From positions 104,532,001 to 104,596,000 of the forward strand of contig OZ024740.1 in the NCBI GenBank assembly GCA_964016885.1: DNA of 64,000 nt, given 5' to 3'. The translations under genes were made by a program, and so were the position numbers. This stretch comes from Eledone cirrhosa (taxonomy: Eukaryota). The notes under the pieces are model-generated. The model saw only the letters and a program-made list of their open reading frames with translations. It was not told the origin of the DNA and searched no databases. Of this stretch, positions 1 through 64,000 are shown one piece after another (the stretch's first letter is position 1; every line of letters starts with the position of its first letter).

Positions 1-443
1 GCCTTATTTTCCTTCCTACATACTAGAACTTTAGTCTTAGACAAGTTAACTTTAAGGCCTTTTGATTCTAGGCTATGGTTCCATGTTTGGAATTTCTTCT
101 CTAGTTCAGCCATTGATTCAGCTATGAGCGTTAGATCATCTGCATATAGAAGTTCCCATGGGCAGCCGGTCTTGAACTCCTCTGTTATAGCCTGAAGGGC
201 AATAATAAATAGGAAGGGGCTAAGGACAGAGCCCTGATGAACACCAACTTTTACACTAAATTTTTCACTATATTCGTTGTTAATTCTAACCTTGCTGACT
301 GTTTCTTTATACATGGCTTGTATAGCTCTCACAAGCCATTCATCAACACCTAGTTTTCTAAGAGCCCACCAGATAATGGAGCGGGGTACTCTGTCAAAGG
401 CTATCTCCAAGTCAACAAAAGTTAAGTATAGGGGTTTACTTTT
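1..443 (-). mobile_element. RTE LINE RT fragment (runs off window edge)
   Basis: Reverse complement of the RT segment seen at 13494-13936 and 29362-29805. Confidence 0.9.
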
Positions 444-458
444 AATATATATATATAT

Positions 459-1950
459 CTATACAAGCCATGTATAAAGAAACAGTCAGCAAGGTTAGAA
501 TTAACAACGAATATAGTGAAGAGTTTAGCGTAAAAGTTGGTGTCCATCAGGGCTCTGTTCTTAGCCCCCTACTATTTATTATTGCCCTTCAGGCTATAAC
601 AGAGGAGTTCAAGACCGGCTGCCCATGGGAACTCATATACGCAGATGATCTAACGCTCATAGCTTAATCAATGGCCGAGCTAGAGAAGAAATTCCAAACA
701 TGGAAGCACGGCCTAGAATCAAAAGGCCTTAAAATTAACCTGGCTAAGACTAAAGTTCTAGTTTGTAGGAAAGAAAATAAGGCGGCGGTCCCTTCTGGGA
801 AATGGCCATGCTCAGTGTGTAGGAAAGGCGTAGGTAGAAACTCCATTTTATGTCCCAAATGCAAAGTATGGGTGCATAAAAGATGTAGTGGGATCACAGG
901 TAAGCTAACTAAGAACATAGATTTTATATGTGGCCGGTGCTCTGAAAGTACAGTAGCTAGAGTCAGAACTGGATGGAAAAAGTTCAGAGAGCTTATACCA
1001 CTATTAGCCGCTAAAGGGTTCTCACTAAAAATGAAAGGCAGGTTGTATGATGCCTGAATACGAACAGAAATGCTGCATGGCAGTGAGACCTGGGCATTGC
1101 GTGCAGAGGATATACGCAGACTAGAGAGGAACGAAGCTTGCATGCTCCGCTGGATGTGTAATAGTAATATACGTGAACGGCTAAGCATAAACGAACTAAG
1201 GAAAAAATTAGAAATAAGAAGGATCAGATGTTGTTTACTCGAGAGAAGGCTACGTTGGTACGGTCACGTGATGCGCATGAAAGACGACAGCTGTATAACA
1301 AAGTGCAGGGCAATAAAGATAGACGGTAGCCACGGAGTAGGCAGACCCAGAAAAACATGGGACGAGCTGATAAATTCCGACCTCACACGCTTACACCTCT
1401 CCAAGACAATGTCACTGGACCGAGACCTTTGGCGGTACTCAGTAATAGAGAAGACCCGTCTTACCTAAATACAAAGTAAAACCTACTACAGTCAGTAGGC
1501 ATCTCTAACAAAACACCCCCCCCCCACCCCATCCACACCGCCCCTTTCAATGTAAAGTTATGTTGGTGCCACTACATCCAGGCCGAAACAAATGAGATCG
1601 TGTAGGTGTCACGACAAAAAAACACACAGTCCATGCTGTAATGTGGCCGTGTAGGCAACACGGTAAAAACCTCCCAGCCCCACACTGTAAATGTGGTTGG
1701 TGTTAGGAAGGGTATCCAGCTGTAGAAAACCCGCCAGACAGTCCACGCTGTAATGTGGCCATGTAGGCAACACGGTAAAAACCTCCCAGCCCCACACTGT
1801 AAATGTGGTTGGTGTTAGGAAGGGCATCCAGCTGTAGAAAACCCGCCAGACAGTCCTATGCGAGCAAGACAATCACTCTTGCCTCAAGTGGGAAAACCCC
1901 CGTCCAAACCCATGCAAGCGTGGAACATGGACGTTAAACGTTGATGATGA

Positions 1951-1953
<3 letters not shown>
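459..1953 (+). mobile_element. 5'-truncated RTE LINE (family A)
   Basis: Broken ORFs 470-1468 with QGSVLSP, YADD, PHD-like Cys motif and RLRWYGHV. 3'UTR has 112-bp repeats and a (GAT)n tail. Confidence 0.95.
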
Positions 1954-1984
<31 letters not shown>

Positions 1985-1989
<5 letters not shown>

Positions 1990-2640
1990 AAAAAGTATGA
2001 CCCTGATGGCAGAGCTCAAGCCGTTTCGACGGCTATTTCTGGACTCAAATAGCCTGTCCAGAAATAGCCGTCGAAACGGCTTGAGCTCTGCCGTCGGAGT
2101 CATACTTTTTCCTATTACCCACTCTACTACCCTAAGTATTGAGTACTCTGGTGCGTTATGGTCCATCTGGTTCCTTTGTTAGGGTAGTAGAGTGGGTAAT
2201 AGGAAAAAGTATGACCCCGATTTCGCTCCTAATAACAGTCTTTCCTATCTCTGTTTGGTTGAGCACACTTCTCTGAGTGGCTTTGGGCTGCTCTTTCTAG
2301 CAGTTCGTCCCTTAGAGGCCACTGGTTCACTGCCCTTAAACACGCTGTGACTTCTCTCTCCCACGTGTAGCTGCACAGTCAATTTTAAAATTCTCTTAGT
2401 GTTGTCTGAAATGTATGGCCTTACACACGCTGATGAACCGAGACTAGACCATTTCTTTCAACAAATTTTTGGTGAAACATATCTTTGGATTTGTACGTGT
2501 GTTATATAGTTATAAATGTATTTATTTACGCTTTAATTTATATTTTTAATTATCGTATCTATAGTCTGCCTTTCATAGGTTATAGATTCCATACACAGGT
2601 GGTTTTTTCCCTGTATTATTGATAACGCACTGTATATCTC
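1985..2640 (+). mobile_element. Non-coding hammerhead-bearing element (Penelope-like pLTR or retrozyme) with fold-back 5' end
   Basis: Begins at a (TA)n tract; overlapping inverted repeats 1985-2220; hammerhead at 2423-2502. Right boundary approximate. Confidence 0.6.
2423..2502 (+). ncRNA. Type I hammerhead ribozyme
   Basis: acacacg-CTGATGA-accga...ttggt-GAAA-catatc/gatttg-TA-cgtgtgt: 7-bp stem I, 5-bp stem II, stem III with one mismatch, GUA cleavage triplet. Confidence 0.8.
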
Positions 2641-2712
2641 TCTCTGGTGTGTTACCTTCTCAACATATTATATTTTAAAGAGCTCAGGATCTCTTCTCTT
2701 TTGAGCACATGG

Positions 2713-2897
2713 TGGATTGGCAGTATCGGTAGAGGGTCGGATGCCATGCTTTCCAGCATAGTTACGTCCCTTAACGATCTGAGTTCAAATCCCGCTGAGG
2801 TTGACTTTGCCTTTCATCCTTACGGGGTCGATAAAATAAAGTACCAGTAATGCACTGGGTAATTGCTGGCCTTGTGCCAAAAAGTAGAAACAATTAT
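2713..2897 (+). mobile_element. tRNA-derived SINE, family 1 (Nin/Deu-like core)
   Basis: A-box-like TGGCAGTATCGG, B box GTTCAAATCC, core GACTTTGCCTTTCATCC...GTCGATAAAATAAAGTACCAG. Similar copies at 22.2, 42.8, 47.0, 47.4 and 52.2 kb. Confidence 0.85.
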
Positions 2898-3280
2898 TTA
2901 CAGGGGATAGCGAGGGCCTATGCTTCCATTAATTTATCGTTATATATATATATATATATATAAAACGTGTGTGTGTGAGAGAGTATACATATATAATATT
3001 AATAATAATAATAAATACATGTGATGATGATATATATATACATCATCGCCCCCATTTTACATGTTTTCCATGCTGGCATGATGGGTTGGCCAGATTGTCA
3101 CCTAAGAGTAGATGGGACAAATGTCTATATCTTGCTCATATGTTCCATTTTGCTATGGTTTCTATAGCTGGATGCCTTTTCTAATGTCAACCAATTTAGA
3201 GCATAATGGAAATGCTAGAGAATAGTTAAGAGACTAATGTGTGTGTGTATGTTAATATAGTTGTTAATGTGTTCAGTTAA

Positions 3281-3498
3281 CCCTTGAGCATTTACATTAC
3301 TCTATATTTACTATTGTATTTTCACAGAAAAAACTTTATCTCACATAATTATCCCACATAATATTGAAGCTATGAGATTTTGATATTTATTTTGAGAACA
3401 ATACCTTAACGTCAGTATGAACAGCCAGTTACAGCCAGTTTGAAAAGAAAGAGGTGAGAGAATTCTGGCTGGATATGGCCAGTTTAAACACTAACGGG
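3281..3498. mobile_element. piggyBac-like MITE
   Basis: TTAA|CCC...GGG|TTAA ends with short imperfect TIRs; homologous to 26506-26712. Confidence 0.75.
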
Positions 3499-3864
3499 TT
3501 AAGTATGTGCATGGTCCAGTCGTACTCAAAATAATTGCTAACTATCAACTACTTGGAAGATGACCTATTTTGGCCATGCTGATTACAATAGTAACTGGTG
3601 TACTATTACCCTAGACAGAGAATACAGGACTTCTATTATAACAATTTTTTAAATCAACAACAAAGAGCTACCCAATAACAAGCGAAACAATCCTCAATAC
3701 TTAATGTGTAAATATTTCAAATCTAGATGATTGTCTTTAAGGTAAAAGTAAAAAAAAAAGAAAAACTAAGTGAGAAAACAGATCCTAAGGCAGAACATAT
3801 TCTATATAAATGACCTTGGAAATAGTTGGCCAACCAATAGGATGTTATATCTTATGGTGTTGTA

Positions 3865-4062
3865 TGAGGACCAGCTGAAAAGTTCATAGGCCAACTATGA
3901 AGGAGTGATGCTAGAGCTGTGAAATCTTGCATGTATTAATTTCAACTCTTCTTATTGATAACTGTATTGGTTCTTTCCAGGGAGTATGTTGAAAAATAAA
4001 CCCCATTTAGTCATTCCATGAGAATATCTTGGTCAGCCTATGAACTTTTTAGCTGACCTTCA
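3865..4062. mobile_element. Tc1/mariner-like MITE
   Basis: TA flanks; ~27-bp imperfect TIRs (tgaggaccagctgaaaagttcataggc / gcctatgaactttttagctgaccttca). Partial copy near 38005-38085. Confidence 0.75.
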
Positions 4063-4539
4063 TATATAAGTAGAAAAATAGGAACTCAAAAACTTTGGAT
4101 AGGTAGGACTTTAAAAGATTATATATATTTATCTGGTTTAGAATAGATAAATTATATCCCTATGTATTGTGAGTGGCAACTAAAGTTTTGATATCATAAA
4201 GGACACCAGGTGATAAAAAAAATGCCTCAAAAAGGACCCCATGATGAATATAAAGTCTATCATGAAACCCACAAGGAAAATGGCCTTAAAATACTTGTTG
4301 CTGTATATGATTATGTAAGTTTCATTTTGGTGGGTTTTTTTAATTGAAACTGTCATGTAATATTTTTGTTAAATAGTGTTGTCTGAATTTATGTTGCAAG
4401 TTTGAAAGAGAAATATACGAGTTGGTGACTTTTGAGGGGATATGTATGAGGATGGTAGGTTCAGTGTTGGTGATTTGGTTGGGTTACATATGAGGACAAT
4501 CGGCCTGGTATTAGTGATTTAATTGGGTTATGTGCCAAG

Positions 4540-4825
4540 CACCCAGTTCACACTGTAAAGTAGTGACTTTGGTGCCACAACAAAAAGTGTCCAGTCCACA
4601 CTGTACAGTAGTTGTTCTGGTACCGTGATAAAAAGTGCTCAGTCCACACCGTAAATGTGGTTGGTGTTAAGACGGGTATCCAGCTGTAGAAACCAAACCA
4701 GAAACAGTTCTATATGAGCAAGACAGTCATCTGATCTGACTTATCTCACAACAGGACAACTTATCTAACCCATGCTAGTGTGGAAAATGGATATTAAACC
4801 ATGATAATAATAATGATGATGATGT
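4540..4825 (+). mobile_element. Old RTE 3'UTR/tail remnant
   Basis: GTAAATGTGGTTGGTGTTAAGACGGGTATCCAGCTGTAGAAA motif and (GAT)n tail. Confidence 0.7.
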
Positions 4826-4949
4826 ATGAGCATAATGGGTCTGGTATTGGTGATTTGGTTGGGTTACATATGAGGACGGTAAGCCTGGTATTGGTGATTT
4901 GGGAATTGCTATATTTCTGCCAATGTTTAAAAGAGCTTATATATATATA

Positions 4950-5730
4950 GGTGCAGGCATGGCTGTGTGGTTAAAATAGTAACTTCAGAATCATATTGTT
5001 TTTGGTTCAGTGGCACTGCCTGACAAATTGGGCAACTATCTTTAACCATAGTTTCAGAACAATCCTTGCTTTGTGAGAGAATTTGATAAACAGAAACTGT
5101 AAAGAAGCCCATAAAATATATATCATCACCATCATTTTTATGTTGACTTTTCCATGCTGGCACAGGTTGGATAGGACTTTTTGAGGCAATGTTTTACAGC
5201 CAGATGCCCTTCCTGTTTAGTTACTTCTTACAACAAGCAAGGATGTGGTGTACCTATTCTAAACTGGATACACACACATATATATATGTGAGTGTGTGCA
5301 TGGGTATGTAGTTAAGGTGTTTGGCTCCTTGTTATATTGTGGGTTCAATTCCTAGACTAGGAGGCACATTATGTTCTTGAGCAAAACACTTCATTTCAAA
5401 ATGCTCCAGTCAATTCAGCAGAAAGTTAACCCTGCCATGAACTGACATCTTGTTCAGTGGGGGTGTTTTGTACTCTCAGTATTTAACACCCATGTGTGTG
5501 CTGCCACAGGTTTTATGCTGCTGAAATATGCCTCAAGTACTAAATATGTGAAGGTATATGGCCTAGTGATAAGAGTGTTGGACTTATGAGCATAATGTTG
5601 TGGATTTAATTCCTAGACTAGGTTGTGTTTTGGGAGCAAAGCACTTAATTTCATATTCGTCCAGTATACTTAGCTAAAGATAAGTACCAGAAGTAGCTGG
5701 GTGTTAACCTTACAATGGACTGACATTTCA
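4950..5730 (+). mobile_element. Cluster of degenerate tRNA-SINE fragments
   Basis: Decayed heads (GGGTTCAATTCC, TGGCCTAGTG) followed by CTTGAGCAAAACACTT...GCTCCAGTC, similar to the SINE at 39076. Confidence 0.5.
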
Positions 5731-6391
5731 GTTGCTTAATCAAACCTGACCTGAAGCTAAACAACAGACAGGACAGTAGGAACAGAGCAATATTTCTAGA
5801 TTACCACACAACATTCCATATGATAAATCATTGTATGTTTGAGTATATAACATGGTTGCCCCACTAAATGGAACAGTATACATCTGGAACAACAGATCTA
5901 GGGATCATACCTAGTCATTCAACTAGATAGCTTCTACATGGTTCCTCAACGTGCTATAAATAACAGCCAAATCTATCTAAAACCTCATTTATGATCTTAA
6001 CATAGGAAGGACACATTGGATAATAATGTGGTTTAAAATACACTATACTGAAAAATAATAGACAGGGTAGTCCCAACTGGAATGGGTTTACTTGATCAAC
6101 CATATCTAGAGCTAAATAGCAGAACCATTGACTACCTTACCTCTAGGTCAAATCTATTCAATCAGGGCAGACTTGAGACTAAACAACAATGTCAGTTGTT
6201 TTCTGCGGGCAATTTTCCTTGGTAGGGATGGGTTTAACCTTACCCCATAGGGTCCTTTACTGCCTGATGCCCTTGTTGCACCAACCCTTTTAATTGCTTT
6301 TTGTGATGCACAGCAATACAGTGTTCCTTATTCTAAACCAGATACACACCTAGTATACCAAACAACAGCAGCTAATTAAAAACAACAGGTA

Positions 6392-7910
6392 ATCATCATC
6401 ATCATCATCGTTTAACGTCCATGTTCCACACTTGCATGGGTTTGGACGGGAGTTTTCCCACTTTAGGCAAGAGGGGTTGTCATTGCTCGCATAGGACTGT
6501 CTGGCGGGTTTTCTACAGTTGGATGCCCTTCCTAACACCAACCACATTTACAGTGTGGACTGGGAGGTTTTTACCGTGTTGCCTACACGGCCACATTACA
6601 GCGTGGACTGTGTTTTTTTGTTGTGACACCTACACGATCTCATTTGTTTCGGCCTGGATGTTGTGGCACCAACATAACTTTACATTGAAAGGGGCGGTGT
6701 GGATGGGGTGGGGAGGTGGGACGGGGGTGTATTTTGTTAGAGATGCCTACTGACTGTAGTAGGTTTTACTTTGTATTTAGGTAAGGCGGGTCTTCTCTAT
6801 TACTGAGTACCGCCAAAGGTCTCGGTCCAGTGACATTGTCTTGGAGAGGTGTAAGTGTGTGAGGTCGGAATTTATCAGCTCGTCCCAGGTTTTTCTGGGT
6901 CTGCCTACTCCGTGGCTACCGTCTATCTTTATTGCCCTGCACTTTGTTATACAGCTGTCGTCTTTCATGCGCATCACGTGACCATACCAACGTAGCCTTC
7001 TCTCGAGTAAACAACATCTGATCCCTCTTATTTCTAATTTTTTCCTTAGTTCATTTATGCTTTGCCGTTCACGTATATTACTATTACACATCCAGCGGAG
7101 CATGCAAGCTTCGTTCCTCTCTAGTCTGCGTATATCCTCTGCACACAATGCCCAGGTCTCACTGCCATGCAACATTGCTGTTCGTATGCAGGCATCATAT
7201 AACCTGCCTTTCATTTTTAGGGAGAACCCTTTAGCGGCTAATAGTGGTATAAGCTCTGAACTTTTTCCATCCAGTTCTGACTCTAGCTACTGTACTTTCA
7301 GAGCACCCTCCCCCACTGCTAATTTTGTCACCCAGGTAACAGAAGCTGTCCACATTTCTATAGAACCCTCTGCGCAATTGAAAGAGCTAGTATTTTGTGG
7401 GCACTTGCTGCTACTTATTGCACCAGAGCACCGGCCACATGTAAAATCTATGTTCTTAGTTAGCTTACCTGTGATCCCACTACATCTTTTATGCACCCAT
7501 ACTTTGCATTTGGGACATAAAATGGAGTTTCTACCTACGCCTTTCCTACACACTGAGCATGGCCACTTCCCGGAAGGGACCGCCGCCTTATTTTCTTTCT
7601 TACAAACTAGAACTTTAGTCTTAGCCAGGTTAATTTTAAGGCCTTTTGATTCTAGGCCGTGCTTCCATGTTTGGAATTTCTTCTCTAGCTCGGCCATTGA
7701 TTCAGCTATGAGCGTTAGATCATCTGCGTATAGGAGTTCCCATGGGTAGCCGGTCTTGAACTCCTCTGTTATAGCCTGAAGGGCAATAATAAATAGTAGG
7801 GGGCTAAGAACAGAGCCCTGATGGACACCAACTTTTACGCTAAACTCTTCACTATATTCGTTGTTAATTCTAACCTTGCTGACTGTTTCTTTATACATGG
7901 CTTGTATAGA
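6392..7910 (-). mobile_element. 5'-truncated RTE LINE (family A)
   Basis: ORFs 7287-8378 (part) and 6777-7214; (CAT)n tail at left; single 3'UTR repeat unit. Confidence 0.95.
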
Positions 7911-8018
7911 TATATATATTTCGCTGTTAATAAACAACTGCCTTCTACAGTACGTTTCATTTAACTTACGCAGCATATTTATTTGTTTACATGTAATGTA
8001 ATTCAGACTCTTCTGTAC

Positions 8019-8271
8019 ACACACAACATTTAGGAAAACGGAAACAAAATACACAAAAAAACAAAACAAAAAAAACAGACATTTTATTTCTATCGTAATC
8101 GAGTGCGCTAAACACACAACAATAAAGGAAAACGGAAACAAAATACACAAACAAACAGACATTTTATTTCTATCGTAATCAAGTGCGCTAAACACACAAC
8201 ATTTAGGAAAACGGAAACAAAATACACAAACAAACAGACATTTTATTTCTATCGTAATCAAGTGCGCTAAA
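8019..8271 (+). repeat. Three ~80-bp tandem repeats in the CR1 5'UTR
   Basis: ACACACAACATTTAGGAAAACGGAAACAAAATACAC...CATTTTATTTCTATCGTAATCAAGTGCGCTAA, three copies. Confidence 0.9.
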
Positions 8272-8304
8272 CCTATATTGTTTACATTCTGTGTTTTTCT
8301 ACGG

Positions 8305-9654
8305 ATGGGTAGAAATAACAAAATTGCCATGGTGATATCCATCGATGAAGTATGCGACAAAACCGGCCGATGTCCCAAAATAGAACATTGCCCAGAAAAT
8401 CACATCTGCCATATCTGTGCGGAACCCGAAAACTCGTTCCGTAATCGCTGGGTCGAATGTAGAACCTGTCGCATCTCTGTCTGCCTTCAATGCACCACAG
8501 GCTTCCGGAGGATCCCAGGCCAAAAAAAGAGACATCATAATGCTATGATGGATGGAATCTGGGAGATGGTCCAGCTAAAATCCTGGTCCTTTCAGACCTG
8601 GCCTGTGTGCCTGCCTCCACTAATGTTATTAATGTTATTGAAAAACAACAACAACAAAAACCAATGACTGTGTCTTCCTCTACCATTGTTACTGAACAAT
8701 GGCAAAAACCTATGACACTGGCTTCTACTGCTATTCCTGTGGGAGAACATCAGAAACAACAACAACCCATGTCTTCCACTCCCAGTACATCTCGACACCA
8801 ACAACTGGTGACTGTGTCTTCCCCTACCATTCCCGTCGAGGAACATCATCATCACCACCAACAACAACAGCAACAACCTGCGACTGTGTCCTCCCCCGCC
8901 ATTCCCGTGGAGGAACATCATCATCACCAACAACAACAACAACAACAACAGCAACAACAACAGCAACAACCTGCGACTGTGTCCTCCCCTGCCATTCCCG
9001 TGGAGGAACATCATCATCACCAACAACAACAACAACCGACCAGTACAGATTTTGCGGAACTGCAACTAATGATTTCTGCTCTGAGAAGGGAAGTTGCAGG
9101 AATAGAGGCAAGCATTCGGGTAGGACCCCACAATGAGGGGTCTTATCGGAATGCCTTGCTAAAGAATCTCCCTGTACCTCTTGCTGAAAAAACTGAAAAG
9201 ACTGCGGAATCTGCTACCCATGAAGTGATTGCCATTGGAGTACCAGAGGACAAGGCTGATCTTCAGGCATTTGCTGCCAGCTCAGCCAAAGACCTAGGCT
9301 GTGTTCCCCCAAAGGGTGCCCTCCGCCTTGGTCGACCTGGTCCAAAACCCAGACTCATCAGGCTGTCTTTCTCGGACCCCGCAGAGGCAACCTCATATCA
9401 TCTGGCCTCTGCTAAAGCTGGGCGTGAAAATCGGATTACCTTCCGAACACGCCCATGTACGTCCAAAACTACGTGCTGCAGCTTCCTTGAATCGGAACTC
9501 AGCACAAGATGAAAGTTTCAGTCTGCGTGATGATGGGCAGATCTGGAGGTTTGTCAAGGCTGGTGAAACGTGGAAGAGAGATACCAGCTGGTCTGAGTGT
9601 GATCTACCCACAATAACTGGCAATGTAAAAACTGCTACAACTCTGGGAAACTAA
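8305..9654 (+). pseudogene. CR1 ORF1, frameshifted (PHD-like N-terminus, polyH/polyQ repeats)
   Basis: CHIC..CRTC....CLQC motif; TVSSPAIPVEEHHHHQQQ repeats; IAIGVPE...RLGRPGPKPRLIRLSF, typical of LINE ORF1. Confidence 0.7.
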
Positions 9655-9710
9655 ACCAGAACAACCTGCCACCCTCTACACACCATCATAAACTGCGAGC
9701 AGGGTACAAA

Positions 9711-12700
9711 TTGTTGTCCTTAAATGCTCGCAGTTTATGCAACAAGATACATCTGTTCGAATTCTACGTCAGAAGCATCGACCCTGACTTCATCACAGTC
9801 ACGGAAACATGGGCACATTCCTTACTCTGTGATGGGGTTTTCACCATTACTGGGTACAACCTTTTCCGCAAGGACCGCATTAACCGCCGTGGTGGTGGTG
9901 TGATGGTCTACGTTCGTTCAAACTTTTCGGTAATTCCTTGCGTTGATTTGAACGAATCACAGGAAGAAGTTTTTTTCTGTGACATACGTATGACCATGTC
10001 AACACTTCTGCTTGGTGTTGTTTATCGCCCCCCAAACTACCATCAGGACACACAGCTTTGCAATATCCTCAGAGTTGCTGCCAAGAAAACAGCCACTTAT
10101 GTGTTTATTGCAGGTGATTCAATCATCCTGAGATCGATTGGGAAACCTTTCGTTGGCCACAGGGTGCAAACGATTTCCTTGAACTAGTGCTGGACGCAAA
10201 CTGGTCACAAGTAGTCACCTCTCCAACAAGAGGTGACAACACTTTGGACCTGATCTTCACCACTACTCCTGAAGTGGTTATCAGTTGTACTACTGAGGAA
10301 CCTCTAGGCGACTCTGATCATGCTATGATCATTGCCAATCTGGCACTTGAGGGCAGCAACAAAAACCAGAGCCATCTCCAATCTGCTTGCTTTGATTGGA
10401 AGAGGGCGGATTGGAACTTGTACTGCACTGAGCTACAGCGCCCAAACTGGCATCATCATCATCATCATCATCATCAGGTTTAGCGTCCGTGTTCCACGCT
10501 TGCATGGGTTTGGACGGGGGTTTTCCCACTTGAGGCAAGAGTGGTTGTCTTGCTCGCATAGGACTGTCTGGCGGGTTTTCTACAGTTGGATGCCCTTCCT
10601 AACACCAACCACATTTACAGTGTGGGGCTGGGAGGTTTTTACCGTGTTGCCTAGACGGCCACATTACAGCGTGGACTGTCTGGCGGGTTTTCTACAGCTG
10701 GATGCCCTTCCTAACACCAACCACATTTACAGTGTGGGGCTGGGAGGTTTTTACCGTGTTGCCTACACGGCCACATTTACAGCGTGGACTGTGTGTTTTT
10801 TGTCGTGACACCTACACGATCTCATTTGTTTCGGCCTGGATGTTGTGGGACCAACATAACTTTACATTGAAAGGGGCGGTGTGGGTGGGGTGGAGGTGGT
10901 GGGACGGGGGTGTGTTTTGATAGAGGTGCCTACTGACTGTAGTAGGTTTTTACTTTGTATTTAGGTAAGGCGGGTCTTCTCTATTACTGAGTACCGCCAA
11001 AGGTCTCGGTCCAGTGACATTGTCTTGGAGAGGTGTAAGCGTGTGAGGTCGGAATTTATCAGCTCGTCCCATGTTTTTCTGGGTCTGCCTACTCCGTGGC
11101 TACCGTCTATCTTTATTGCCCTGCACTTTGTTATACAGCTGTCGTCTTTCATGCGCATCACGTGACCGTACCAACGTAGCCTGTATAACTCTGGAGATGT
11201 GAACTCTATACTCCAGAGCATCCTGGACTCAATATGGATAGCGTGTGCAGCATCAGTGCCACGGAAGCGGAAAAATAACCACCCCAAAAGTGCAATCTGG
11301 GAAACTTCAGCGGTCCGACTTGCCAGGAAAGAACGTCGGAACGCTGAACGGGAATATAAACTGCATAGATCAGATGCCAACAGAAAAAAGCGGAATAAAT
11401 CTTCTAACCATCTCAAGCAAGTGACAAAGAAGGCAGTGCTTGAATTTGAACAGTGCATCGCAACCAATCCTGACAGTAAGGTGTTCTGGAAATATGTTCA
11501 TTCAAAGCAGAGACCTCACTCTCCAGTTGGTCCTCTTCGCAATCCCCACACAAGCCAGATCACTGACGATCCCAAGGAATGCGCAGAACTCATTGCTGAG
11601 TGCTATGCAAATATTTTTACGGTTGAAAACCAGAATGTACCATCTCCACTATCTCTAACATCAAATTCCATAACAACTATGGAATTTACACCTGCAATGC
11701 TGTGACGTCACCTTAAGAATAAGCGCAACTATGCCTCCCCTGGTCTTGATGGTGTGACATACCTGCTTCTCAAACGTGGCGGAGATTTCCTTTTGCGCCA
11801 GCTTTCTTTTTTCTTTCAATACTGTCTCAGCAATGGTGCTACTCCGGAGCAGTGGAAAACTGCCAGTGTCATTCCCCTGTTCAAAAAGGGCAACCGCATG
11901 TCACCTGTCAACTATCGTCCAGTCAGTCTTACTAGCTGTATGGCCAAACTGATGGAATCCTGTGTCAGAGAAACACTTTGGAACTTCTGGAGCTCTCACA
12001 GCCTCATCCGGCCCTCACAGTTTGGATTTATCCCTAACTCCAGCTGCTGTGATCAGCTTATCGAGTTCCTTGAGGACATCACCCGGATCACTGACAGCGG
12101 CTCATGGGTGGATGTTGTTTACCTTGACTTTTAAGGCTTTTAATTCTGTGCCACACAAAAGACTTATGGCAAAACTCTCTGCAATGGGTGTGAGGGATGA
12201 TCTTTTCGACTGGCTGAAATCCTTCATTCTCAGCCGAAAGGAAGTAGTCACGGTTCTAGGACAACATTCTTCACCATATGAGATGTCATCTGGTGTACCA
12301 CAGGGATCTGTTCTTGGTCCTCTTTTGTTTGTGGCATATATTAATGACATAGATGCCAACTTACAGAATGCCACGGTACTAAAATATGCAGATGACATCA
12401 AGCTGTACCTTGAAATCAAAAGGACTGATCCTGAAATTTACAACTCTTTCCTACAATCAGACCTGGACACAATGCAGCAATGGATCAGACTGGCAACTGA
12501 AGCTGGCTGTGGACAAGTGTACCACCATGCATTTTGGAAGGAAAAATCCAGCGTCCACATACTCCCTCCACAACACTGACATCAAAAAGTCCTCTTGTGA
12601 ACGTGACCTGGGCATTACTGTCAGCAACGATTTGCGTTGGACAAAGCATGTCTCTAAGATTGTCAAGAAGGCCGAGGGTGTCTTGGCATCACTCAGCAAG

Positions 12701-13195
12701 ACCTTTGTTAGCCGCTCTCCAGCCATCTATTTAAAACTGTATACAGCTATGGTGCGACCACACTTGGAATTCGCATCATCAGTCTGGAACCCCTATCTTG
12801 CTCGGAACATTGACCTCCTGGAAACTGTTCAGAGACGTGCAACCAAGCGCATACCCTCCATCAGACACCTACTATACTCTGAACGCCTTGCTTCCCTGGG
12901 CATGGATTCATTGAAGCTCCGACGTCTGGCAATGGACTTGGTGAATACCCACAAAGTTTTTAACCATCTCGCCAACTGCAACCCTGAGCGCCTCTTTGAT
13001 CTCCATGTGTCTAACACACGTGGACATGCCTACAAGATAAGAAAACAGCACAGCTCCCATGACTTTCGCAGACATTTTTTCACGCTCAGAGTTGCTGAAG
13101 CATGAAACAAACTGCCTGCGTCAATTGTTAGCTGCCGAGACACTGCATCCTTTAAGACACTCATGCTTCCCGAAATACGCCAAAACTACACCTGA
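9711..13195 (+). pseudogene. CR1 ORF2 (APE-RT), disrupted
   Basis: Consecutive ORF pieces 9711-10483, 11199-11705, 11754-12134, 11962-12579 and 12386-13105, with stops and frameshifts. Confidence 0.9.
10451..11181 (-). mobile_element. RTE 3' fragment (family A) nested in CR1 ORF2
   Basis: RLRWYGHV...KTRLT, 3'UTR with two 112-bp units, (CAT)n tail. Confidence 0.95.
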
Positions 13196-13228
13196 TGTAC
13201 CCCTTCCATACACATGCACACATGTGTG

Positions 13229-13493
13229 TATCATGACTCGTGCACTGTTCATTTTACTGATGTTTGTGCATTGCCCTATGTACTGTACATGCACTTTTTT
13301 GATGAGTTGTGGTGCACCTGGGCACTGTACACAATATTTCATTATTGTTATTGTTATTATATCATGACTCATACACTGTTCATTTTCCTGACATTTGTAC
13401 ATTATTCTATGTACTATACATGCACCTTTGATGAGTTGTAGTGCACCTGAGCACTGTACACAATAATTTCATTATTATTATTATTATTATATT
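13229..13493 (+). repeat. Two ~130-bp tandem units in the CR1 3'UTR
   Basis: TATCATGACTC...TTTGATGAGTTG...GCACTGTACACAAT..TTTCATTATT repeated. Confidence 0.8.
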
Positions 13494-13950
13494 AAAAGTA
13501 AACCCCTATACTTAACTTTTGTTGACTTGGAGATAGCCTTTGACAGAGACCCCCGCTCCATTATCTGGTGGGCTCTTAGAAAACTAGGTGTTGATGAATG
13601 GCTTGTGAGAGCTATACAAGCCATGTATAAAGAAACAGTCAGCAAGGTTAGAATTAACAACGAATATAGTGAAAAATTTAGTGTAAAAGTTGGTGTTCAT
13701 CAGGGCTCTGTCCTTAGCCCCTTCCTATTTATTATTGCCCTTCAGGCTATAACAGAGGAGTTCAAGACCGGCTGCCCATGGGAACTTCTATATGCAGATG
13801 ATCTAACGCTCATAACTGAATCGATGGCTGAACTAGAGAAGAAATTCCAAACATGGAACCATAGCCTAGAATCAAAAGGCCTTAAAGTTAACTTGTCTAA
13901 GACTAAAGTTCTAGTATGTAGGAAGGAAAATAAGGCACTGGTCCCCTTCC
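13494..13950 (+). mobile_element. RTE RT fragment (left arm of fold-back)
   Basis: ORF 13527-14063 with RT motifs. Confidence 0.9.
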
Positions 13951-15018
13951 ATGTTTGGAATTTCTTCTCTAGCTCGGCCATTGATTCAGCTATGAGCGTT
14001 AGATCATCTGCGTATAGGAGTTCCCATGGGCAGCCGGTCTTGAACTCCTCTGTTATAGCCTGAAGGGCAATAATAAATAGGAAGGGGCTAAGGACAGAGC
14101 CCTGATGAACACCAACTTTTACACTAAATTTTTCACTATATTCGTTGTTAATTCTAACCTTGCTGACTGTTTCTTTATACATGGCTTGTATAGCTCTCAC
14201 AAACCATTCGTCAACACCTAGTTTTCTAAGAGTCCACCAGATAATGGAACAGGGGTCTCTGTCGAAGGCTTTCTCCAAGTCGACAAAAGCTAAGTATAGG
14301 GGTTTACTTTTAGCTAGGTACTTCTCCTGTAGTTGTCGTACAATGAAAAGAGCGTCTGTGGTACTTTTGCCTGACACAAACCCGAACTGCATTTCATCTA
14401 GATCAATTCTCTCTCTGATTAGTTGCGCTATTACTTTTTCCGTGACCTTCATGACCTGGTCGATTAATTTAATGCCTCTATAGTTACTCCTATCTAGGGC
14501 ATCTCCTTTACCCTTATAACAGTTAATGATGATGCTGCTACGCGAGTCCTTCGGAACAACCCCATTCTGTACGACTTGGTTTACTATCCGGGTGACCATG
14601 GTGTGTCCCATCGTTCCAGATGCCTTCAGCATCTCAGCAACTATTTCCGAAGGCCCAGCTGCCTTACCCGTCTTCATATCTTTGATTGCCTTACTTATTA
14701 TACTACCCTCGACTAACACTGCTGGTCCCTCTATTGGGTCGATGTGGGGGAGACTGTCTTTCTCCCATTTATTCTCCTCATTTAGTAGCCTTTCGTAGTG
14801 ACACTTCCAAGCTACCTTCTTATCAGCGTCGGTGATGTCAAGTACGCCATCATCATTAAGTACACACTTCTCCCCGACAATATCACGGTTTTCCTTGACA
14901 CATTGCCTAGCAATCCTGAACACCTCACGTTTTTGGTCCTCGCGTTGTAGAACATGCTTGAACTTTCTTTCCTGTGCTTCCCTTCTTGCGAAATACACTT
15001 GTCTCCTAGCTTCCCTCC
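13946..15018 (-). mobile_element. RTE ORF fragment (right arm of fold-back)
   Basis: ORF 13742-15046 matches roughly aa 410-765 of the 1040-aa ORF. Confidence 0.9.
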
Positions 15019-15056
15019 TAACAAAAAGGTAATAAAGAAGTCTCAATGATCCTTAC

Positions 15057-15113
15057 CTTTCTTCGTTCATCTAACAGTGAGAATAAGGCATTCACTTCAA
15101 CTAAGTGAATTTT
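15057..15113 (-). CDS. STUB1: STUB1/CHIP exon preceding the U-box (exon 5 equivalent)
   Basis: ctttgcag|...|gtaagg, 57 bp, phase 0/0. KIHLVEVNALFSLLDERRK aligns with CHIP DKYMADMDELFSQVDEKRK. Confidence 0.87.
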
Positions 15114-16676
15114 CTGCAAAGAAGAAATAGACAGTAGAAATATATGGAAATGAAAATACACATTATGTTGGGTGGGTGAGTGTGCATACACATACAGCCA
15201 CACTGAAATACATACACATACACCCACACTGAAACACATACACAAGGAAGTCACATCAACCAAGAGTGTTAAGTTTAACCATTTCCTGACCATATTTCTA
15301 ATGAAAGACACTGCCTACAGATATTTTCAGCTTCTCAGTGACTATAGTCCCAACATTCCAGCTTCCTTCCCATTACTTTATCTACCATACCACATTTCAG
15401 GCCCGATTGTCATACCACACACCCCATACAAATCTCTTACTTTCTGCTCACACCTAGTTAGTTAAGTATACCTGACACCTACATATATATTTCGCTTGTT
15501 AGTATTAGGACTGATCTCTGGCAATGATTTGCTCCGTCAGTCCTAGCTACGCTCTGTTCATAATGTTTTGGAAATATCACTTAGTTTCTATGTACAGTGC
15601 TTGCTAATGCATCTGCTGTGCATAGGATGCGACATTGAAACTGTACAGTTAAGAGCATTCTTTTTGTTCCCACACTAAGCTGTTTATCTGTGTAATGTAT
15701 AGTGTACACCCCGATTTGCAAATTTATATGTGGAACATGCGATTTCTGTAAATTCATTGAGTGAGTGGATGGCAGTGAAGCTAGAATGAAATCTAAACGT
15801 CTGGTTCATTATAATTAATGTTTATTTCTCCCCAGTATCAGATGTGCTTTTAATCGCAAATTGAATACTAATTATTTTATATTAGTTCGATTTTCTACGT
15901 ATTGCATACTTCTGTTATTTACAAACTACCTTGGTTGAGAGCTTCGGCACATTTTCAAACAATTTGAATTTCAACAGCAATAGTGTGCTTTTTCCTAAAG
16001 GCGGAATTCTACTGCCTTCCACTTTAAAAGGTCAAGTCATGCTGCCACACTGTGAAACTGCTACCACTGCCACAGTGGGTTTAAATTTTGACTCTGGCAG
16101 TATCTTGGAAAATTCCCCCGTTTGTAATTTTTTTGAAATATCACATGGTTTCTGTATGCAGTGTTTGCTAAGCCATTTATCCACTGTGTTGTGTCCAGTC
16201 TGATTTGCAAATTTGTATTTACATGCGATTTTTGTAAATTCATTGAGTGAGTGGATTACAGCAAAGCTAGGACAAAATCTAAACGTCTGGCTCATTATAA
16301 TTTTATTCCATTATATCATCCTGTAATGTACATTTCAAAGGTACAGAAAGGTCGTTATTAAACAATTACACAATACGTTTTCATCAGAGAGGAAGTTCCA
16401 ATGTAAATATTATTTATTTACATTGGAACTTCCTGTCTGACAAAAACGTAAAAAAATAATTGTTGAATACCTCTGAAATGTGCATAACAAGATGATGAAT
16501 TTGAATAACAAGATGATGAATTTGAATAAAATGATGTTGAATATGTGATGCCATCCTTTCTTTTCTTAATATTGATACTCCATCTAATACCATATACATA
16601 ATAACTTGTGACATCAAGTGCTTCTGCCTAATTACAACATTGTTAGTCAATTGCTTGGATCAACCAACACTGATTA

Positions 16677-17357
16677 TCAGAAATGAAGCTTGCATGCTCT
16701 GATGGATATGTAATATACATGAACAGCAAAGCATAAACGAAATGAGAGAGAAACTAGGCATAAGAGGAATCAGATACAGTGTTCAAGAGAAGAGGCTGTC
16801 TTGGTATGGACATGTGATGCGTATGAAGGATGACAGCTGTATAAAAAGGTGCAGAGCACTCAAAGTTAATGGAAGCCATGGGGTGGGAAGACCCAGGAAG
16901 ACTTGGGATATGTTGATAAAAGCTGACCTTGCACCTCCCAAAGGCGATGACACAGGACTGAGATCTCTGACGTTATGCAATAATACAGAAGACCCACCTT
17001 CTCATGAGCACAGGCTGAAGCACACACACAGTGTGTCCCACCTTCAGCCCCCCCCCCCCCCCCATGAGCACTGGCTGAAGCATACATCTAGTGCGCACTA
17101 CCTTCACCTCCAGCCCACTTCCATTTAACTCCCACGTCATAACACCCCGCCCCTCATACACACCAAATACCCACCTCCCCAGTCCCCCTCACAGGAAATG
17201 TGGTCAGCGTTAGGAAGGGCATCCAACCATAGAAACCAAGCCAAAAGCAGTTCCGTATGAGCAAGGCATGCCCTCCTCACCTGGCATTACTCACAATTGG
17301 ACAACTCATCTAACCCAAGCTAGCATGGAAAAATGAACGCTAAATGGTGATGATGAT
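16677..17357 (+). mobile_element. Diverged RTE 3' fragment
   Basis: RLSWYGHVMRM...GRPRKTW; RTE-type tail. Confidence 0.85.
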
Positions 17358-17408
17358 ATATATCTTGCATCATTGATGAACAGTATGTTTTATGAATATA
17401 TATATATC

Positions 17409-18000
17409 CTCATCACTGTTTAACAGCCATTTTCCATGTTAGCATGGGCTTGACGAGTTGTCCTGTTGTGAGACAAGTCAGATCAGATGACCATGTTTTG
17501 CTTACACAGACCCATTTCTGGCTTGGTTCCTATGGCTGGATGCCCTTCCTAACAACAACCACATTTACAATGTGGACTATGTGCCTTTTAACGTGGCACC
17601 AAAACAACCACATTTACAATGTGGACTATGTGCCTTTTAACATGGCACCAAAACAACCACTTTACAATTGTGGACCGGACACTTGTGTTGTCTCACCAGC
17701 ATGACCACTTTAGAGGTTAGGCTAGGAGCTTTTGTCATGTGGCCAACACACCCACTTTACAAGGTGGGCAGGGCGATTATTGTCAATTTTTACTACCAAC
17801 CCAACCACTCCACAGGCCAAACCAGGCGCCTTCTGTCATACCACCAATACAATCTCTTTGCAGGGCGAGCTGGGTGCCTCCCGTCATGTTCTCAATATAA
17901 CCACCTTACAGTGGGGGAAGGACTGGGCACCCACTTGTCATGTCACCAGCACAACTATCCTGCAGGGAGGGTTAGGTGCTTTTTTTTGTCATGTTACCTA
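17409..18000 (-). mobile_element. RTE-type tail with a decaying array of ~40-45-bp 3'UTR repeats
   Basis: GGATGCCCTTCCTAAC motif and repeated AACCAC(A)TTTACA..GTGG units. Confidence 0.6.
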
Positions 18001-18369
18001 ACAGAGAGGACTTGATGATCTTTTGACATACACCAACATGAGAACCTAAGCTGGGGGGGGGGGGGGTTAACACATAGAAGGAGTATGATTATTATCATTA
18101 TAGGATAGAATGTCCAATGGTGAAACTTAAACTGCTTGAATGGCAAAATTGGTGTATATGTTGTGGCTGTATGTATGTATGTTTTTTTTTCCATTTCAGG
18201 TAGACACGCTCCATCATCCACTTTTCTAAAAAATAAATCATACACAAAACGCCAGCACCAACAGTTTTGCAAGAGATGTCAACATGAATGGACCTGTTAT
18301 TTTTATCTAAAGACATTTTTTCCAATTCCAACCCACCCGTCCCCTCAATCTATCTTATTTCTCATTCTT

Positions 18370-18405
18370 TCTTCTGATGAAGGGCTAGCGTCCGAAACAT
18401 TAAGA
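18370..18405 (+). ncRNA. Decayed minimal Penelope-type hammerhead
   Basis: tctt-CTGATGA-agggc tagc gtcc-GAAA-catt-aaga. Stem III has ACAT where ACGT is expected. Confidence 0.6.
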
Positions 18406-18850
18406 CCCTCTTCCTGCTATATCAAGTGTTAACCTAATATATGCCTTCCATATACTGTACCAATCGTGTTGTTATTTCTGTTTACCTTTTACATACATAT
18501 ATATATATATATACACACACACAAACATACCACAAGAAATGCATACAACACATATCACTAACATAAATCAAAGTCAATATTTATAAGGAGTGGTGGTGAT
18601 GGTATGCAGTGATGGGTTGAATTATCCCAGCTCTTGCTACGACATTTATCAATATGTCTATGCATTAATATATCTACAAACGTTGACAAGGGTGTTAAAA
18701 CATGAAAGTATAGGGGAGGGAGGAACTAAAGTAACACCCTGTTTTTTGCTAAGCTTGAATCTAGATGAAATTTTGTATATTTGTGAAATCTAAATAACTA
18801 ACAACAAAGAAATAAAGGAAAAACATAGTTTCATTTAACACACAATTTAA

Positions 18851-19292
18851 CCCCTTTGCCCTTTTGTAACTATATTTCAAAGGGAAGACATTGCCTATGA
18901 TTTTTAAATCATTTTGAAAGTAATTAGAAATTTGGAAGGATTACCATACATAATCGAATAGAAGCCGATCCCACTATTTTATGTCTGAGAAATGGGCAAG
19001 AATCCATTACGTAGATGAAGTTGGTGAAAATCGTCAAAATGTTGACTCCGAATATAACCTGACCCCTCATCTACCATCGATTTTTTGTCACATGTTCCTC
19101 GGCTTATAGTCGATTATTTATGGCAAGTAGTATATCTAACTTTCTCATTATTAAGCTGGTCTTCCAAACATAACTTAAAGGTTTCTACATAAAATTATTA
19201 TGGAAGGTTTTAGATAAATACAAACACTTTAAAATAAATAGCTTTGTATCAAAGAACCAGAGACAGTTTTAGGCAGTTTGGTATCATGAAGG
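18851..19292. mobile_element. piggyBac-like MITE family 2 with a nested MITE
   Basis: TTAA|CCC left end; homologous to 31853-32075, to 26.1 kb and to the copy split at 26993/31244. Confidence 0.55.
18944..19123. mobile_element. pogo/Tc1-like MITE
   Basis: ~25-bp TIRs ccatacataatcgaatagaagccga / tcggcttatagtcgattatttatgg. Confidence 0.7.
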
Positions 19293-19903
19293 TCAATGTG
19301 AATTCCAAGGTATGTGTGGAATTGCAGTTCTTCTTACTAAATAAACAATTTTGTAAAAGATATAAATTACACTTTTGTATACCTCTTACAAACTAAACTG
19401 GCTCTTTAATAATGTAAAAAAACGGGGAAAATTATGATATTACATAATAGTAGAACACTGGGAATGAATGGACAAAGAGAAACAATGCAATTGCAAGAAA
19501 CCAGAGTTACGCCCCCTAGATAACTCTCTTTTTTGCAATGAACATCACCTGAGCCATTATCATAAACGGTAAACAAAAAACATCATACATTGACTTAACA
19601 AAGAGTTAATTTTAAAATCATCTTTGTCAAAATATGAGCTCCCTTAAACAATGTTAAAAAGTAAACAGCACACAATGGACAAAGGTAAGAACAGCACAAT
19701 CCCATATGAAATCCGGAAGATGCAGTCTTTGTTTAGCAGAGAAATTCCACATTCTGTTACAAATAATCCACCTGAAACAAAAGAGCAGATATAATATCCA
19801 CCTGTAGTCAAAAGCAGACAACCACTTCTGGTCATTGTCGCACATCACATGACCCTCTTGATACAAATTGAAACATAGTTACACAGATTACATACATATA
19901 TAT

Positions 19904-20490
19904 ATCATCATCATCATCACCATTTAACATCCATTTTTCCATGCTTACATGGGTGAGATGGGTTGTCCTTACGAGAGACAACTCTAGCCAGGATTGGCTA
20001 TGCCATACCTTGCTCTGATGGGACTGTAAATTTGGCCAGGATTTTTAAAGCTGGATGCCCTTCCTAACACCAACCACATTTGCAGTGTGGGACAGGATGG
20101 CACCGTTACAAGGAAGAACAGGCCAGTTGGCCACACCAAACTCTTCTCACAGTAGAACCATAGTCTGGGACCCGCAACCACAACTACAGTGAGGCCAAGT
20201 ACACCATTAACATCTCAGGAACACCTCTCTCCGTCAACATCACTATTTTCCCCGACACACTGCTTCACAACTCTGAACACCTCATGCCTTTGGTCCTTGT
20301 GTAGAACATGCTTAAATTTCTTATTTTCTGTCTCACTTCTTGCAAAGTATATTTGTCACTTAGCTTCTCTCCTAGCATCCTGATAATGCTTTCTACTTGT
20401 CCCATTCTGCCATTCTTTCCATGACTGTCTTTTGGCCTTAATTGTCTCGTACACCCTACTATTCCATCACCAAGTCACTCTCCTACCTAG
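19904..20490 (-). mobile_element. Old internally deleted RTE
   Basis: (CAT)n tail and GGATGCCCTTCC motif joined to a segment homologous to 28540-28830 (RVTW.WN...EVFR). Confidence 0.7.
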
Positions 20491-20739
20491 ATACCACAAG
20501 AGAATGGACTGAAGAAAAAACAAGCAGTGATTCACTGGACTTTTGCAAACATGAAAGCATTTGCCTGCAACATATTAACTTACTCGCATAATTGTGTAAC
20601 ATCTGATGATGTCACAGTGGTGCTAGTTGCTTGTGTAATGATTGCATAACAACTCAATACTGAAGTCACTGAAGTATGTAATATCCAATAAATACAATTA
20701 TGTAACATCTATCTAAACATTGTCACAAATCTGATTGAT

Positions 20740-21103
20740 ATAAGACTTGGCTTGTCTTGTCTTCCTCTGCTAGATCTTCCTTATGTAATCTTGCACAAAA
20801 GAACTGCATCTTTAGCTCTCCATCAATGCCTTGTGAATTTGATTTTATGCTCTTTGGTGATGTCTGATACAGGACGAAGATTTCCATACAGTCACTCATT
20901 GGTCAGATGATCTCTCCAAGTAACATTCAAAGCCACTCTTAGCATTGAAGGTGTAGGCTCTATCAAATCTTCTTTCCAGAATAGAAGTAACAGTTGCTTG
21001 AAAAAGGCTCCTTTTCATATTGTCTGGAAGTCTAGATTTCCACACTAGAGATAACTTGCCAATGGCACCCCAGGCACTACCAATGCGTGTGTTTACATCT
21101 CAT

Positions 21104-21105
<2 letters not shown>
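20740..21105 (-). mobile_element. Old RTE C-terminal fragment of a different lineage
   Basis: Manual translation TRIGSAWGAIGKLSLVWKSRLPDNMKRSLFQATVTSIL resembles the RTE post-RT region. Confidence 0.65.
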
Positions 21106-21136
<31 letters not shown>

Positions 21137-21139
<3 letters not shown>

Positions 21140-21568
21140 TATTTTGCAATACACTGTATGCTTAATTAAAAGCATTTCGAAGACCTTACGCTATTGTTTT
21201 AGAGTAGTGACAGTCTCACTTACTTTAAATTTTCAGCAAACAGGGGAGATAAAGCTGACAGAGCTCTGTTTCGTACTGATTGGTACTTATCAAAGCCAAG
21301 TACTCCACCTGTTTGCTGAAAATCATGAATGTTTGATTCTTATAGAATTCTAGTAATAATCAGGAACTGATTATACAGAGCAGTTGCCGGTCAAGCAGAA
21401 ATTGAAAATTAGAATTGGTGCTCTGAAATAGCGATATATATATGAATATATATATAATGTATTTTGCAATACACTGTATGCTTAATTAAAAGCATTTCGA
21501 AGACCTTACGATATTGTTTTACACTATATATACATTCATATATATATATCGCTATTTCAGAGCACCAA

Positions 21569-21575
<7 letters not shown>
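21137..21575 (-). mobile_element. Retrozyme-like element, locus 1 (320-bp period, inverted terminal piece)
   Basis: GTATTTTGCAATACAC recurs at 21139 and 21459; 21525-21575 inverts ~21408-21456; flanked by (TA)n; contains a hammerhead. Confidence 0.82.
21253..21297 (-). ncRNA. Type I hammerhead ribozyme, U3-A8 core variant
   Basis: Minus strand: ggct-TTGATAA-gtac caatca gtac-GAAA-cagagctctg-TC-agct. Confidence 0.85.
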
Positions 21576-21640
<65 letters not shown>

Positions 21641-21664
21641 AGGACAAAGCAAACAATTACTTAC

Positions 21665-21740
21665 ATGTTCCTGTTCTATATTCTCCAATTCTTCTGTACA
21701 GTCGGTGTCTTTATACATCTGCCGCACTAGTTCTTGCTGC
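21665..21740 (-). CDS. STUB1: STUB1/CHIP next exon (variable linker; exon 4 equivalent)
   Basis: ttattgtag|...|gtaagt, 76 bp. The phase-2 start completes the Arg codon of the previous exon; reads (R)QQELVRQMYKDTDCTEELENIEQEH and ends in phase 0 at His, as in CHIP ...IEAKH. Confidence 0.82.
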
Positions 21741-22213
21741 CTACAATAACCACCATCAAAAAGACACTTAGAAAATCAACAAACAAATGATGAAACACCA
21801 AAATGCTTTCTTTTAAAAAGTTTTCCTTTTCTTATCTCTTTTATTACCATATTTCTAATGAAAGGCACCACCTGATTTGATTCTCTACCTGGAGTACTTG
21901 GAATAGATTCAACATAATGCTGAAGAAATGTTCCCCTATATTTCACATTCTGAATTGACTCGGTTGCACAAACCTTTTCTTGGATCCCAGGGACTAGAGA
22001 ATGATGGGTTGATTGAGATCATGATTAGGCTACACTATTAAATCGAATAAATTTAAACTTAATATAAACCCATAAATGTACAAACAAATAAGTTTTTTAA
22101 CTAATTACCTTTTAATTAATTGTTTACGTTTTAACTAACTACCTATATTATAATAACTATTCACCTTTTATAACTTTATAATTTTTTACTTTTTATTGAT
22201 CTATTTACCCAGT

Positions 22214-22401
22214 AGGATTGGCAGTATCGGTAGAGCATTGGACAACATGCTTTGTTGCATAGAGTTATGCCCCTTTACGTTCTGAGTTCAAATCCCGCTG
22301 AGGTTAACTTTACCTTTCATCCTTACGCCGTCAATAAAATAAAGTACCAGTAATGCACTGGGGTAATTGCTGGCCTTGTGCCAAAAAGAAGAAACAATTA
22401 T
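22214..22401 (+). mobile_element. tRNA-derived SINE, family 1
   Basis: Homologous to 2713-2897. Confidence 0.85.
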
Positions 22402-22415
22402 TATAATTTTAATTA

Positions 22416-22584
22416 CTGTATTTCTCAGCGTGGAAGACGCTACTTTTTTCCTAAAATAAGTCTGAAAAATCTACCATGCGTCCTGGAGGCCGATGGTTGT
22501 TTATTATTTTTTTTTCAAATTTTTGGTTGTCAAAATTGGGGTGCATCCTCGAGGATGAAGCATCTTCGGCACCGGGAAATACGG
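22416..22584. mobile_element. pogo/Tigger-like MITE
   Basis: TA|CTGTATTTC...GAAATACGG|TA. Confidence 0.65.
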
Positions 22585-23248
22585 TATTTATCACTAGTTC
22601 CCAATTATATAATCTTTGTAAACTCTATAGGTTTTATAATGTTTTACACCATTAATTTTGATACCCTTTAAGAGATTTACGGTTACATTTCCCTGATTTT
22701 TGTCCAGGGACTAGCACAGTAATCACAGACAACATCCTTGTAAAATGCATCAAACAGTTGACTGAGTGGCTTTACAACTAGCCAGAATGTGTCGCTGTCA
22801 AGCAACCACCCCATGGTTATGCCCATGAATCCACAATGCATAACATTGTTGAGTGTGTGGCATACGGAGGCAATCTGTCATTGAGGACCACCTCCATATC
22901 AATTCTTTGTTTATATTTTGCTGTAATCCAGTAACTGGTTACTTAATCTTTTATGTGAATAACACCTGAATATGTCTTGCGTCATGACCTGATGATATGA
23001 GATTCCCAGCCATAGAAATATTTATCAGGATTTTGCAACATTAAAAGAATATTCCGAATCTGGCCATTTTTTTTTCATTCAAATATTTAACTTTGTTCCT
23101 GCATCAACCTTGAGATACCACATGTACGATGGATGATACACATAATGTGGAGTGCTTTGGTTTATTGCATCACGGTCTGCTAATCGAAATTACTAAATCT
23201 ACCCATTAGTTAAACCATCCAACAGAAATTATATATATATATATATAT

Positions 23249-23778
23249 AGTGGTAGAACACTGTAAGGTAATATCCGTAGTGGTAGAGCACTCAGTCCGT
23301 GGGACGAGTTAGGTAGAAGTGGTTACGATTTAAGGAACGCTTCCTGAACCACCAGTCGACCTTTAGGTACCCGGACAGACGTTCATCCACGAAACTCGCA
23401 AGCCACGTATGGTCCCTCAAGGACTCAAGTATAGACTACCCCATTCAATGGAAAGCCATCACTAAGTCCAAGCCATACGCAAGGGGAAACCCGTCGTGTG
23501 GACTATGTATTGATGAACGAATAAATATTCTAAAGAGATTATGCAATAGCGATTACCTAAACACGAGAAATGAATTCTTCACACCTTGTCCACACGTCTC
23601 GAAAAACCTCTTACGTAACTAGTATTTTAGTATTGCCTGTGTGAAGTGATCGTTTCTGCGCTTGCGCATTCGTACGGTTGTCCTTCCTGTTCCGTATAAC
23701 CATGTCTATTATGAGCTGAGGATCCGCTAAGGTGAAACAATTTTTCTCGGTATGGTGAACTAACTGTTGGGTAACCAC

Positions 23779-23783
<5 letters not shown>
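23249..23783 (+). mobile_element. 5'-truncated Penelope-like element (Naiad-type GIY-YIG C-terminus plus 3' hammerhead)
   Basis: FKERFLNHQSTFR...STKLASHVWSLKD..DY / IQWK..TKSKPY..GNPSCGLCIDER..IL...LNTRNEFFTPCPH..KNLL*, with one frameshift; inside (TA)n. Confidence 0.85.
23713..23748 (+). ncRNA. Probable decayed hammerhead in the Naiad-like 3'UTR
   Basis: gag-CTGAGGA-tcc gctaa ggt-GAAA-caattt-TT-ctc. Stem III is one base short of the palindrome ACAATTGT. Confidence 0.55.
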
Positions 23784-23816
<33 letters not shown>

Positions 23817-23926
23817 TACTAATAATAAATATTTGCTCTATGGGTTTATATATATATTTATATATATATATATACACAATCTTTATTGAGCCCTCTTCAG
23901 ATTTTGGTCTTCGTGTTTATTATTAT

Positions 23927-23959
<33 letters not shown>

Positions 23960-23962
<3 letters not shown>

Positions 23963-24967
23963 TCAGAACTGGATGGAAAAAGTTCAGAGAGCTTATACCA
24001 CTATTAGCCACTAAAGGGTTCTCCCTAAAAATGAAAGGCAGATTGTATGATGCCTGCATACGAACAGCAATGTTGCATGGCAGTGAGACCTGGGCATTGT
24101 GTGCAGAGGATATACGCAGACTAGAGAGGAAGGAAGCTTGCATGCTCCGCTGGATGTGTAATAGTAACATACGTGAACGGCAAAGCATAAGTGAACTAAG
24201 GAAAAAATTAGAAATAAGAGGGATCAGATGTTGTTTACTCGAGAGAAGGCTACGTTGGTATGGTCACGTGATGCGCATGAAAGACGACAGCTGTATAACA
24301 AAGTGCAGTGAAATAAAGATAGACGGTAGCTACGGAGTAGGCAGACCCAGAAAAACCTGGGACGAGCTGATAAATTCCGACCTCACACACTTACACCTCT
24401 CCAAGACAATGTCACTGGACCGAGACCTTTGGCGGTACTCAGTAATAGAGAAGACCCGCCTTACCTAAATACAAAGTAAAACCTACTACAGTCAGTAGGC
24501 ATCTCTAACAAAATACACCCCCGTCCCACCACCCCCACCCCATCCACACCGCCCCTTTCAATGTAAAGTTATGTTGGTGCCACAACATCCAGGCCGAAAC
24601 AAATGAGATCGTGTAGGTGTCACGACAAAAAAACACACAGTCCACGCTGTAATGTGGCCGTGTAGGCAACACGGTAAAAACCTCCCAGCCCCACACTGTA
24701 AATATGGTTGGTGTTAGGAAGGGCATCCAGCTGTAAAAAACCCGCCAGACAGTCCACGCTGTAATGTGGCCGTGTAGGCAACACGGTAAAAACCTCCCAG
24801 CCCCACACTGTAAATGTGGTTGGTGTTAGGAAGGGCATTCAGCTGTAGAAAACCCGCCAGACAGTCCTATGCGAGCAAGACAACCACTCTTGCCTCAAGT
24901 GGGAAAACTCCCATCCAAACCCATGCAAGCGTGGAACACGGATGTTAAACGATGATGATGATGATGA
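23960..24967 (+). mobile_element. 5'-truncated RTE (family A)
   Basis: ORF 24031-24468; two 3'UTR units; (GAT)n tail. Confidence 0.95.
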
Positions 24968-24990
24968 CACATACAGAGAGAGAGAGATAT

Positions 24991-25061
<71 letters not shown>

Positions 25062-25329
25062 AAGAGAGAGAGAGAGATGGAAGTGCTTTATGTAAAATCA
25101 TACGGATGCAATCTATAGTAACCTCGATTAGGTTGAGTAAATAGGATTTGTACTGGAACATATTTAGTTCATAGGTTATATGTTCAACTGCAATGCAATT
25201 ATATCTTACTGTTTAAGAGTCAAATATTTGATTTTACATTACTTCAGTTCACTTAGTTGTAAGGAGTAGGTACCATTTCCATATATATTTTTATGTTTAT
25301 TAAAGTGACATGTTTATTTTTTCAAATAT

Positions 25330-25935
25330 TCACATATTTATTCATATACATCTATATTTTTAGGTGAGATACTTTTTTAAAAATATAATTACACATTTAT
25401 TTTTACATATATCTGAATAAAATATATTTTTTTACATAAACCTAGGTGAGATATTTATTTTTTTATATATCTGGGTAAAATATACATTTTTACATATATC
25501 TGGGTAAAATATTAAATTTTTACATATACCTAGGTGAGATATTTATTTTTTCATATATCTGAATAAAATATATGTTTTACATATATTTACATATCTATAT
25601 TTACATATATCTGGGTAAAATATATTTTTTTACACATATCTGGGTAATATATATATTTTTACACATATCTGGGTAATATATATATTTTTACATATATATG
25701 TGTAAAATATATATTATTATATATTTATTTTTGTATGTCATATTTATTTTTTACATATATCTAGTTGAGATATTTATTTTTATCTGGGTAAATTATAAAT
25801 TTATTTTTATATATATCTGGGTAAAATATATATTTTTTACATATATTTACATATTTATTTTTACATGTATCTAGGTAAAATATATTGATGTATTTATCTT
25901 TACATATATCTAGGTGAGATAGTTATTTTTACATA
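25330..25935. repeat. Degenerate AT-rich tandem repeat (~30-bp unit)
   Basis: Repeats of TTTTACATATATCTGGGTAAAATATA and CTAGGTGAGATATTTATT. Confidence 0.8.
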
Positions 25936-26505
25936 CAAACTTCAAAGCCGTCATGCAGTTTTCCAGAATGAAATGACCTCATGGTATCCATGACAACACA
26001 CACTTTACTACAACAACAGACTGATGACAATCCTAAGTAAATCTTCAAAACTGAAATTATAACAAGCTACTTGTGATATTGATTACACCTATTAACCCTT
26101 TTGATACCAAACTGCTTGAAACTGCCCTGGATTTATGATACAAAAATGATCATTTATAAATGTTTATCTTTATATTAAAATCTATCATAATTTTATTTTA
26201 GAAATATTTAAGTAATGTTCTAAATAAACCAAAATAAGCTCTAGTTTGCCAAATCTGTGGGCTTGGAAAAACTATATTTAACAAGACTGACCTCTCAGTC
26301 TCACTCACACACAAATACTGACTTTTGTAAACCCAACCAATGACTTCCCTATGCTTAGTTAGCAACCCTAAAGAACTATACACAGTAGTAATATGGCACT
26401 AACTCTAACAACACCTCCTCTAACAAAATGTAGGAGCTTCTACATAGTTATTTAACCTGTCAGAAAAAGCAGACAAATCGCACAAATCACACCCTGCTAT
26501 CTTAA

Positions 26506-26712
26506 CCCTTTAGCATTTACATTACTCTCTATATGCTACTGTATTTTCAAGGTAAAGGCTTTATCTCACATAATATTTCACATCTATGAGATTTTGATAT
26601 TTCTTTTGAGAACAATACTTTAACATCAGTATGAGTGGCCAGTTACAGCCAGTTTGAACAGAAAGAGGTGAGAGAATTCTGGCCAGATACAGCTGGTTTA
26701 AATGTTAAAGGG
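26506..26712. mobile_element. piggyBac-like MITE
   Basis: TTAA|CCCTTTAGCATTTA...TAAATGTTAAAGGG|TTAA. Confidence 0.8.
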
Positions 26713-26993
26713 TTAAGGCAGAAAGAATACATTACATAATGTACTCCTTGATACACTATATCTGAATAAAATATTTAATATTCATGGCTGGAAAATCATT
26801 AACCTATTTGTTACAATATTTTTAATGAAAGACACTGTCTATAATTTTCAAATGATTTTGAAAATAATAAAGAACTTGGAAGAATTTAGTAATATATCTA
26901 ACTTTTCTCATTATTAGGCTAGTGTTTAGAGCATAATTTACCAAAGTTTCTAACATAGAATTATGGTGGAAGGTTTTTAGATAAATATAAACA

Positions 26994-29900
26994 GCTGCTC
27001 TCACACTCACCCTCACTCCTTGCCAACCAAACATAAATAAGCCTTGTTACAGGGGACTAAACCCAGAATTTGTCTCCTATTATTGATGGTCGCTTGTTCA
27101 GTTTTCTTCTACGAAATGTAACGTAAATATTTCATTTTCTTCTCAACTCTCCACATTCGGTTCATTCATCTATATATCTTACAATCCCCCAGAATCAAAA
27201 AATCGTATTCAAAATTGGCTTTCTATAATTCTGTTCTGTCTCACCGTTGTTCTAAAAATAATTCTGCTCCTCGCAAACTACCCCATACCCCTCCCTCCCG
27301 CCCCCACTCTCCACATTATTTGGACCAATCACAGGTAAACGACCTATGCTAGCACTTCTGGTTGCTTTTTCGATATGATGGATGAACTAGGGAATTTCTG
27401 GAGAGTCAGAAGAATATGGACACCCGAAGACAATGCAAAAGATAACGACAAATTCACCTCATGCTGCCGGACGAAAGGGCAAAGCCCCACCCTCTTTGTT
27501 GCGGCCGCGGATGGCCAACATAACCCCAACCCCATCAACCTCACCCCTCCCTGCACCTCACCCACCAAACGCAATCCAAAACTTCAGAGTTGGTACCATG
27601 AATGTAGGGACCTTAAAAGGCCGCTCAAACGAGGTTGTAGAAATGCTTGAACGTAAGGAGGTCGATGTTTGTTGTATTCAAGAGACAAGGTGGAGGGGAG
27701 GGTCTGCTAGATTCACTGTGGGTAAAAAACGATGCTATAAGCTTTTTTGGGTGAGAAATGACAATGGGCTGGGTGGGGTAGGAATCATGTTAGCAGAAAA
27801 ATGGGTGGATAAGATAGACGTAAATAGAGTAAACGACAGAATAATTAAAATAAGACTTGTTCTAAATAGAACTACTGTGACGATAATATCTGCGTACGCG
27901 CCCCAATCCGGACTGCCTGGCGCTATAAAAGACACTTTCTATGAAACACTGATGCTCACTACCTCCCAAATAACCGACAGTGACTATATAATTATTGCTG
28001 GCGACCTAAATGGTCACGTTGGACAACATTGTGATGGCTATGGTGAAATCCATCGAGGCTATGGGTTTGGTACTAGAAATGAGGAAGGCTCCAGAATCCT
28101 GGAATTCTGTGACGCAAATAACCTAACAATCTGTAACACTAACTTCAAAAAACGAGACAATCACTTGATCACCTACGGATCAGGGGAACATACCAGCCAG
28201 GTAGATTATATCCTTACCAGAAGACGTGACAGAGTGACTGTTGTAAATACTAAATCCCTCCCCCATGAAGAATGCACCTCCCCACATAGACTGATAATTA
28301 GCGACCTCATAGTCAGGACGAGACATACTCGACAGCAGAAGAGGACTATCCTCAGGAGAAAAATATGGAAGCTAAAGGACCCCACAGCCAGAAATAAATT
28401 TCAAAGCATATTACTTGATGCTTTCGACAGTAAGGAAGAGCATTTAGAGTCGGACAATATAGAGGGACAGTGGGAATTCCTGAAAGCAAACCTGCTGATG
28501 GCAGCAGACGAAGTCTGTGGCCAGAGCAGGCCTATAGGCAGGAGGAGAGTAACATGGTGGTGGAACAGTAAGGTGGAGGAGTCAATTAAGGCCAAAAAGC
28601 AGGCTTGGAAAGTATGGCGGGATGGGGGAAGTAGAGAAGACTATCAAGTGGCCAGGAGGGAAGCTAGGAGACAAGTGTACTTCGCAAGAAGGGAAGCAGA
28701 GGAAAGAAAGTTCAAGCATGTTCTACAACGCGAGGACCAAAAACGTGAGGTGTTCAGGATTGCTAGGCAATGTGTCAAGGAAAACCATGATATTGTTGGG
28801 GAGAAGTGTGTACTAAATGATGATGGCGTACTTGCCATCACTGACGCTGATAAGAAGGTCGCTTGGAAGTGTCACTACGAGAGGCTACTAAATGAGGAGA
28901 ATAAATGGGAGAAGGATAGTCTCCCCCAGATCGATCCAATAGAGGGACCAGCAGTGTTAGTTGAAGGTAGTATAATAAGTAAGGCAATCAAAGATATGAA
29001 GACGGGTAAGGCGGCTGGGCCTTCGGAAATAGTTGCTGAGATGCTGAAGGCCTCTGGAACGGTGGGACACACCATGGTCACCCGGATAGTAAACCAAGTC
29101 ATACAGAATGGGGTTGTTCCAAAGGACTGGCGTAGCAGCATCATCATTAACTGTTATAAGGGTAAAGGAGACGCTCTAGATAGGAGTAACTATAGAGGCA
29201 TTAAATTAATCGACCAGATCATGAAGGTCACGGAAAAAGTAATAGTGCAACTAATCAGAGAGAGAATCGATCTAGATGAAATGCAGTTCGGGTTTGTGTC
29301 AGGCAAAAGTACCACAGACGCTCTTTTCATTGTACGACAACTACAGGAGAAGTACCTAGCTAAAAGTAAACCCCTATACTTAGCCTTTGTCGACTTGGAG
29401 AAAGCCTTCGACAGAGTCCCCCGTTCCATTATCTGGTGGGCTCTTAGAAAACTAGGTGTTGACGAATGGCTTGTGAGAGCTATACAAGCCATGTATAAAA
29501 AAACAGTCAGCAAGGTTAGAATTAACAACGAATATAGTGAAGAGTTTAGCGTAAAAGTTGGTGTCCATCAGGGCTCTGTTCTCAGCCCCCTACTATTTAT
29601 TATTGCCCTTCAGGCTATAACAGAGGAGTTCAAGACCGGCTGCCCATGGGAACTCATATACGCAGATGATCTAACGCTCATAGCTGAATCAATGGCCGAG
29701 CTAGAGAAGAAATTCCAAACATGGAAGCACGGCCTAGAATCAAAAGGCCTTAAAATTAACCTGGCTAAGACTAAAGTTCTAGTTTGTAGGAAAGAAAATA
29801 AGGCGGCGGTCCCTTCCGGGAAATGGCCATGCTCAGTGTGTAGGAAAGGCGTAGGTAGAAACTCCATTTTGTGTCCCAAATGCAAAGTATGGGTGCATAA

Positions 29901-31243
29901 AAGATGTAGTGGAATCATAGGTAAGCTAACTAAGAACACAGATTTTACATGTGGCCGGTGCTCTGGTGCAATAAGTAGCAGCAAGTGCCCACGAAATACT
30001 AGCTCTTTCAATTGTGCAGAGGGTTCTATAGAAACAGTGGACAGCTTCCGTTACCTGGGTGACAAAATCAGCAGTGGGGGAGGGTGCTCTGAAAGTACAG
30101 TAGCTAGAGTCAGAACTGGATGGAAAAAGTTCAGAGAGCTTATACTACTATTAGCCGCTAAAGGGTTCTCCCTAAAAATGAAAGGCAGGTTGTATGATGC
30201 CTGCATACGAACAGCAATGCTGCATGGCAGTGAGACCTGGGCATTGTGTGCAGAGGATATACGCAGACTAGAGAGGAACGAAGCTTGCATGCTCCGCTGG
30301 ATGTGTAATAGTAATATACGCGAACGGCAAAGCATAAACGAACTAAGGAAAAAATTAGAAATAAGAGGGATCAGATGTTGTTTACTCAAGAGAAGGCTAC
30401 GTTGGTATGGTCACGTGATGCGCATGAAAGACGACAGCTGTATAGCAAAGTGCAGGGCAATAAAGATAGACGGTAGCCACGGAGTAGGCAGACCCAGAAA
30501 AACCTGGGACGAGCTGATAAATTCCAACCTCACACACTTACACCTCTCCAAATGAAAGACGACAGCTGTATAGCAAAGTGCAGGGCAATAAAGATAGACG
30601 GTAGTCACGGAGTAGGCAGACCCAGAAAAACCTGGGACGAGCTGATAAATTCCGACCTCACACACTTACACCTCTCCAAGACAATGTCACTGGACCGAGA
30701 CCTTTGGCGGTACTCAGTAATAAAGAAGACCCGCCTTACCTAAATACAAAGTAAAACCTACTACAGTCAGTAGGCATCTGTAACAAAATACACCCCCGTC
30801 CCACCACCCCCACACCACCCCTTTCAATGTAAAGTTATGTTGGTGCCACAACATCCAGGCCGAAACAAATGAGATCGTGTAGGTGTCACGACAAAAAAAA
30901 ACAAAAAAACACACAGTCCACGCTGTAAATGTGGGCGTGTAGGTAACACGGTAAAAACCTCCCAGCCCCACACTGTAAATGTGGTTGGTGTTAGGAAGGG
31001 CATCCAGCTGTAGAAAACCCGCCAGACAGTCCACGCTGTAATGTGGCTTTGTAGGCAACACGGTAAAAACCTCCCAGCCCCACACTGTAAATGTCGTTGG
31101 TGTTAGGAAGGGCATCCAACTGTAGAAAACCCGCCAGACAGTCCTATGCGAGCAAGACAACCACTCTTGCCTCAAGTGGGAAAACTCCCGTCCAAACCCA
31201 TGCAAGTGTGGAACATGGACGTTAAACGATGATGATGATGAAG
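26994..31243 (+). mobile_element. Near full-length RTE LINE (family A)
   Basis: Single long ORF, 3'UTR repeats and (GAT)n tail. Boundaries inferred from the MITE it splits. Confidence 0.92.
27433..30555 (+). CDS. RTE APE endonuclease-reverse transcriptase polyprotein with internal PHD finger
   Basis: 1040 aa: GTMNVGTL, IQETRW, AYAPQ, GDLNGH, VDYIL (APE); NYRGIKL, QFGF, FVDLEKAFD, QGSVLSP, YADD (RT). C-terminus clipped by a 128-bp duplication. Confidence 0.95.
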   Translation: MQKITTNSPHAAGRKGKAPPSLLRPRMANITPTPSTSPLPAPHPPNAIQNFRVGTMNVGTLKGRSNEVVEMLERKEVDVCCIQETRWRGGSARFTVGKKRCYKLFWVRNDNGLGGVGIMLAEKWVDKIDVNRVNDRIIKIRLVLNRTTVTIISAYAPQSGLPGAIKDTFYETLMLTTSQITDSDYIIIAGDLNGHVGQHCDGYGEIHRGYGFGTRNEEGSRILEFCDANNLTICNTNFKKRDNHLITYGSGEHTSQVDYILTRRRDRVTVVNTKSLPHEECTSPHRLIISDLIVRTRHTRQQKRTILRRKIWKLKDPTARNKFQSILLDAFDSKEEHLESDNIEGQWEFLKANLLMAADEVCGQSRPIGRRRVTWWWNSKVEESIKAKKQAWKVWRDGGSREDYQVARREARRQVYFARREAEERKFKHVLQREDQKREVFRIARQCVKENHDIVGEKCVLNDDGVLAITDADKKVAWKCHYERLLNEENKWEKDSLPQIDPIEGPAVLVEGSIISKAIKDMKTGKAAGPSEIVAEMLKASGTVGHTMVTRIVNQVIQNGVVPKDWRSSIIINCYKGKGDALDRSNYRGIKLIDQIMKVTEKVIVQLIRERIDLDEMQFGFVSGKSTTDALFIVRQLQEKYLAKSKPLYLAFVDLEKAFDRVPRSIIWWALRKLGVDEWLVRAIQAMYKKTVSKVRINNEYSEEFSVKVGVHQGSVLSPLLFIIALQAITEEFKTGCPWELIYADDLTLIAESMAELEKKFQTWKHGLESKGLKINLAKTKVLVCRKENKAAVPSGKWPCSVCRKGVGRNSILCPKCKVWVHKRCSGIIGKLTKNTDFTCGRCSGAISSSKCPRNTSSFNCAEGSIETVDSFRYLGDKISSGGGCSESTVARVRTGWKKFRELILLLAAKGFSLKMKGRLYDACIRTAMLHGSETWALCAEDIRRLERNEACMLRWMCNSNIRERQSINELRKKLEIRGIRCCLLKRRLRWYGHVMRMKDDSCIAKCRAIKIDGSHGVGRPRKTWDELINSNLTHLHLSK

Positions 31244-31852
31244 ACTTCAAAATAAACAGTTTTGTATTATAAAACCAGAGGTAATTCCAAACAGTTTGGA
31301 TAAATCAAAATGTCTTTTAGATCAGGATTTACTTGGAGTTAAACAGCAATAACTACTGCTAATATATTGACACACAAAGGTTACAGTTTCATTCTCATCA
31401 TTGTTTAACATCTGCTTTCCCTGCTAACAAGAGTTGGATGGGTCTACAAATTCCAGTGCTGAGTTCCTGTCAGATGTACAGTTGTACTAAACATGCCAAA
31501 ACACTAACTCTTGTCTCCTAGACCACACAGATGTACAATATCCCAATCCATACTGTATTTCACTTCCAGATCATTTCCCTTAAAACTATATTTCTCCGGA
31601 ATACTCCAACTACCCATATTTTCTTTGCAAACATTGACCTACAGATAATCATAAATCAACCATATCAGTCTGGAAATGGCAGGCTTACAGAAGCAGTGTC
31701 TTCCTCCCTTTCTAGGTTCTATTTAACATTCAAATAATATATGAAGAGGAGAAAGATTAGGAACTGAAAGCAGAGGGTGTTTACATCACAGTTGAAGGAT
31801 AACAATTTACTTATAAAGAACAATATCAACAATTACGTCAAGAATACCACAA

Positions 31853-32075
31853 CCCTTTAGATATCAAACTGCATGAAACTGCCCTTGGTTCTATGATATT
31901 AAGCTGCATATTTTCGAGTGTTAATATTTATCTAAAAACCTCAAGTTATACTCGAAACACCTGCTTAATAATAAAGTTAGTTATTTCATTAAATTCCTTC
32001 AAATTATTGATTATTTTCAAAATGATTTAAAAGTCATAGGCAATAGATTTCTCCAGAAATATGGTGACAAAAAGG
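31853..32075. mobile_element. piggyBac-like MITE family 2
   Basis: CCCTTTAGATATCAAA...TGGTGACAAAAAGG|TTAA. Confidence 0.55.
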
Positions 32076-32479
32076 TTAACACCCACCATAACATTATAAC
32101 AACAATGTGAACAACAGTGACATTAGCATCACATGTGCAAATACAAAAATAATACAATCGCCACAACAGCAACAATAATATAATAACTACAACAACAATA
32201 ATACAACATTTATAACATCAACACAAACATTAACAATTAAGAAATACAAAATGCTAAGAATAGAAAAGTAGTTTGGTTTGCTAGTATAAATAGTAGCTAG
32301 CAATATGGATTGACTGGTTATATATAGCCTGGATCAGGTGCTCTGTTAACATGTAAGCCTGTAAACACCAGAGCAGCTATTAATATGCATCTATTTATAT
32401 ATCTTTGTATCGATCAATCTCCAAATATATCTATTGATCTAGACAGGATTTTATCCCTCATCCACATCTGTCTGTCTGC

Positions 32480-32830
32480 TTGTCTATCTATATCTATATA
32501 TATCTATATCTATATATATCTATATCTATATATATCTATATATATCTATATCTATATATATCTATATCTATATCTATATATATCTATCTATATCTATATC
32601 TATATATATCTATCTATATCTATATCTATCTATATCTATCTATATCTATCTATATCTATCTATATCTATCTATATCTATCTATATCTATATCTATCTATA
32701 TCTATCTATATCTATATCTATCTATATCTAGATATATCTATATCTAGATATATCTATCTATATCTAGATAGATCTATCTATATCTAGATAGATCTATATC
32801 TACATATCCATGATTATCTATATATCTATC
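32480..32830. repeat. (CTAT/CTATAT)n microsatellite
   Basis: Directly visible; the related degenerate array resumes at 34710-35030 after the RTE insertion. Confidence 0.95.
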
Positions 32831-33012
32831 TACCCATCTGTACATTCAGACACCTGTGTGTCTATCTGTTAATATATCTATCAGACACCTCTGTCTATCA
32901 ATCAATTTATCTATCTATCCAGACATCTGTATATCTATCCTGTCATCAGTTTGCCTGTCAATCTATCTATCTTTTTACCTATCTATATCTATCTATCCAG
33001 ACATCTGTGTGT

Positions 33013-34710
33013 CATCATCATCATCATCATCACCGTTTTACGTCCGTTCTTCCACGCTAGCATGGGTTAGACGGGTTGTCCTATTGTGGGCAGTGTCTGG
33101 TCGGCTGACCATGCCTTGCTCATACAGGAACTGATTTGGCTTGATTTCTACAGCTGGATGCCCTTCCTAACACCAACCTCATTTACAGTGAGTGCTGGGT
33201 GCTTTTTCGTGGTGCCTACACGTCCACTTTACAGTGTGGGCTGGGTGCTTTTTTTGCCGTGGCACCTCCACGACCACCTTGCGATGGGGAGTGTGGGGGC
33301 ATATTGTCTATATGCTTCAGCTTGTACCCATGGGAGGTCGGGTACTCTGTATTACTGCGTGACGCCAGAGGTCACGGTCGTGTGTCATTGTCTTTGAGAG
33401 GTGTAATTGGGTAAGGTCCGCTTTTATCACCTCATCCCAGGTCATCTTGGGTCTCCCCACTCCGCGGTTTCCATCGACTTCTAGTGCTCTGCACCTTTTT
33501 ATGCAGCTGTCATCCTTCATACGCATCACATGTCCATACCAGCGCAGCCGCCTCTCCTGCACACAGCATTTGATTCCTCTTATGCTCAGTCTCTCTCTCA
33601 ATTCATTTATGCTTTGTCGTTCACGTATATTACTATTACACATCATTCGGAGCATGCAGGCTTCGTTTCTCTCTAATCTACCTAAGTCTTCCACCTTCAG
33701 CGCCCAGGTCTCACTACCATGCAACATCGCTGTCTGGATACACGCATCATACAGTCTGCCTTTCATTCTGAGGGAGAAGCCTTTTGCAGCTAGCAGTGGT
33801 AGTAGTTCCCTAAACTTCTTCCATCCCGTTCTTACCTTAGTTATTGTACTTTCTGAACACCCACCTCCGCTGCTAATTCGGTCACCTAGGTAGCAGAAGC
33901 TGTCTACTGTTTCTAAAGAGCCCTCCCAGAGATTGGTGGTACTTGTTTCCTGTGGCTGTTTGCTGCTTGCTGTCCCAGCATAGCTGTTGCATGTGAAGCC
34001 TACATTCTTAATTAAGCTTCCTGAGATCCCGCTACATCTCTTGTGTACCCATTGTTTGCATTTGGGGTAGAGAATGGAGTTCCTACCTACACCTTTCCTA
34101 CATACTGAGCAAGGCCATTTCCCTGAGGGGATCTGGGTTCTGTTTTCTCGTCTACTTACAAGGTCCTTAGTCTTTGTCATGTTGACTTTGAGACCCTTTC
34201 TTTCTAGTCCCTGCTTCCAAGTTTGGAATTTATTCTCTAGTTCTACCATAGATTCAGCTATAAGTGCGAGGTCATCAGCATACAGGAGTTCCCATGGGCA
34301 TCCGGTCTTAAACTCCAAATTCCTCCGTTATTGCCTGCAGGACTATGATGAACAGGAGGGGGCTAAGAACAGAGCCCTGGTGGACCCCAACCTGTACGCT
34401 AAATTCCTCGCTATACTCATTGCTAATCCTAACTTTGCTGACTGCTCCCCTATACATGGCTTGTACCGCTTTCACAAGCCATTCATCTACTCCTAGTTTT
34501 CTAAGAGCCCACCAGATTACAGCACGTGGAACTCTGTCAAAGGCTTTCTCAAGGTCGACAAATGCCAAGTAGAGTGGCTTACTTTTAGCTAGGTACTTTT
34601 CCTGTAAATGCCTCACAAGGAAGAGGGCATCAGTGGTGCCTCTTCCTGGTACAAACCCAAATTGCATCTCGTCTATTTTCACCCAGTCCCTAATCAACTG
34701 TGCTATAACT
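33013..34710 (-). mobile_element. 5'-truncated RTE (family B)
   Basis: ORFs 34308-34697 and 33317-34318; distinct 3'UTR; (CAT)n tail. Confidence 0.95.
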
Positions 34711-35164
34711 TGTGTGTCTATCTTTCAAACTATCCGTACATCTGTATGTCTATCTATCAATCTAGCCAGACATCTGTATATCTATCTATCAATCTATCCA
34801 GACATCTGTATCTATCTATCTATTCAGTCATCTGCATGTCTATCATCTATCTACCTATCCAGACATCTGTATGTCTATCAATCAATCTATCCAGACATCT
34901 GTATATCTATCTATCTATCCAATAGTCTGTCTATATATCTATCTATCTAGCCATCTGTATGTCTGTCAATCTATCTATATATCTAGACATCTGTCTTTCT
35001 ATCAATCTATCTAGGCATCTATCTAGACATCCCAGTCTCTAAAAGTCTACCCAGGTGTCTGTGTGTGTCTCCTAATGTCATTCAATAAGGCTATTTACAT
35101 AAATCTGTCTATTTATGTCTATCAAAGTATCTATATGCCTAATTATTTTGTCTATCTATATGCC

Positions 35165-36130
35165 TCGATGACAACAGCAAAATCTGAAATCATGCACAGT
35201 GTTCCAGCAATGTGCTGCTTGGTCAGTTTCAATTATCGGCACAGATATCAAGCTGCACCTATACAACACTATTGTTCTCCCAATAGCAAACTATGGTAGT
35301 GAGACCTGGAAAAGCATAACAAAAATCAACAAACAGCTGAATATATTACATCCAAAGTACCTCAGAAAGATGATGTAAACCACCTTGTATGACTGGATTA
35401 CAAAAGGAAAAACCTCAGGGAGAACAAAGTCATTACTGCTACAAGACAGAATTATAGCAAACGTTATTTAGCAGAAGATTCTTTAAAATATGATTTTTGG
35501 TTACGAGACGGATCTTCAATGAATATTAGGTTATAAGGCTGCATGTTTAGAGTTTCATGGCGAGGAAAGGATCAAATAGGTAAGCACAGCGAGGAAATAT
35601 AAAAAAAAGGTTTATTTCTCTCCGTAAAATATTACAATAGAATGTTAGGTGCCATTGTGGCATATATCTAGTTAGGATGTTGCTGGGCCCTTGCCGAGAG
35701 GGCCAAAGTTCCTTGGTAAATGTTTCATCTTGCCAGTTGCCCCAGGGAACGCCATTAGTAACATCTTGTCTCTACGAAAATGAAGCTGCAACTCTTTAGA
35801 AGTGAAAAGAAAGGCGCGAAGCAACTGCTGGGCAGAATTCGACATTCTACCGTGATATGGTAGTGCCATTGCTTGCTACAGTTCTATCTGGCTGGTCACA
35901 TTCTTCATCTACCCAATCACTGACACTGGAAAATGGCAATGAATTTGAACTCTGCCTGGAGACAAACAGAAAAAGAGCAGACCAAAGTTCACCAAGCAGC
36001 AGACATTTCAAGATCTTTTGAAGGCTGTCAACATCACCTGGAAAGCATGCGAAAGAGTAGCAGTAGATCGTCTGCATTGGAGGAAGCTTGCTCCCCAATG
36101 CTCTACCCAGTGAAAGAGGAGCTAAATAAT
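35165..36130 (+). mobile_element. Old RTE C-terminal remnant with an internal ~430-bp insertion
   Basis: IKLHLYNTIVLPIANYGSETW...(insertion)...LAGHIL...WRKL. Confidence 0.6.
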
Positions 36131-36196
36131 ATATTTCTACATACAGCCTTGTCTCTCAATATGTCTTTCTGCCTATACAGACATGTACTAGTTTCA

Positions 36197-36531
36197 TTCA
36201 TCATCATTTTTACGTCTGCTTTCCCTGCTTTCAAGGGTGGGACGGGAACTGATTCTGGCTTGATTTCTACAGCTGGATGCCCTTCCTAACACCAACCTCA
36301 TTTACAATGAGTGCTGGGTGCTTTTTTTTCCATGGCACCTCCACGACCACTTTGCAGTGGAATGATAGGGACTCCACTCCCTATCATCTCATTTTTACAG
36401 CTGAGTAAACTGGAGCAATGTGAAATAAAGTGTCTTGCTCAAGGAAACAACACATCACCCGGTCTGAGAATTGAACTCACAACCTTTCAATTGCAAGGCC
36501 AATGCTCTAACCACTAAGCCATGTGCCTCCA
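36197..36531 (-). mobile_element. tRNA-derived SINE, family 2 (RTE-B tail)
   Basis: Reverse complement of 42210-42527. Confidence 0.9.
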
Positions 36532-36979
36532 CCTGTATATTCAACTGACTATTTCTCTATCTTTTTACCAATACATACATCAGTCTGTACTTTTCTCACT
36601 CTACCTACATAGACATTTGCATGTCTATATCTCTGCCATACATCACCACCACAACACCACTACCACCACCATAACAAGAACACCATTACCTCCACAACAA
36701 TAACAACAGCACCACCACCACCACCAAAACAACAAAGCCACTACCACCACAATCCCATCATAACCACAACCCTACCACAACAACAACACAACCACCACAA
36801 CAATACCATCACCACAACAACACAACACCACCACTACAACAACAACCACAATGCCATCACCACAACAACAACAATGCCACCACCACCATTACAACATCAC
36901 CACAACAACAACACTGCCACCACAATACCATCATAACCACATCACCACCACCGCAACAACAAAACCACCACAACAACAA

Positions 36980-37318
36980 TCTTCTTGGTTGTCCATCATA
37001 AACGGTGATGACATCTTCTTCATTGTTGTTCCCGTCTGCCGTGGGCGCGAAGGTGGCTGTGGAGGCCGATCCTTGACTTGCAGGTCTGGGAACCTCCACC
37101 TGTTACCTCCACCTCTCGCCCATCGTCGCAGGGCTTTGGGAGTGCACATTAAAGAAGAAACCTGTGCGGGAAAGGTTTATAGTGGGAGGGCCAGTGCACA
37201 GTGACGGTCCCACTCACTCAGCCGCAGAAGCCAGAATCCGGTGGTACAGAGGACCGTCACGACCAGGGACTTCCTTGGCTGAAGTGGATGACCACGTCTG
37301 TAGTGCCTTGCCGTGCCC
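36980..37318 (-). mobile_element. GC-rich short non-autonomous element in a (CAA/CAC)n tract, probably RTE-derived
   Basis: Sharp compositional boundaries; minus-strand end ...TGATGGACAACCAAGAAGA resembles an RTE tail; no ORF. Confidence 0.5.
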
Positions 37319-37454
37319 TACAACAACAGTGCCACCACCATAACAACGACAACATTACTACCACAACAAGAACACTACTATGACAACAACAACACTACTA
37401 GCACAACCACAAGAACACTACTACGACAACAACCATGAAGAGTAAGAGACCCAC

Positions 37455-37620
37455 CTGTGAAGTTCTTCAGAGATCAGTTTGTTGAGGTAGGTTTGAAGTG
37501 CTATTTCCTGTTGGATACGTTTCTCTTCTATGACATTCCATCGCTTCTTCTTGGCACTTCGAAGAGCACTTGCAATGTCATCTCCAAAGTTCATTCTCTG
37601 TTCTTTGGCAAGGTCGTAAG
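37455..37620 (-). CDS. STUB1: STUB1/CHIP E3 ligase internal exon (end of TPR region into coiled coil; equivalent to vertebrate exon 3)
   Basis: Minus strand ttattttag|...|gtgggt, 166 bp. Translates [56 protein letters not shown], recognisably like CHIP [39 protein letters not shown]. Confidence 0.95.
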
Positions 37621-37916
37621 CTAAAATAATAACAACAGCAATAACACATTATTTTACAGATTAGGAAGGTTGACAGGGTTGCAATGAGGGCCCTCACAAT
37701 ATTTAAAAGACCTCAAATTACTTTTTTTGCTACTATAAATAATGCACAAAGGCCTCCAATGAAATTTTCAGTCGGAGGCCCTACGCAAGCTTAACCTGCC
37801 TCTGTTTAAAGCTAACTCAAGTAAAAAAAAAATACATACTATACACAGTGACAGTACACCTCACACACATATATTGTACACATCACACACATATATATTG
37901 ACAAACAGACATGTGC

Positions 37917-37949
<33 letters not shown>

Positions 37950-38999
37950 GTCAGGCAGTAACTTCACATCACTACTTAGCACACACTCAAACATTTCTTA
38001 CATATACAAGGGTCGGTTGAATAGTTCATACGCTGACCAAGATACTCTCATGGAATGACCAAATGAGGTTTATTTTTCAACATTTTTTTTCTTTTTTATA
38101 ACTGTTTCCCTGGGTTATACTTGTTATGCTGGTTGTGTCATTTAGGACAAAACATACAGAGAAAGTCATAAGTAACCTATCAGTTCAACATTTATATTCC
38201 AAATAATAATATTTACTAAAATTCTGGTAACACAGTATGAAATTATAAATACATCAAACAAAAGTAGTTAAAAATATATAATTAAAGTGTTCAAAAAGCT
38301 GATCCCAGTCTTCAATATATTTTGAACCAGATGTTTAAAAAGTTATCTGTGAACCTTGCAATAAAAACGCACTGACTGTCCCATTACTTATGACTCACCT
38401 TGTATATAAAAATGTTGTGCAAGAAGGCTTAAAATCTAGACGCCACAAAGACAAGTTTTAATCTAAAAGGTACTGCATGATTGCCTTGCATTCCTACAGG
38501 TTAATGATGATGATGATATTTCTCAGTTAATTGTGCCATATTTTGAAATATAATGATATAGGATCAACTAGAACAGGGATCCCCAAAACTTTTACACTAC
38601 TGGCCCCACTTCATGGAATTCATCCAGAGATATACAAAATTAAATAAACAGAATATAAAATTAATAGACAATAAAGACAGATCTAATATATATTTATGAA
38701 TGTGTGTTAGTATGCAAGTCTTGCTTCACCCCATCTCCCTCATTTTTATTTAATGATTGTTTGTTCCACCACTTCTGCCTCACTTCAGACTGTGCCTTTT
38801 ACCTCACTTCCCATTACTCATTTGCTCTCATTCTATTGCTATCTATTTCTCTTTTATACCTCTCTCGCTTTTTTTTTCCCACTCTCTTCCTTTTTCTCTG
38901 ATGTTCTCCTGTTCTGTGCTCTCTATAGCTCTGTACTTATCTTTCACTTTTTTATATCAACTTTCTCTCTCTCAATACTACCTTTAACATTTTATCAAT

Positions 39000-39075
<76 letters not shown>

Positions 39076-39078
<3 letters not shown>

Positions 39079-39462
39079 GCACATGGCTTAGTGGTTAGAG
39101 CATTGGCCTTGCAATCGAAAGGTTGTGAGTTCAATTCTCAGACCGAGTGATGTGTTGTTTCTTTGAGCAAGACACTTTATTTCACATTGCTCCAGTTTAC
39201 TCAGCTGTAGAAATGAGATGATAGGACTGGGGTCCCTATCATTCCACTGCAAAGTGGTCGTGGAGGTGCCAGAGCAAAAAAAAAAAAAGCACCCAGCCCA
39301 CACTGTAAAGTGGACGTGTAGGCGCCACGGAAAAAAAGCACCCAGCACTCACTGTAAATGAGGTTGGTGTTAGGAAGGGCATCCAGCTGTAGAAATCAAG
39401 CCAGAATCAGTTTCTGTCCCACTCTTGCAAGCAGGGAAAAGCGGACGTAAAATGATGATGAT
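39076..39462 (+). mobile_element. tRNA-derived SINE, family 2 (RTE-B tail)
   Basis: A box TGGCTTAGTGG, B box GTTCAATTC; 3' half matches the RTE-B 3'UTR; (GAT)n tail. Confidence 0.9.
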
Positions 39463-39649
39463 ATATATGTATATATATAAAAATTAGAATTGGAGCTCTG
39501 AAATAGCAATATATATATGGATGTATATATAATGTATTTTGCAATACACTTTATGCTTAATTAAAAGCATTTTGAAGACCGTAAGCTATTGTTTTTTTTT
39601 AGAGTAGTGACAAATTCACTTACTTTGATCTCAGCAAACAGGGGAGATA

Positions 39650-39694
39650 AGCCGACAAGGCCTTGTTTCGCTTTTGTTGAAGCTTATCAAGGCT
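39650..39694 (-). ncRNA. Type I hammerhead, U3-A8 variant
   Basis: Reverse complement reads agcc-TTGATAA-gctt caacaa aagc-GAAA-caaggccttg-TC-ggct. Confidence 0.87.
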
Positions 39695-39793
39695 AACTAC
39701 TCCCACCTGTCTACCGAGATCACTGATGTTATATTCTTATAGAATTCTAGTAAATAATCAGGAGCTGATTATGCAGAGCGGTTGTTGGTAGTT

Positions 39794-39838
39794 AGCCTTG
39801 ATAAGCTTCAACAAAAGCGAAACAAGGCCTTGTCGGCT
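39794..39838 (+). ncRNA. Type I hammerhead, U3-A8 variant
   Basis: agcc-TTGATAA-gctt caacaa aagc-GAAA-caaggccttg-TC-ggct; predicted cut after 39834. Confidence 0.87.
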
Positions 39839-40116
39839 TATCTCCCCTGTTTGCTGAGATCAAAGTAAGTGAATTTGTCACTACTCTAAAAAAAAACAAT
39901 AGCTTACGATCTTCAAAATGCTTTTAATTAAGCATAAAGTGTATTGCAAAATACATTATATATACATCCATATATATATTGCTATTTCAGAGCTCCAATT
40001 CTAATTTTTAATTTCTGCCTGACCAACAACCGCTCTGCATAATCAGCTCCTGATTATTTACTAGAATTCTATAAGAATATAACATCAGTGATCTCGGTAG
40101 ACAGGTAGGAGTAGTT

Positions 40117-40161
40117 AGCCTTGATAAGCTTCAACAAAAGCGAAACAAGGCCTTGTCGGCT
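40117..40161 (+). ncRNA. Type I hammerhead, U3-A8 variant
   Basis: Identical motif; predicted cut after 40157. Confidence 0.87.
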
Positions 40162-40320
40162 TATCTCCCCTGTTTGCTGAGATCAAAGTAAGTGAATTTG
40201 TCACTACTCTAAAAAAAAAAAACAATAGCTTACGGTCTTCAAAAGGCTTTTAATTAAGCATAAAGTGTATTGCAAAATACATTATATATACATCCATATA
40301 TATATATATATATATATATA

Positions 40321-41146
40321 CAAATTAGCAACGGAGGTGGGTGTTCGGAAAGTACAATAACTAAGGTAAGAACAGGATGGAAGAAGTTCAGGGAACTTCT
40401 GCAACTGCTAGCTGCAAAAGGCTTTTCCCTCAAAATGAAAGGCAGACTGTATGATGCGTGTATACGAATAGCAATGTTACATGGTAGTGAGACCTGAGTG
40501 CTGTCTGTAGAAGACTTGCGTAGATTAGAAAGAAACGAAGCCTGCATGCTCTGATGGATGTGTAATAGTAATATACGCGAACAGCAAAGTATAAATGAAT
40601 TGAAAGAGAGACTGAGCATAAGAGGAATCAAATGCTGTGTGCAAGAGAGGAGGTTGCATTGGTATGGACATGTGATGCGCATGAAGGATGACAGCTGCAT
40701 AAAAAGGTGCAGAGCACTAGAAGTCGATGGAAGCCGAGGAGTGGGGAAACCCAAGAAGACGTGGGATGAGGTGATAAAAGCCGACCTTACCCAATTGCAC
40801 CTGTCACAACTGTGACCTCTGGCGTCACGTAGTAATACAGAAGACCCGACTCTCCACAGTTACAAGCCGAAGCTGAAGCATATAGACAATATGCCCCCAC
40901 CCCCTCCCAAGTGGTCGTGGAGGTGCCATGGAAAAAAAAGCACCCAGCCAACACTGTAAAGTGGACGTGTAGGTGCCACAGAAAAAAAGCACCCAGCACT
41001 CACTGTAAATGAGGTTTGTGTTAGGAAGGGCATCCAGAATCAGTTCCTGTATTAGCCGACTGGACACTGCCCACAACAGGACAACCCGTCTAACCCATGC
41101 TAGCATGGAAGAACGAGCTTAAAACGGTGATGATGATGATGATGAT
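40321..41146 (+). mobile_element. 5'-truncated RTE (family B)
   Basis: ORF pieces 40270-40497 and 40558-40815; (GAT)n tail. Confidence 0.92.
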
Positions 41147-41345
41147 ACTTTGGAACATTTTTTTAGTTGTCATTTAAAAAATGTTATCATACATCAAAAG
41201 TTATTTCATTATAAAGAAAAACTACAATATATATATGATGGATGAGACTGGAGCTATCAATGGTGTTGTGGTGATGGTGTGATAATGATATAGGAGTGGT
41301 ATGACGGTGGTGGTGTTGTGTTATCTGTTTTTTGTTTATTATTTG

Positions 41346-42050
41346 CTAGGCCTGAAGGAAGAGTCTTTGTCCATGACCTTTGCAGGTTCTCCTGATGAGA
41401 TTAAAGCTGTTGATTCTTAGTTTAAATTGTTGTAAGTCAAGTCCTGCATGAAAGACATGCAAGGAAAGAATTCCAGGGGGCCCCCGATATTCAGGGGAAG
41501 AAGGAATGTGAATAGTGGTTAGTGCAAGGCCTAGGGAGTTGGACACAATATGAGTAATAAGAGAAGAGCCAAGTGAGACAAGTGCCTGAGTGTAGGTGTC
41601 ATGAGGTCAGCCAGAATGAGGAGCAGATGTCATTGGAATAACTACAAATATGAGCCAGAGGCTGGAGAGTGTCAGTCAGTGACTTTATGCCAATCAGACG
41701 AGTTACTTTTCCCTATATGTAGTTTAGGGTGTATATACATATGGCAGCAACACTTCTCCAGATGTGAGTATGTATATGTGGCAGCACTTCTACATTGTTG
41801 GTTTTACCTGAACATTGAAGAGGGTCAGATGTTGTTTGGGTGCTGAAGTATTTTCTGGCTATGAAGAGAAGAGCCAGTCTGTTAGACTGTTCTAATTATG
41901 TGGACAATTTACAATATGCATTCACCATGACAGAGCTTTAGTCATAATGAAGCCTCACATTTGGAGTGTATGCAAGGGCTCTTCTAATTGCATGCTGTTC
42001 CTGCTTAAGGGTTGTGTTTTAAGTGCCTACACATAGAATCAACGAAGTAA
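41346..42050 (-). mobile_element. Very old CR1/L2-group LINE 3' remnant
   Basis: VKPTM*KCCHI resembles the VRPxMEYCxHIW motif; LDLQQFKLRIN-type C-terminus. Confidence 0.5.
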
Positions 42051-42209
42051 ATGAACAACAGCAATAAAAATGAATCAGATCTTCCACTGATTTGGTTTTA
42101 ATCATTAAACCGGTCTGCAGTCATGCAGGGGCAACATCTTAAGGTGTTTTGGTGATCATATTGATGCCAGTACTTATTCCAATCTATTACTAATTATTTA
42201 TCTCTATTT

Positions 42210-42527
42210 GGAGGCATATGACTTAGTGGTTAGAGCATTGGCCTTGCAATCGAAAGGTTGTGAGTTCAATTCTCAGACCGGGTGATGTGTTGTTTCCTTG
42301 AGCAAGACACTTTATTTCACATTGCTCCAGTTTACTCAGCTGTAGAAATGAGATGATAGGACTGGGGTCCCTATCATTCCACTGCAAAGTGGTCGTGGAG
42401 GTGCCAGGGAAAAAAAGCACCCAGCACTCACTGTAAATGAGGTTGGTGTTAGGAAGGGCATCCAGCTGTAGAAATCAAGCAGGGAAAAGTGGACGTAAAA
42501 TGAAATGATGATGATGATGATGATGAT
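42210..42527 (+). mobile_element. tRNA-derived SINE, family 2
   Basis: Near-identical to 39076-39462 with a shorter tail. Confidence 0.9.
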
Positions 42528-42560
42528 TTTCCAAACTATTACATTATCGGAGAAAAGCAA

Positions 42561-42604
<44 letters not shown>

Positions 42605-42766
42605 ATATGTGTTTCAAATAATATATCTATGCAAAGTAGTAATAATTATTTTTTAAATTGTCCACTGACTGAGCTATGTCTTTCCTAAGCAACGTCAGGT
42701 CCTACTCTTAGCTATATATAAATCCGATACATGTATAAGCAAGTCGTGCTTGATTGTATAATATTG

Positions 42767-42900
42767 TGGATTGGTAGAATTGTTAGACAGTCAGGCTAAA
42801 TGCCTTGCATCATTTGTTCTGGCACATTACATTCTGGATTCAAATCCCATGGAAGTCAACTCTCCCTTTCATCCTTTCAGGGTTAATAAAATAAAATACT
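42767..42900 (+). mobile_element. Degenerate SINE, family 1
   Basis: GGATTGGTAGAATTGTTAGA...CCTTTCATCCTTTCAGGGTTAATAAAA. Confidence 0.7.
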
Positions 42901-43089
42901 ATATATTAGATAAAATGTAACTAGTTAAGACCACAAAAAAAAAAACAATAGAAGACTCAGCAAGCACCACCACACTTATAAAAATTCCAGTTTCAACCCT
43001 CCACACAATGTCAATGTCACCACACCAAAAACAAAGAAGTTCTTCACACTTCTTAAAAAGCACCTCCCTCTGCAACACTACTATCATAA

Positions 43090-43650
43090 GATATTCAAGT
43101 GAAACACCATTAAACTCTCCTTAAGTATCCCCCCTAACTTAGCACATCTCTTCAAACCCAGCTAAACTCAACTCTAGAAGAACACACAGGTCAAGACACA
43201 AATAGAACCAGACAATGCAATTGCACTAACGTAAATGATTGCCTACCTAACACCAAATGCCATGAAACAATCTTGTATATAAATGCAGCATTATCACAAA
43301 CCAGTCCAAAAAAGCATACATAGGTCTCATGGCTTGTTAGTTCAAAACAAGGTTCTATCAGCACCAACACAGCCTTCGAAACCCAACATGGAAAAATGCC
43401 ATGACACTCAAGCTACATATGAGACTTACGTGAAAAAAATACATCTTTCAAGTTGCAATGAAGTATCCTGACTAAGGCCATACACCAAGGGATGCCATCC
43501 ATGAAAACTCTTCTCCAAGGACATCATAAACATACTGTTTGTTAATGAACCACTACTCAACAGAAAGACCAAACTCATTACATCATGTAAACACAGGATA
43601 TATAAAAGATACAATATACATACAAACCTGTACACAACCCCAGAAGATAA
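43090..43650 (+). mobile_element. Degenerate Naiad-type Penelope GIY-YIG remnant
   Basis: QCNCTNVNDCLPNTKC / NLVYKCSIITNQSKKAYIGL...FKTRFYQHQHSLRN: CNC-x-C knuckle followed by VY...YIG. Boundaries approximate. Confidence 0.7.
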
Positions 43651-45108
43651 GACTATTTGCATACACACACCTCGAACCTCCAGAAATTTCAAAACCAATA
43701 ACACATACTTGTTACACACCAACACAAGGCATCCCTAACACACACCCAACATCATGAACAACACCTGAATGAAGGCTACCTGAATATAACACCCTACAAA
43801 CAGAAAATAACTCAAACAAGCCTACATAACTATACAATTTAACCTACAACAAGGCCAAAACATTTTCCATAGACTAACGCACACATTTGGACAAACAGAC
43901 TGACACTACATAATATGACAACAACTATTACACTCTTCACCAATAGTGAAAGAAGTTATACATACACAACTAAAGGCATACACCAAATGACCACAACACA
44001 AAACAAATAACTCTCAGAAGAAACCTCAGACAACAATCCCCCAAACACAGAACCATCCCATACACTACACTATTACACCTATATTGCCAAAACCTTTCCT
44101 GTAAAATAAGGCATACATAATGATAAGTATAACGATACGACCAACACACAGGGTACTCAGCAAAAAATAGCCAACAATATTATCTAACCAATGGAAAGCT
44201 TAAACAACACGCCTATAATACCCATCTAATTTATTCAGTTATTAACCAAACACAGAATCACCTCATTACACAACACCTATACTACACCCACTAAATTCTT
44301 ACACTAATACAATCTTATATTTCATTTCTCTTCAATAGAAAATGACAGAAGACATTGAAAATACAGACACAAAGCTGGAGAGTGGCGACAACACTGCATT
44401 AACAAACTGTTTCTGGCTTGGTTTCTACAACTGGGTGCCCAAACACCAACCAGATTTACGGCGTGATCTGGGTGCTTTTTATCATGACACCAAAATGACC
44501 AACTGACAGTTTGAGCTGGATACTTTTTCATCGCAAAAAAATATATTCTTTTAATCATCACTGGGCAAGTTCATTTATAAATACTGGTGTTCATAAGAAG
44601 CAGGTATTAAAATATCTCGTCCCAAGGGAAATAATTCCAACAAGGGGTGCTAGTAGTAAAGGTGTGATACAGGATAACAATCTTTATCATATTACTCTAG
44701 TCTTATTTTTAGAAAGACATGTTCAACCTATATGTAAAGAAAGTAGTGAGGGAGAAAGGATTTAAGCTATACTACCATTAAGCCTTTTTGATGACAACCT
44801 ACTCAAAACTTCTGATTCTATGAAATAAAATCACATATTTTAAAGAATTCCAGTTTAAATTAAAACCATCAAACCTTTTTTATTTTTTTTTTTTTTTTTA
44901 CTAGTAAAAGAAACTTTATCCATTCCATTTTGTACATATAAACAATTTATGTGATATGTATAATGAACATGAAATATTCAAAAGAAACAAATCAATTGAA
45001 ATCAAAGAAAAAGAAAGTAGCATTGCAAAAGACTATGAGAGGAAAAGAGGGAAAAAGCAAAGAACCTTTTGTTGTGTTACAAATATTATCTTAATAATGA
45101 AATAACAA

Positions 45109-46559
45109 ATCATCATCATCATCATCAACGTTTAACGTCCGTGTTCCACGCTTGCATGGGTTTGGACGGGGGGTTTTCCCACTTGAGGCAAGAGTGATTG
45201 TCTTGCTCGCATAGGACTGTCTGGCAGGTTTTCTACAGTTGGATGCCCTTCCTAACACCAACCACATTTACAGTGTGGGTCTGGGAGGTTTTTACCGTGT
45301 TGCCTACACGGCCACATTACAGCGTGGACTGTGTTTTTTTGTCGTGACACCTACACGATCTCATTTGTTTCGGCCTGGATGGTGTGGCACCAACACAACT
45401 TTACATAGAAGGGGGCGGTGTGGATGGGGGGGGGGGTGTATTTTGTTAGAGATGCCTACTGACTGTAGTAGGTTTTACTATGTATTTAGGTAAGGCGGGT
45501 CTTCTCTATTACTGAGTACCGCCAAAGGTCTCGGTCCAGTGACATTGTCTTGGAGAGGTGTAAGTGTGTGAGGTCGGAGTTTATCAGCTCGTCCCAGGTT
45601 TTTCTAGGTCTGCCTATTCCGTGGCTACCGTCTATCTTTATTGCCCTGCACTTTGTTATACAGCTATCGACTTTCATGCGCATCACGTGTCCATACCAAC
45701 GTAGCCTTCTCTCGAGTAAACAACATCTGATCCCTCTTATTTCTAATTTTTTCCTTAGTTCGTTTATGCTTTGCCGTTCACGAATATTACTATTATAAAT
45801 CCAGCGGAGCATGCAAGCTTCGTTCCTCTCTAGTCTGCATATATCCTCTGCACACAATGCCCATGTCTCACTGCCATGCAACATTGCTGTTCGTATGCAG
45901 GCATCATACAACCTGCCTTTCATTTTTAGGGAGAACCCTTTAGCGGCTTATAGTGGTATAAGCTCTCTGAACTTTTTCCATCCAGTTCTGACTCTAGCTA
46001 CTGTACTTTCAGAGCACCCTCCCCCACTGCTGATTTTGTCACCCAGGTAACGGAAGCTGTCCACTATTTCTATAGAGCCCTCTGCGCAGTTGAAAGAGCT
46101 AGTATTTTGTGGGCACTTGCTGCTACTTATTGCACCAGAGCACCGGCCACATGTGAAATCTATGTTCTTAGATAGCTTACCTGTGATCCAACTACATCTT
46201 TTATGCACCCATACTTTGCATTTCTGACACAAAATGGAGTTTCTACCTACGCCTTTTCCTACACACTAAGCATGGCCACTTCCCGGAAGGGACCGCCGCC
46301 TTATTTTCTTTCCTACAAACTAGAACTTTGGTCTTAGCCAGATTAATTTTAAGGCCTTTTGATTCTAGGCCGTGCTTCCATGTTTGGAATTTCTTCTCTA
46401 GCTCGGCCATTGATTCAGCTATGAGTGTTAGGTCGTCTGCGTATAGGAGTTCCCATGGGCAGCCGGTCTTGAACTCCTCCGTTATAGCCTGAAGGGCAAT
46501 AATAAATAGTAGGGGGCTGAGAACAGAGCCCTGATGGACGCCAACTTTTACGCTAAACT
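45109..46559 (-). mobile_element. 5'-truncated RTE (family A)
   Basis: ORFs 45948-46232 and 45486-45923; single 3'UTR unit; (CAT)n tail. Confidence 0.95.
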
Positions 46560-46636
46560 AAAATAATTTTAGTAAATCTCTTGAAATTGTTCATTAATTA
46601 ACATAAAATACAGCATATGTCATTAGAAATATGATT

Positions 46637-47170
46637 TCTAATTTAGGCACATGGCCAGAAAATTTAGGGAGAAAGCAAGGGTAAAAAGACAAAGACATCC
46701 TTTAATCACAAATGCCCATGCATTTTGCACCTAGAAAGTTCCGAGGCACAAGCCCATGCATACCAGTCTCCTCTCTCCACACTATTCATGTTGTCCAAGA
46801 AAAAGGCAAAAGCCAATACAGCTTGGCACCAGTGACATCACAACTCATTTCTGCAGCTGAGTGAACTGGGGAAATGTGAAATAAACTGTCTTGATCAAGG
46901 ACACAATGCATTCTCCAGTCCGGCAATCAAACTCACAATGAATCTAACACTTTAACCACTAAGCCATCTGCCTTCACAGGGGGGGGGGGGGGGGGGTAAA
47001 GTTGATTAATTCAATCCCAGTACTTGACTGGTCCTTTAATTTATCAACCGCAGAAGGATGAAAGGCAAAGTTGACCTTGGTGGGATTTAAACTCAGAATG
47101 TAATAAGAGCTAGAGTGAATACCACAACAGCATTTTATCTGACGCCCTACCAATTCTACTAACCCACTGT
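46637..47170 (-). mobile_element. Family-1 SINE with a family-2-related SINE nested inside (~46697-46977)
   Basis: Tail TTTCTAATTTAGGCACA..., core AAGGATGAAAGGCAAAGTTGACC; the inner copy ends AACCACTAAGCCATCTGCC. Confidence 0.7.
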
Positions 47171-47408
47171 CTTTATGTCATTAGAAATATGGACACAAAA
47201 TAGTAAATCTACACTACTATTAAATTACAAAATAATAAATAAATAAACTATGTGGTAACAAAGATACATACAGTTCTGTTAGTAAATTATGGATACAATT
47301 AGGGTGTAAAATACAGGTGGTCATTATTATAGATGAAATATTTGAAACCATTAATTAATAAACAGGTTTTACAATTACACACACAATAGAACTCATTGTT
47401 TGAAACAA

Positions 47409-47620
47409 GTGGATTAGCAGAGCTCTTAAAGCGTTGGACAAATGCTTAGCAGTTTTTGTTCCAGCTCTTTACGTTTAGAGTTCAAATCACACTAAGGTCA
47501 ACTTTACCTTTCATCCTTCTGAGCAATAAAATGAAGTACTAGTAAAGTACTGGGGTTGATTTAATCGACCACCTCACCAGCCTCCGCCAAATTGCTGGCT
47601 GTGTGCAGGAATTATTATTT
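47409..47620 (+). mobile_element. SINE, family 1
   Basis: GAGTTCAAATC...GGTCAACTTTACCTTTCATCC. Confidence 0.75.
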
Positions 47621-48599
47621 GAACCCTCAGTTATCTCCGATAAGTGTTCCAGTTGTTTGACCAATGGAACAGCTTACTTGTGAAGTTAACATGCAAGTGG
47701 CTGAGCATTCCACAGACACATGAACCTTTAATGTAATTCTCATGGCAATTCAGCATGACTGTGTGTGAAAAGGCTGGCTCTTTGAATTACAGGTACAATG
47801 CATTTTTCCAGCTGAGAGATCTGGAGAAAACATGAAAATAAAGTTTCTCACCCAGGGACACAACAGGCCACTGGGGATCATATAGTATTCTCCTCCATCC
47901 TCCATCCCGTACACCTCCAATGAGCACAGGCTGAAGCATACAGCTGGTATGCACAACCTTCACTATCCCCCACTTCCATACACCTCCCATGTCCTAACAT
48001 TCCACCCTCACATACACCTATATACCCACCTCCCTAATCTCCACACACACTACCCACCATAGTCCCCAACCCACAATGTAAAGTGGTCGTGTAAGTGTCA
48101 TGACAAAAAGAACCCAGCCCACACTGTAAAGTGGTCATGTAGTTGAAAAATCAAAATGAACGAATTATGTATTCTTCCCTATCTGGCCTACGTAGGCCTA
48201 CATAGGCCAATTAGGGAGGAATACATTTGCCCTTCATATCTTTCTACTGCATTGTAGAATATTTATATATTTTCATATTATTATGTTTATTATGGCTGAA
48301 TTAGCTCACTCTAACTTACCAATGTTTAATGGGCAAATTAGCTTGCTCTTACTTCCTAATGTTTAATGGCTGAATTAGCTTGCTCTCACTTCCTAGCTTA
48401 CCTTGTTGCCTCTCTTAATATTCGGCATGTTGATTCCAATTCACATAAGATTATCTTCCTTTATTATTCATATATTTTCATATTATTACCACACTTCCCC
48501 CTCCTATATCACTTGCACCTCTCCCTTTCCCACCACCTCTTCACATGTTGGCCCCCTCCTACATCAACAATGCCGATTCCACCCCACCCCCATAAATTA

Positions 48600-50160
48600 A
48601 GGTTATGATCCCAAGGGCAGATGTTGAGCATTGTGAGCTAGTGTGACAGCAGGCCATATAAGATGGTAGACACCCCAAATTACAAATGATTTACCAGGGT
48701 AGGCGCGGACCCTGTACCTGAAATGATGGTAGTGTGCCTAGGAGAGCAGTGACTCAGATTAAAAACGACTGCACAGGGCAGACATGGACTCCGCAAGGCA
48801 TAGTCACCGCAACTTGTCTAGGAAGGCAATAACTTCAATTAAAGACTATTGCATGGGGTAGACATTGGCTTCGTAAGCCGTAGTGAAGGCAACCCATCTA
48901 AGAGAGCAGACACTCCAAATAAAATCTAACACAGGGTGGAGAGGATTCTTGAGTTAAGTAAGACAACCCCATTAGTGCTGTTGGCATGAATAATGCACTC
49001 AATCCACACTAAGGTGGTTGGTGATAGAAAGGGTATCCATCCAGAAAAACCCTGCCATAAAACAGCACAACAAACATAATTCCCACAAATTGCATATACA
49101 GGGCTAACACTAGTCATGTTAGTGCTGTGCATGGTAGTTGGGTGGCCAGAGTAGCTATGTGTGAGAACCCTTCGACCGTCATCAAACAAACGCACAGCCT
49201 TTTTCCCTTTCATATACATAAAACTTCTAACCAAGCAAATAGCAACTGGCAAGATACAAAACTCAGGACTACCACCCTCAAAGCTGGCACCCTGAAAAGT
49301 AAATCATGTGAGATTGTGGAATTGCATAGATACAAGCTTTACTGGATAGGGAATGACAATGGGTTACTAGATGGTTACTAGCTGAGAAAGGGACAGATAA
49401 GGTGACAGAAGTAGTTAGAGTAAGCAACATAATTATCAAGCTTTGATTAGCTGTGGGAAATTTAATGGTGACAATTACATCTACCTATGCCACACATGCA
49501 GGACTGAGTAAAAAACAAAAAGACAGATTCTATGGAGGACTTTTACAGACAACTTCAGGTACCGGTAAAGGTGACCTCATCATCTTGGCAGTGGTCTTCA
49601 ACAGACATGTGAGGCAGTACCAGGACGGATTCAGTGGAGTTCATGGCAGCTATGGTTATGGCTCAAGAAATGAAGAGGGATTGAGACTCATGGAATTCTG
49701 TGACACAAATGAACTAACCAATTGCAACCCAAATTTCAGGAAAACAGCCAACCACCTGATCTCATATCAATTAGGTGAACACAAAAATCAAACTGACTAT
49801 TTACTTGTTAGACAACAAGAGAAACAGACTCTAATAAATATTAAGGCCTTCCCTAGGGAAGAATGCACTGCTCAGCACAAGTTAGTTATAATGACACCAA
49901 AATAAGCCCAAGACAGAACAAGACACACAGGAAAATATGGAGACGGAGGGTCTGGAAACTAAAGGATCACTCAGTTAATTATAAGTTTAGAAAGGCTCTA
50001 CAGGATGCGTTTGATGAGAAAAGTGACGAGCTAGATACCTATGACGCACAGGACAAACTTTTGCAAACTACTGACTAGACTTGTGGCTGGAGTACAGCAC
50101 CACCCAATCAAAGGGTAATCTGGTGGTGGAGCCACTCAGTAGTAAGAGCCATCAAAGCCA
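48600..50160 (+). mobile_element. Old RTE 5' portion (5'UTR plus decayed APE endonuclease)
   Basis: ORF 49453-49905 is homologous to the APE of the 1040-aa ORF; upstream GCAACCCATCTAAGAGAG...ACTCC motif. Left boundary approximate. Confidence 0.75.
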
Positions 50161-50343
50161 GCATGGTATAGCAAGCCACATCGGACACTGGAATAGTTCC
50201 TTTATTTTCCTCGGAAGAAGATATATTAATCTTCAAATATCAGGACATGAATAAATTAAGGTAAAAACAAGCTCTGTTTCTTGCAATTTAATTAGTCTCT
50301 GTCCAAACCTGAATTGTCAGAGCTTTCAAACTTTGAATTCTTC

Positions 50344-50386
50344 TATATACAAATATATATATATATACACACATATATACAAACAC

Positions 50387-50417
<31 letters not shown>

Positions 50418-50471
50418 TATATACATACACACACACATATATACATACACACACACATATATACATACACA

Positions 50472-50523
<52 letters not shown>

Positions 50524-50680
50524 CACATCTATATACACACACATCTATATATACATATATATATACATACACACACACATACATATATATATACATATAT
50601 ATATACATACATATATATATACATATATATACATACATATATATATACATATATATACATACATATATATATATATATAT
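50344..50680. repeat. Compound (TA)/(CA)/(TACA) microsatellite
   Basis: Directly visible. Confidence 0.95.
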
Positions 50681-51212
50681 AAGTGCAGGGCGATCAAAAT
50701 TGATAGGAGTTACAGAGTAGGTAGACCCAGAAAAACCTGGGACGATTTGATAAATTCCGACCTTACACTCTTGCACCTCTCTAAGAAAATGTCACTGGAT
50801 CAAGATCTTTTGCACCACGCAGTAATACAGAAGACTCGCCTTGCCTATGTACAAAGCGAAACCTACAGTCAGTAGGCACCTCTTAACCAAATATACACCC
50901 CAATCGACTACCCCTACACTATCCTCCCACTCCCACCAACACCACCCTCTCTCTGTAAAGTTGGTACCACAACATCCAGTCCAAATAAATGAGATAATGA
51001 GATCGAGATCATGTAGGTGTCACGACAAAAAAAAACACACAGTCCATGCTGTAAATGTGGTTGGTGTTAGGAAGGGCATCCAACCATAGAAAACCTGCCA
51101 GATAGTCCTGTATGAGCGAGACACGGTCACCCGACCAACCTTGACTCAAATTGGGACAACTCCCATCTAACCCATGCTAGCGTGGAAGATGGACGTTAAA
51201 CGATGATGATGA
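50680..51212 (+). mobile_element. RTE 3' fragment (A-related)
   Basis: KCRAIKID...GRPRKTW; (GAT)n tail. Confidence 0.9.
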
Positions 51213-51271
51213 AATATATATATATACATATATATATACATAAATATATACATACATACATATATACATAC

Positions 51272-54200
51272 ATCAGGCCATATAAGACCATACATAGATA
51301 GTCAACGCGATCAGTCGCATATTTTGGCATGGGAGACTATTTATTAAATTTAAGATGAATACTATCTCTGACAGTAATGCCACAACTACAGTCAGGTTGA
51401 ATAACTGGTTATTCTTCTAACTATCCCTTCTGAAGACACCTTTTATTCGAATTCGTAGAGATATCCGACTAAATACATAATTCATTTAACAAGGATTTGC
51501 TACAAACAGCATGGCTGAACACAACATCAACAAAAAAATTAAGGAAGTACTGAAGACAAATAACAAGGAAGGTAATCAAACTTTATGCAGTTGTAGCTAC
51601 AGAAGAAGCCGAAATTATAAATCGCATTTCTCTTGGAGTTGCGAACTTAATAATGATTTATTTAATTGTTATAAAATGGCAAAAAAGAATCCCTCCATTG
51701 GCTATATGAATAGAATGAAGCTACACTGGGACGAAATGCACCCAGAGCTAAATTATTTCACAGCGAAACAATTACGCCAACAAGCGACGTTTGTTGAGCG
51801 TAAAAATAAGATAAATATTATTAATTGTAAGTCCTCCACAACAAACATGTTATCAACAACACGTGCTACAGGTCGCCATGCTACTAGACTTCCTAGCAGC
51901 CAGGTCAAACAGCGTCTTGAAACAACTATGCCTGTAAGAAACTTGACACCACCTGTACCATCTAAGTCTACCTCGAATGCTGGGGAAAAACACTATCGAT
52001 AATAATAATAATAGAAGAAATTTGACACCACGTGTACCATCCGAGTCTACCTCGACTATTGTGGAAAATACTATCGATAATGATAATCAAAAGTATAAAC
52101 AATTGAAAATTTCCCTCAATGAAATCTTCCAGAGAGAAATTAACTCATGTATAAATATCTCTCTTGATGAACGTGTTAAAACGACAATGTTGTATAAAAA
52201 ACCAAATAATTGTTTCTACTTTAGGCACAAGGCCAGCAATTACCCAGTTCATTACTGGTACTTTATTTTATCGACCCCGTAAGGATGAAAGGCAAAGTCA
52301 ACCTCGGCGGGATTTGAACTCAGATCGTAAAGGGACATAACTATGGTGGAAAGCATGGCGTCCGACCCTCTACCGATACTGCCAATAAATCAAATAATGA
52401 AATATTACGTGTTATTGACGAAATAGGGGATGAATATTTACGACGGATAAAAACCCTAACATTTTGGCAAATCAACGCCTGTTTATATGCCTTAGCAATG
52501 ACAGTGAAACATTATCTTGGTGATAGCAGAGATATTAACAAGAACAAAACACCACCAAAAATACCATCATATATAACTAAAATAGAAAAAAAGATTGCTG
52601 ACCTACGAAAAACTAAAGGATATGTATGTGACAATGCTCCGTACATGCAAATAAACACAAAAAAACTCACTCCTCACCAACAAAGAGTGAAAAATAAAAT
52701 AGAGACGATGTTTGGTAACAGTAGAACCAGAACTCTCCAATATAAGCTGATCACCCTCAAACAAGAATTGAGAGCTGTTAGCGAAAAACACTGATACCCG
52801 AAGAAGGTAGACGAGAGAAAAGTGCTTAATAAAAGATTCAGACGAAACCAAACATCAGTCTATAGAGATATGAAGGGCAAAATAACAAGTGTCACTGAGG
52901 CCCCATCCCAGAAAGACAGATTCCTTTTGGAGCAAAATATGGGGTGAAAAGAAGAATTTCAACCAAGATGCAGTGTGGCTAAGAGAAATCCGAAAGAACT
53001 ATTACTCCTACACTACAACAAAAACATACAAAATAAGTAAGGGTACTCTTGAGACTGTGATAGGAAAACTCCAAGATAAGAAAACACCAGGAAGAGACAT
53101 GATTGTCGGCTACTGGTACAAGAAACTGATATTCTATCCGAGGTATCTTACTGACCTCTACCAACAAGTTCTTAAGGGAGATACACTTAAACCAGAATGG
53201 TTGACATTAGCAAAAACATTACTGGTCCCCAAGAACAAAGACACCCACTTGGCAAAAACTACCAACCCATTGCATGCCAGAACCTGATGTATAAGATGTA
53301 TACAGCCTGCCTGAACCTATTCCTCCAAGATCACTGTGAAAATAATAACATCATTACAGATGAACAAGCAGCTGGAAAAAAGGGGGTTTGGGGATGTGCT
53401 GAACAACTCCTAATCAATAAAACTGCGATGTCGGAGGTGCGACAACTCAGGAGGAATATGACTACAGTCTGGCTGGACTACAGGAAAGCTTTTGATTCTG
53501 TTCCCCACTCTTGGATGATAGAGGCCCTCCAACTTGCTAAAGTCCCAGACATTATTGTCAGAGTCATAGAGAGGCTGTCTTCTTCTTAGGCTACTATCCT
53601 AAGGTTAAAGACAGAGAGGGAGGACTATTTTCACTGATAAAATAAAATATTGCAGGGGTATATTTCAGGGGGACAGTCTCTCTGTGATATTATTCATCTT
53701 GTCATTAAACCCCTTGTCCTTTCTGCTCAAGAAATGTGAGGGATACATCATCGGCTCACAGGAGGACAGAAATACGAACCTAACCCATAATTTCTTTGTG
53801 GATCTGAAACTCTATGCCAAGAACACGGATGGGATGAAGAAAAATCTTGACCTGGTTACAACGTTCTCAAAGGATATAGGAATGGAGTTTGGCCAAGATA
53901 AATGCTCATACATGACTGTAAAGCGGGGTAAAAACAACAACCTAATCTAGCCACTTTGTCATCAATGGCCTAACTGTTTCACCGATATCTGATGAGGACT
54001 GCTACAGATACCTGGAGATAGATAAGAACATATCCTATAATGGTATCTGTAATAAAGAACGCGTAACCAAGGAATACTACACCCGATTAAGAAAGATCTG
54101 GTCATCGGAACTCTCGGCGCAAAACAAAACAGTGGCTCACAATGTGTTTGCTGTTCCTGTCCTAACACCAACGTTTGGAATACTCAATTGGACGATAGAC

Positions 54201-55556
54201 GAAATCCGAGCAGTTGATGTTGGAACTCGAAAAATACTGAACAACACCGGAAACTTCCTCATCAATAGTGACATAGACCGCCTTTACTTGAAACGTAAGC
54301 AGGGAGGCAGAGGCCTAAAATCAGTCCAGACATTTGAATGTCGCATCATATCTCTCCGCAACATCTCTGAACCTCGAAGCGTAGGAGCCCGTTTCTCAAG
54401 CAAGTCTATCTGCATGAAACAGATAAGATCAGGACAGTTGGGAAGGAACTCCTCGAGAGAAATTCCGTGTGATAATCAAAAACTCACACCCAGGGAAGTC
54501 GCTCAGCAGTATCGCAGTGAATCCATGGATGAAAAACTGCATGCCTATCAGCAAAAAATCATGCATGGATATGTTGCCAGGAAGCTCCAGAGTGAGAGTA
54601 ATATAGATAAGGAAAGTAGCCTATCTTGGATCAACAACCGCTATATAGGCTCCCACTTTGAAGGATACGCTTTTGCAATCCAAGAACAGGAGATTAACAT
54701 GAAATACCTGATTCACAAAAGAGATAAGGATGCAGGCAAAACACCTAGATGTAATAACAAGTGCAGACTCTGCAGAACTAACATCAAGGATATCACCCAT
54801 GTCATCGCGGTACTATCTACCTATGAGGCATGATGTAGTGGCCAAAACACTGTACAATGCAGTTCGTAAAAAAGATAGCCCCGATAATAAACACATTAAA
54901 AGCTACAGCAATGTGGAAGACATCCATATACATAATATGAAAGAGTACTGGTGGAATGTTCCAGTAAAAACCCCAATAAAATGCAGGCATAACAGGCCAG
55001 ATATTATGATATGGGGCAGGGAGAAGAAAGCATGCACAGTAGTGGAAATTAGCTGCCCAGCAGATGCCAATATAATATCAAAGATTAGCGAAAAGGAGAA
55101 TATTTATGCAGAACTGATGAGAAATTTGCAGATACTCCACCCTGATTACACCTTCAGATTTATGCCTGTGATTATTGGGGCACTGGGGTATGTTAGTAAC
55201 TGCCTCAATACAAATCTTGAGAAGCTGGGCTTCACAGGAACAGAAAGAACACCACTAGCTAGGAAATTACAAGTACAATCCATTAATGGAACAGTAAAAA
55301 TATTTAAAACATTCCAAAAATGTTACATCTAATAACTGCATATACACATGTACAGATACAAAGTATATACATATGCACACATACAACTCAAAACATCCAC
55401 ATCCACACATACAATAACATCCATATCTACACATCCATGCATACATAATCTACCTAGTTGATGTTGAGTAAATTCCAAAGAGAGAGTCTTGTGTCTATGT
55501 TAGAAACCGACTCTCTCTTTATTGGGAAAAACTTTGTGAAATTATAAAACCAGAAG

Positions 55557-55560
<4 letters not shown>
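51272..55560 (+). mobile_element. Degenerate near full-length R4/Dong-type (RLE) non-LTR retrotransposon
   Basis: N-terminal W..E.N..L..CY...GY..RM...W motif; RT (NYQPIAC, WLDYRKAFDSVPH, GIFQGDSLS); CRLC..I.H knuckle; RHD; RPDI...VEISCP RLE. Many frameshifts. Confidence 0.9.
52211..52386 (-). mobile_element. Family-1 SINE inserted in the R4/Dong element
   Basis: Reverse complement of the 2713 SINE; 12-bp TSD AAA(C/T)CAAATAAT at 52199-52210 and 52387-52398. Confidence 0.9.
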
Positions 55561-55598
<38 letters not shown>

Positions 55599-55600
<2 letters not shown>

Positions 55601-55749
55601 GAGGATTATATATCATTGTGTGACGATATGCAAAACATGTTATAGCGTTCTGATACTATTTATTCCTAATACTGCTTTTCATCTGTTTCAGATTGATTTA
55701 TTGATACAAATAAAGTGGATGTATTATGAAAAGAGTTTGTGCTCATTTA
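55599..55749 (+). repeat. Outer element 5' LTR (TA...TA)
   Basis: Matches 62992-63147 apart from a small indel and a few substitutions. Confidence 0.9.
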
Positions 55750-55962
55750 TGATGGACATCTGAAGAGGCTGTAAAATCCCAACCAGTGCCAACGTCAACA
55801 AAACAAGACGCACCGCCATTTGTGAATATCATCAATTCCGAGAGCACCTACACTCAGTGGACGGCGTGGCTCTCTACAAAGACCGCATTGTCATCCCACC
55901 ATGACTCTGACACGACGTTCTAACAGCACTCCACTCCGCCCACCAAGGTATATCTTCTATGT

Positions 55963-56197
55963 TTTAGCAGTATTAGTTATAGATGTTATCGAGATACGAG
56001 TGACATAATAATTATTTCAACAGCAGAAATTAGAGATGAAATATACGTTTATTTTTTGATGTAGCACAAACAATGGTGTTGTACAGAGGCTGGTTTCTTG
56101 CGTGTGATCAGTCGGCTTTCCAGTGGCTGTCTGTCATTTCTTTCTGGCGTTCTCAACCGGCGTTGTTCTATCAAGGAGCGTGAAGCGTCTTACTACA
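55963..56197 (-). repeat. Inner element 3' LTR
   Basis: Direct repeat of 61232-61466. Confidence 0.95.
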
Positions 56198-56425
56198 GTA
56201 CCTCGAGCCAGATTTTCAAATTATCGAAAATCGATGTCATTACTCACATGTGGAGTAAGATGGCGAACAATGCAACAAGGGGGAGCTATCCGCTCTAGCA
56301 AAAATTGAATCCAGAACAAGGATTTGAAAAATGTTAAAAAAAAAAAGCGACATGCATGCATAAAAAAACAAGGCAAAGAAAAAGCAGAAACACAGAGGCA
56401 AAAAAAAAGGTGCAGCTAACATAGT

Positions 56426-58123
56426 CTAAATATAGACGGTGCTGCAAAATTTTTTGGGCCAGTGGACCCTACGACCTGAACGGGTCGTGGTCTTGTAACG
56501 TGGCGATGGTGGTGGTGTCGGGACAGGCGATGATGGTGGTTCAGGAACAGGCGTTCGCTCAACAGGCAAATACGAAGGGGTTCGTGGATCAGGAACCACA
56601 GCGTCCGTGTCAAGGAGCGCTTGCTTAAGCCTGTCTAATGTAACTGTCTCCCTGGACCCTTTAATATCTAAAGTGAAATGCTTAGCCGAGCGCGCTAAGA
56701 CGCGGTAAGGTCCAGTGTAAGGCTGTGTGAGTGGGGGCTTCACCGTATCATTCCTTACAAAGACATGCGTCCACGAGGCAATATCCCTCGGGACAGCAGT
56801 CTTGACAGTTTGTTTCCTAGTGTCCATTGGCGGCAAATCCTGGAAATAGGAGCGCAAACAGGACACGTAGGAAGCGTGATCTTGGGCATCAAGATCGATA
56901 GCGGCAAGCATTTGCCCGGGCAACGTCAGAGGGGCACCGTACAGTACTTCGGCCGGTGAAAATCCAAAGTCGACCTTCACCGTTGACCGAATCCCTAGTA
57001 GCACAATAGGGAGGTACTCGCTCCAATGCGCCGAGTCCATTGAGGCCATTAAGGAGGCCTTCAGTTGGCGGTGAAAACGCTCCACCATACCATTCGAAGC
57101 GGGTTGGTACGCCGTAGTTCTAATGCGTTTAGCACCAATTAATTTTGACAGCTCAAGGAAAAGGCTCGACTCGAACTGTCGTCCACGGTCGGTAGTTATT
57201 GTGGATGGAACTCCATATCGAGAGATCCATCCAGACACCAGAGCACGTGCTGTTGTCTCCGCGGTGATGTTTTTCAAGGGGATGGCCTCAGGCCATCTCG
57301 AAAAACGGTCAATGACGGTAAGTAGATAAGAAAAACCATCGCTGACAGGCCAAGGTCCCACTATGTCAATATGAATATGTGAAAAACGCGCATCTGGGTT
57401 AGCAAAGGTACCCAGGGGAGCCTTGACGTGTCGATGGACCTTTGATCTCTGGCAAGCGACGCAGGAACGGCACCAAGCAGCAATTTCACGCCTCATATTT
57501 GGCCAGAAAAATCTAGCTGATATGAGGTTTGCTGTGGCAGAAGATCCTGGATGCGAGATACAATGTAATCCCAGAAACACGGTCCGACGATGATTCTCTG
57601 GAACGAAGGGCCTAGGCATGTCCAAAGAGACGTCACAGAGAATTTGGCCAACTGCAGTCGACAGAGGCAAGTATTTCATCTCGCAATTCACAAACTCGGG
57701 CGATGTGACATCCAATGACTCAAGGGGAGGCTGATCCCCAGCCAATCGAGTCAGATCTATGTCAGAGGATGACGAGATCGCTGTCACGGGTAAGCGGGAC
57801 AAAGCATCAGCCGCTGTATTTAGTGAACCCGGAATGTGCTGGATATCACTCGTATATTGCGAGATGAAATCAAGGTGTCTCGTCTCTCTGGGCGAGTATT
57901 TATCAGCCTTCGCTCTCAAAGCAAAAGTCAATGGTTTATGGTCAGTGAGGATAGTAAATTGTCTACCCTCTAGCACATGTGAAAAATGTTTCACGGCCAA
58001 ATAGATGGCTAAAAGCTCTCTTCCAAAGGTGCTGTAGCGTGTCTCAGCAGGATTTAGCTTTTTGGAAAAAAACTCCAGCGGTTGCTGGTAACCATTGATG
58101 TTTTGCTGTAGCACTGCGCCCAC
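56426..58123 (-). CDS. Gypsy RNase H-integrase (open segment of pol)
   Basis: [50 protein letters not shown]. Confidence 0.9.
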
Positions 58124-58152
58124 AGCGATATCCGATGCATCAACACAAAGCG

Positions 58153-60351
58153 TCAGCTTTGCACCGGGTGAGTCAGTAACGAAGCATTAGCCAAAACAGT
58201 TTTGGCGTGCTGAAAATCAGCAAGTTGAGTGTCTGTCAAAGAAATATCTTTGTTCTTTCTCCGACAATTTTTCAAAATTTCTGTCAGGGAGAAAAGCAAT
58301 TTTGCACAATTTGGCACGAAACGCCTATAAAAGTTAACCAGACCTAAGAACTGGCGTAACTGACGTAGTGAGGTCGGTGGAGGCAAATCCTCTATGACCT
58401 TAACTCGCTCAGGCCAGGGTCGAATACCGTCAGCATCGATGACGTGACCCAAGAAAGTCAGTGACTCAGCACCAAAAACACATTTGGGTGCATTAAGCTG
58501 CACGTTATACGCCTTCAATCGGCGGAAAAGAAGATTCAAATGGTGCGTATGCTGCTCTGGAGAAGAACTAGCAATGAGCAGGTCATCAATATAGGTATAG
58601 ATGAAATCGAGGCCGCGAGTAACCTCATCCATAAACCGCTGAAAAGTACTAGCGGCATTCCTTAATCCGAACGGCATAGTCAAAAACTCGAAAGACCCAA
58701 ATGGCGTAACTATAGCCGTTTTTGGAATGTCATTTTTATGGACAGGAATTTGATGGTACGCACGAATTAAATCCAGTTTGGCAAATATCTTGCATCCCTG
58801 CAACGAAGACGCAGTCTTGCAGATGAGGGATAGGATAACGGTCCGGAACAGTTATCGAATTCAGGCGTCGATAATCTCCAGTAGGTCTCCAATCGCCATT
58901 CGCTTTCGGTACCATGTGTAATGGGGACGCCCACGGGCTCGTGGACGGACGAATAATCCCCATTTGCAGCATATGATCAAACTCTGATCGTGCTGCTTTG
59001 AGTTTGTCCGGAGGCAAGCGACGAGGACGAGAGAAAACGGGAGCACCAGTTGTAGATATGAAGTGCTCCGTGGTATGAGTTGGTTCATCAAATCGAAAAT
59101 TTCCCCGAGTCAGTTGCGGGAACGAGTTCAACAACGCATGGAAAGGATCACCGGTGTTAGCAAGAAAAAATGTCGGGCTAACCGTTGGAACTCCTGCTGC
59201 CTTGCCAACAACAGTTAATCCCGTGATGCCATCAATTAGGCGTTTACCACGAAGGTCCACCGTCAATGAAAAATGGTGGAGAAAATCCGCGCCTAGAATC
59301 GGATACGGCAAGGCAGCGACAGTAAATATCCATTTAAACTCGCGCCGCAGATTACGAAACTGCAAAGGTAACGAGATTTGTCCGAAAGTTCGAATAGGCG
59401 AACAATTTACTCAATAACTCAATAGGCGTCTCAGGGGGAGTCTCCTTCATACAATACACAGGCCATACGGAACAAGCTGCACCTGTGTCAACCAGAAAAG
59501 CTCTACCTGACAGCAGGTCCTCAATGAAAAAGTGGCGGTTAGATGTCGTTTCGCAGAGCGCACTATCCGCCGTTAGTGACTCTGGTCGTCTTTTCCCTCG
59601 TAAGCACAACGAGGCCTACAACGGGCGGCTTTTTTACCATATCTTTCATGGTAATAACAATATGGTGTTCCTGGTGTGTTGGAAGGGCTACGGTGGCGAG
59701 AAGTTGAATAACGTCGTGAGCGGCTCCTCTGCCGTCCAAAGGACCTGAATTCCTTGCACAACTCCGCCATTTGACGAGTCATGGCTTCCATTGTGGTGAT
59801 TAAATTGCCATCAGATGCTGATGAGCGTGATTGAGGAAGAGAAGAGGAAGCAACGTACTTTGGCTTCGAAGTGTCTCTCTTCGTCACCTCTACAATTTTG
59901 TCAGCAGAGACAGCAATGTGATCCAGCGTATTCACCTCTAGCATATGGGCTAGGATCGCCTGTACCTCTTGAGGTAGGCGAGAGAAGAACAATTGCTTCA
60001 GGAAAGGGCTATCCTGATCTTGGGAATTGCTCAAATCCCGCAAATGCCGGAGAAAAGCGGTAGGAGTCCTGTCACCTAATCGTTCGTCCTCGATCAATGA
60101 CCGAAAACGACTCTCTACCGACTTACAATTCCTCCTCAAAATCTTGCCCTTCAAAAACTCATACGTCAAGTCAGAGGGGGGGGGTCTGTAATTAGGTCTT
60201 GGACCGAATCTGCTAGATTAGGGGGAAGGCCGCTAATCAGTACAGCGAGGCGCTGGTCAGATTCGGTCTTACAGACCGTAAAATACGCCTGTAACTGGGC
60301 AAACCACATCTTAGGTTTTCCAGTAAAGGCGGGCAAATGTGGCACATTCAT
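58153..60351 (-). pseudogene. Gypsy gag-protease-RT, frameshifted
   Basis: ORF pieces 60166-60414, 59573-60169, 59352-59609, 58736-59365 and 58153-58803. Confidence 0.9.
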
Positions 60352-61231
60352 GTTAACTTTTCTAAAAAAAATATATACATATATATCTAAACAGCAATTA
60401 ATGTACCCTTGCACAGTGAAAAGAGAACAGCCAATATTGAGAAAAAGTTAAAGGGCAAAAAGAAGCAGACATTCAAAACATAAGGAAAAATACATAAAAT
60501 ACAGATATATATCTTTTAAAAAAAAAAATTTTCCTTCAACGTCTGTCCCCTCGCGTTGCTTCAACGAACCAGCCAAATCAAATAAGGTAAAAAAAAAAAA
60601 AAAGGAGGAAAAAAATGTTTGTTTTTTTTTTAAATATATCCGCGTTGGATATCAATTTAGCCAGTGGCTAAAAATCCCTTAGAAAAAGGTAAGGCATGTA
60701 TATCCCCATGCGGGGCAGTTATGTTCACAAAAAAAAGTTTAGTCTCTTCTCTCTTGATCAGTCATGGAACACACACGCAATTCAAAAAATGTGTCCGTTA
60801 CAAAACTGGGAAGGAACGCAACGCCACCTTGGAAAAATACACTTTTTTCTTTTTTCTTCTGTAAGTTGCGAAAAAGTTGGCAACGGAAATGAAATATTCA
60901 AGTGAATAAAAAAAAGTTGCTCTAAATTATCGACACGAATGAATCGTTTTGATATTTCCGATGTGTGGTGGTTTGCGTCGGTAAGGCTATGAAGCTGCCA
61001 CTCACTATTCCCTGTTTTGGTCAGTGGTTAAACAATGTTGTCGCTGCTGCTGCTGTCGTTGTTGTTGTCGAGTGTAGCAAAAAGTTTTTGAAATACTACT
61101 AATTTTTCAATAATTTTAAAAGGAATATTTTTTATTTTCGCAAGTTGCGAAAAAAAGGCCGGCAACGTGGCAATAAAAGTTCAACTGAATGAAAAAGAAG
61201 GGCTGCGATAAATTCTTACGTCGGTCACCAC

Positions 61232-61466
61232 TTTAGCAGTATTAGTTATAGATGTTATCGAGATACGAGTGACATAATAATTATTTCAACAGCAGAAATT
61301 AGAGATGAAATATACGTTTATTTTTTGATGTAGCACAAACAATGGTGTTGTACAGAGGCTGGTATCTGGCGTGTGATCAGTCGGCTTTCCAGTGGCTGTC
61401 TGTCTTTTCTTTCTGGCGTTCTCAACCGGCGTTGTTCTATCAAGGAGCGTGAGGCGTCTTACTACA
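61232..61466 (-). repeat. Inner element 5' LTR
   Basis: TGT...AAA on the minus strand, followed by the PBS. Confidence 0.95.
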
Positions 61467-62991
61467 ATGTCAAGGGCCGAATCGTCTGTCTTCTGGCCTG
61501 GAATTACAACAGCAATCACAGAGCTCAGGAATACATGTGCCCACTACAATCGGATGGCACCGTCTCAACGATGTGTTCCACCTACCCCGCCAGTATACTC
61601 TGTTTATCCCTTCCAGTGTATTTGCGCTGACTACTTCCACTACAAAGACATGAACTATTTGGTCATTGTTGACAGATACTCCAACTGGCCGATTGTAGAG
61701 AGATCTCGGGAAAGTGCCAAAGGCCTAATTGACATTTACGCCGTACATTTGTCACTTTTGGAATTCCAGACGAACTGTCCTCAGATGGTGGCTCTGAGTT
61801 TACAGCCTCAGCAGCCAGGGATTTCTTGAAAAACTGGGGTGTCCATCATCGACTCTCTTCAGTCGCCTTCCTCCACAGCCACTGTCGGGCAAAAGTCGGT
61901 GTTAAAACTGTGAAACGTCTCATTACAGACAACACGGGACCCAACGGCGAGTTAGACATGGACTCACTGCAATGCGCCATGCTGCAATACAGAAACATCC
62001 CAGACAGAGACACCAAGTTATCCCCTGCGATGTGTGTTTTTGGTAGACCCATTAAGGATTTCATTCCAATCCTTCCCGGCCGCTACAAGCCTCATGACAC
62101 CTAGCGTGACACACTTGCCTTGAGAGAAGATGCCTTCAGAAACAGGCACATGAAGATTGCAGAACGCCTTTCTGAACACACCAAGCGATTGCCACCCCTT
62201 GTCATTGGAGATCTCGTGCGAATACAAAATCAAACAGGCCCTCAACCATTAAAATGGGACAAAACAGGCTGTGTGATTGAAGTTCATTAGTTTGATCAGT
62301 ATGTCATACGCGTGGATGCATCAGGCAGAGTGGCTCTTCGAAATCGGAAATTTCTAAGAAAGTACACCGCTGTTCATCCACCGAGGGCACAGATCACCTA
62401 ATCAAACGACTTACCCCATCGATCCAAACAAAGACAACAAGGTATGTCTTTCTCACTCCACCAACCATTTATTCCGGAGCCCCTGCTCGCAAAGGACACC
62501 ACCAAAGCTCCTCAAAACCCTACAGATCTACAAATGACACCATCACCTAACCTGACAATGCTTGACATCCAGCCATCACCACCATCGCCATAACGCCCAG
62601 CTATCCAGCCACCAGAGTTACATCCCCTAGCCTACCACACTACATTCAAAACAAGTAGCACAACACCTACCCCAACACCCTGCCTAACACCCTCCCTGAC
62701 CAACACACAAGAACTAACACTAAGACGCTCCTCCCGGGCCAAGAAGGAGCCCACCTGGCTCAGTGATTATGTGCATGTGATTGGGGCAGAATAATCCCCG
62801 GGCCTGAGGGTAGTCTGCCCAGTGATCGCCCTTCTCCTTTCGGTTTGTGTTATTGTTTCTATTAATGTTAATTGTTCCCACCTGGCCAGGATGTCACTGT
62901 GTTCAAAACATTCAGTTTATTCTCATATCTGACTCTAGTCTTAAATCCTTGCTATATACGTCAGCAAATATACCAATGACTTGGAGGGGGA

Positions 62992-63147
62992 TAGAGGATT
63001 ATATATCATTGTGTGACGATATGCAAAACATGTTATAGCGTTCTGATACTATTTATTCCTAATAGTGCTTTTCATCTGTTTCAAATGTCCATCATTTATT
63101 GATACAAATAAAGTGGATGTATTATGAAAAGAGTTTGTGCTCATTTA
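62992..63147 (+). repeat. Outer element 3' LTR
   Basis: Follows the PPT; TATA-like TATTTAT at 63050; AATAAA at 63107. Confidence 0.9.
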
Positions 63148-63163
63148 ATACATACATATATAT

Positions 63164-63696
63164 ATGATGGCTGCCCCCTCGTTATCGAGTATGGCCATTG
63201 CACGATATACCATTATTAATAATTATTAATTAATTCTATCGTGCAATGCCTGTGCATGAAGATATTTTTTAAAGTGAGGAAAAACTGTGCACTGAGCCAA
63301 TCCCAGTCTCTGAGCGACAGTAGCTATACCCGAAAAGAAAAGATCAACATCATCAGTAACTACTGAGCCGCAGGTTTTATATCGGAGTTATCCCAGTTTC
63401 ATGAGTTGCCTTCTCCTAGAAGAATGCCCTGACAAAGGCTAGGGATCCTTCACTCCCAGTGGGATTATCGTGTGGTACATGTATATATACATATTTACAC
63501 ACTTTCGGATGGCTGTTGACTCTTATGAGTTCTTCCACCCTTTGTCAGGTTTTGTTTTTTGTCCTGCAGGTTGTCCAAAATCACCCTCCTCACCAAGTAA
63601 ACTTTGTGGGGTTGCCAGTTTAGTCGCTGATGACCGGACCATGCGACAGGTTGTACTGGGTTACATGTTACCAGTAGCACTCAAGAGTGACCCGAC
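63164..63696 (-). mobile_element. Bipartite RTE-derived non-autonomous element (5'UTR plus tail)
   Basis: Minus strand carries the RTE 5'UTR-like CTAGGAGAAGGCAACTC and the tail ...CTCGATAACGAGGGGGCAGCCATCAT; no ORF; lies in a TA/TACA tract. Confidence 0.55.
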
Positions 63697-63699
63697 ATA

Positions 63700-63950
63700 T
63701 CTATATATATATATATATCCTTAAATATATATATATATACAGATATACATACATACATACACATATATACATACATATATATACATACATACATACATAC
63801 ACATATATACATACATATATATATATATATACATACATACATACATACACATATATACATACATATATATATATATTCATACATACATACATACACATAT
63901 ATACATATTCATACATACATACATACACATATATACATACACATATATAC
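63700..63950. repeat. (TA)/(TACA) microsatellite
   Basis: Directly visible. Confidence 0.95.
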
Positions 63951-64000
63951 ATTCTACTTATAAATTACTTTAAATATATATAGTATGCTACTTGAAAGTC

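What the first reader, a model, noticed from the sequence alone, without database searches (positions are those of the whole stretch)
21137..21575. Second, diverged retrozyme copy shows compensatory changes in every ribozyme stem
Seen: the locus 1 hammerhead keeps TTGATAA, GAAA and GTC unchanged while the stems differ yet still pair. Stem I is ggct/agct versus agcc/ggct. Stem II is gtac/gtac versus gctt/aagc. Stem III is palindrome acagagctctgt versus acaaggccttgt. The outer stem is attttcagcaaacagg/cctgtttgctgaaaat versus the GU-rich version. The period is 320 versus 323 bp. Inference: selection acted on RNA structure, so the variant core was functional. The strictly palindromic stem III also permits the dimeric hammerhead fold known from Penelope-type ribozymes.
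Basis: partly seen in the sequence, partly recalled or inferred. Interest (0 to 1): 0.82.

Follow-up and report, generated by a model that had tools for sequence, protein, structure and literature searches.

The report
Retrozyme family with co-evolving hammerhead stems
This is one copy of a 320-base non-coding repeat, present thousands of times in this animal genome, whose hammerhead-shaped RNA stems changed in matched pairs from subfamily to subfamily, so it is likely a self-cutting jumping element of a known kind (a retrozyme), predicted to cut best as a two-copy pair.

Summary
Observation confirmed. 21137-21575 is a 1.2-unit copy (period 320) of a non-coding repeat with a type I hammerhead on the minus strand, plus a 54-base inverted arm, inside a TA microsatellite; a sister copy lies at 39480-40305. 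The genome holds 4,821 U3-A8 and 1,406 C3-G8 motif matches (controls 4, 0). Covariation is real: 20 of 22 pair states shared by several copies keep pairing against 16 of 70 rare ones; subfamilies form a ladder of compensated steps; the core 3-8 pair switched at least twice. Stem III stays palindromic at lengths 6-11, and the double hammerhead beats two monomers in 26 of 26 tandem pairs (folding prediction). Two-armed insertions with two fixed ends point to Penelope-type enzymes; no partner with shared sequence was found. All main parts are published: retrozymes, U3-A8, dimer folds, compensatory stems. One extra: a covarying helix predicted to lock the monomer circle (30 of 33), but it fails in two subfamilies. 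Cleavage and expression are untested. The scan has noted similar two-armed retrozymes elsewhere in this genome. New member of a known kind; interest 0.33.

The parts
21107..21136 (.). (TA)15 target microsatellite, left flank
21137..21521 (-). Long arm of the insertion: 1.2 units (period 320; 64-base repeat 21138-21201 / 21458-21521), 5'-truncated at 21521, 3' 'short' end merging with the TA run; subfamily A
21308..21323 (-). Outer stem, 5' arm (distal helix I)
21253..21297 (-). Type I hammerhead: stem I, core UUGAUAA (U3-A8), stem II GUAC/GUAC with loop CAAUCA, GAAA, palindromic stem III, GUC; predicted cut between 21257 and 21256
21258..21269 (-). 12-base palindrome forming stem III; 4 bp plus tetraloop as monomer, 12 bp in a predicted double hammerhead
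21229..21244 (-). Outer stem, 3' arm
21522..21575 (+). Short inverted arm, head-to-head with the long arm, carrying the 'long' 3' end (the one-sided tail)
21574..21635 (.). (AT)31 target microsatellite, right flank
39480..39784 (-). Sister insertion (subfamily B), minus arm with one hammerhead (U3 at 39690) and the 'long' end
39788..40305 (+). Sister insertion, plus arm: 1.6 units with two tandem hammerheads (U3 at 39798 and 40121), 'short' end followed by (TA)19

Best explanation
The stretch is a two-armed insertion of a high-copy, non-coding 320-base repeat with a type I hammerhead motif whose stems covary across subfamilies; it is likely a non-LTR retrozyme whose tandem transcripts are predicted to self-cut through a double hammerhead, are then likely joined into circles, and are likely copied into TA microsatellites by Penelope-type reverse transcriptase and endonuclease supplied in trans. 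Shown by sequence or calls: motif, copy number, covariation, subfamily ladder, insertion shape, TA targets, presence of intact Penelope-type elements in the genome. Predicted by folding: dimer preference. Inferred: selection acting through the RNA of source copies, cleavage, circles, identity of the enzyme.
For: Covariation: alignment A1, 68 copies from separate insertions, 65 distinct; 210 double-change cells vs 69 shuffled, 0 of 500 shuffles as high, slid controls 7-23. Shared states 20 of 22 paired, rare states 16 of 70, Fisher p = 1e-8; 7 shared G.U states and 0 A.C, so the constraint is strand-specific as for RNA (4 of 35 pairs left out). Tree on non-hammerhead columns gives a ladder with stem II GTAC/GTAC, GCAC/GTGC, GCAT/ATGC, GCTT/AAGC. 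Core pair 3-8: U-A 54, C-G 8, U.G 1, other 2; one clade for all U3-A8 copies is rejected, AU p = 1e-7, 35 rows, 156 columns; the second U3-A8 lineage has 267 matches, control 0. U3-A8 reported active in vitro (PMC3088659 passage). Double hammerhead 0.0-10.9 kcal/mol above the minimum vs 6.7-23.6 for two monomers, lower in 26 of 26 tandem pairs. Insertion shape: 76 of 122 loci are head-to-head arms; 55 of those 76 have one short and one long 3' end; 71 of 77 long ends are followed by (TA)4+; this matches the Penelope pattern in PMC8557442. Ends avoid the cut site: 5 of 133 5' ends lie within 10 bases of it, flat distribution; 1 site has TA after the cut site vs 906 forward-strand long ends, so the template was read through the cut site. 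An intact 938-aa RT + GIY-YIG element with 99% identical terminal repeats, a U3-A8 hammerhead and the same last seven bases before (AT)n exists in the genome (L194).
Against: No cleavage or expression data. Rfam gathering score not reached. Only 1 of 9 Xenopus retrozyme dimers cleaved in vitro in the 2026 preprint. No autonomous element with homologous terminal repeats in 40 GIY-YIG loci examined of 150 listed; the one hit (L175) is a separate insertion. Propagated non-paired states exist: U.U at the base of stem II in C3-G8 subfamilies, A.A in subfamily F, U.U in helix I of A and B (57 of 65 rows), a GUU triplet in subfamily E. Covariation counts reflect about a dozen lineage events, not 65. 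Read-through of the cut site fits an uncut multimer as well as a circle. Folding energies omit tertiary contacts and magnesium.
Confidence: 0.82

Rival explanations
1. Same element, but with a selected switch: a helix between the end of stem I plus core bases 3-5 and the 5' half of the stem III palindrome locks monomers and circles in an inactive rod, and only a tandem partner unlocks them.
For: The lock is the predicted minimum-energy fold of A, B and C monomers and has probability above 0.5 in 30 of 33 circular units. It covaries: position 2.1 with stem III base 4 is U-A in 56 loci, C-G in 51, U.G in 13, other in 5; position 3 with base 3 is U-A 54, U.G 42, C-G 12, other 18; 92% of 377 cells paired, 0 of 500 shuffles. 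PMC7229834 leaves open how animal retrozyme circles avoid cutting.
Against: Out-of-sample test failed: in subfamily F only 1 of 17 copies has four contiguous lock pairs, the rest two or three; subfamily D2 breaks it. Only about four lineage changes support it, two of them from G.U states where any transition restores a pair. The +1 slide scores nearly as well (0.244 vs 0.279). The RNAalifold consensus contains neither the lock nor stems I and III. G5-C15.2 is available to any GUC hammerhead. Found after the fact.
Confidence: 0.3
2. The hammerhead works as an ordinary monomer, stabilised by loop 1-loop 2 contacts and the 16-bp outer stem; the palindrome is a leftover.
For: Stem III can form 4 bp plus a tetraloop in A and B, longer than the 1-2 bp of dimer-only hammerheads. 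In subfamily A circles the hammerhead fold is only a median 2.6 kcal/mol above the minimum. Coral and mussel monomers cut well.
Against: The loop's own ends stay complementary in every subfamily-level variant seen (6 to 11 bases) and change together (AGCT to GGCC), which a monomer does not need; dimer fold lower in 26 of 26 pairs.
Confidence: 0.3
3. The units are detached terminal repeats (pseudo-LTRs) of an autonomous Penelope-like element, the 5'-truncated remains of its insertions, not a separate retrozyme.
For: [quoted passage not shown]
Against: Units repeat head-to-tail at 296-324 bases with no coding sequence between them (26 pairs; arrays of six); no long frame at locus 1 or in 30 subfamily E loci; no homology to terminal repeats in 40 GIY-YIG loci.
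Confidence: 0.1
4. The matched changes come from DNA-level palindrome correction or template switching, and the ribozyme is dead cargo.
For: Short inverted repeats can be homogenised by template switching (general knowledge, no call); no activity shown.
Against: Seven shared G.U states and no A.C states; the 3-8 pair is a tertiary pair outside any palindrome arm and switched twice; GAAA kept in 217 of 231 copies and GTC in 216 of 231.
Confidence: 0.04

Closest known systems
Metazoan non-LTR retrozymes (Cervera and de la Pena 2020, PMC7229834, parts 2-4 of 6 read; Li, Clavereau and Pollet 2026, bioRxiv 10.64898/2026.07.22.740005, parts 1-3 of 5 read)
   Same: Non-coding, low-GC tandem unit of a few hundred bases with one type I hammerhead per unit, thousands of copies, co-existing with Penelope-like elements; axolotl motifs cut best as dimers; U.U at the base of helix II also in HHR_Amex2.
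   Different: U3-A8 is the majority core here; stem III is longer (up to 12 bp in a dimer); insertions are mostly two-armed in TA runs; folding predicts the core sequestered in the circle, which that paper says is not the rule in animals (some mussel circles excepted). No RNA evidence here.
Hammerheads of Penelope-like elements, including the U3-A8 Cercyon variant of Schistosoma mansoni (Cervera and de la Pena 2014, PMC4209133, parts 1-2 of 4 read)
   Same: [quoted passage not shown]
   Different: Those are minimal motifs (helix II 7-8 bp, little or no helix III, unpaired base after position 9) in the repeats of coding elements; this one has a 4-bp helix II, a 6-base loop 2, a long helix I and no coding frame.
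Penelope-like element insertion architecture (Craig et al. 2021, PMC8557442, passages read)
   Same: Partial tandems, inverted 5'-truncated copy at the 5' end, extension at one end only, microsatellite bias.
   Different: No RT or GIY-YIG frame; extension here is about 25-55 bases (blurred by the TA patch) against 30-40 reported.
Dolichopoda pDo500 satellite hammerheads (PMC2837043, passages read) and repeat-type Aedes hammerheads with 10-bp palindromic dimer stem (PMC3088659, passages and a legend read)
   Same: Compensatory stem changes used as evidence of constraint; palindromic stem and loop III able to pair fully in a dimer.
   Different: Here the changes are ordered along a ladder of subfamilies within one genome and include two switches of the core 3-8 pair.

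Membership tests
Type I hammerhead ribozyme | Core CUGANGA or its U3-A8 covariant, GAAA, NUH | tested here: met
   UUGAUAA, GAAA, GUC at both loci; U3-A8 accepted as natural, active covariant
Type I hammerhead ribozyme | Three helices around the core, open at helix I, supported by covariation | tested here: met
   double changes in helices I, II, III and pair 3-8
Type I hammerhead ribozyme | Rfam hammerhead model at gathering score | tested here: not met
   0 hits at gathering; HH9 17.8 of 52 bits, E 0.12, at the right place
Type I hammerhead ribozyme | Loop 1-loop 2 tertiary contacts | not tested
   Loop 2 CAANNA and a GUA/GUG bulge are conserved; likeness to the Schistosoma contacts is recalled, from no call
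Type I hammerhead ribozyme | Site-specific self-cleavage | not testable with these tools
   needs a bench assay
Non-LTR retrozyme | Tandem unit of about 150-450 bases, each with a type I hammerhead | tested here: met
   26 tandem pairs, period 296-324; arrays of six
Non-LTR retrozyme | Non-coding, GC below 50%, many dispersed copies | tested here: met
   no frame of 130 aa at locus 1; GC 0.36 in the 2-kb bin; 4,821 + 1,406 motif matches
Non-LTR retrozyme | Two consecutive complete hammerhead units in this insertion ('active' copy of the 2026 preprint) | tested here: not met
   locus 1 has one hammerhead; locus 2 has two in tandem, the first lacking its 5' outer arm; met elsewhere in the family
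Non-LTR retrozyme | Expressed as unit-length linear and circular RNA | not testable with these tools
   no listed run is on record as RNA
Non-LTR retrozyme | Target-site duplication | tested here: inconclusive
   ends lie in TA runs, which hide duplications
Penelope-like element (autonomous) | RT plus GIY-YIG reading frame | tested here: not met
Penelope-like element (insertion signature) | Partial tandem, inverted 5'-truncated copy, one-sided tail, microsatellite target | tested here: met
   76 of 122 loci two-armed; 55 of 76 one short and one long end; TA flanks
Penelope-derived non-autonomous element | Homology to the terminal repeat of an autonomous element | tested here: inconclusive
   none in 40 of 150 listed GIY-YIG loci beyond seven shared terminal bases with L194
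Minimal Penelope hammerhead (min-HHR) | Helix II 7-8 bp, helix III absent or 1-2 bp, unpaired base after position 9 | tested here: not met
   helix II 4 bp, helix III 4 bp as monomer, no extra base in A and B

The most novel reading that the evidence does not exclude
A naturally evolved lock-and-key hammerhead: in the A/B/C lineage the stem III palindrome doubles as an anti-core strand that pairs over catalytic bases 3-5 in monomers and circles, co-evolving with stem I and with the 3-8 core pair, and is released only when a tandem partner forms the 12-bp double-hammerhead stem. This would answer, for one animal family, how retrozyme circles escape self-cleavage, and the subfamilies that lost the lock (D2, F) would be built-in controls.
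Probability: 0.3. Interest if true: 0.6.

Novelty: new member of a known kind. Interest (0 to 1): 0.33.

Why it matters
As a family it is ordinary for its class. Its value is as a test set: a dated ladder of natural hammerhead variants in one genome, with two switches of the catalytic 3-8 pair and stem III palindromes of 6 to 11 bases, allows direct comparison of monomer, dimer and circle cleavage. If the predicted lock is real it addresses a question left open in PMC7229834 (how animal retrozyme circles avoid cutting themselves). The two-armed, two-ended insertions add to indirect evidence that Penelope-type enzymes move retrozymes.

Tried and rejected
Rfam: no hit at gathering in the window; below-threshold microRNA hits come from the inverted arms. 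Expression: no RNA holder listed; contigs of three runs of unrecorded kind hold the family, two from other organisms, at low cover; no evidence either way on expression. My first count of C3-G8 copies (89 of 3,237) was too low because the pattern fixed stem III length and GTC; the fair counts are 1,406 vs 4,821. An apparent pile-up of 5' ends at the cut site (11 of 152) was an artefact of the reference edge; redone it is 5 of 133, flat. The end bins were mis-set and were redone. RNA-editing marks: A>G 26 vs T>C 29 on the sense strand in 70 copies, p = 0.79, none seen. Whether both arms come from one RNA molecule: arm-to-arm distance was below the nearest other locus in 8, equal in 11, above in 28 of 47; the control is biased towards small values, so inconclusive. 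RNAalifold on A1 returned only the outer stem, stem II and a small 5' hairpin. Autonomous partner by sequence: none in 40 loci. Lock helix as a family-wide rule: rejected by subfamily F. Literature: 'retrozyme, hammerhead, octopus' 3 papers, 2 listed and 'hammerhead ribozyme, cephalopod' 4 papers, 2 listed, none describing this family by title or abstract start; the clade words were my guess from the repeat content and come from no call. Searches for a self-pairing block in retrozymes and for U3A8 rescue data gave nothing relevant. Lunse et al. 2017 is not held (seen only as a title) and the supplement of PMC7229834 could not be read; either may already show this family or such a helix. Look-up of earlier scan notes by sequence was blank.

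Full report
Observation. The window is from a 3.0-Gb animal genome (G000, C1:104532001-104596000) and is filled with retroelement fragments. A hammerhead scan of both strands finds four matching motifs of one family: 21293 minus, 39690 minus, 39798 plus and 40121 plus (a fifth, loose match at 2430 is unrelated). The loci are 83% identical. Both hammerhead domains fold far better than shuffles, z -7.0 and -6.1, and for the G.U-rich copy the hammerhead strand is 11.8 kcal/mol more stable than its complement. Rfam gives no hit at gathering score, only a weak Hammerhead_HH9 match at the right place (17.8 of 52 bits).

Family size and subfamilies. DNA searches return dozens of 96-99% identical copies of each locus (only 40 candidates scored each). 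A pattern built on flanks only gives 3,869 matches, control 0; by eye 85 of the first 100 listed carry TTGATAA and none CTGATGA. Core-anchored patterns give 4,821 U3-A8 matches (control 4) and 1,406 C3-G8 matches (control 0). The C3-G8 copies are homologous over the whole unit (79-86% to locus 1; older subfamily E 76-80%). A tree of 97 units on 208 non-hammerhead columns gives a ladder: C (C3-G8), A (locus 1), intermediates, B (locus 2), D1, D2, with median within-group divergence 5.8% (C), 2.9% (A), 1.9% (B), 1.0% (D2) (A and B samples are biased to close copies).

Covariation. In 231 copies from 125 insertions, GAAA is kept in 217 and GTC in 216; stem II states by insertion are GCTT/AAGC 42, GTAC/GTAC 40, GCAT/ATGC 20 (6 with an extra A), GCAC/GTGC 7. 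I aligned 68 of the 120 full-length representatives, leaving out most near-identical A and B search hits and adding six C copies. With the hammerhead structure, 93.1% of 2,258 cells pair (shuffled 86.7, slid 39-51), with 210 double-change cells (shuffled 69), 0 of 500 shuffles as high; the two measures that count pairs or types do not exceed shuffles (94 and 247 of 500). Because related copies inflate such counts, I split states by spread: those in three or more rows keep pairing in 20 of 22 cases, those in one or two rows in 16 of 70 (p = 1e-8); 7 shared states involve G.U and none A.C (four pairs left out: one mostly U.U, three with gaps or unstable alignment). So changes that spread were compensated and changes after insertion were not. 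The tertiary 3-8 pair is U-A 54, C-G 8, U.G 1, other 2. A second U3-A8 lineage (F, 267 matches, control 0) groups apart from A/B/D, and one clade for all U3-A8 copies is rejected (AU p = 1e-7; 35 rows, 156 columns), so the pair switched at least twice; the root, and thus the direction of the first switch, is not fixed. Against: propagated mismatches at the base of stem II (U.U in C and E, A.A in F), a GUU triplet in E and a U.U in helix I.

Dimer. Stem III between GAAA and UC is a palindrome with at most a central mismatch in the subfamily-level states seen, from 6 to 11 bases, and the loop ends change together, which a single hairpin does not need. For 26 natural tandem pairs, the double hammerhead lies 0.0-10.9 kcal/mol above the minimum (it is the minimum in 6) and two separate hammerheads 6.7-23.6; the double form is lower in 26 of 26. 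These energies omit tertiary contacts. Palindromic dimer stems are known (PMC4209133; PMC3088659 legend S8; PMC6765202 and PMC6466107 passages).

Possible lock. The predicted monomer fold is not the hammerhead: the end of stem I and core bases 3-5 pair with the 5' half of the palindrome, with probability above 0.5 in 30 of 33 circular units (no C, E or F units included). The pairs covary along the ladder through G.U steps. PMC7229834 says animal circles are mostly predicted to leave the hammerhead free and must be blocked otherwise. But the support is about four lineage changes, the +1 slide scores nearly as high, D2 breaks the helix, and F, examined afterwards as a test, has four contiguous pairs in only 1 of 17 copies. 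I give it 0.3.

Mobility. Of 122 insertions mapped, 76 are two arms joined head to head with 3' ends outward; 55 of the 76 have one end in a TA-rich patch about 118-143 bases after the cut site and the other at about 165-177. Both window loci fit. Long ends are followed by (TA)4+ in 71 of 77 cases. This is the Penelope pattern described in PMC8557442 (passages). Ends ignore the cut site: 5 of 133 5' ends within ten bases, and one site with TA after the cut against 906 forward-strand long ends. The template was therefore read through the cut site, as a circle or an uncut multimer. The genome has many GIY-YIG frames and an intact 938-aa RT + GIY-YIG element with 99% identical repeats, its own U3-A8 hammerhead and the same seven terminal bases before (AT)n (L194). 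No homologous terminal repeat was found in 40 of 150 listed loci, so the partner is inferred, not identified.

Comparison and novelty. It works like, and fits the tested sequence features of, a metazoan non-LTR retrozyme (PMC7229834; preprint 10.64898/2026.07.22.740005); RNA circles and cleavage, which complete the definition, could not be tested (no RNA run listed). It is not an autonomous Penelope element and not a minimal Penelope hammerhead. U3-A8 is published as natural and active and compensatory stems in hammerhead repeats are published. Searches found no description of this family or of such a lock, but one key paper and one supplement could not be read. Earlier scan notes describe the same two-armed shape in other retrozyme families of this genome; their editing lead was tested here and was negative.

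Verdict. Observation confirmed, interpretation supported, new member of a known kind, interest 0.33; the lock-and-key reading has probability 0.3 and would deserve 0.6.

Noticed in passing
L194 (G000:C1:145868500-145876500), also L195, L203, L205, L188: Young, intact Penelope-type element: 938-aa RT + GIY-YIG frame, terminal repeats 99% identical 4,979 bases apart, minimal hammerhead with U3-A8 core and ACCGGT palindrome, ending in (AT)n. Candidate source of enzyme.
   Followed up: partly
L174, L175, L176, L177, L179, L181, L185, L190, L193, L210, L211 (downstream of GIY-YIG): A second Penelope family also carries a U3-A8 hammerhead with an unpaired base after position 9 and the same ACCGGT palindrome; U3-A8 thus recurs in at least two coding families of this genome.
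   Followed up: no
L184:25, L203:374, 5713, 6645, L206:1858, L212:5266, 5639; L092, L098, L102: Several unrelated C3-G8 hammerhead repeat families occur in the fetched loci.
   Followed up: no
G000:C1:6519930-6521566 (L105) and C1:62808525-62810332 (L152): Youngest subfamilies D1 and D2 have a 9-base odd palindrome, period 316, and the longest arrays seen (six units in one arm).
   Followed up: partly
L040:947-2328: A five-unit array alternates between two unit variants (a, b, a, b, b), which suggests a two-unit template or mixed source.
   Followed up: no
L095 and L096 (C1:107149650 and C1:107181524); L011 and L012; L082 and L084: Pairs of near-identical insertions with shared private changes, probably segmental duplications or assembly duplicates; they inflate copy counts slightly.
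   Followed up: no
window 27391-30555 (+), 7287-8399 (-), 33317-34327 (-), 13742-15052 (-): LINE frames; the first is 1,054 aa with endonuclease, RT and a C-terminal PHD finger.
   Followed up: no
window 56426-59410 (-): LTR-retroelement pol region in pieces: RT, RNase H and integrase matches in separate frames. Described only.
   Followed up: no
window 1626-1856, 10561-10792, 24637-24867, 30913-31144: Four near-identical copies of a repeat with a 112-base internal duplication, likely a SINE-like family.
   Followed up: no
window 21340-21365 (minus strand) and the same place in all subfamilies: A conserved hairpin and a TATA-like motif lie just upstream of the outer stem; a possible internal promoter, untested.
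   Followed up: no

Follow-up and report, generated by a model that had tools for sequence, protein, structure and literature searches.

How a short non-coding repeat with hammerhead ribozymes is returned to DNA, and from what kind of RNA template, is the question raised by a locus of the Eledone cirrhosa genome (3.0 Gb). It lies in the 64,000-nucleotide stretch that we analysed (positions 104,532,001 to 104,596,000 of contig OZ024740.1), hereafter the window, in whose coordinates features are given. An initial annotation had recognised a candidate retrozyme, a monomer bounded by two identical variant-core hammerheads. The two motifs are indeed identical: on the plus strand, hammerhead 1 (39794-39838) and hammerhead 2 (40117-40161) have their cores at 39798 and 40121 and predicted cuts after the GUC triplets ending at 39834 and 40157, 323 nt apart. 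Hammerhead 2 is complete; hammerhead 1 is 5'-truncated and lacks the 5' strand of distal stem I. The monomer between both predicted cuts (39835-40157, plus strand), a candidate circle, is highly paired and non-coding (at most 43 codons from stop to stop on both strands), with a GC content of 34%. All the hairpins that had been listed for it are present in the predicted folds, and so is the 17-bp extension of stem I, which contains three G-U pairs. The 5' strand of this distal stem (40089-40105, plus strand) would pair with 39846-39862 in the monomer and with 40169-40185 in the precursor; the construct of 39780-40170 that had been proposed for in vitro cleavage would lose the latter strand.

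The two-hammerhead monomer is only a part of the insertion, the true limits of which (39478-40305, no strand assigned, ends blurred by (TA)n) the initial annotation had missed, together with a third, identical hammerhead. Self-comparison of the window revealed an inverted, 5'-truncated arm of 312 nt (39478-39789, minus strand) and a direct, partially tandem arm of about 515 nt or ~1.6 units (39788-40305, plus strand), which meet at their 5' ends, at unit positions +188 and +277, respectively. The inverted arm has a long 3' end with a tail and carries hammerhead 3 (39650-39694, minus strand; U3-A8 core starting at 39690, predicted cut after 39654), and the direct arm has a short 3' end without a tail. 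Inside the direct arm, the position of the short 3' end falls in an internal AT run (39969-39979, plus strand), the presumed first start site of reverse transcription; it is followed by the tail sequence (39980-40005, plus strand), whose end would be the second start site. TA repeats are found on both flanks, with a TA-rich target remnant on the left (39462-39479) and a (TA)n remnant on the right (40296-40320), and the whole insertion sits within (TA)n, in which target-site duplications are not readable.

A transcript spanning the whole insertion is predicted to fold back over ~340 base pairs, with hammerhead 2 buried. Since the inverted arm would pair with sense copies, this locus is a poor candidate for producing circles; the predicted fold points to double-stranded RNA as its more likely product, and arrays with a single long arm would be better suited to yield circles. 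No promoter was identified for the element, and the T runs inside the unit argue against transcription of multimers by polymerase III. The rest of the window consists of LINE, LTR and simple repeats. By eye, a SINE-like repeat with a tRNA-like head lies just upstream of the insertion (39077-39220). A LINE with an intact endonuclease/reverse-transcriptase frame of 1,054 codons (27391-30555), which we take to be RTE-like, has many near-identical fragments across the window, and an LTR retrotransposon (56426-60217, minus strand) has its Gag, protease, reverse transcriptase and integrase frames in several pieces.

The element is young, dispersed and non-coding. We call its family A, and B, C and D three sister families with the same 3' region; the 3-8 core pair is U-A in A and B and C-G in C and D. 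An exact 30-nt ribozyme core has 470 genomic copies, the 33-nt 3' motif 1,649 and the tail motif, common to the sister families, 24,167, against 0 for each reversed control, so that the ribozyme motif is not due to chance. With the monomer as query, 177 matches were obtained from 40 of 1,589 candidates, the full-length ones being 89-100% identical and many of them lying in arrays. The repeat length of 323 nt, correct at this locus, is owed to an A run; units of the family measure 316-323 nt, usually 316-320 nt, and occur in arrays of five and more. The window holds a second, independent insertion, from family B (21107-21575, minus strand; ~84% identical, U3-A8, compensatory stems, short inverted arm). 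Family D (L260-L265) has a canonical core, a minimal stem III and much longer arms, of up to ~10 units; as these long arms are essentially mutation-free, the family is probably active now. A further type of small two-armed hammerhead insertion (L074:4198-4327; L269) has a different tail and is family D-like around the core. Contigs from four of the six runs listed (X1, X4, X5 and X6) cover parts of the stretch, an observation of presence only, and runs X4, X5 and X6, labelled as three other organisms, contain low-depth contigs of 93-151 nt almost identical to portions of the element.

We then asked whether the hammerhead is a genuine ribozyme. The conserved core residues are all present (U4 G5 A6, A9, G12 A13 A14, A15.1-U16.1 and H17) and the 3-8 pair is Watson-Crick, U-A in the window copies and C-G in sister families. 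The ribozyme domain and the monomer fold with z scores of -5.4 and -6.2, none of 200 and none of 100 shuffled sequences, respectively, being equally stable. The comparison with Rfam that had been suggested did match hammerhead models, but only below threshold: the three hammerheads score 22-24 bits against HH9 (cut-off 52; E 0.003-0.009), and at gathering score nothing matches anywhere in the 64-kb window. A genome scan with a hammerhead pattern in which positions 3 and 8 were left free gave 5,734 matches versus 2 in the control. By eye, the first 100 matches listed comprise 76 U-A, 19 C-G and 5 mismatched pairs, and among the matches listed pairing is kept in many different stem II sequences. 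The sister families have compensatory changes in all three helices and in the 3-8 pair. Across families A, B and C, 96% of cells of the well-aligned core, on which alone pairs were counted, are paired, and 6 of the 13 pairs, including 3-8, have changed on both sides; independent events are few in this set of 10 sequences from three related families, yet none of 500 shuffles scored as high, slid controls reached 18-47%, and neither kind of control approached the observed pairing or covariation score. RNAalifold, misled by a one-column misalignment of the distal stem, returned a shifted, non-hammerhead consensus, which we discarded. These sequence comparisons, with the family architecture, bear out the initial identification of a hammerhead and a non-LTR retrozyme, and indicate a type I ribozyme, with its stem I open, that is under selection. 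Of 85 motifs, at least 68 retain an intact core, and parsing errors account for some of the remaining 17.

Stem III is of 4 bp with a loop of 3-4 nt and includes a compensatory pair that flips between subfamilies within family A. It is palindromic only in some subfamilies, and family A does not have the form of minimal hammerheads, in which stem III is absent or a short palindrome. An obligate dimer was considered, as the palindromic stem III of the window copy dimerises well in silico, but a dimer is not required, the commoner 316-nt subfamily not being palindromic. Dimeric hammerhead variants were reportedly described in Penelope elements in a 2017 paper. Invariance is seen in two A's of loop 2, which resembles the Rfam HH9 consensus, and in one U within the internal loop of stem I, where a loop 1-loop 2 tertiary contact might form. 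Among the matches listed and in L097, the closing pair of stem II tracks the core (G-C with U3-A8, A-U or U-U with C3-G8), which may reflect one historical switch or a functional coupling. Nearest-neighbour modelling, which takes no account of core and tertiary contacts, predicts that an inactive fold is favoured over the active one by 3-7 kcal/mol in 5 of 5 ribozymes (window 40117-40150, L182, L214, L097 and the family B copy of the window) and in the circle; in it, the start of the core, or a similar segment, is paired with stem III. One might speculate that such a fold could protect circles from self-cleavage. All in all, we consider the ribozyme likely to be catalytically active. Its U3-A8 core, regarded by the initial annotation as a tolerated covariation, is not the novelty here: its presence in Penelope elements of Schistosoma, and a search descriptor made for it, have already been published (PMC4209133, accessible part).

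What the initial annotation overlooked is the structure of the insertion, which accounts for how the element moves. We examined 61 family A insertions picked by their 3' motif (41 in chromosome order and 20 by a 79-nt query). Two complete arms are present in 45 of them, and in 44 of these 45 one 3' end lies near +140 from the cut and the other near +166, with a tail of 26-31 nt at one end only. The 3' ends of family D are at +139 and at +163 to +165 in 8 cases out of 8. The target is equally constrained: 60 of 71 3' ends reach (TA)3, versus 329 of 1,449 flank positions (23%). This combination of a partial tandem with an inverted, 5'-truncated copy is Penelope-like and not LTR-like. According to Craig et al. 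(2021, PMC8557442, accessible part), Penelope-like insertions form partial tandems that include an inverted copy truncated at its 5' end, bear a tail of 30-40 bp on one side and target microsatellites, and the tail is reported to span the gap between two internal reverse-transcription start sites (Frangieh et al. 2024, PMC11167929, accessible part). By analogy, the paired 3' ends of our families suggest the two-start-site tail of a Penelope reverse transcriptase, and we regard a Penelope-type mobilisation of the element as very probable.

The element has no reverse transcriptase or GIY-YIG reading frame and could only be non-autonomous. Coding elements with reverse transcriptase and GIY-YIG domains are abundant in the genome, in (TA)n and with paired ends of the same kind; the closest named relatives of one such Penelope protein are in Octopus bimaculoides (77% over 60% of the query) and Argonauta hians. 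Minimal hammerhead-like motifs, 45 in all, are found in 35 of 50 GIY-YIG loci, and 37 of the 45 have U3-A8, which is therefore the usual hammerhead core of coding Penelope elements in this genome. In one coding family (L039, L041, L073, L074 and related loci), all 11 motifs listed combine U3-A8 with C for A13 (GCAA for GAAA). No coding element with the family A 3' sequence was found among 80 loci (the 50 GIY-YIG loci and 30 of one further family) sampled from thousands of candidates; two hits, L032 and L303, are separate nested insertions.

The copies also carry information on the template. The cut site is crossed at least once by 91 of 106 arms, twice by 26 and three times by 15, in a sample whose selection somewhat favours longer arms. 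The 5' ends are random: in a set chosen without regard to the 5' end there is no excess at the cut, 14 of 104 falling in +1 to +25 where 10.6% were expected (p = 0.21). A pile-up of 5' ends after the cut, taken for a sign of cleavage in vivo, was seen only in best-hit loci and was dismissed as a selection bias. With copying initiated within the unit, no more than ~170 nt could be obtained from a cut linear monomer, and the crossing of the cuts without an excess of 5' ends implies a template that is circular or uncut, or an enzyme that jumps from one monomer to another. The two arms of an insertion derive from one kind of template, as they disagree at only 27 of 903 diagnostic sites (3%), versus 42,413 of 186,764 (23%) between loci.

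On the nature of the template, family A agrees with family D only in part. In family D, 59 complete units from 6 insertions have 7 variable columns (5 of them inside the hammerhead), each fixed within an insertion across both arms, with only 2 stray differences; there are 5 haplotypes among the 6 insertions, and in every insertion both arms consist of a single haplotype, present up to 13 times. Such uniformity is what repeated copying of a single monomer per insertion would be expected to produce. In family A, 12 array-private differences are fixed in 5 arrays (15 rows, one array being counted twice), but the arrays L007, L182 and L205 are haplotype mosaics, which one monomer circle cannot give and which need multimeric templates, switching or later exchange. 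The five units of L007 alternate between two haplotypes (X X Y X Y), an arrangement that template switching or a mixed multimer may have produced. Of the locus-private variants, 149 are confined to a single unit and 15 are shared, which also counts against the copying of one monomer, though later mutation would explain the former. Weighing the copies together, we favour the circle, and it is somewhat more probable than not that a circular monomer was the main template.

From these features we infer cleavage, a circle and the identity of the enzyme, and find it on balance probable that the element belongs to the non-LTR retrozymes and is a Penelope-like, non-autonomous retroelement that rolling-circle reverse transcription copies. 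Tandem arrays would give rise to read-through transcripts, in each unit of which the type I hammerhead would make one cut, and monomers of 316-323 nt, their ends clamped by the long stem, would be ligated into circles, host tRNA ligase being the proposed enzyme (PMC7229834, accessible part). The RT/GIY-YIG protein of a coding Penelope-like element would nick (TA)n DNA, and cDNA would start at two internal sites, ~140 and ~166 nt past the cut, one per DNA strand, by analogy with the system of PMC11167929, as far as that paper is accessible. Copying would proceed round the template for a random length, and the two cDNAs would join at their far ends, leaving two arms, one inverted and one tandem, and a tail on one side only. 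Against this explanation count the stable inactive fold, the family A mosaics, the partner search, negative among 80 loci, and two published results, both from partly accessible sources: in the Anolis Penelope system cleavage is dispensable and unprocessed RNA is the main substrate (PMC11167929), and 8 of 9 Xenopus retrozymes were without cleavage in vitro, 1 of 9 being active (preprint 10.64898/2026.07.22.740005).

The same element and enzyme could instead have worked from linear RNA left uncut as a multimer, or by template jumping from monomer to monomer. The hammerhead would then be slow, protein-dependent or employed at another step, and circles would be a by-product or absent. This is possible, if rather unlikely. 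The mosaic arrays fit it, the lack of a 5'-end excess at the cut suits uncut RNA as well as a circle, the predicted inactive fold is in its favour, and hammerhead mutants left insertion by the Anolis protein unchanged (PMC11167929, accessible part). Yet linear copying shortens arrays at each round and cannot fix a new variant in all units, whereas in family D the insertions, with as many as 13 complete units, are internally uniform and differ among themselves; the conserved long stem that clamps both ends of the monomer also counts against it. Local growth is a more distant alternative, in which unequal crossing-over turned single Penelope end fragments into minisatellites, a possibility considered in the accessible part of 10.64898/2026.07.22.740005. 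Head-to-tail arrays are more alike within than between loci (5.2 versus 13.6 differences per unit) and some are mosaic, which speaks for it, but the inverted arms are both multimeric with shared haplotypes, the ends are fixed at the same two sites, the youngest arrays are nearly free of later mutations and no coding parent appeared among the 80 loci sampled, so that we judge it improbable. Least probable of all, to a degree that makes it hardly credible, is a dead relic, the change to U3-A8 having killed the hammerhead of a retroposed non-coding repeat: the score under the Rfam cut-off and the predicted inactive fold agree with it, but stems II and III have still changed compensatorily inside U3-A8 families, whose core is mostly intact and is the common one of the coding elements. 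A-to-I editing fixed by retroposition was also considered and received no support (13 A>G versus 12 T>C in 43 units).

Returning to the rolling-circle reading, one might go further and propose, as a tentative but quite possible idea, that each young insertion is a DNA record of one ribozyme-made circle of 310-323 nt, primed twice by a Penelope reverse transcriptase and rolled up to ~10 times per arm. If true, this would be direct genomic evidence for a circular RNA as a transposition intermediate in animals; variation would enter at the RNA stage, concentrated in the ribozyme, and the conserved inactive fold may prevent the circle from cutting itself. How animal retrozymes return to DNA has been discussed in terms of Penelope proteins and circular templates (PMC7229834 and 10.64898/2026.07.22.740005, accessible parts). 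The families described here put a Penelope-specific footprint on a very young and numerous non-coding hammerhead repeat. New here are the fixed paired 3' ends, the absence of a 5'-end excess at the cut and the uniform-haplotype insertions of sister family D. The footprint and the uniform arrays are of value because they link retrozymes with reverse transcription by Penelope and open the question of a circular template to experiment, with a 320-nt substrate whose presumed start sites are mapped for probing rolling-circle reverse transcription and with C3-G8 and U3-A8 ribozymes that form a natural series on a common scaffold.

In the open literature we found no report of a cephalopod retrozyme and no paper on family A, although repeat databases and closed supplements may hold the family; the accessible part of an O. 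vulgaris repeat annotation (PMC13282606) nowhere mentions ribozymes. The comparisons that follow refer to the accessible parts of the papers cited. At the DNA level family A has the features of non-LTR retrozymes, tandem units within 150-450 nt with one hammerhead each, non-coding and with a GC content below 50%. It thus resembles the retrozymes of coral, mussel and axolotl (Cervera and de la Pena 2020, PMC7229834), which are non-coding tandem units of a few hundred nt and low GC, with one type I hammerhead per unit, a highly paired monomer and thousands of copies. It differs from them in the U3-A8 core, the inverted arm, the two fixed internal 3' ends and the (TA)n target; "inverted" does not occur in the main text of that paper, and the inverted arm, fixed 3' ends and (TA)n are undescribed in the text examined. 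RNA circles have been demonstrated for those retrozymes, whereas family A is known here from DNA.

With the Penelope-like elements that have a C-terminal GIY-YIG domain (Neptune, Penelope/Poseidon; PMC8557442, PMC11167929), family A shares partial tandems, an inverted 5'-truncated copy, a one-end tail, an AT-rich target and a hammerhead 5' of two internal start sites; it differs in having no reading frame, a tail of 26-31 nt versus 30-40, and a 4-bp stem III with a long stem I in place of the minimal form. The same U3-A8 is found in the Cercyon elements of Schistosoma (Cervera and de la Pena 2014, PMC4209133; ~1,300 matches), whose hammerheads are minimal and mostly single, while in family A the variant is in a full-size ribozyme of tandem units. 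Similar in organisation are the non-autonomous Chlamys elements, such as MRC1 (PMC8557442), likewise non-coding, multicopy, head-to-tail Penelope-like insertions, which however share their 3' sequence with coding partners and belong to a clade without canonical hammerheads. Finally, Li, Clavereau and Pollet (bioRxiv 10.64898/2026.07.22.740005) have arrived at the same conclusion, that animal retrozymes depend on Penelope-like elements, from co-occurrence and pLTR similarity in Xenopus, with no mollusc sampled and the mode of mobilisation left open; no similar pLTR was found here, and our evidence is instead the footprint of the insertion itself.
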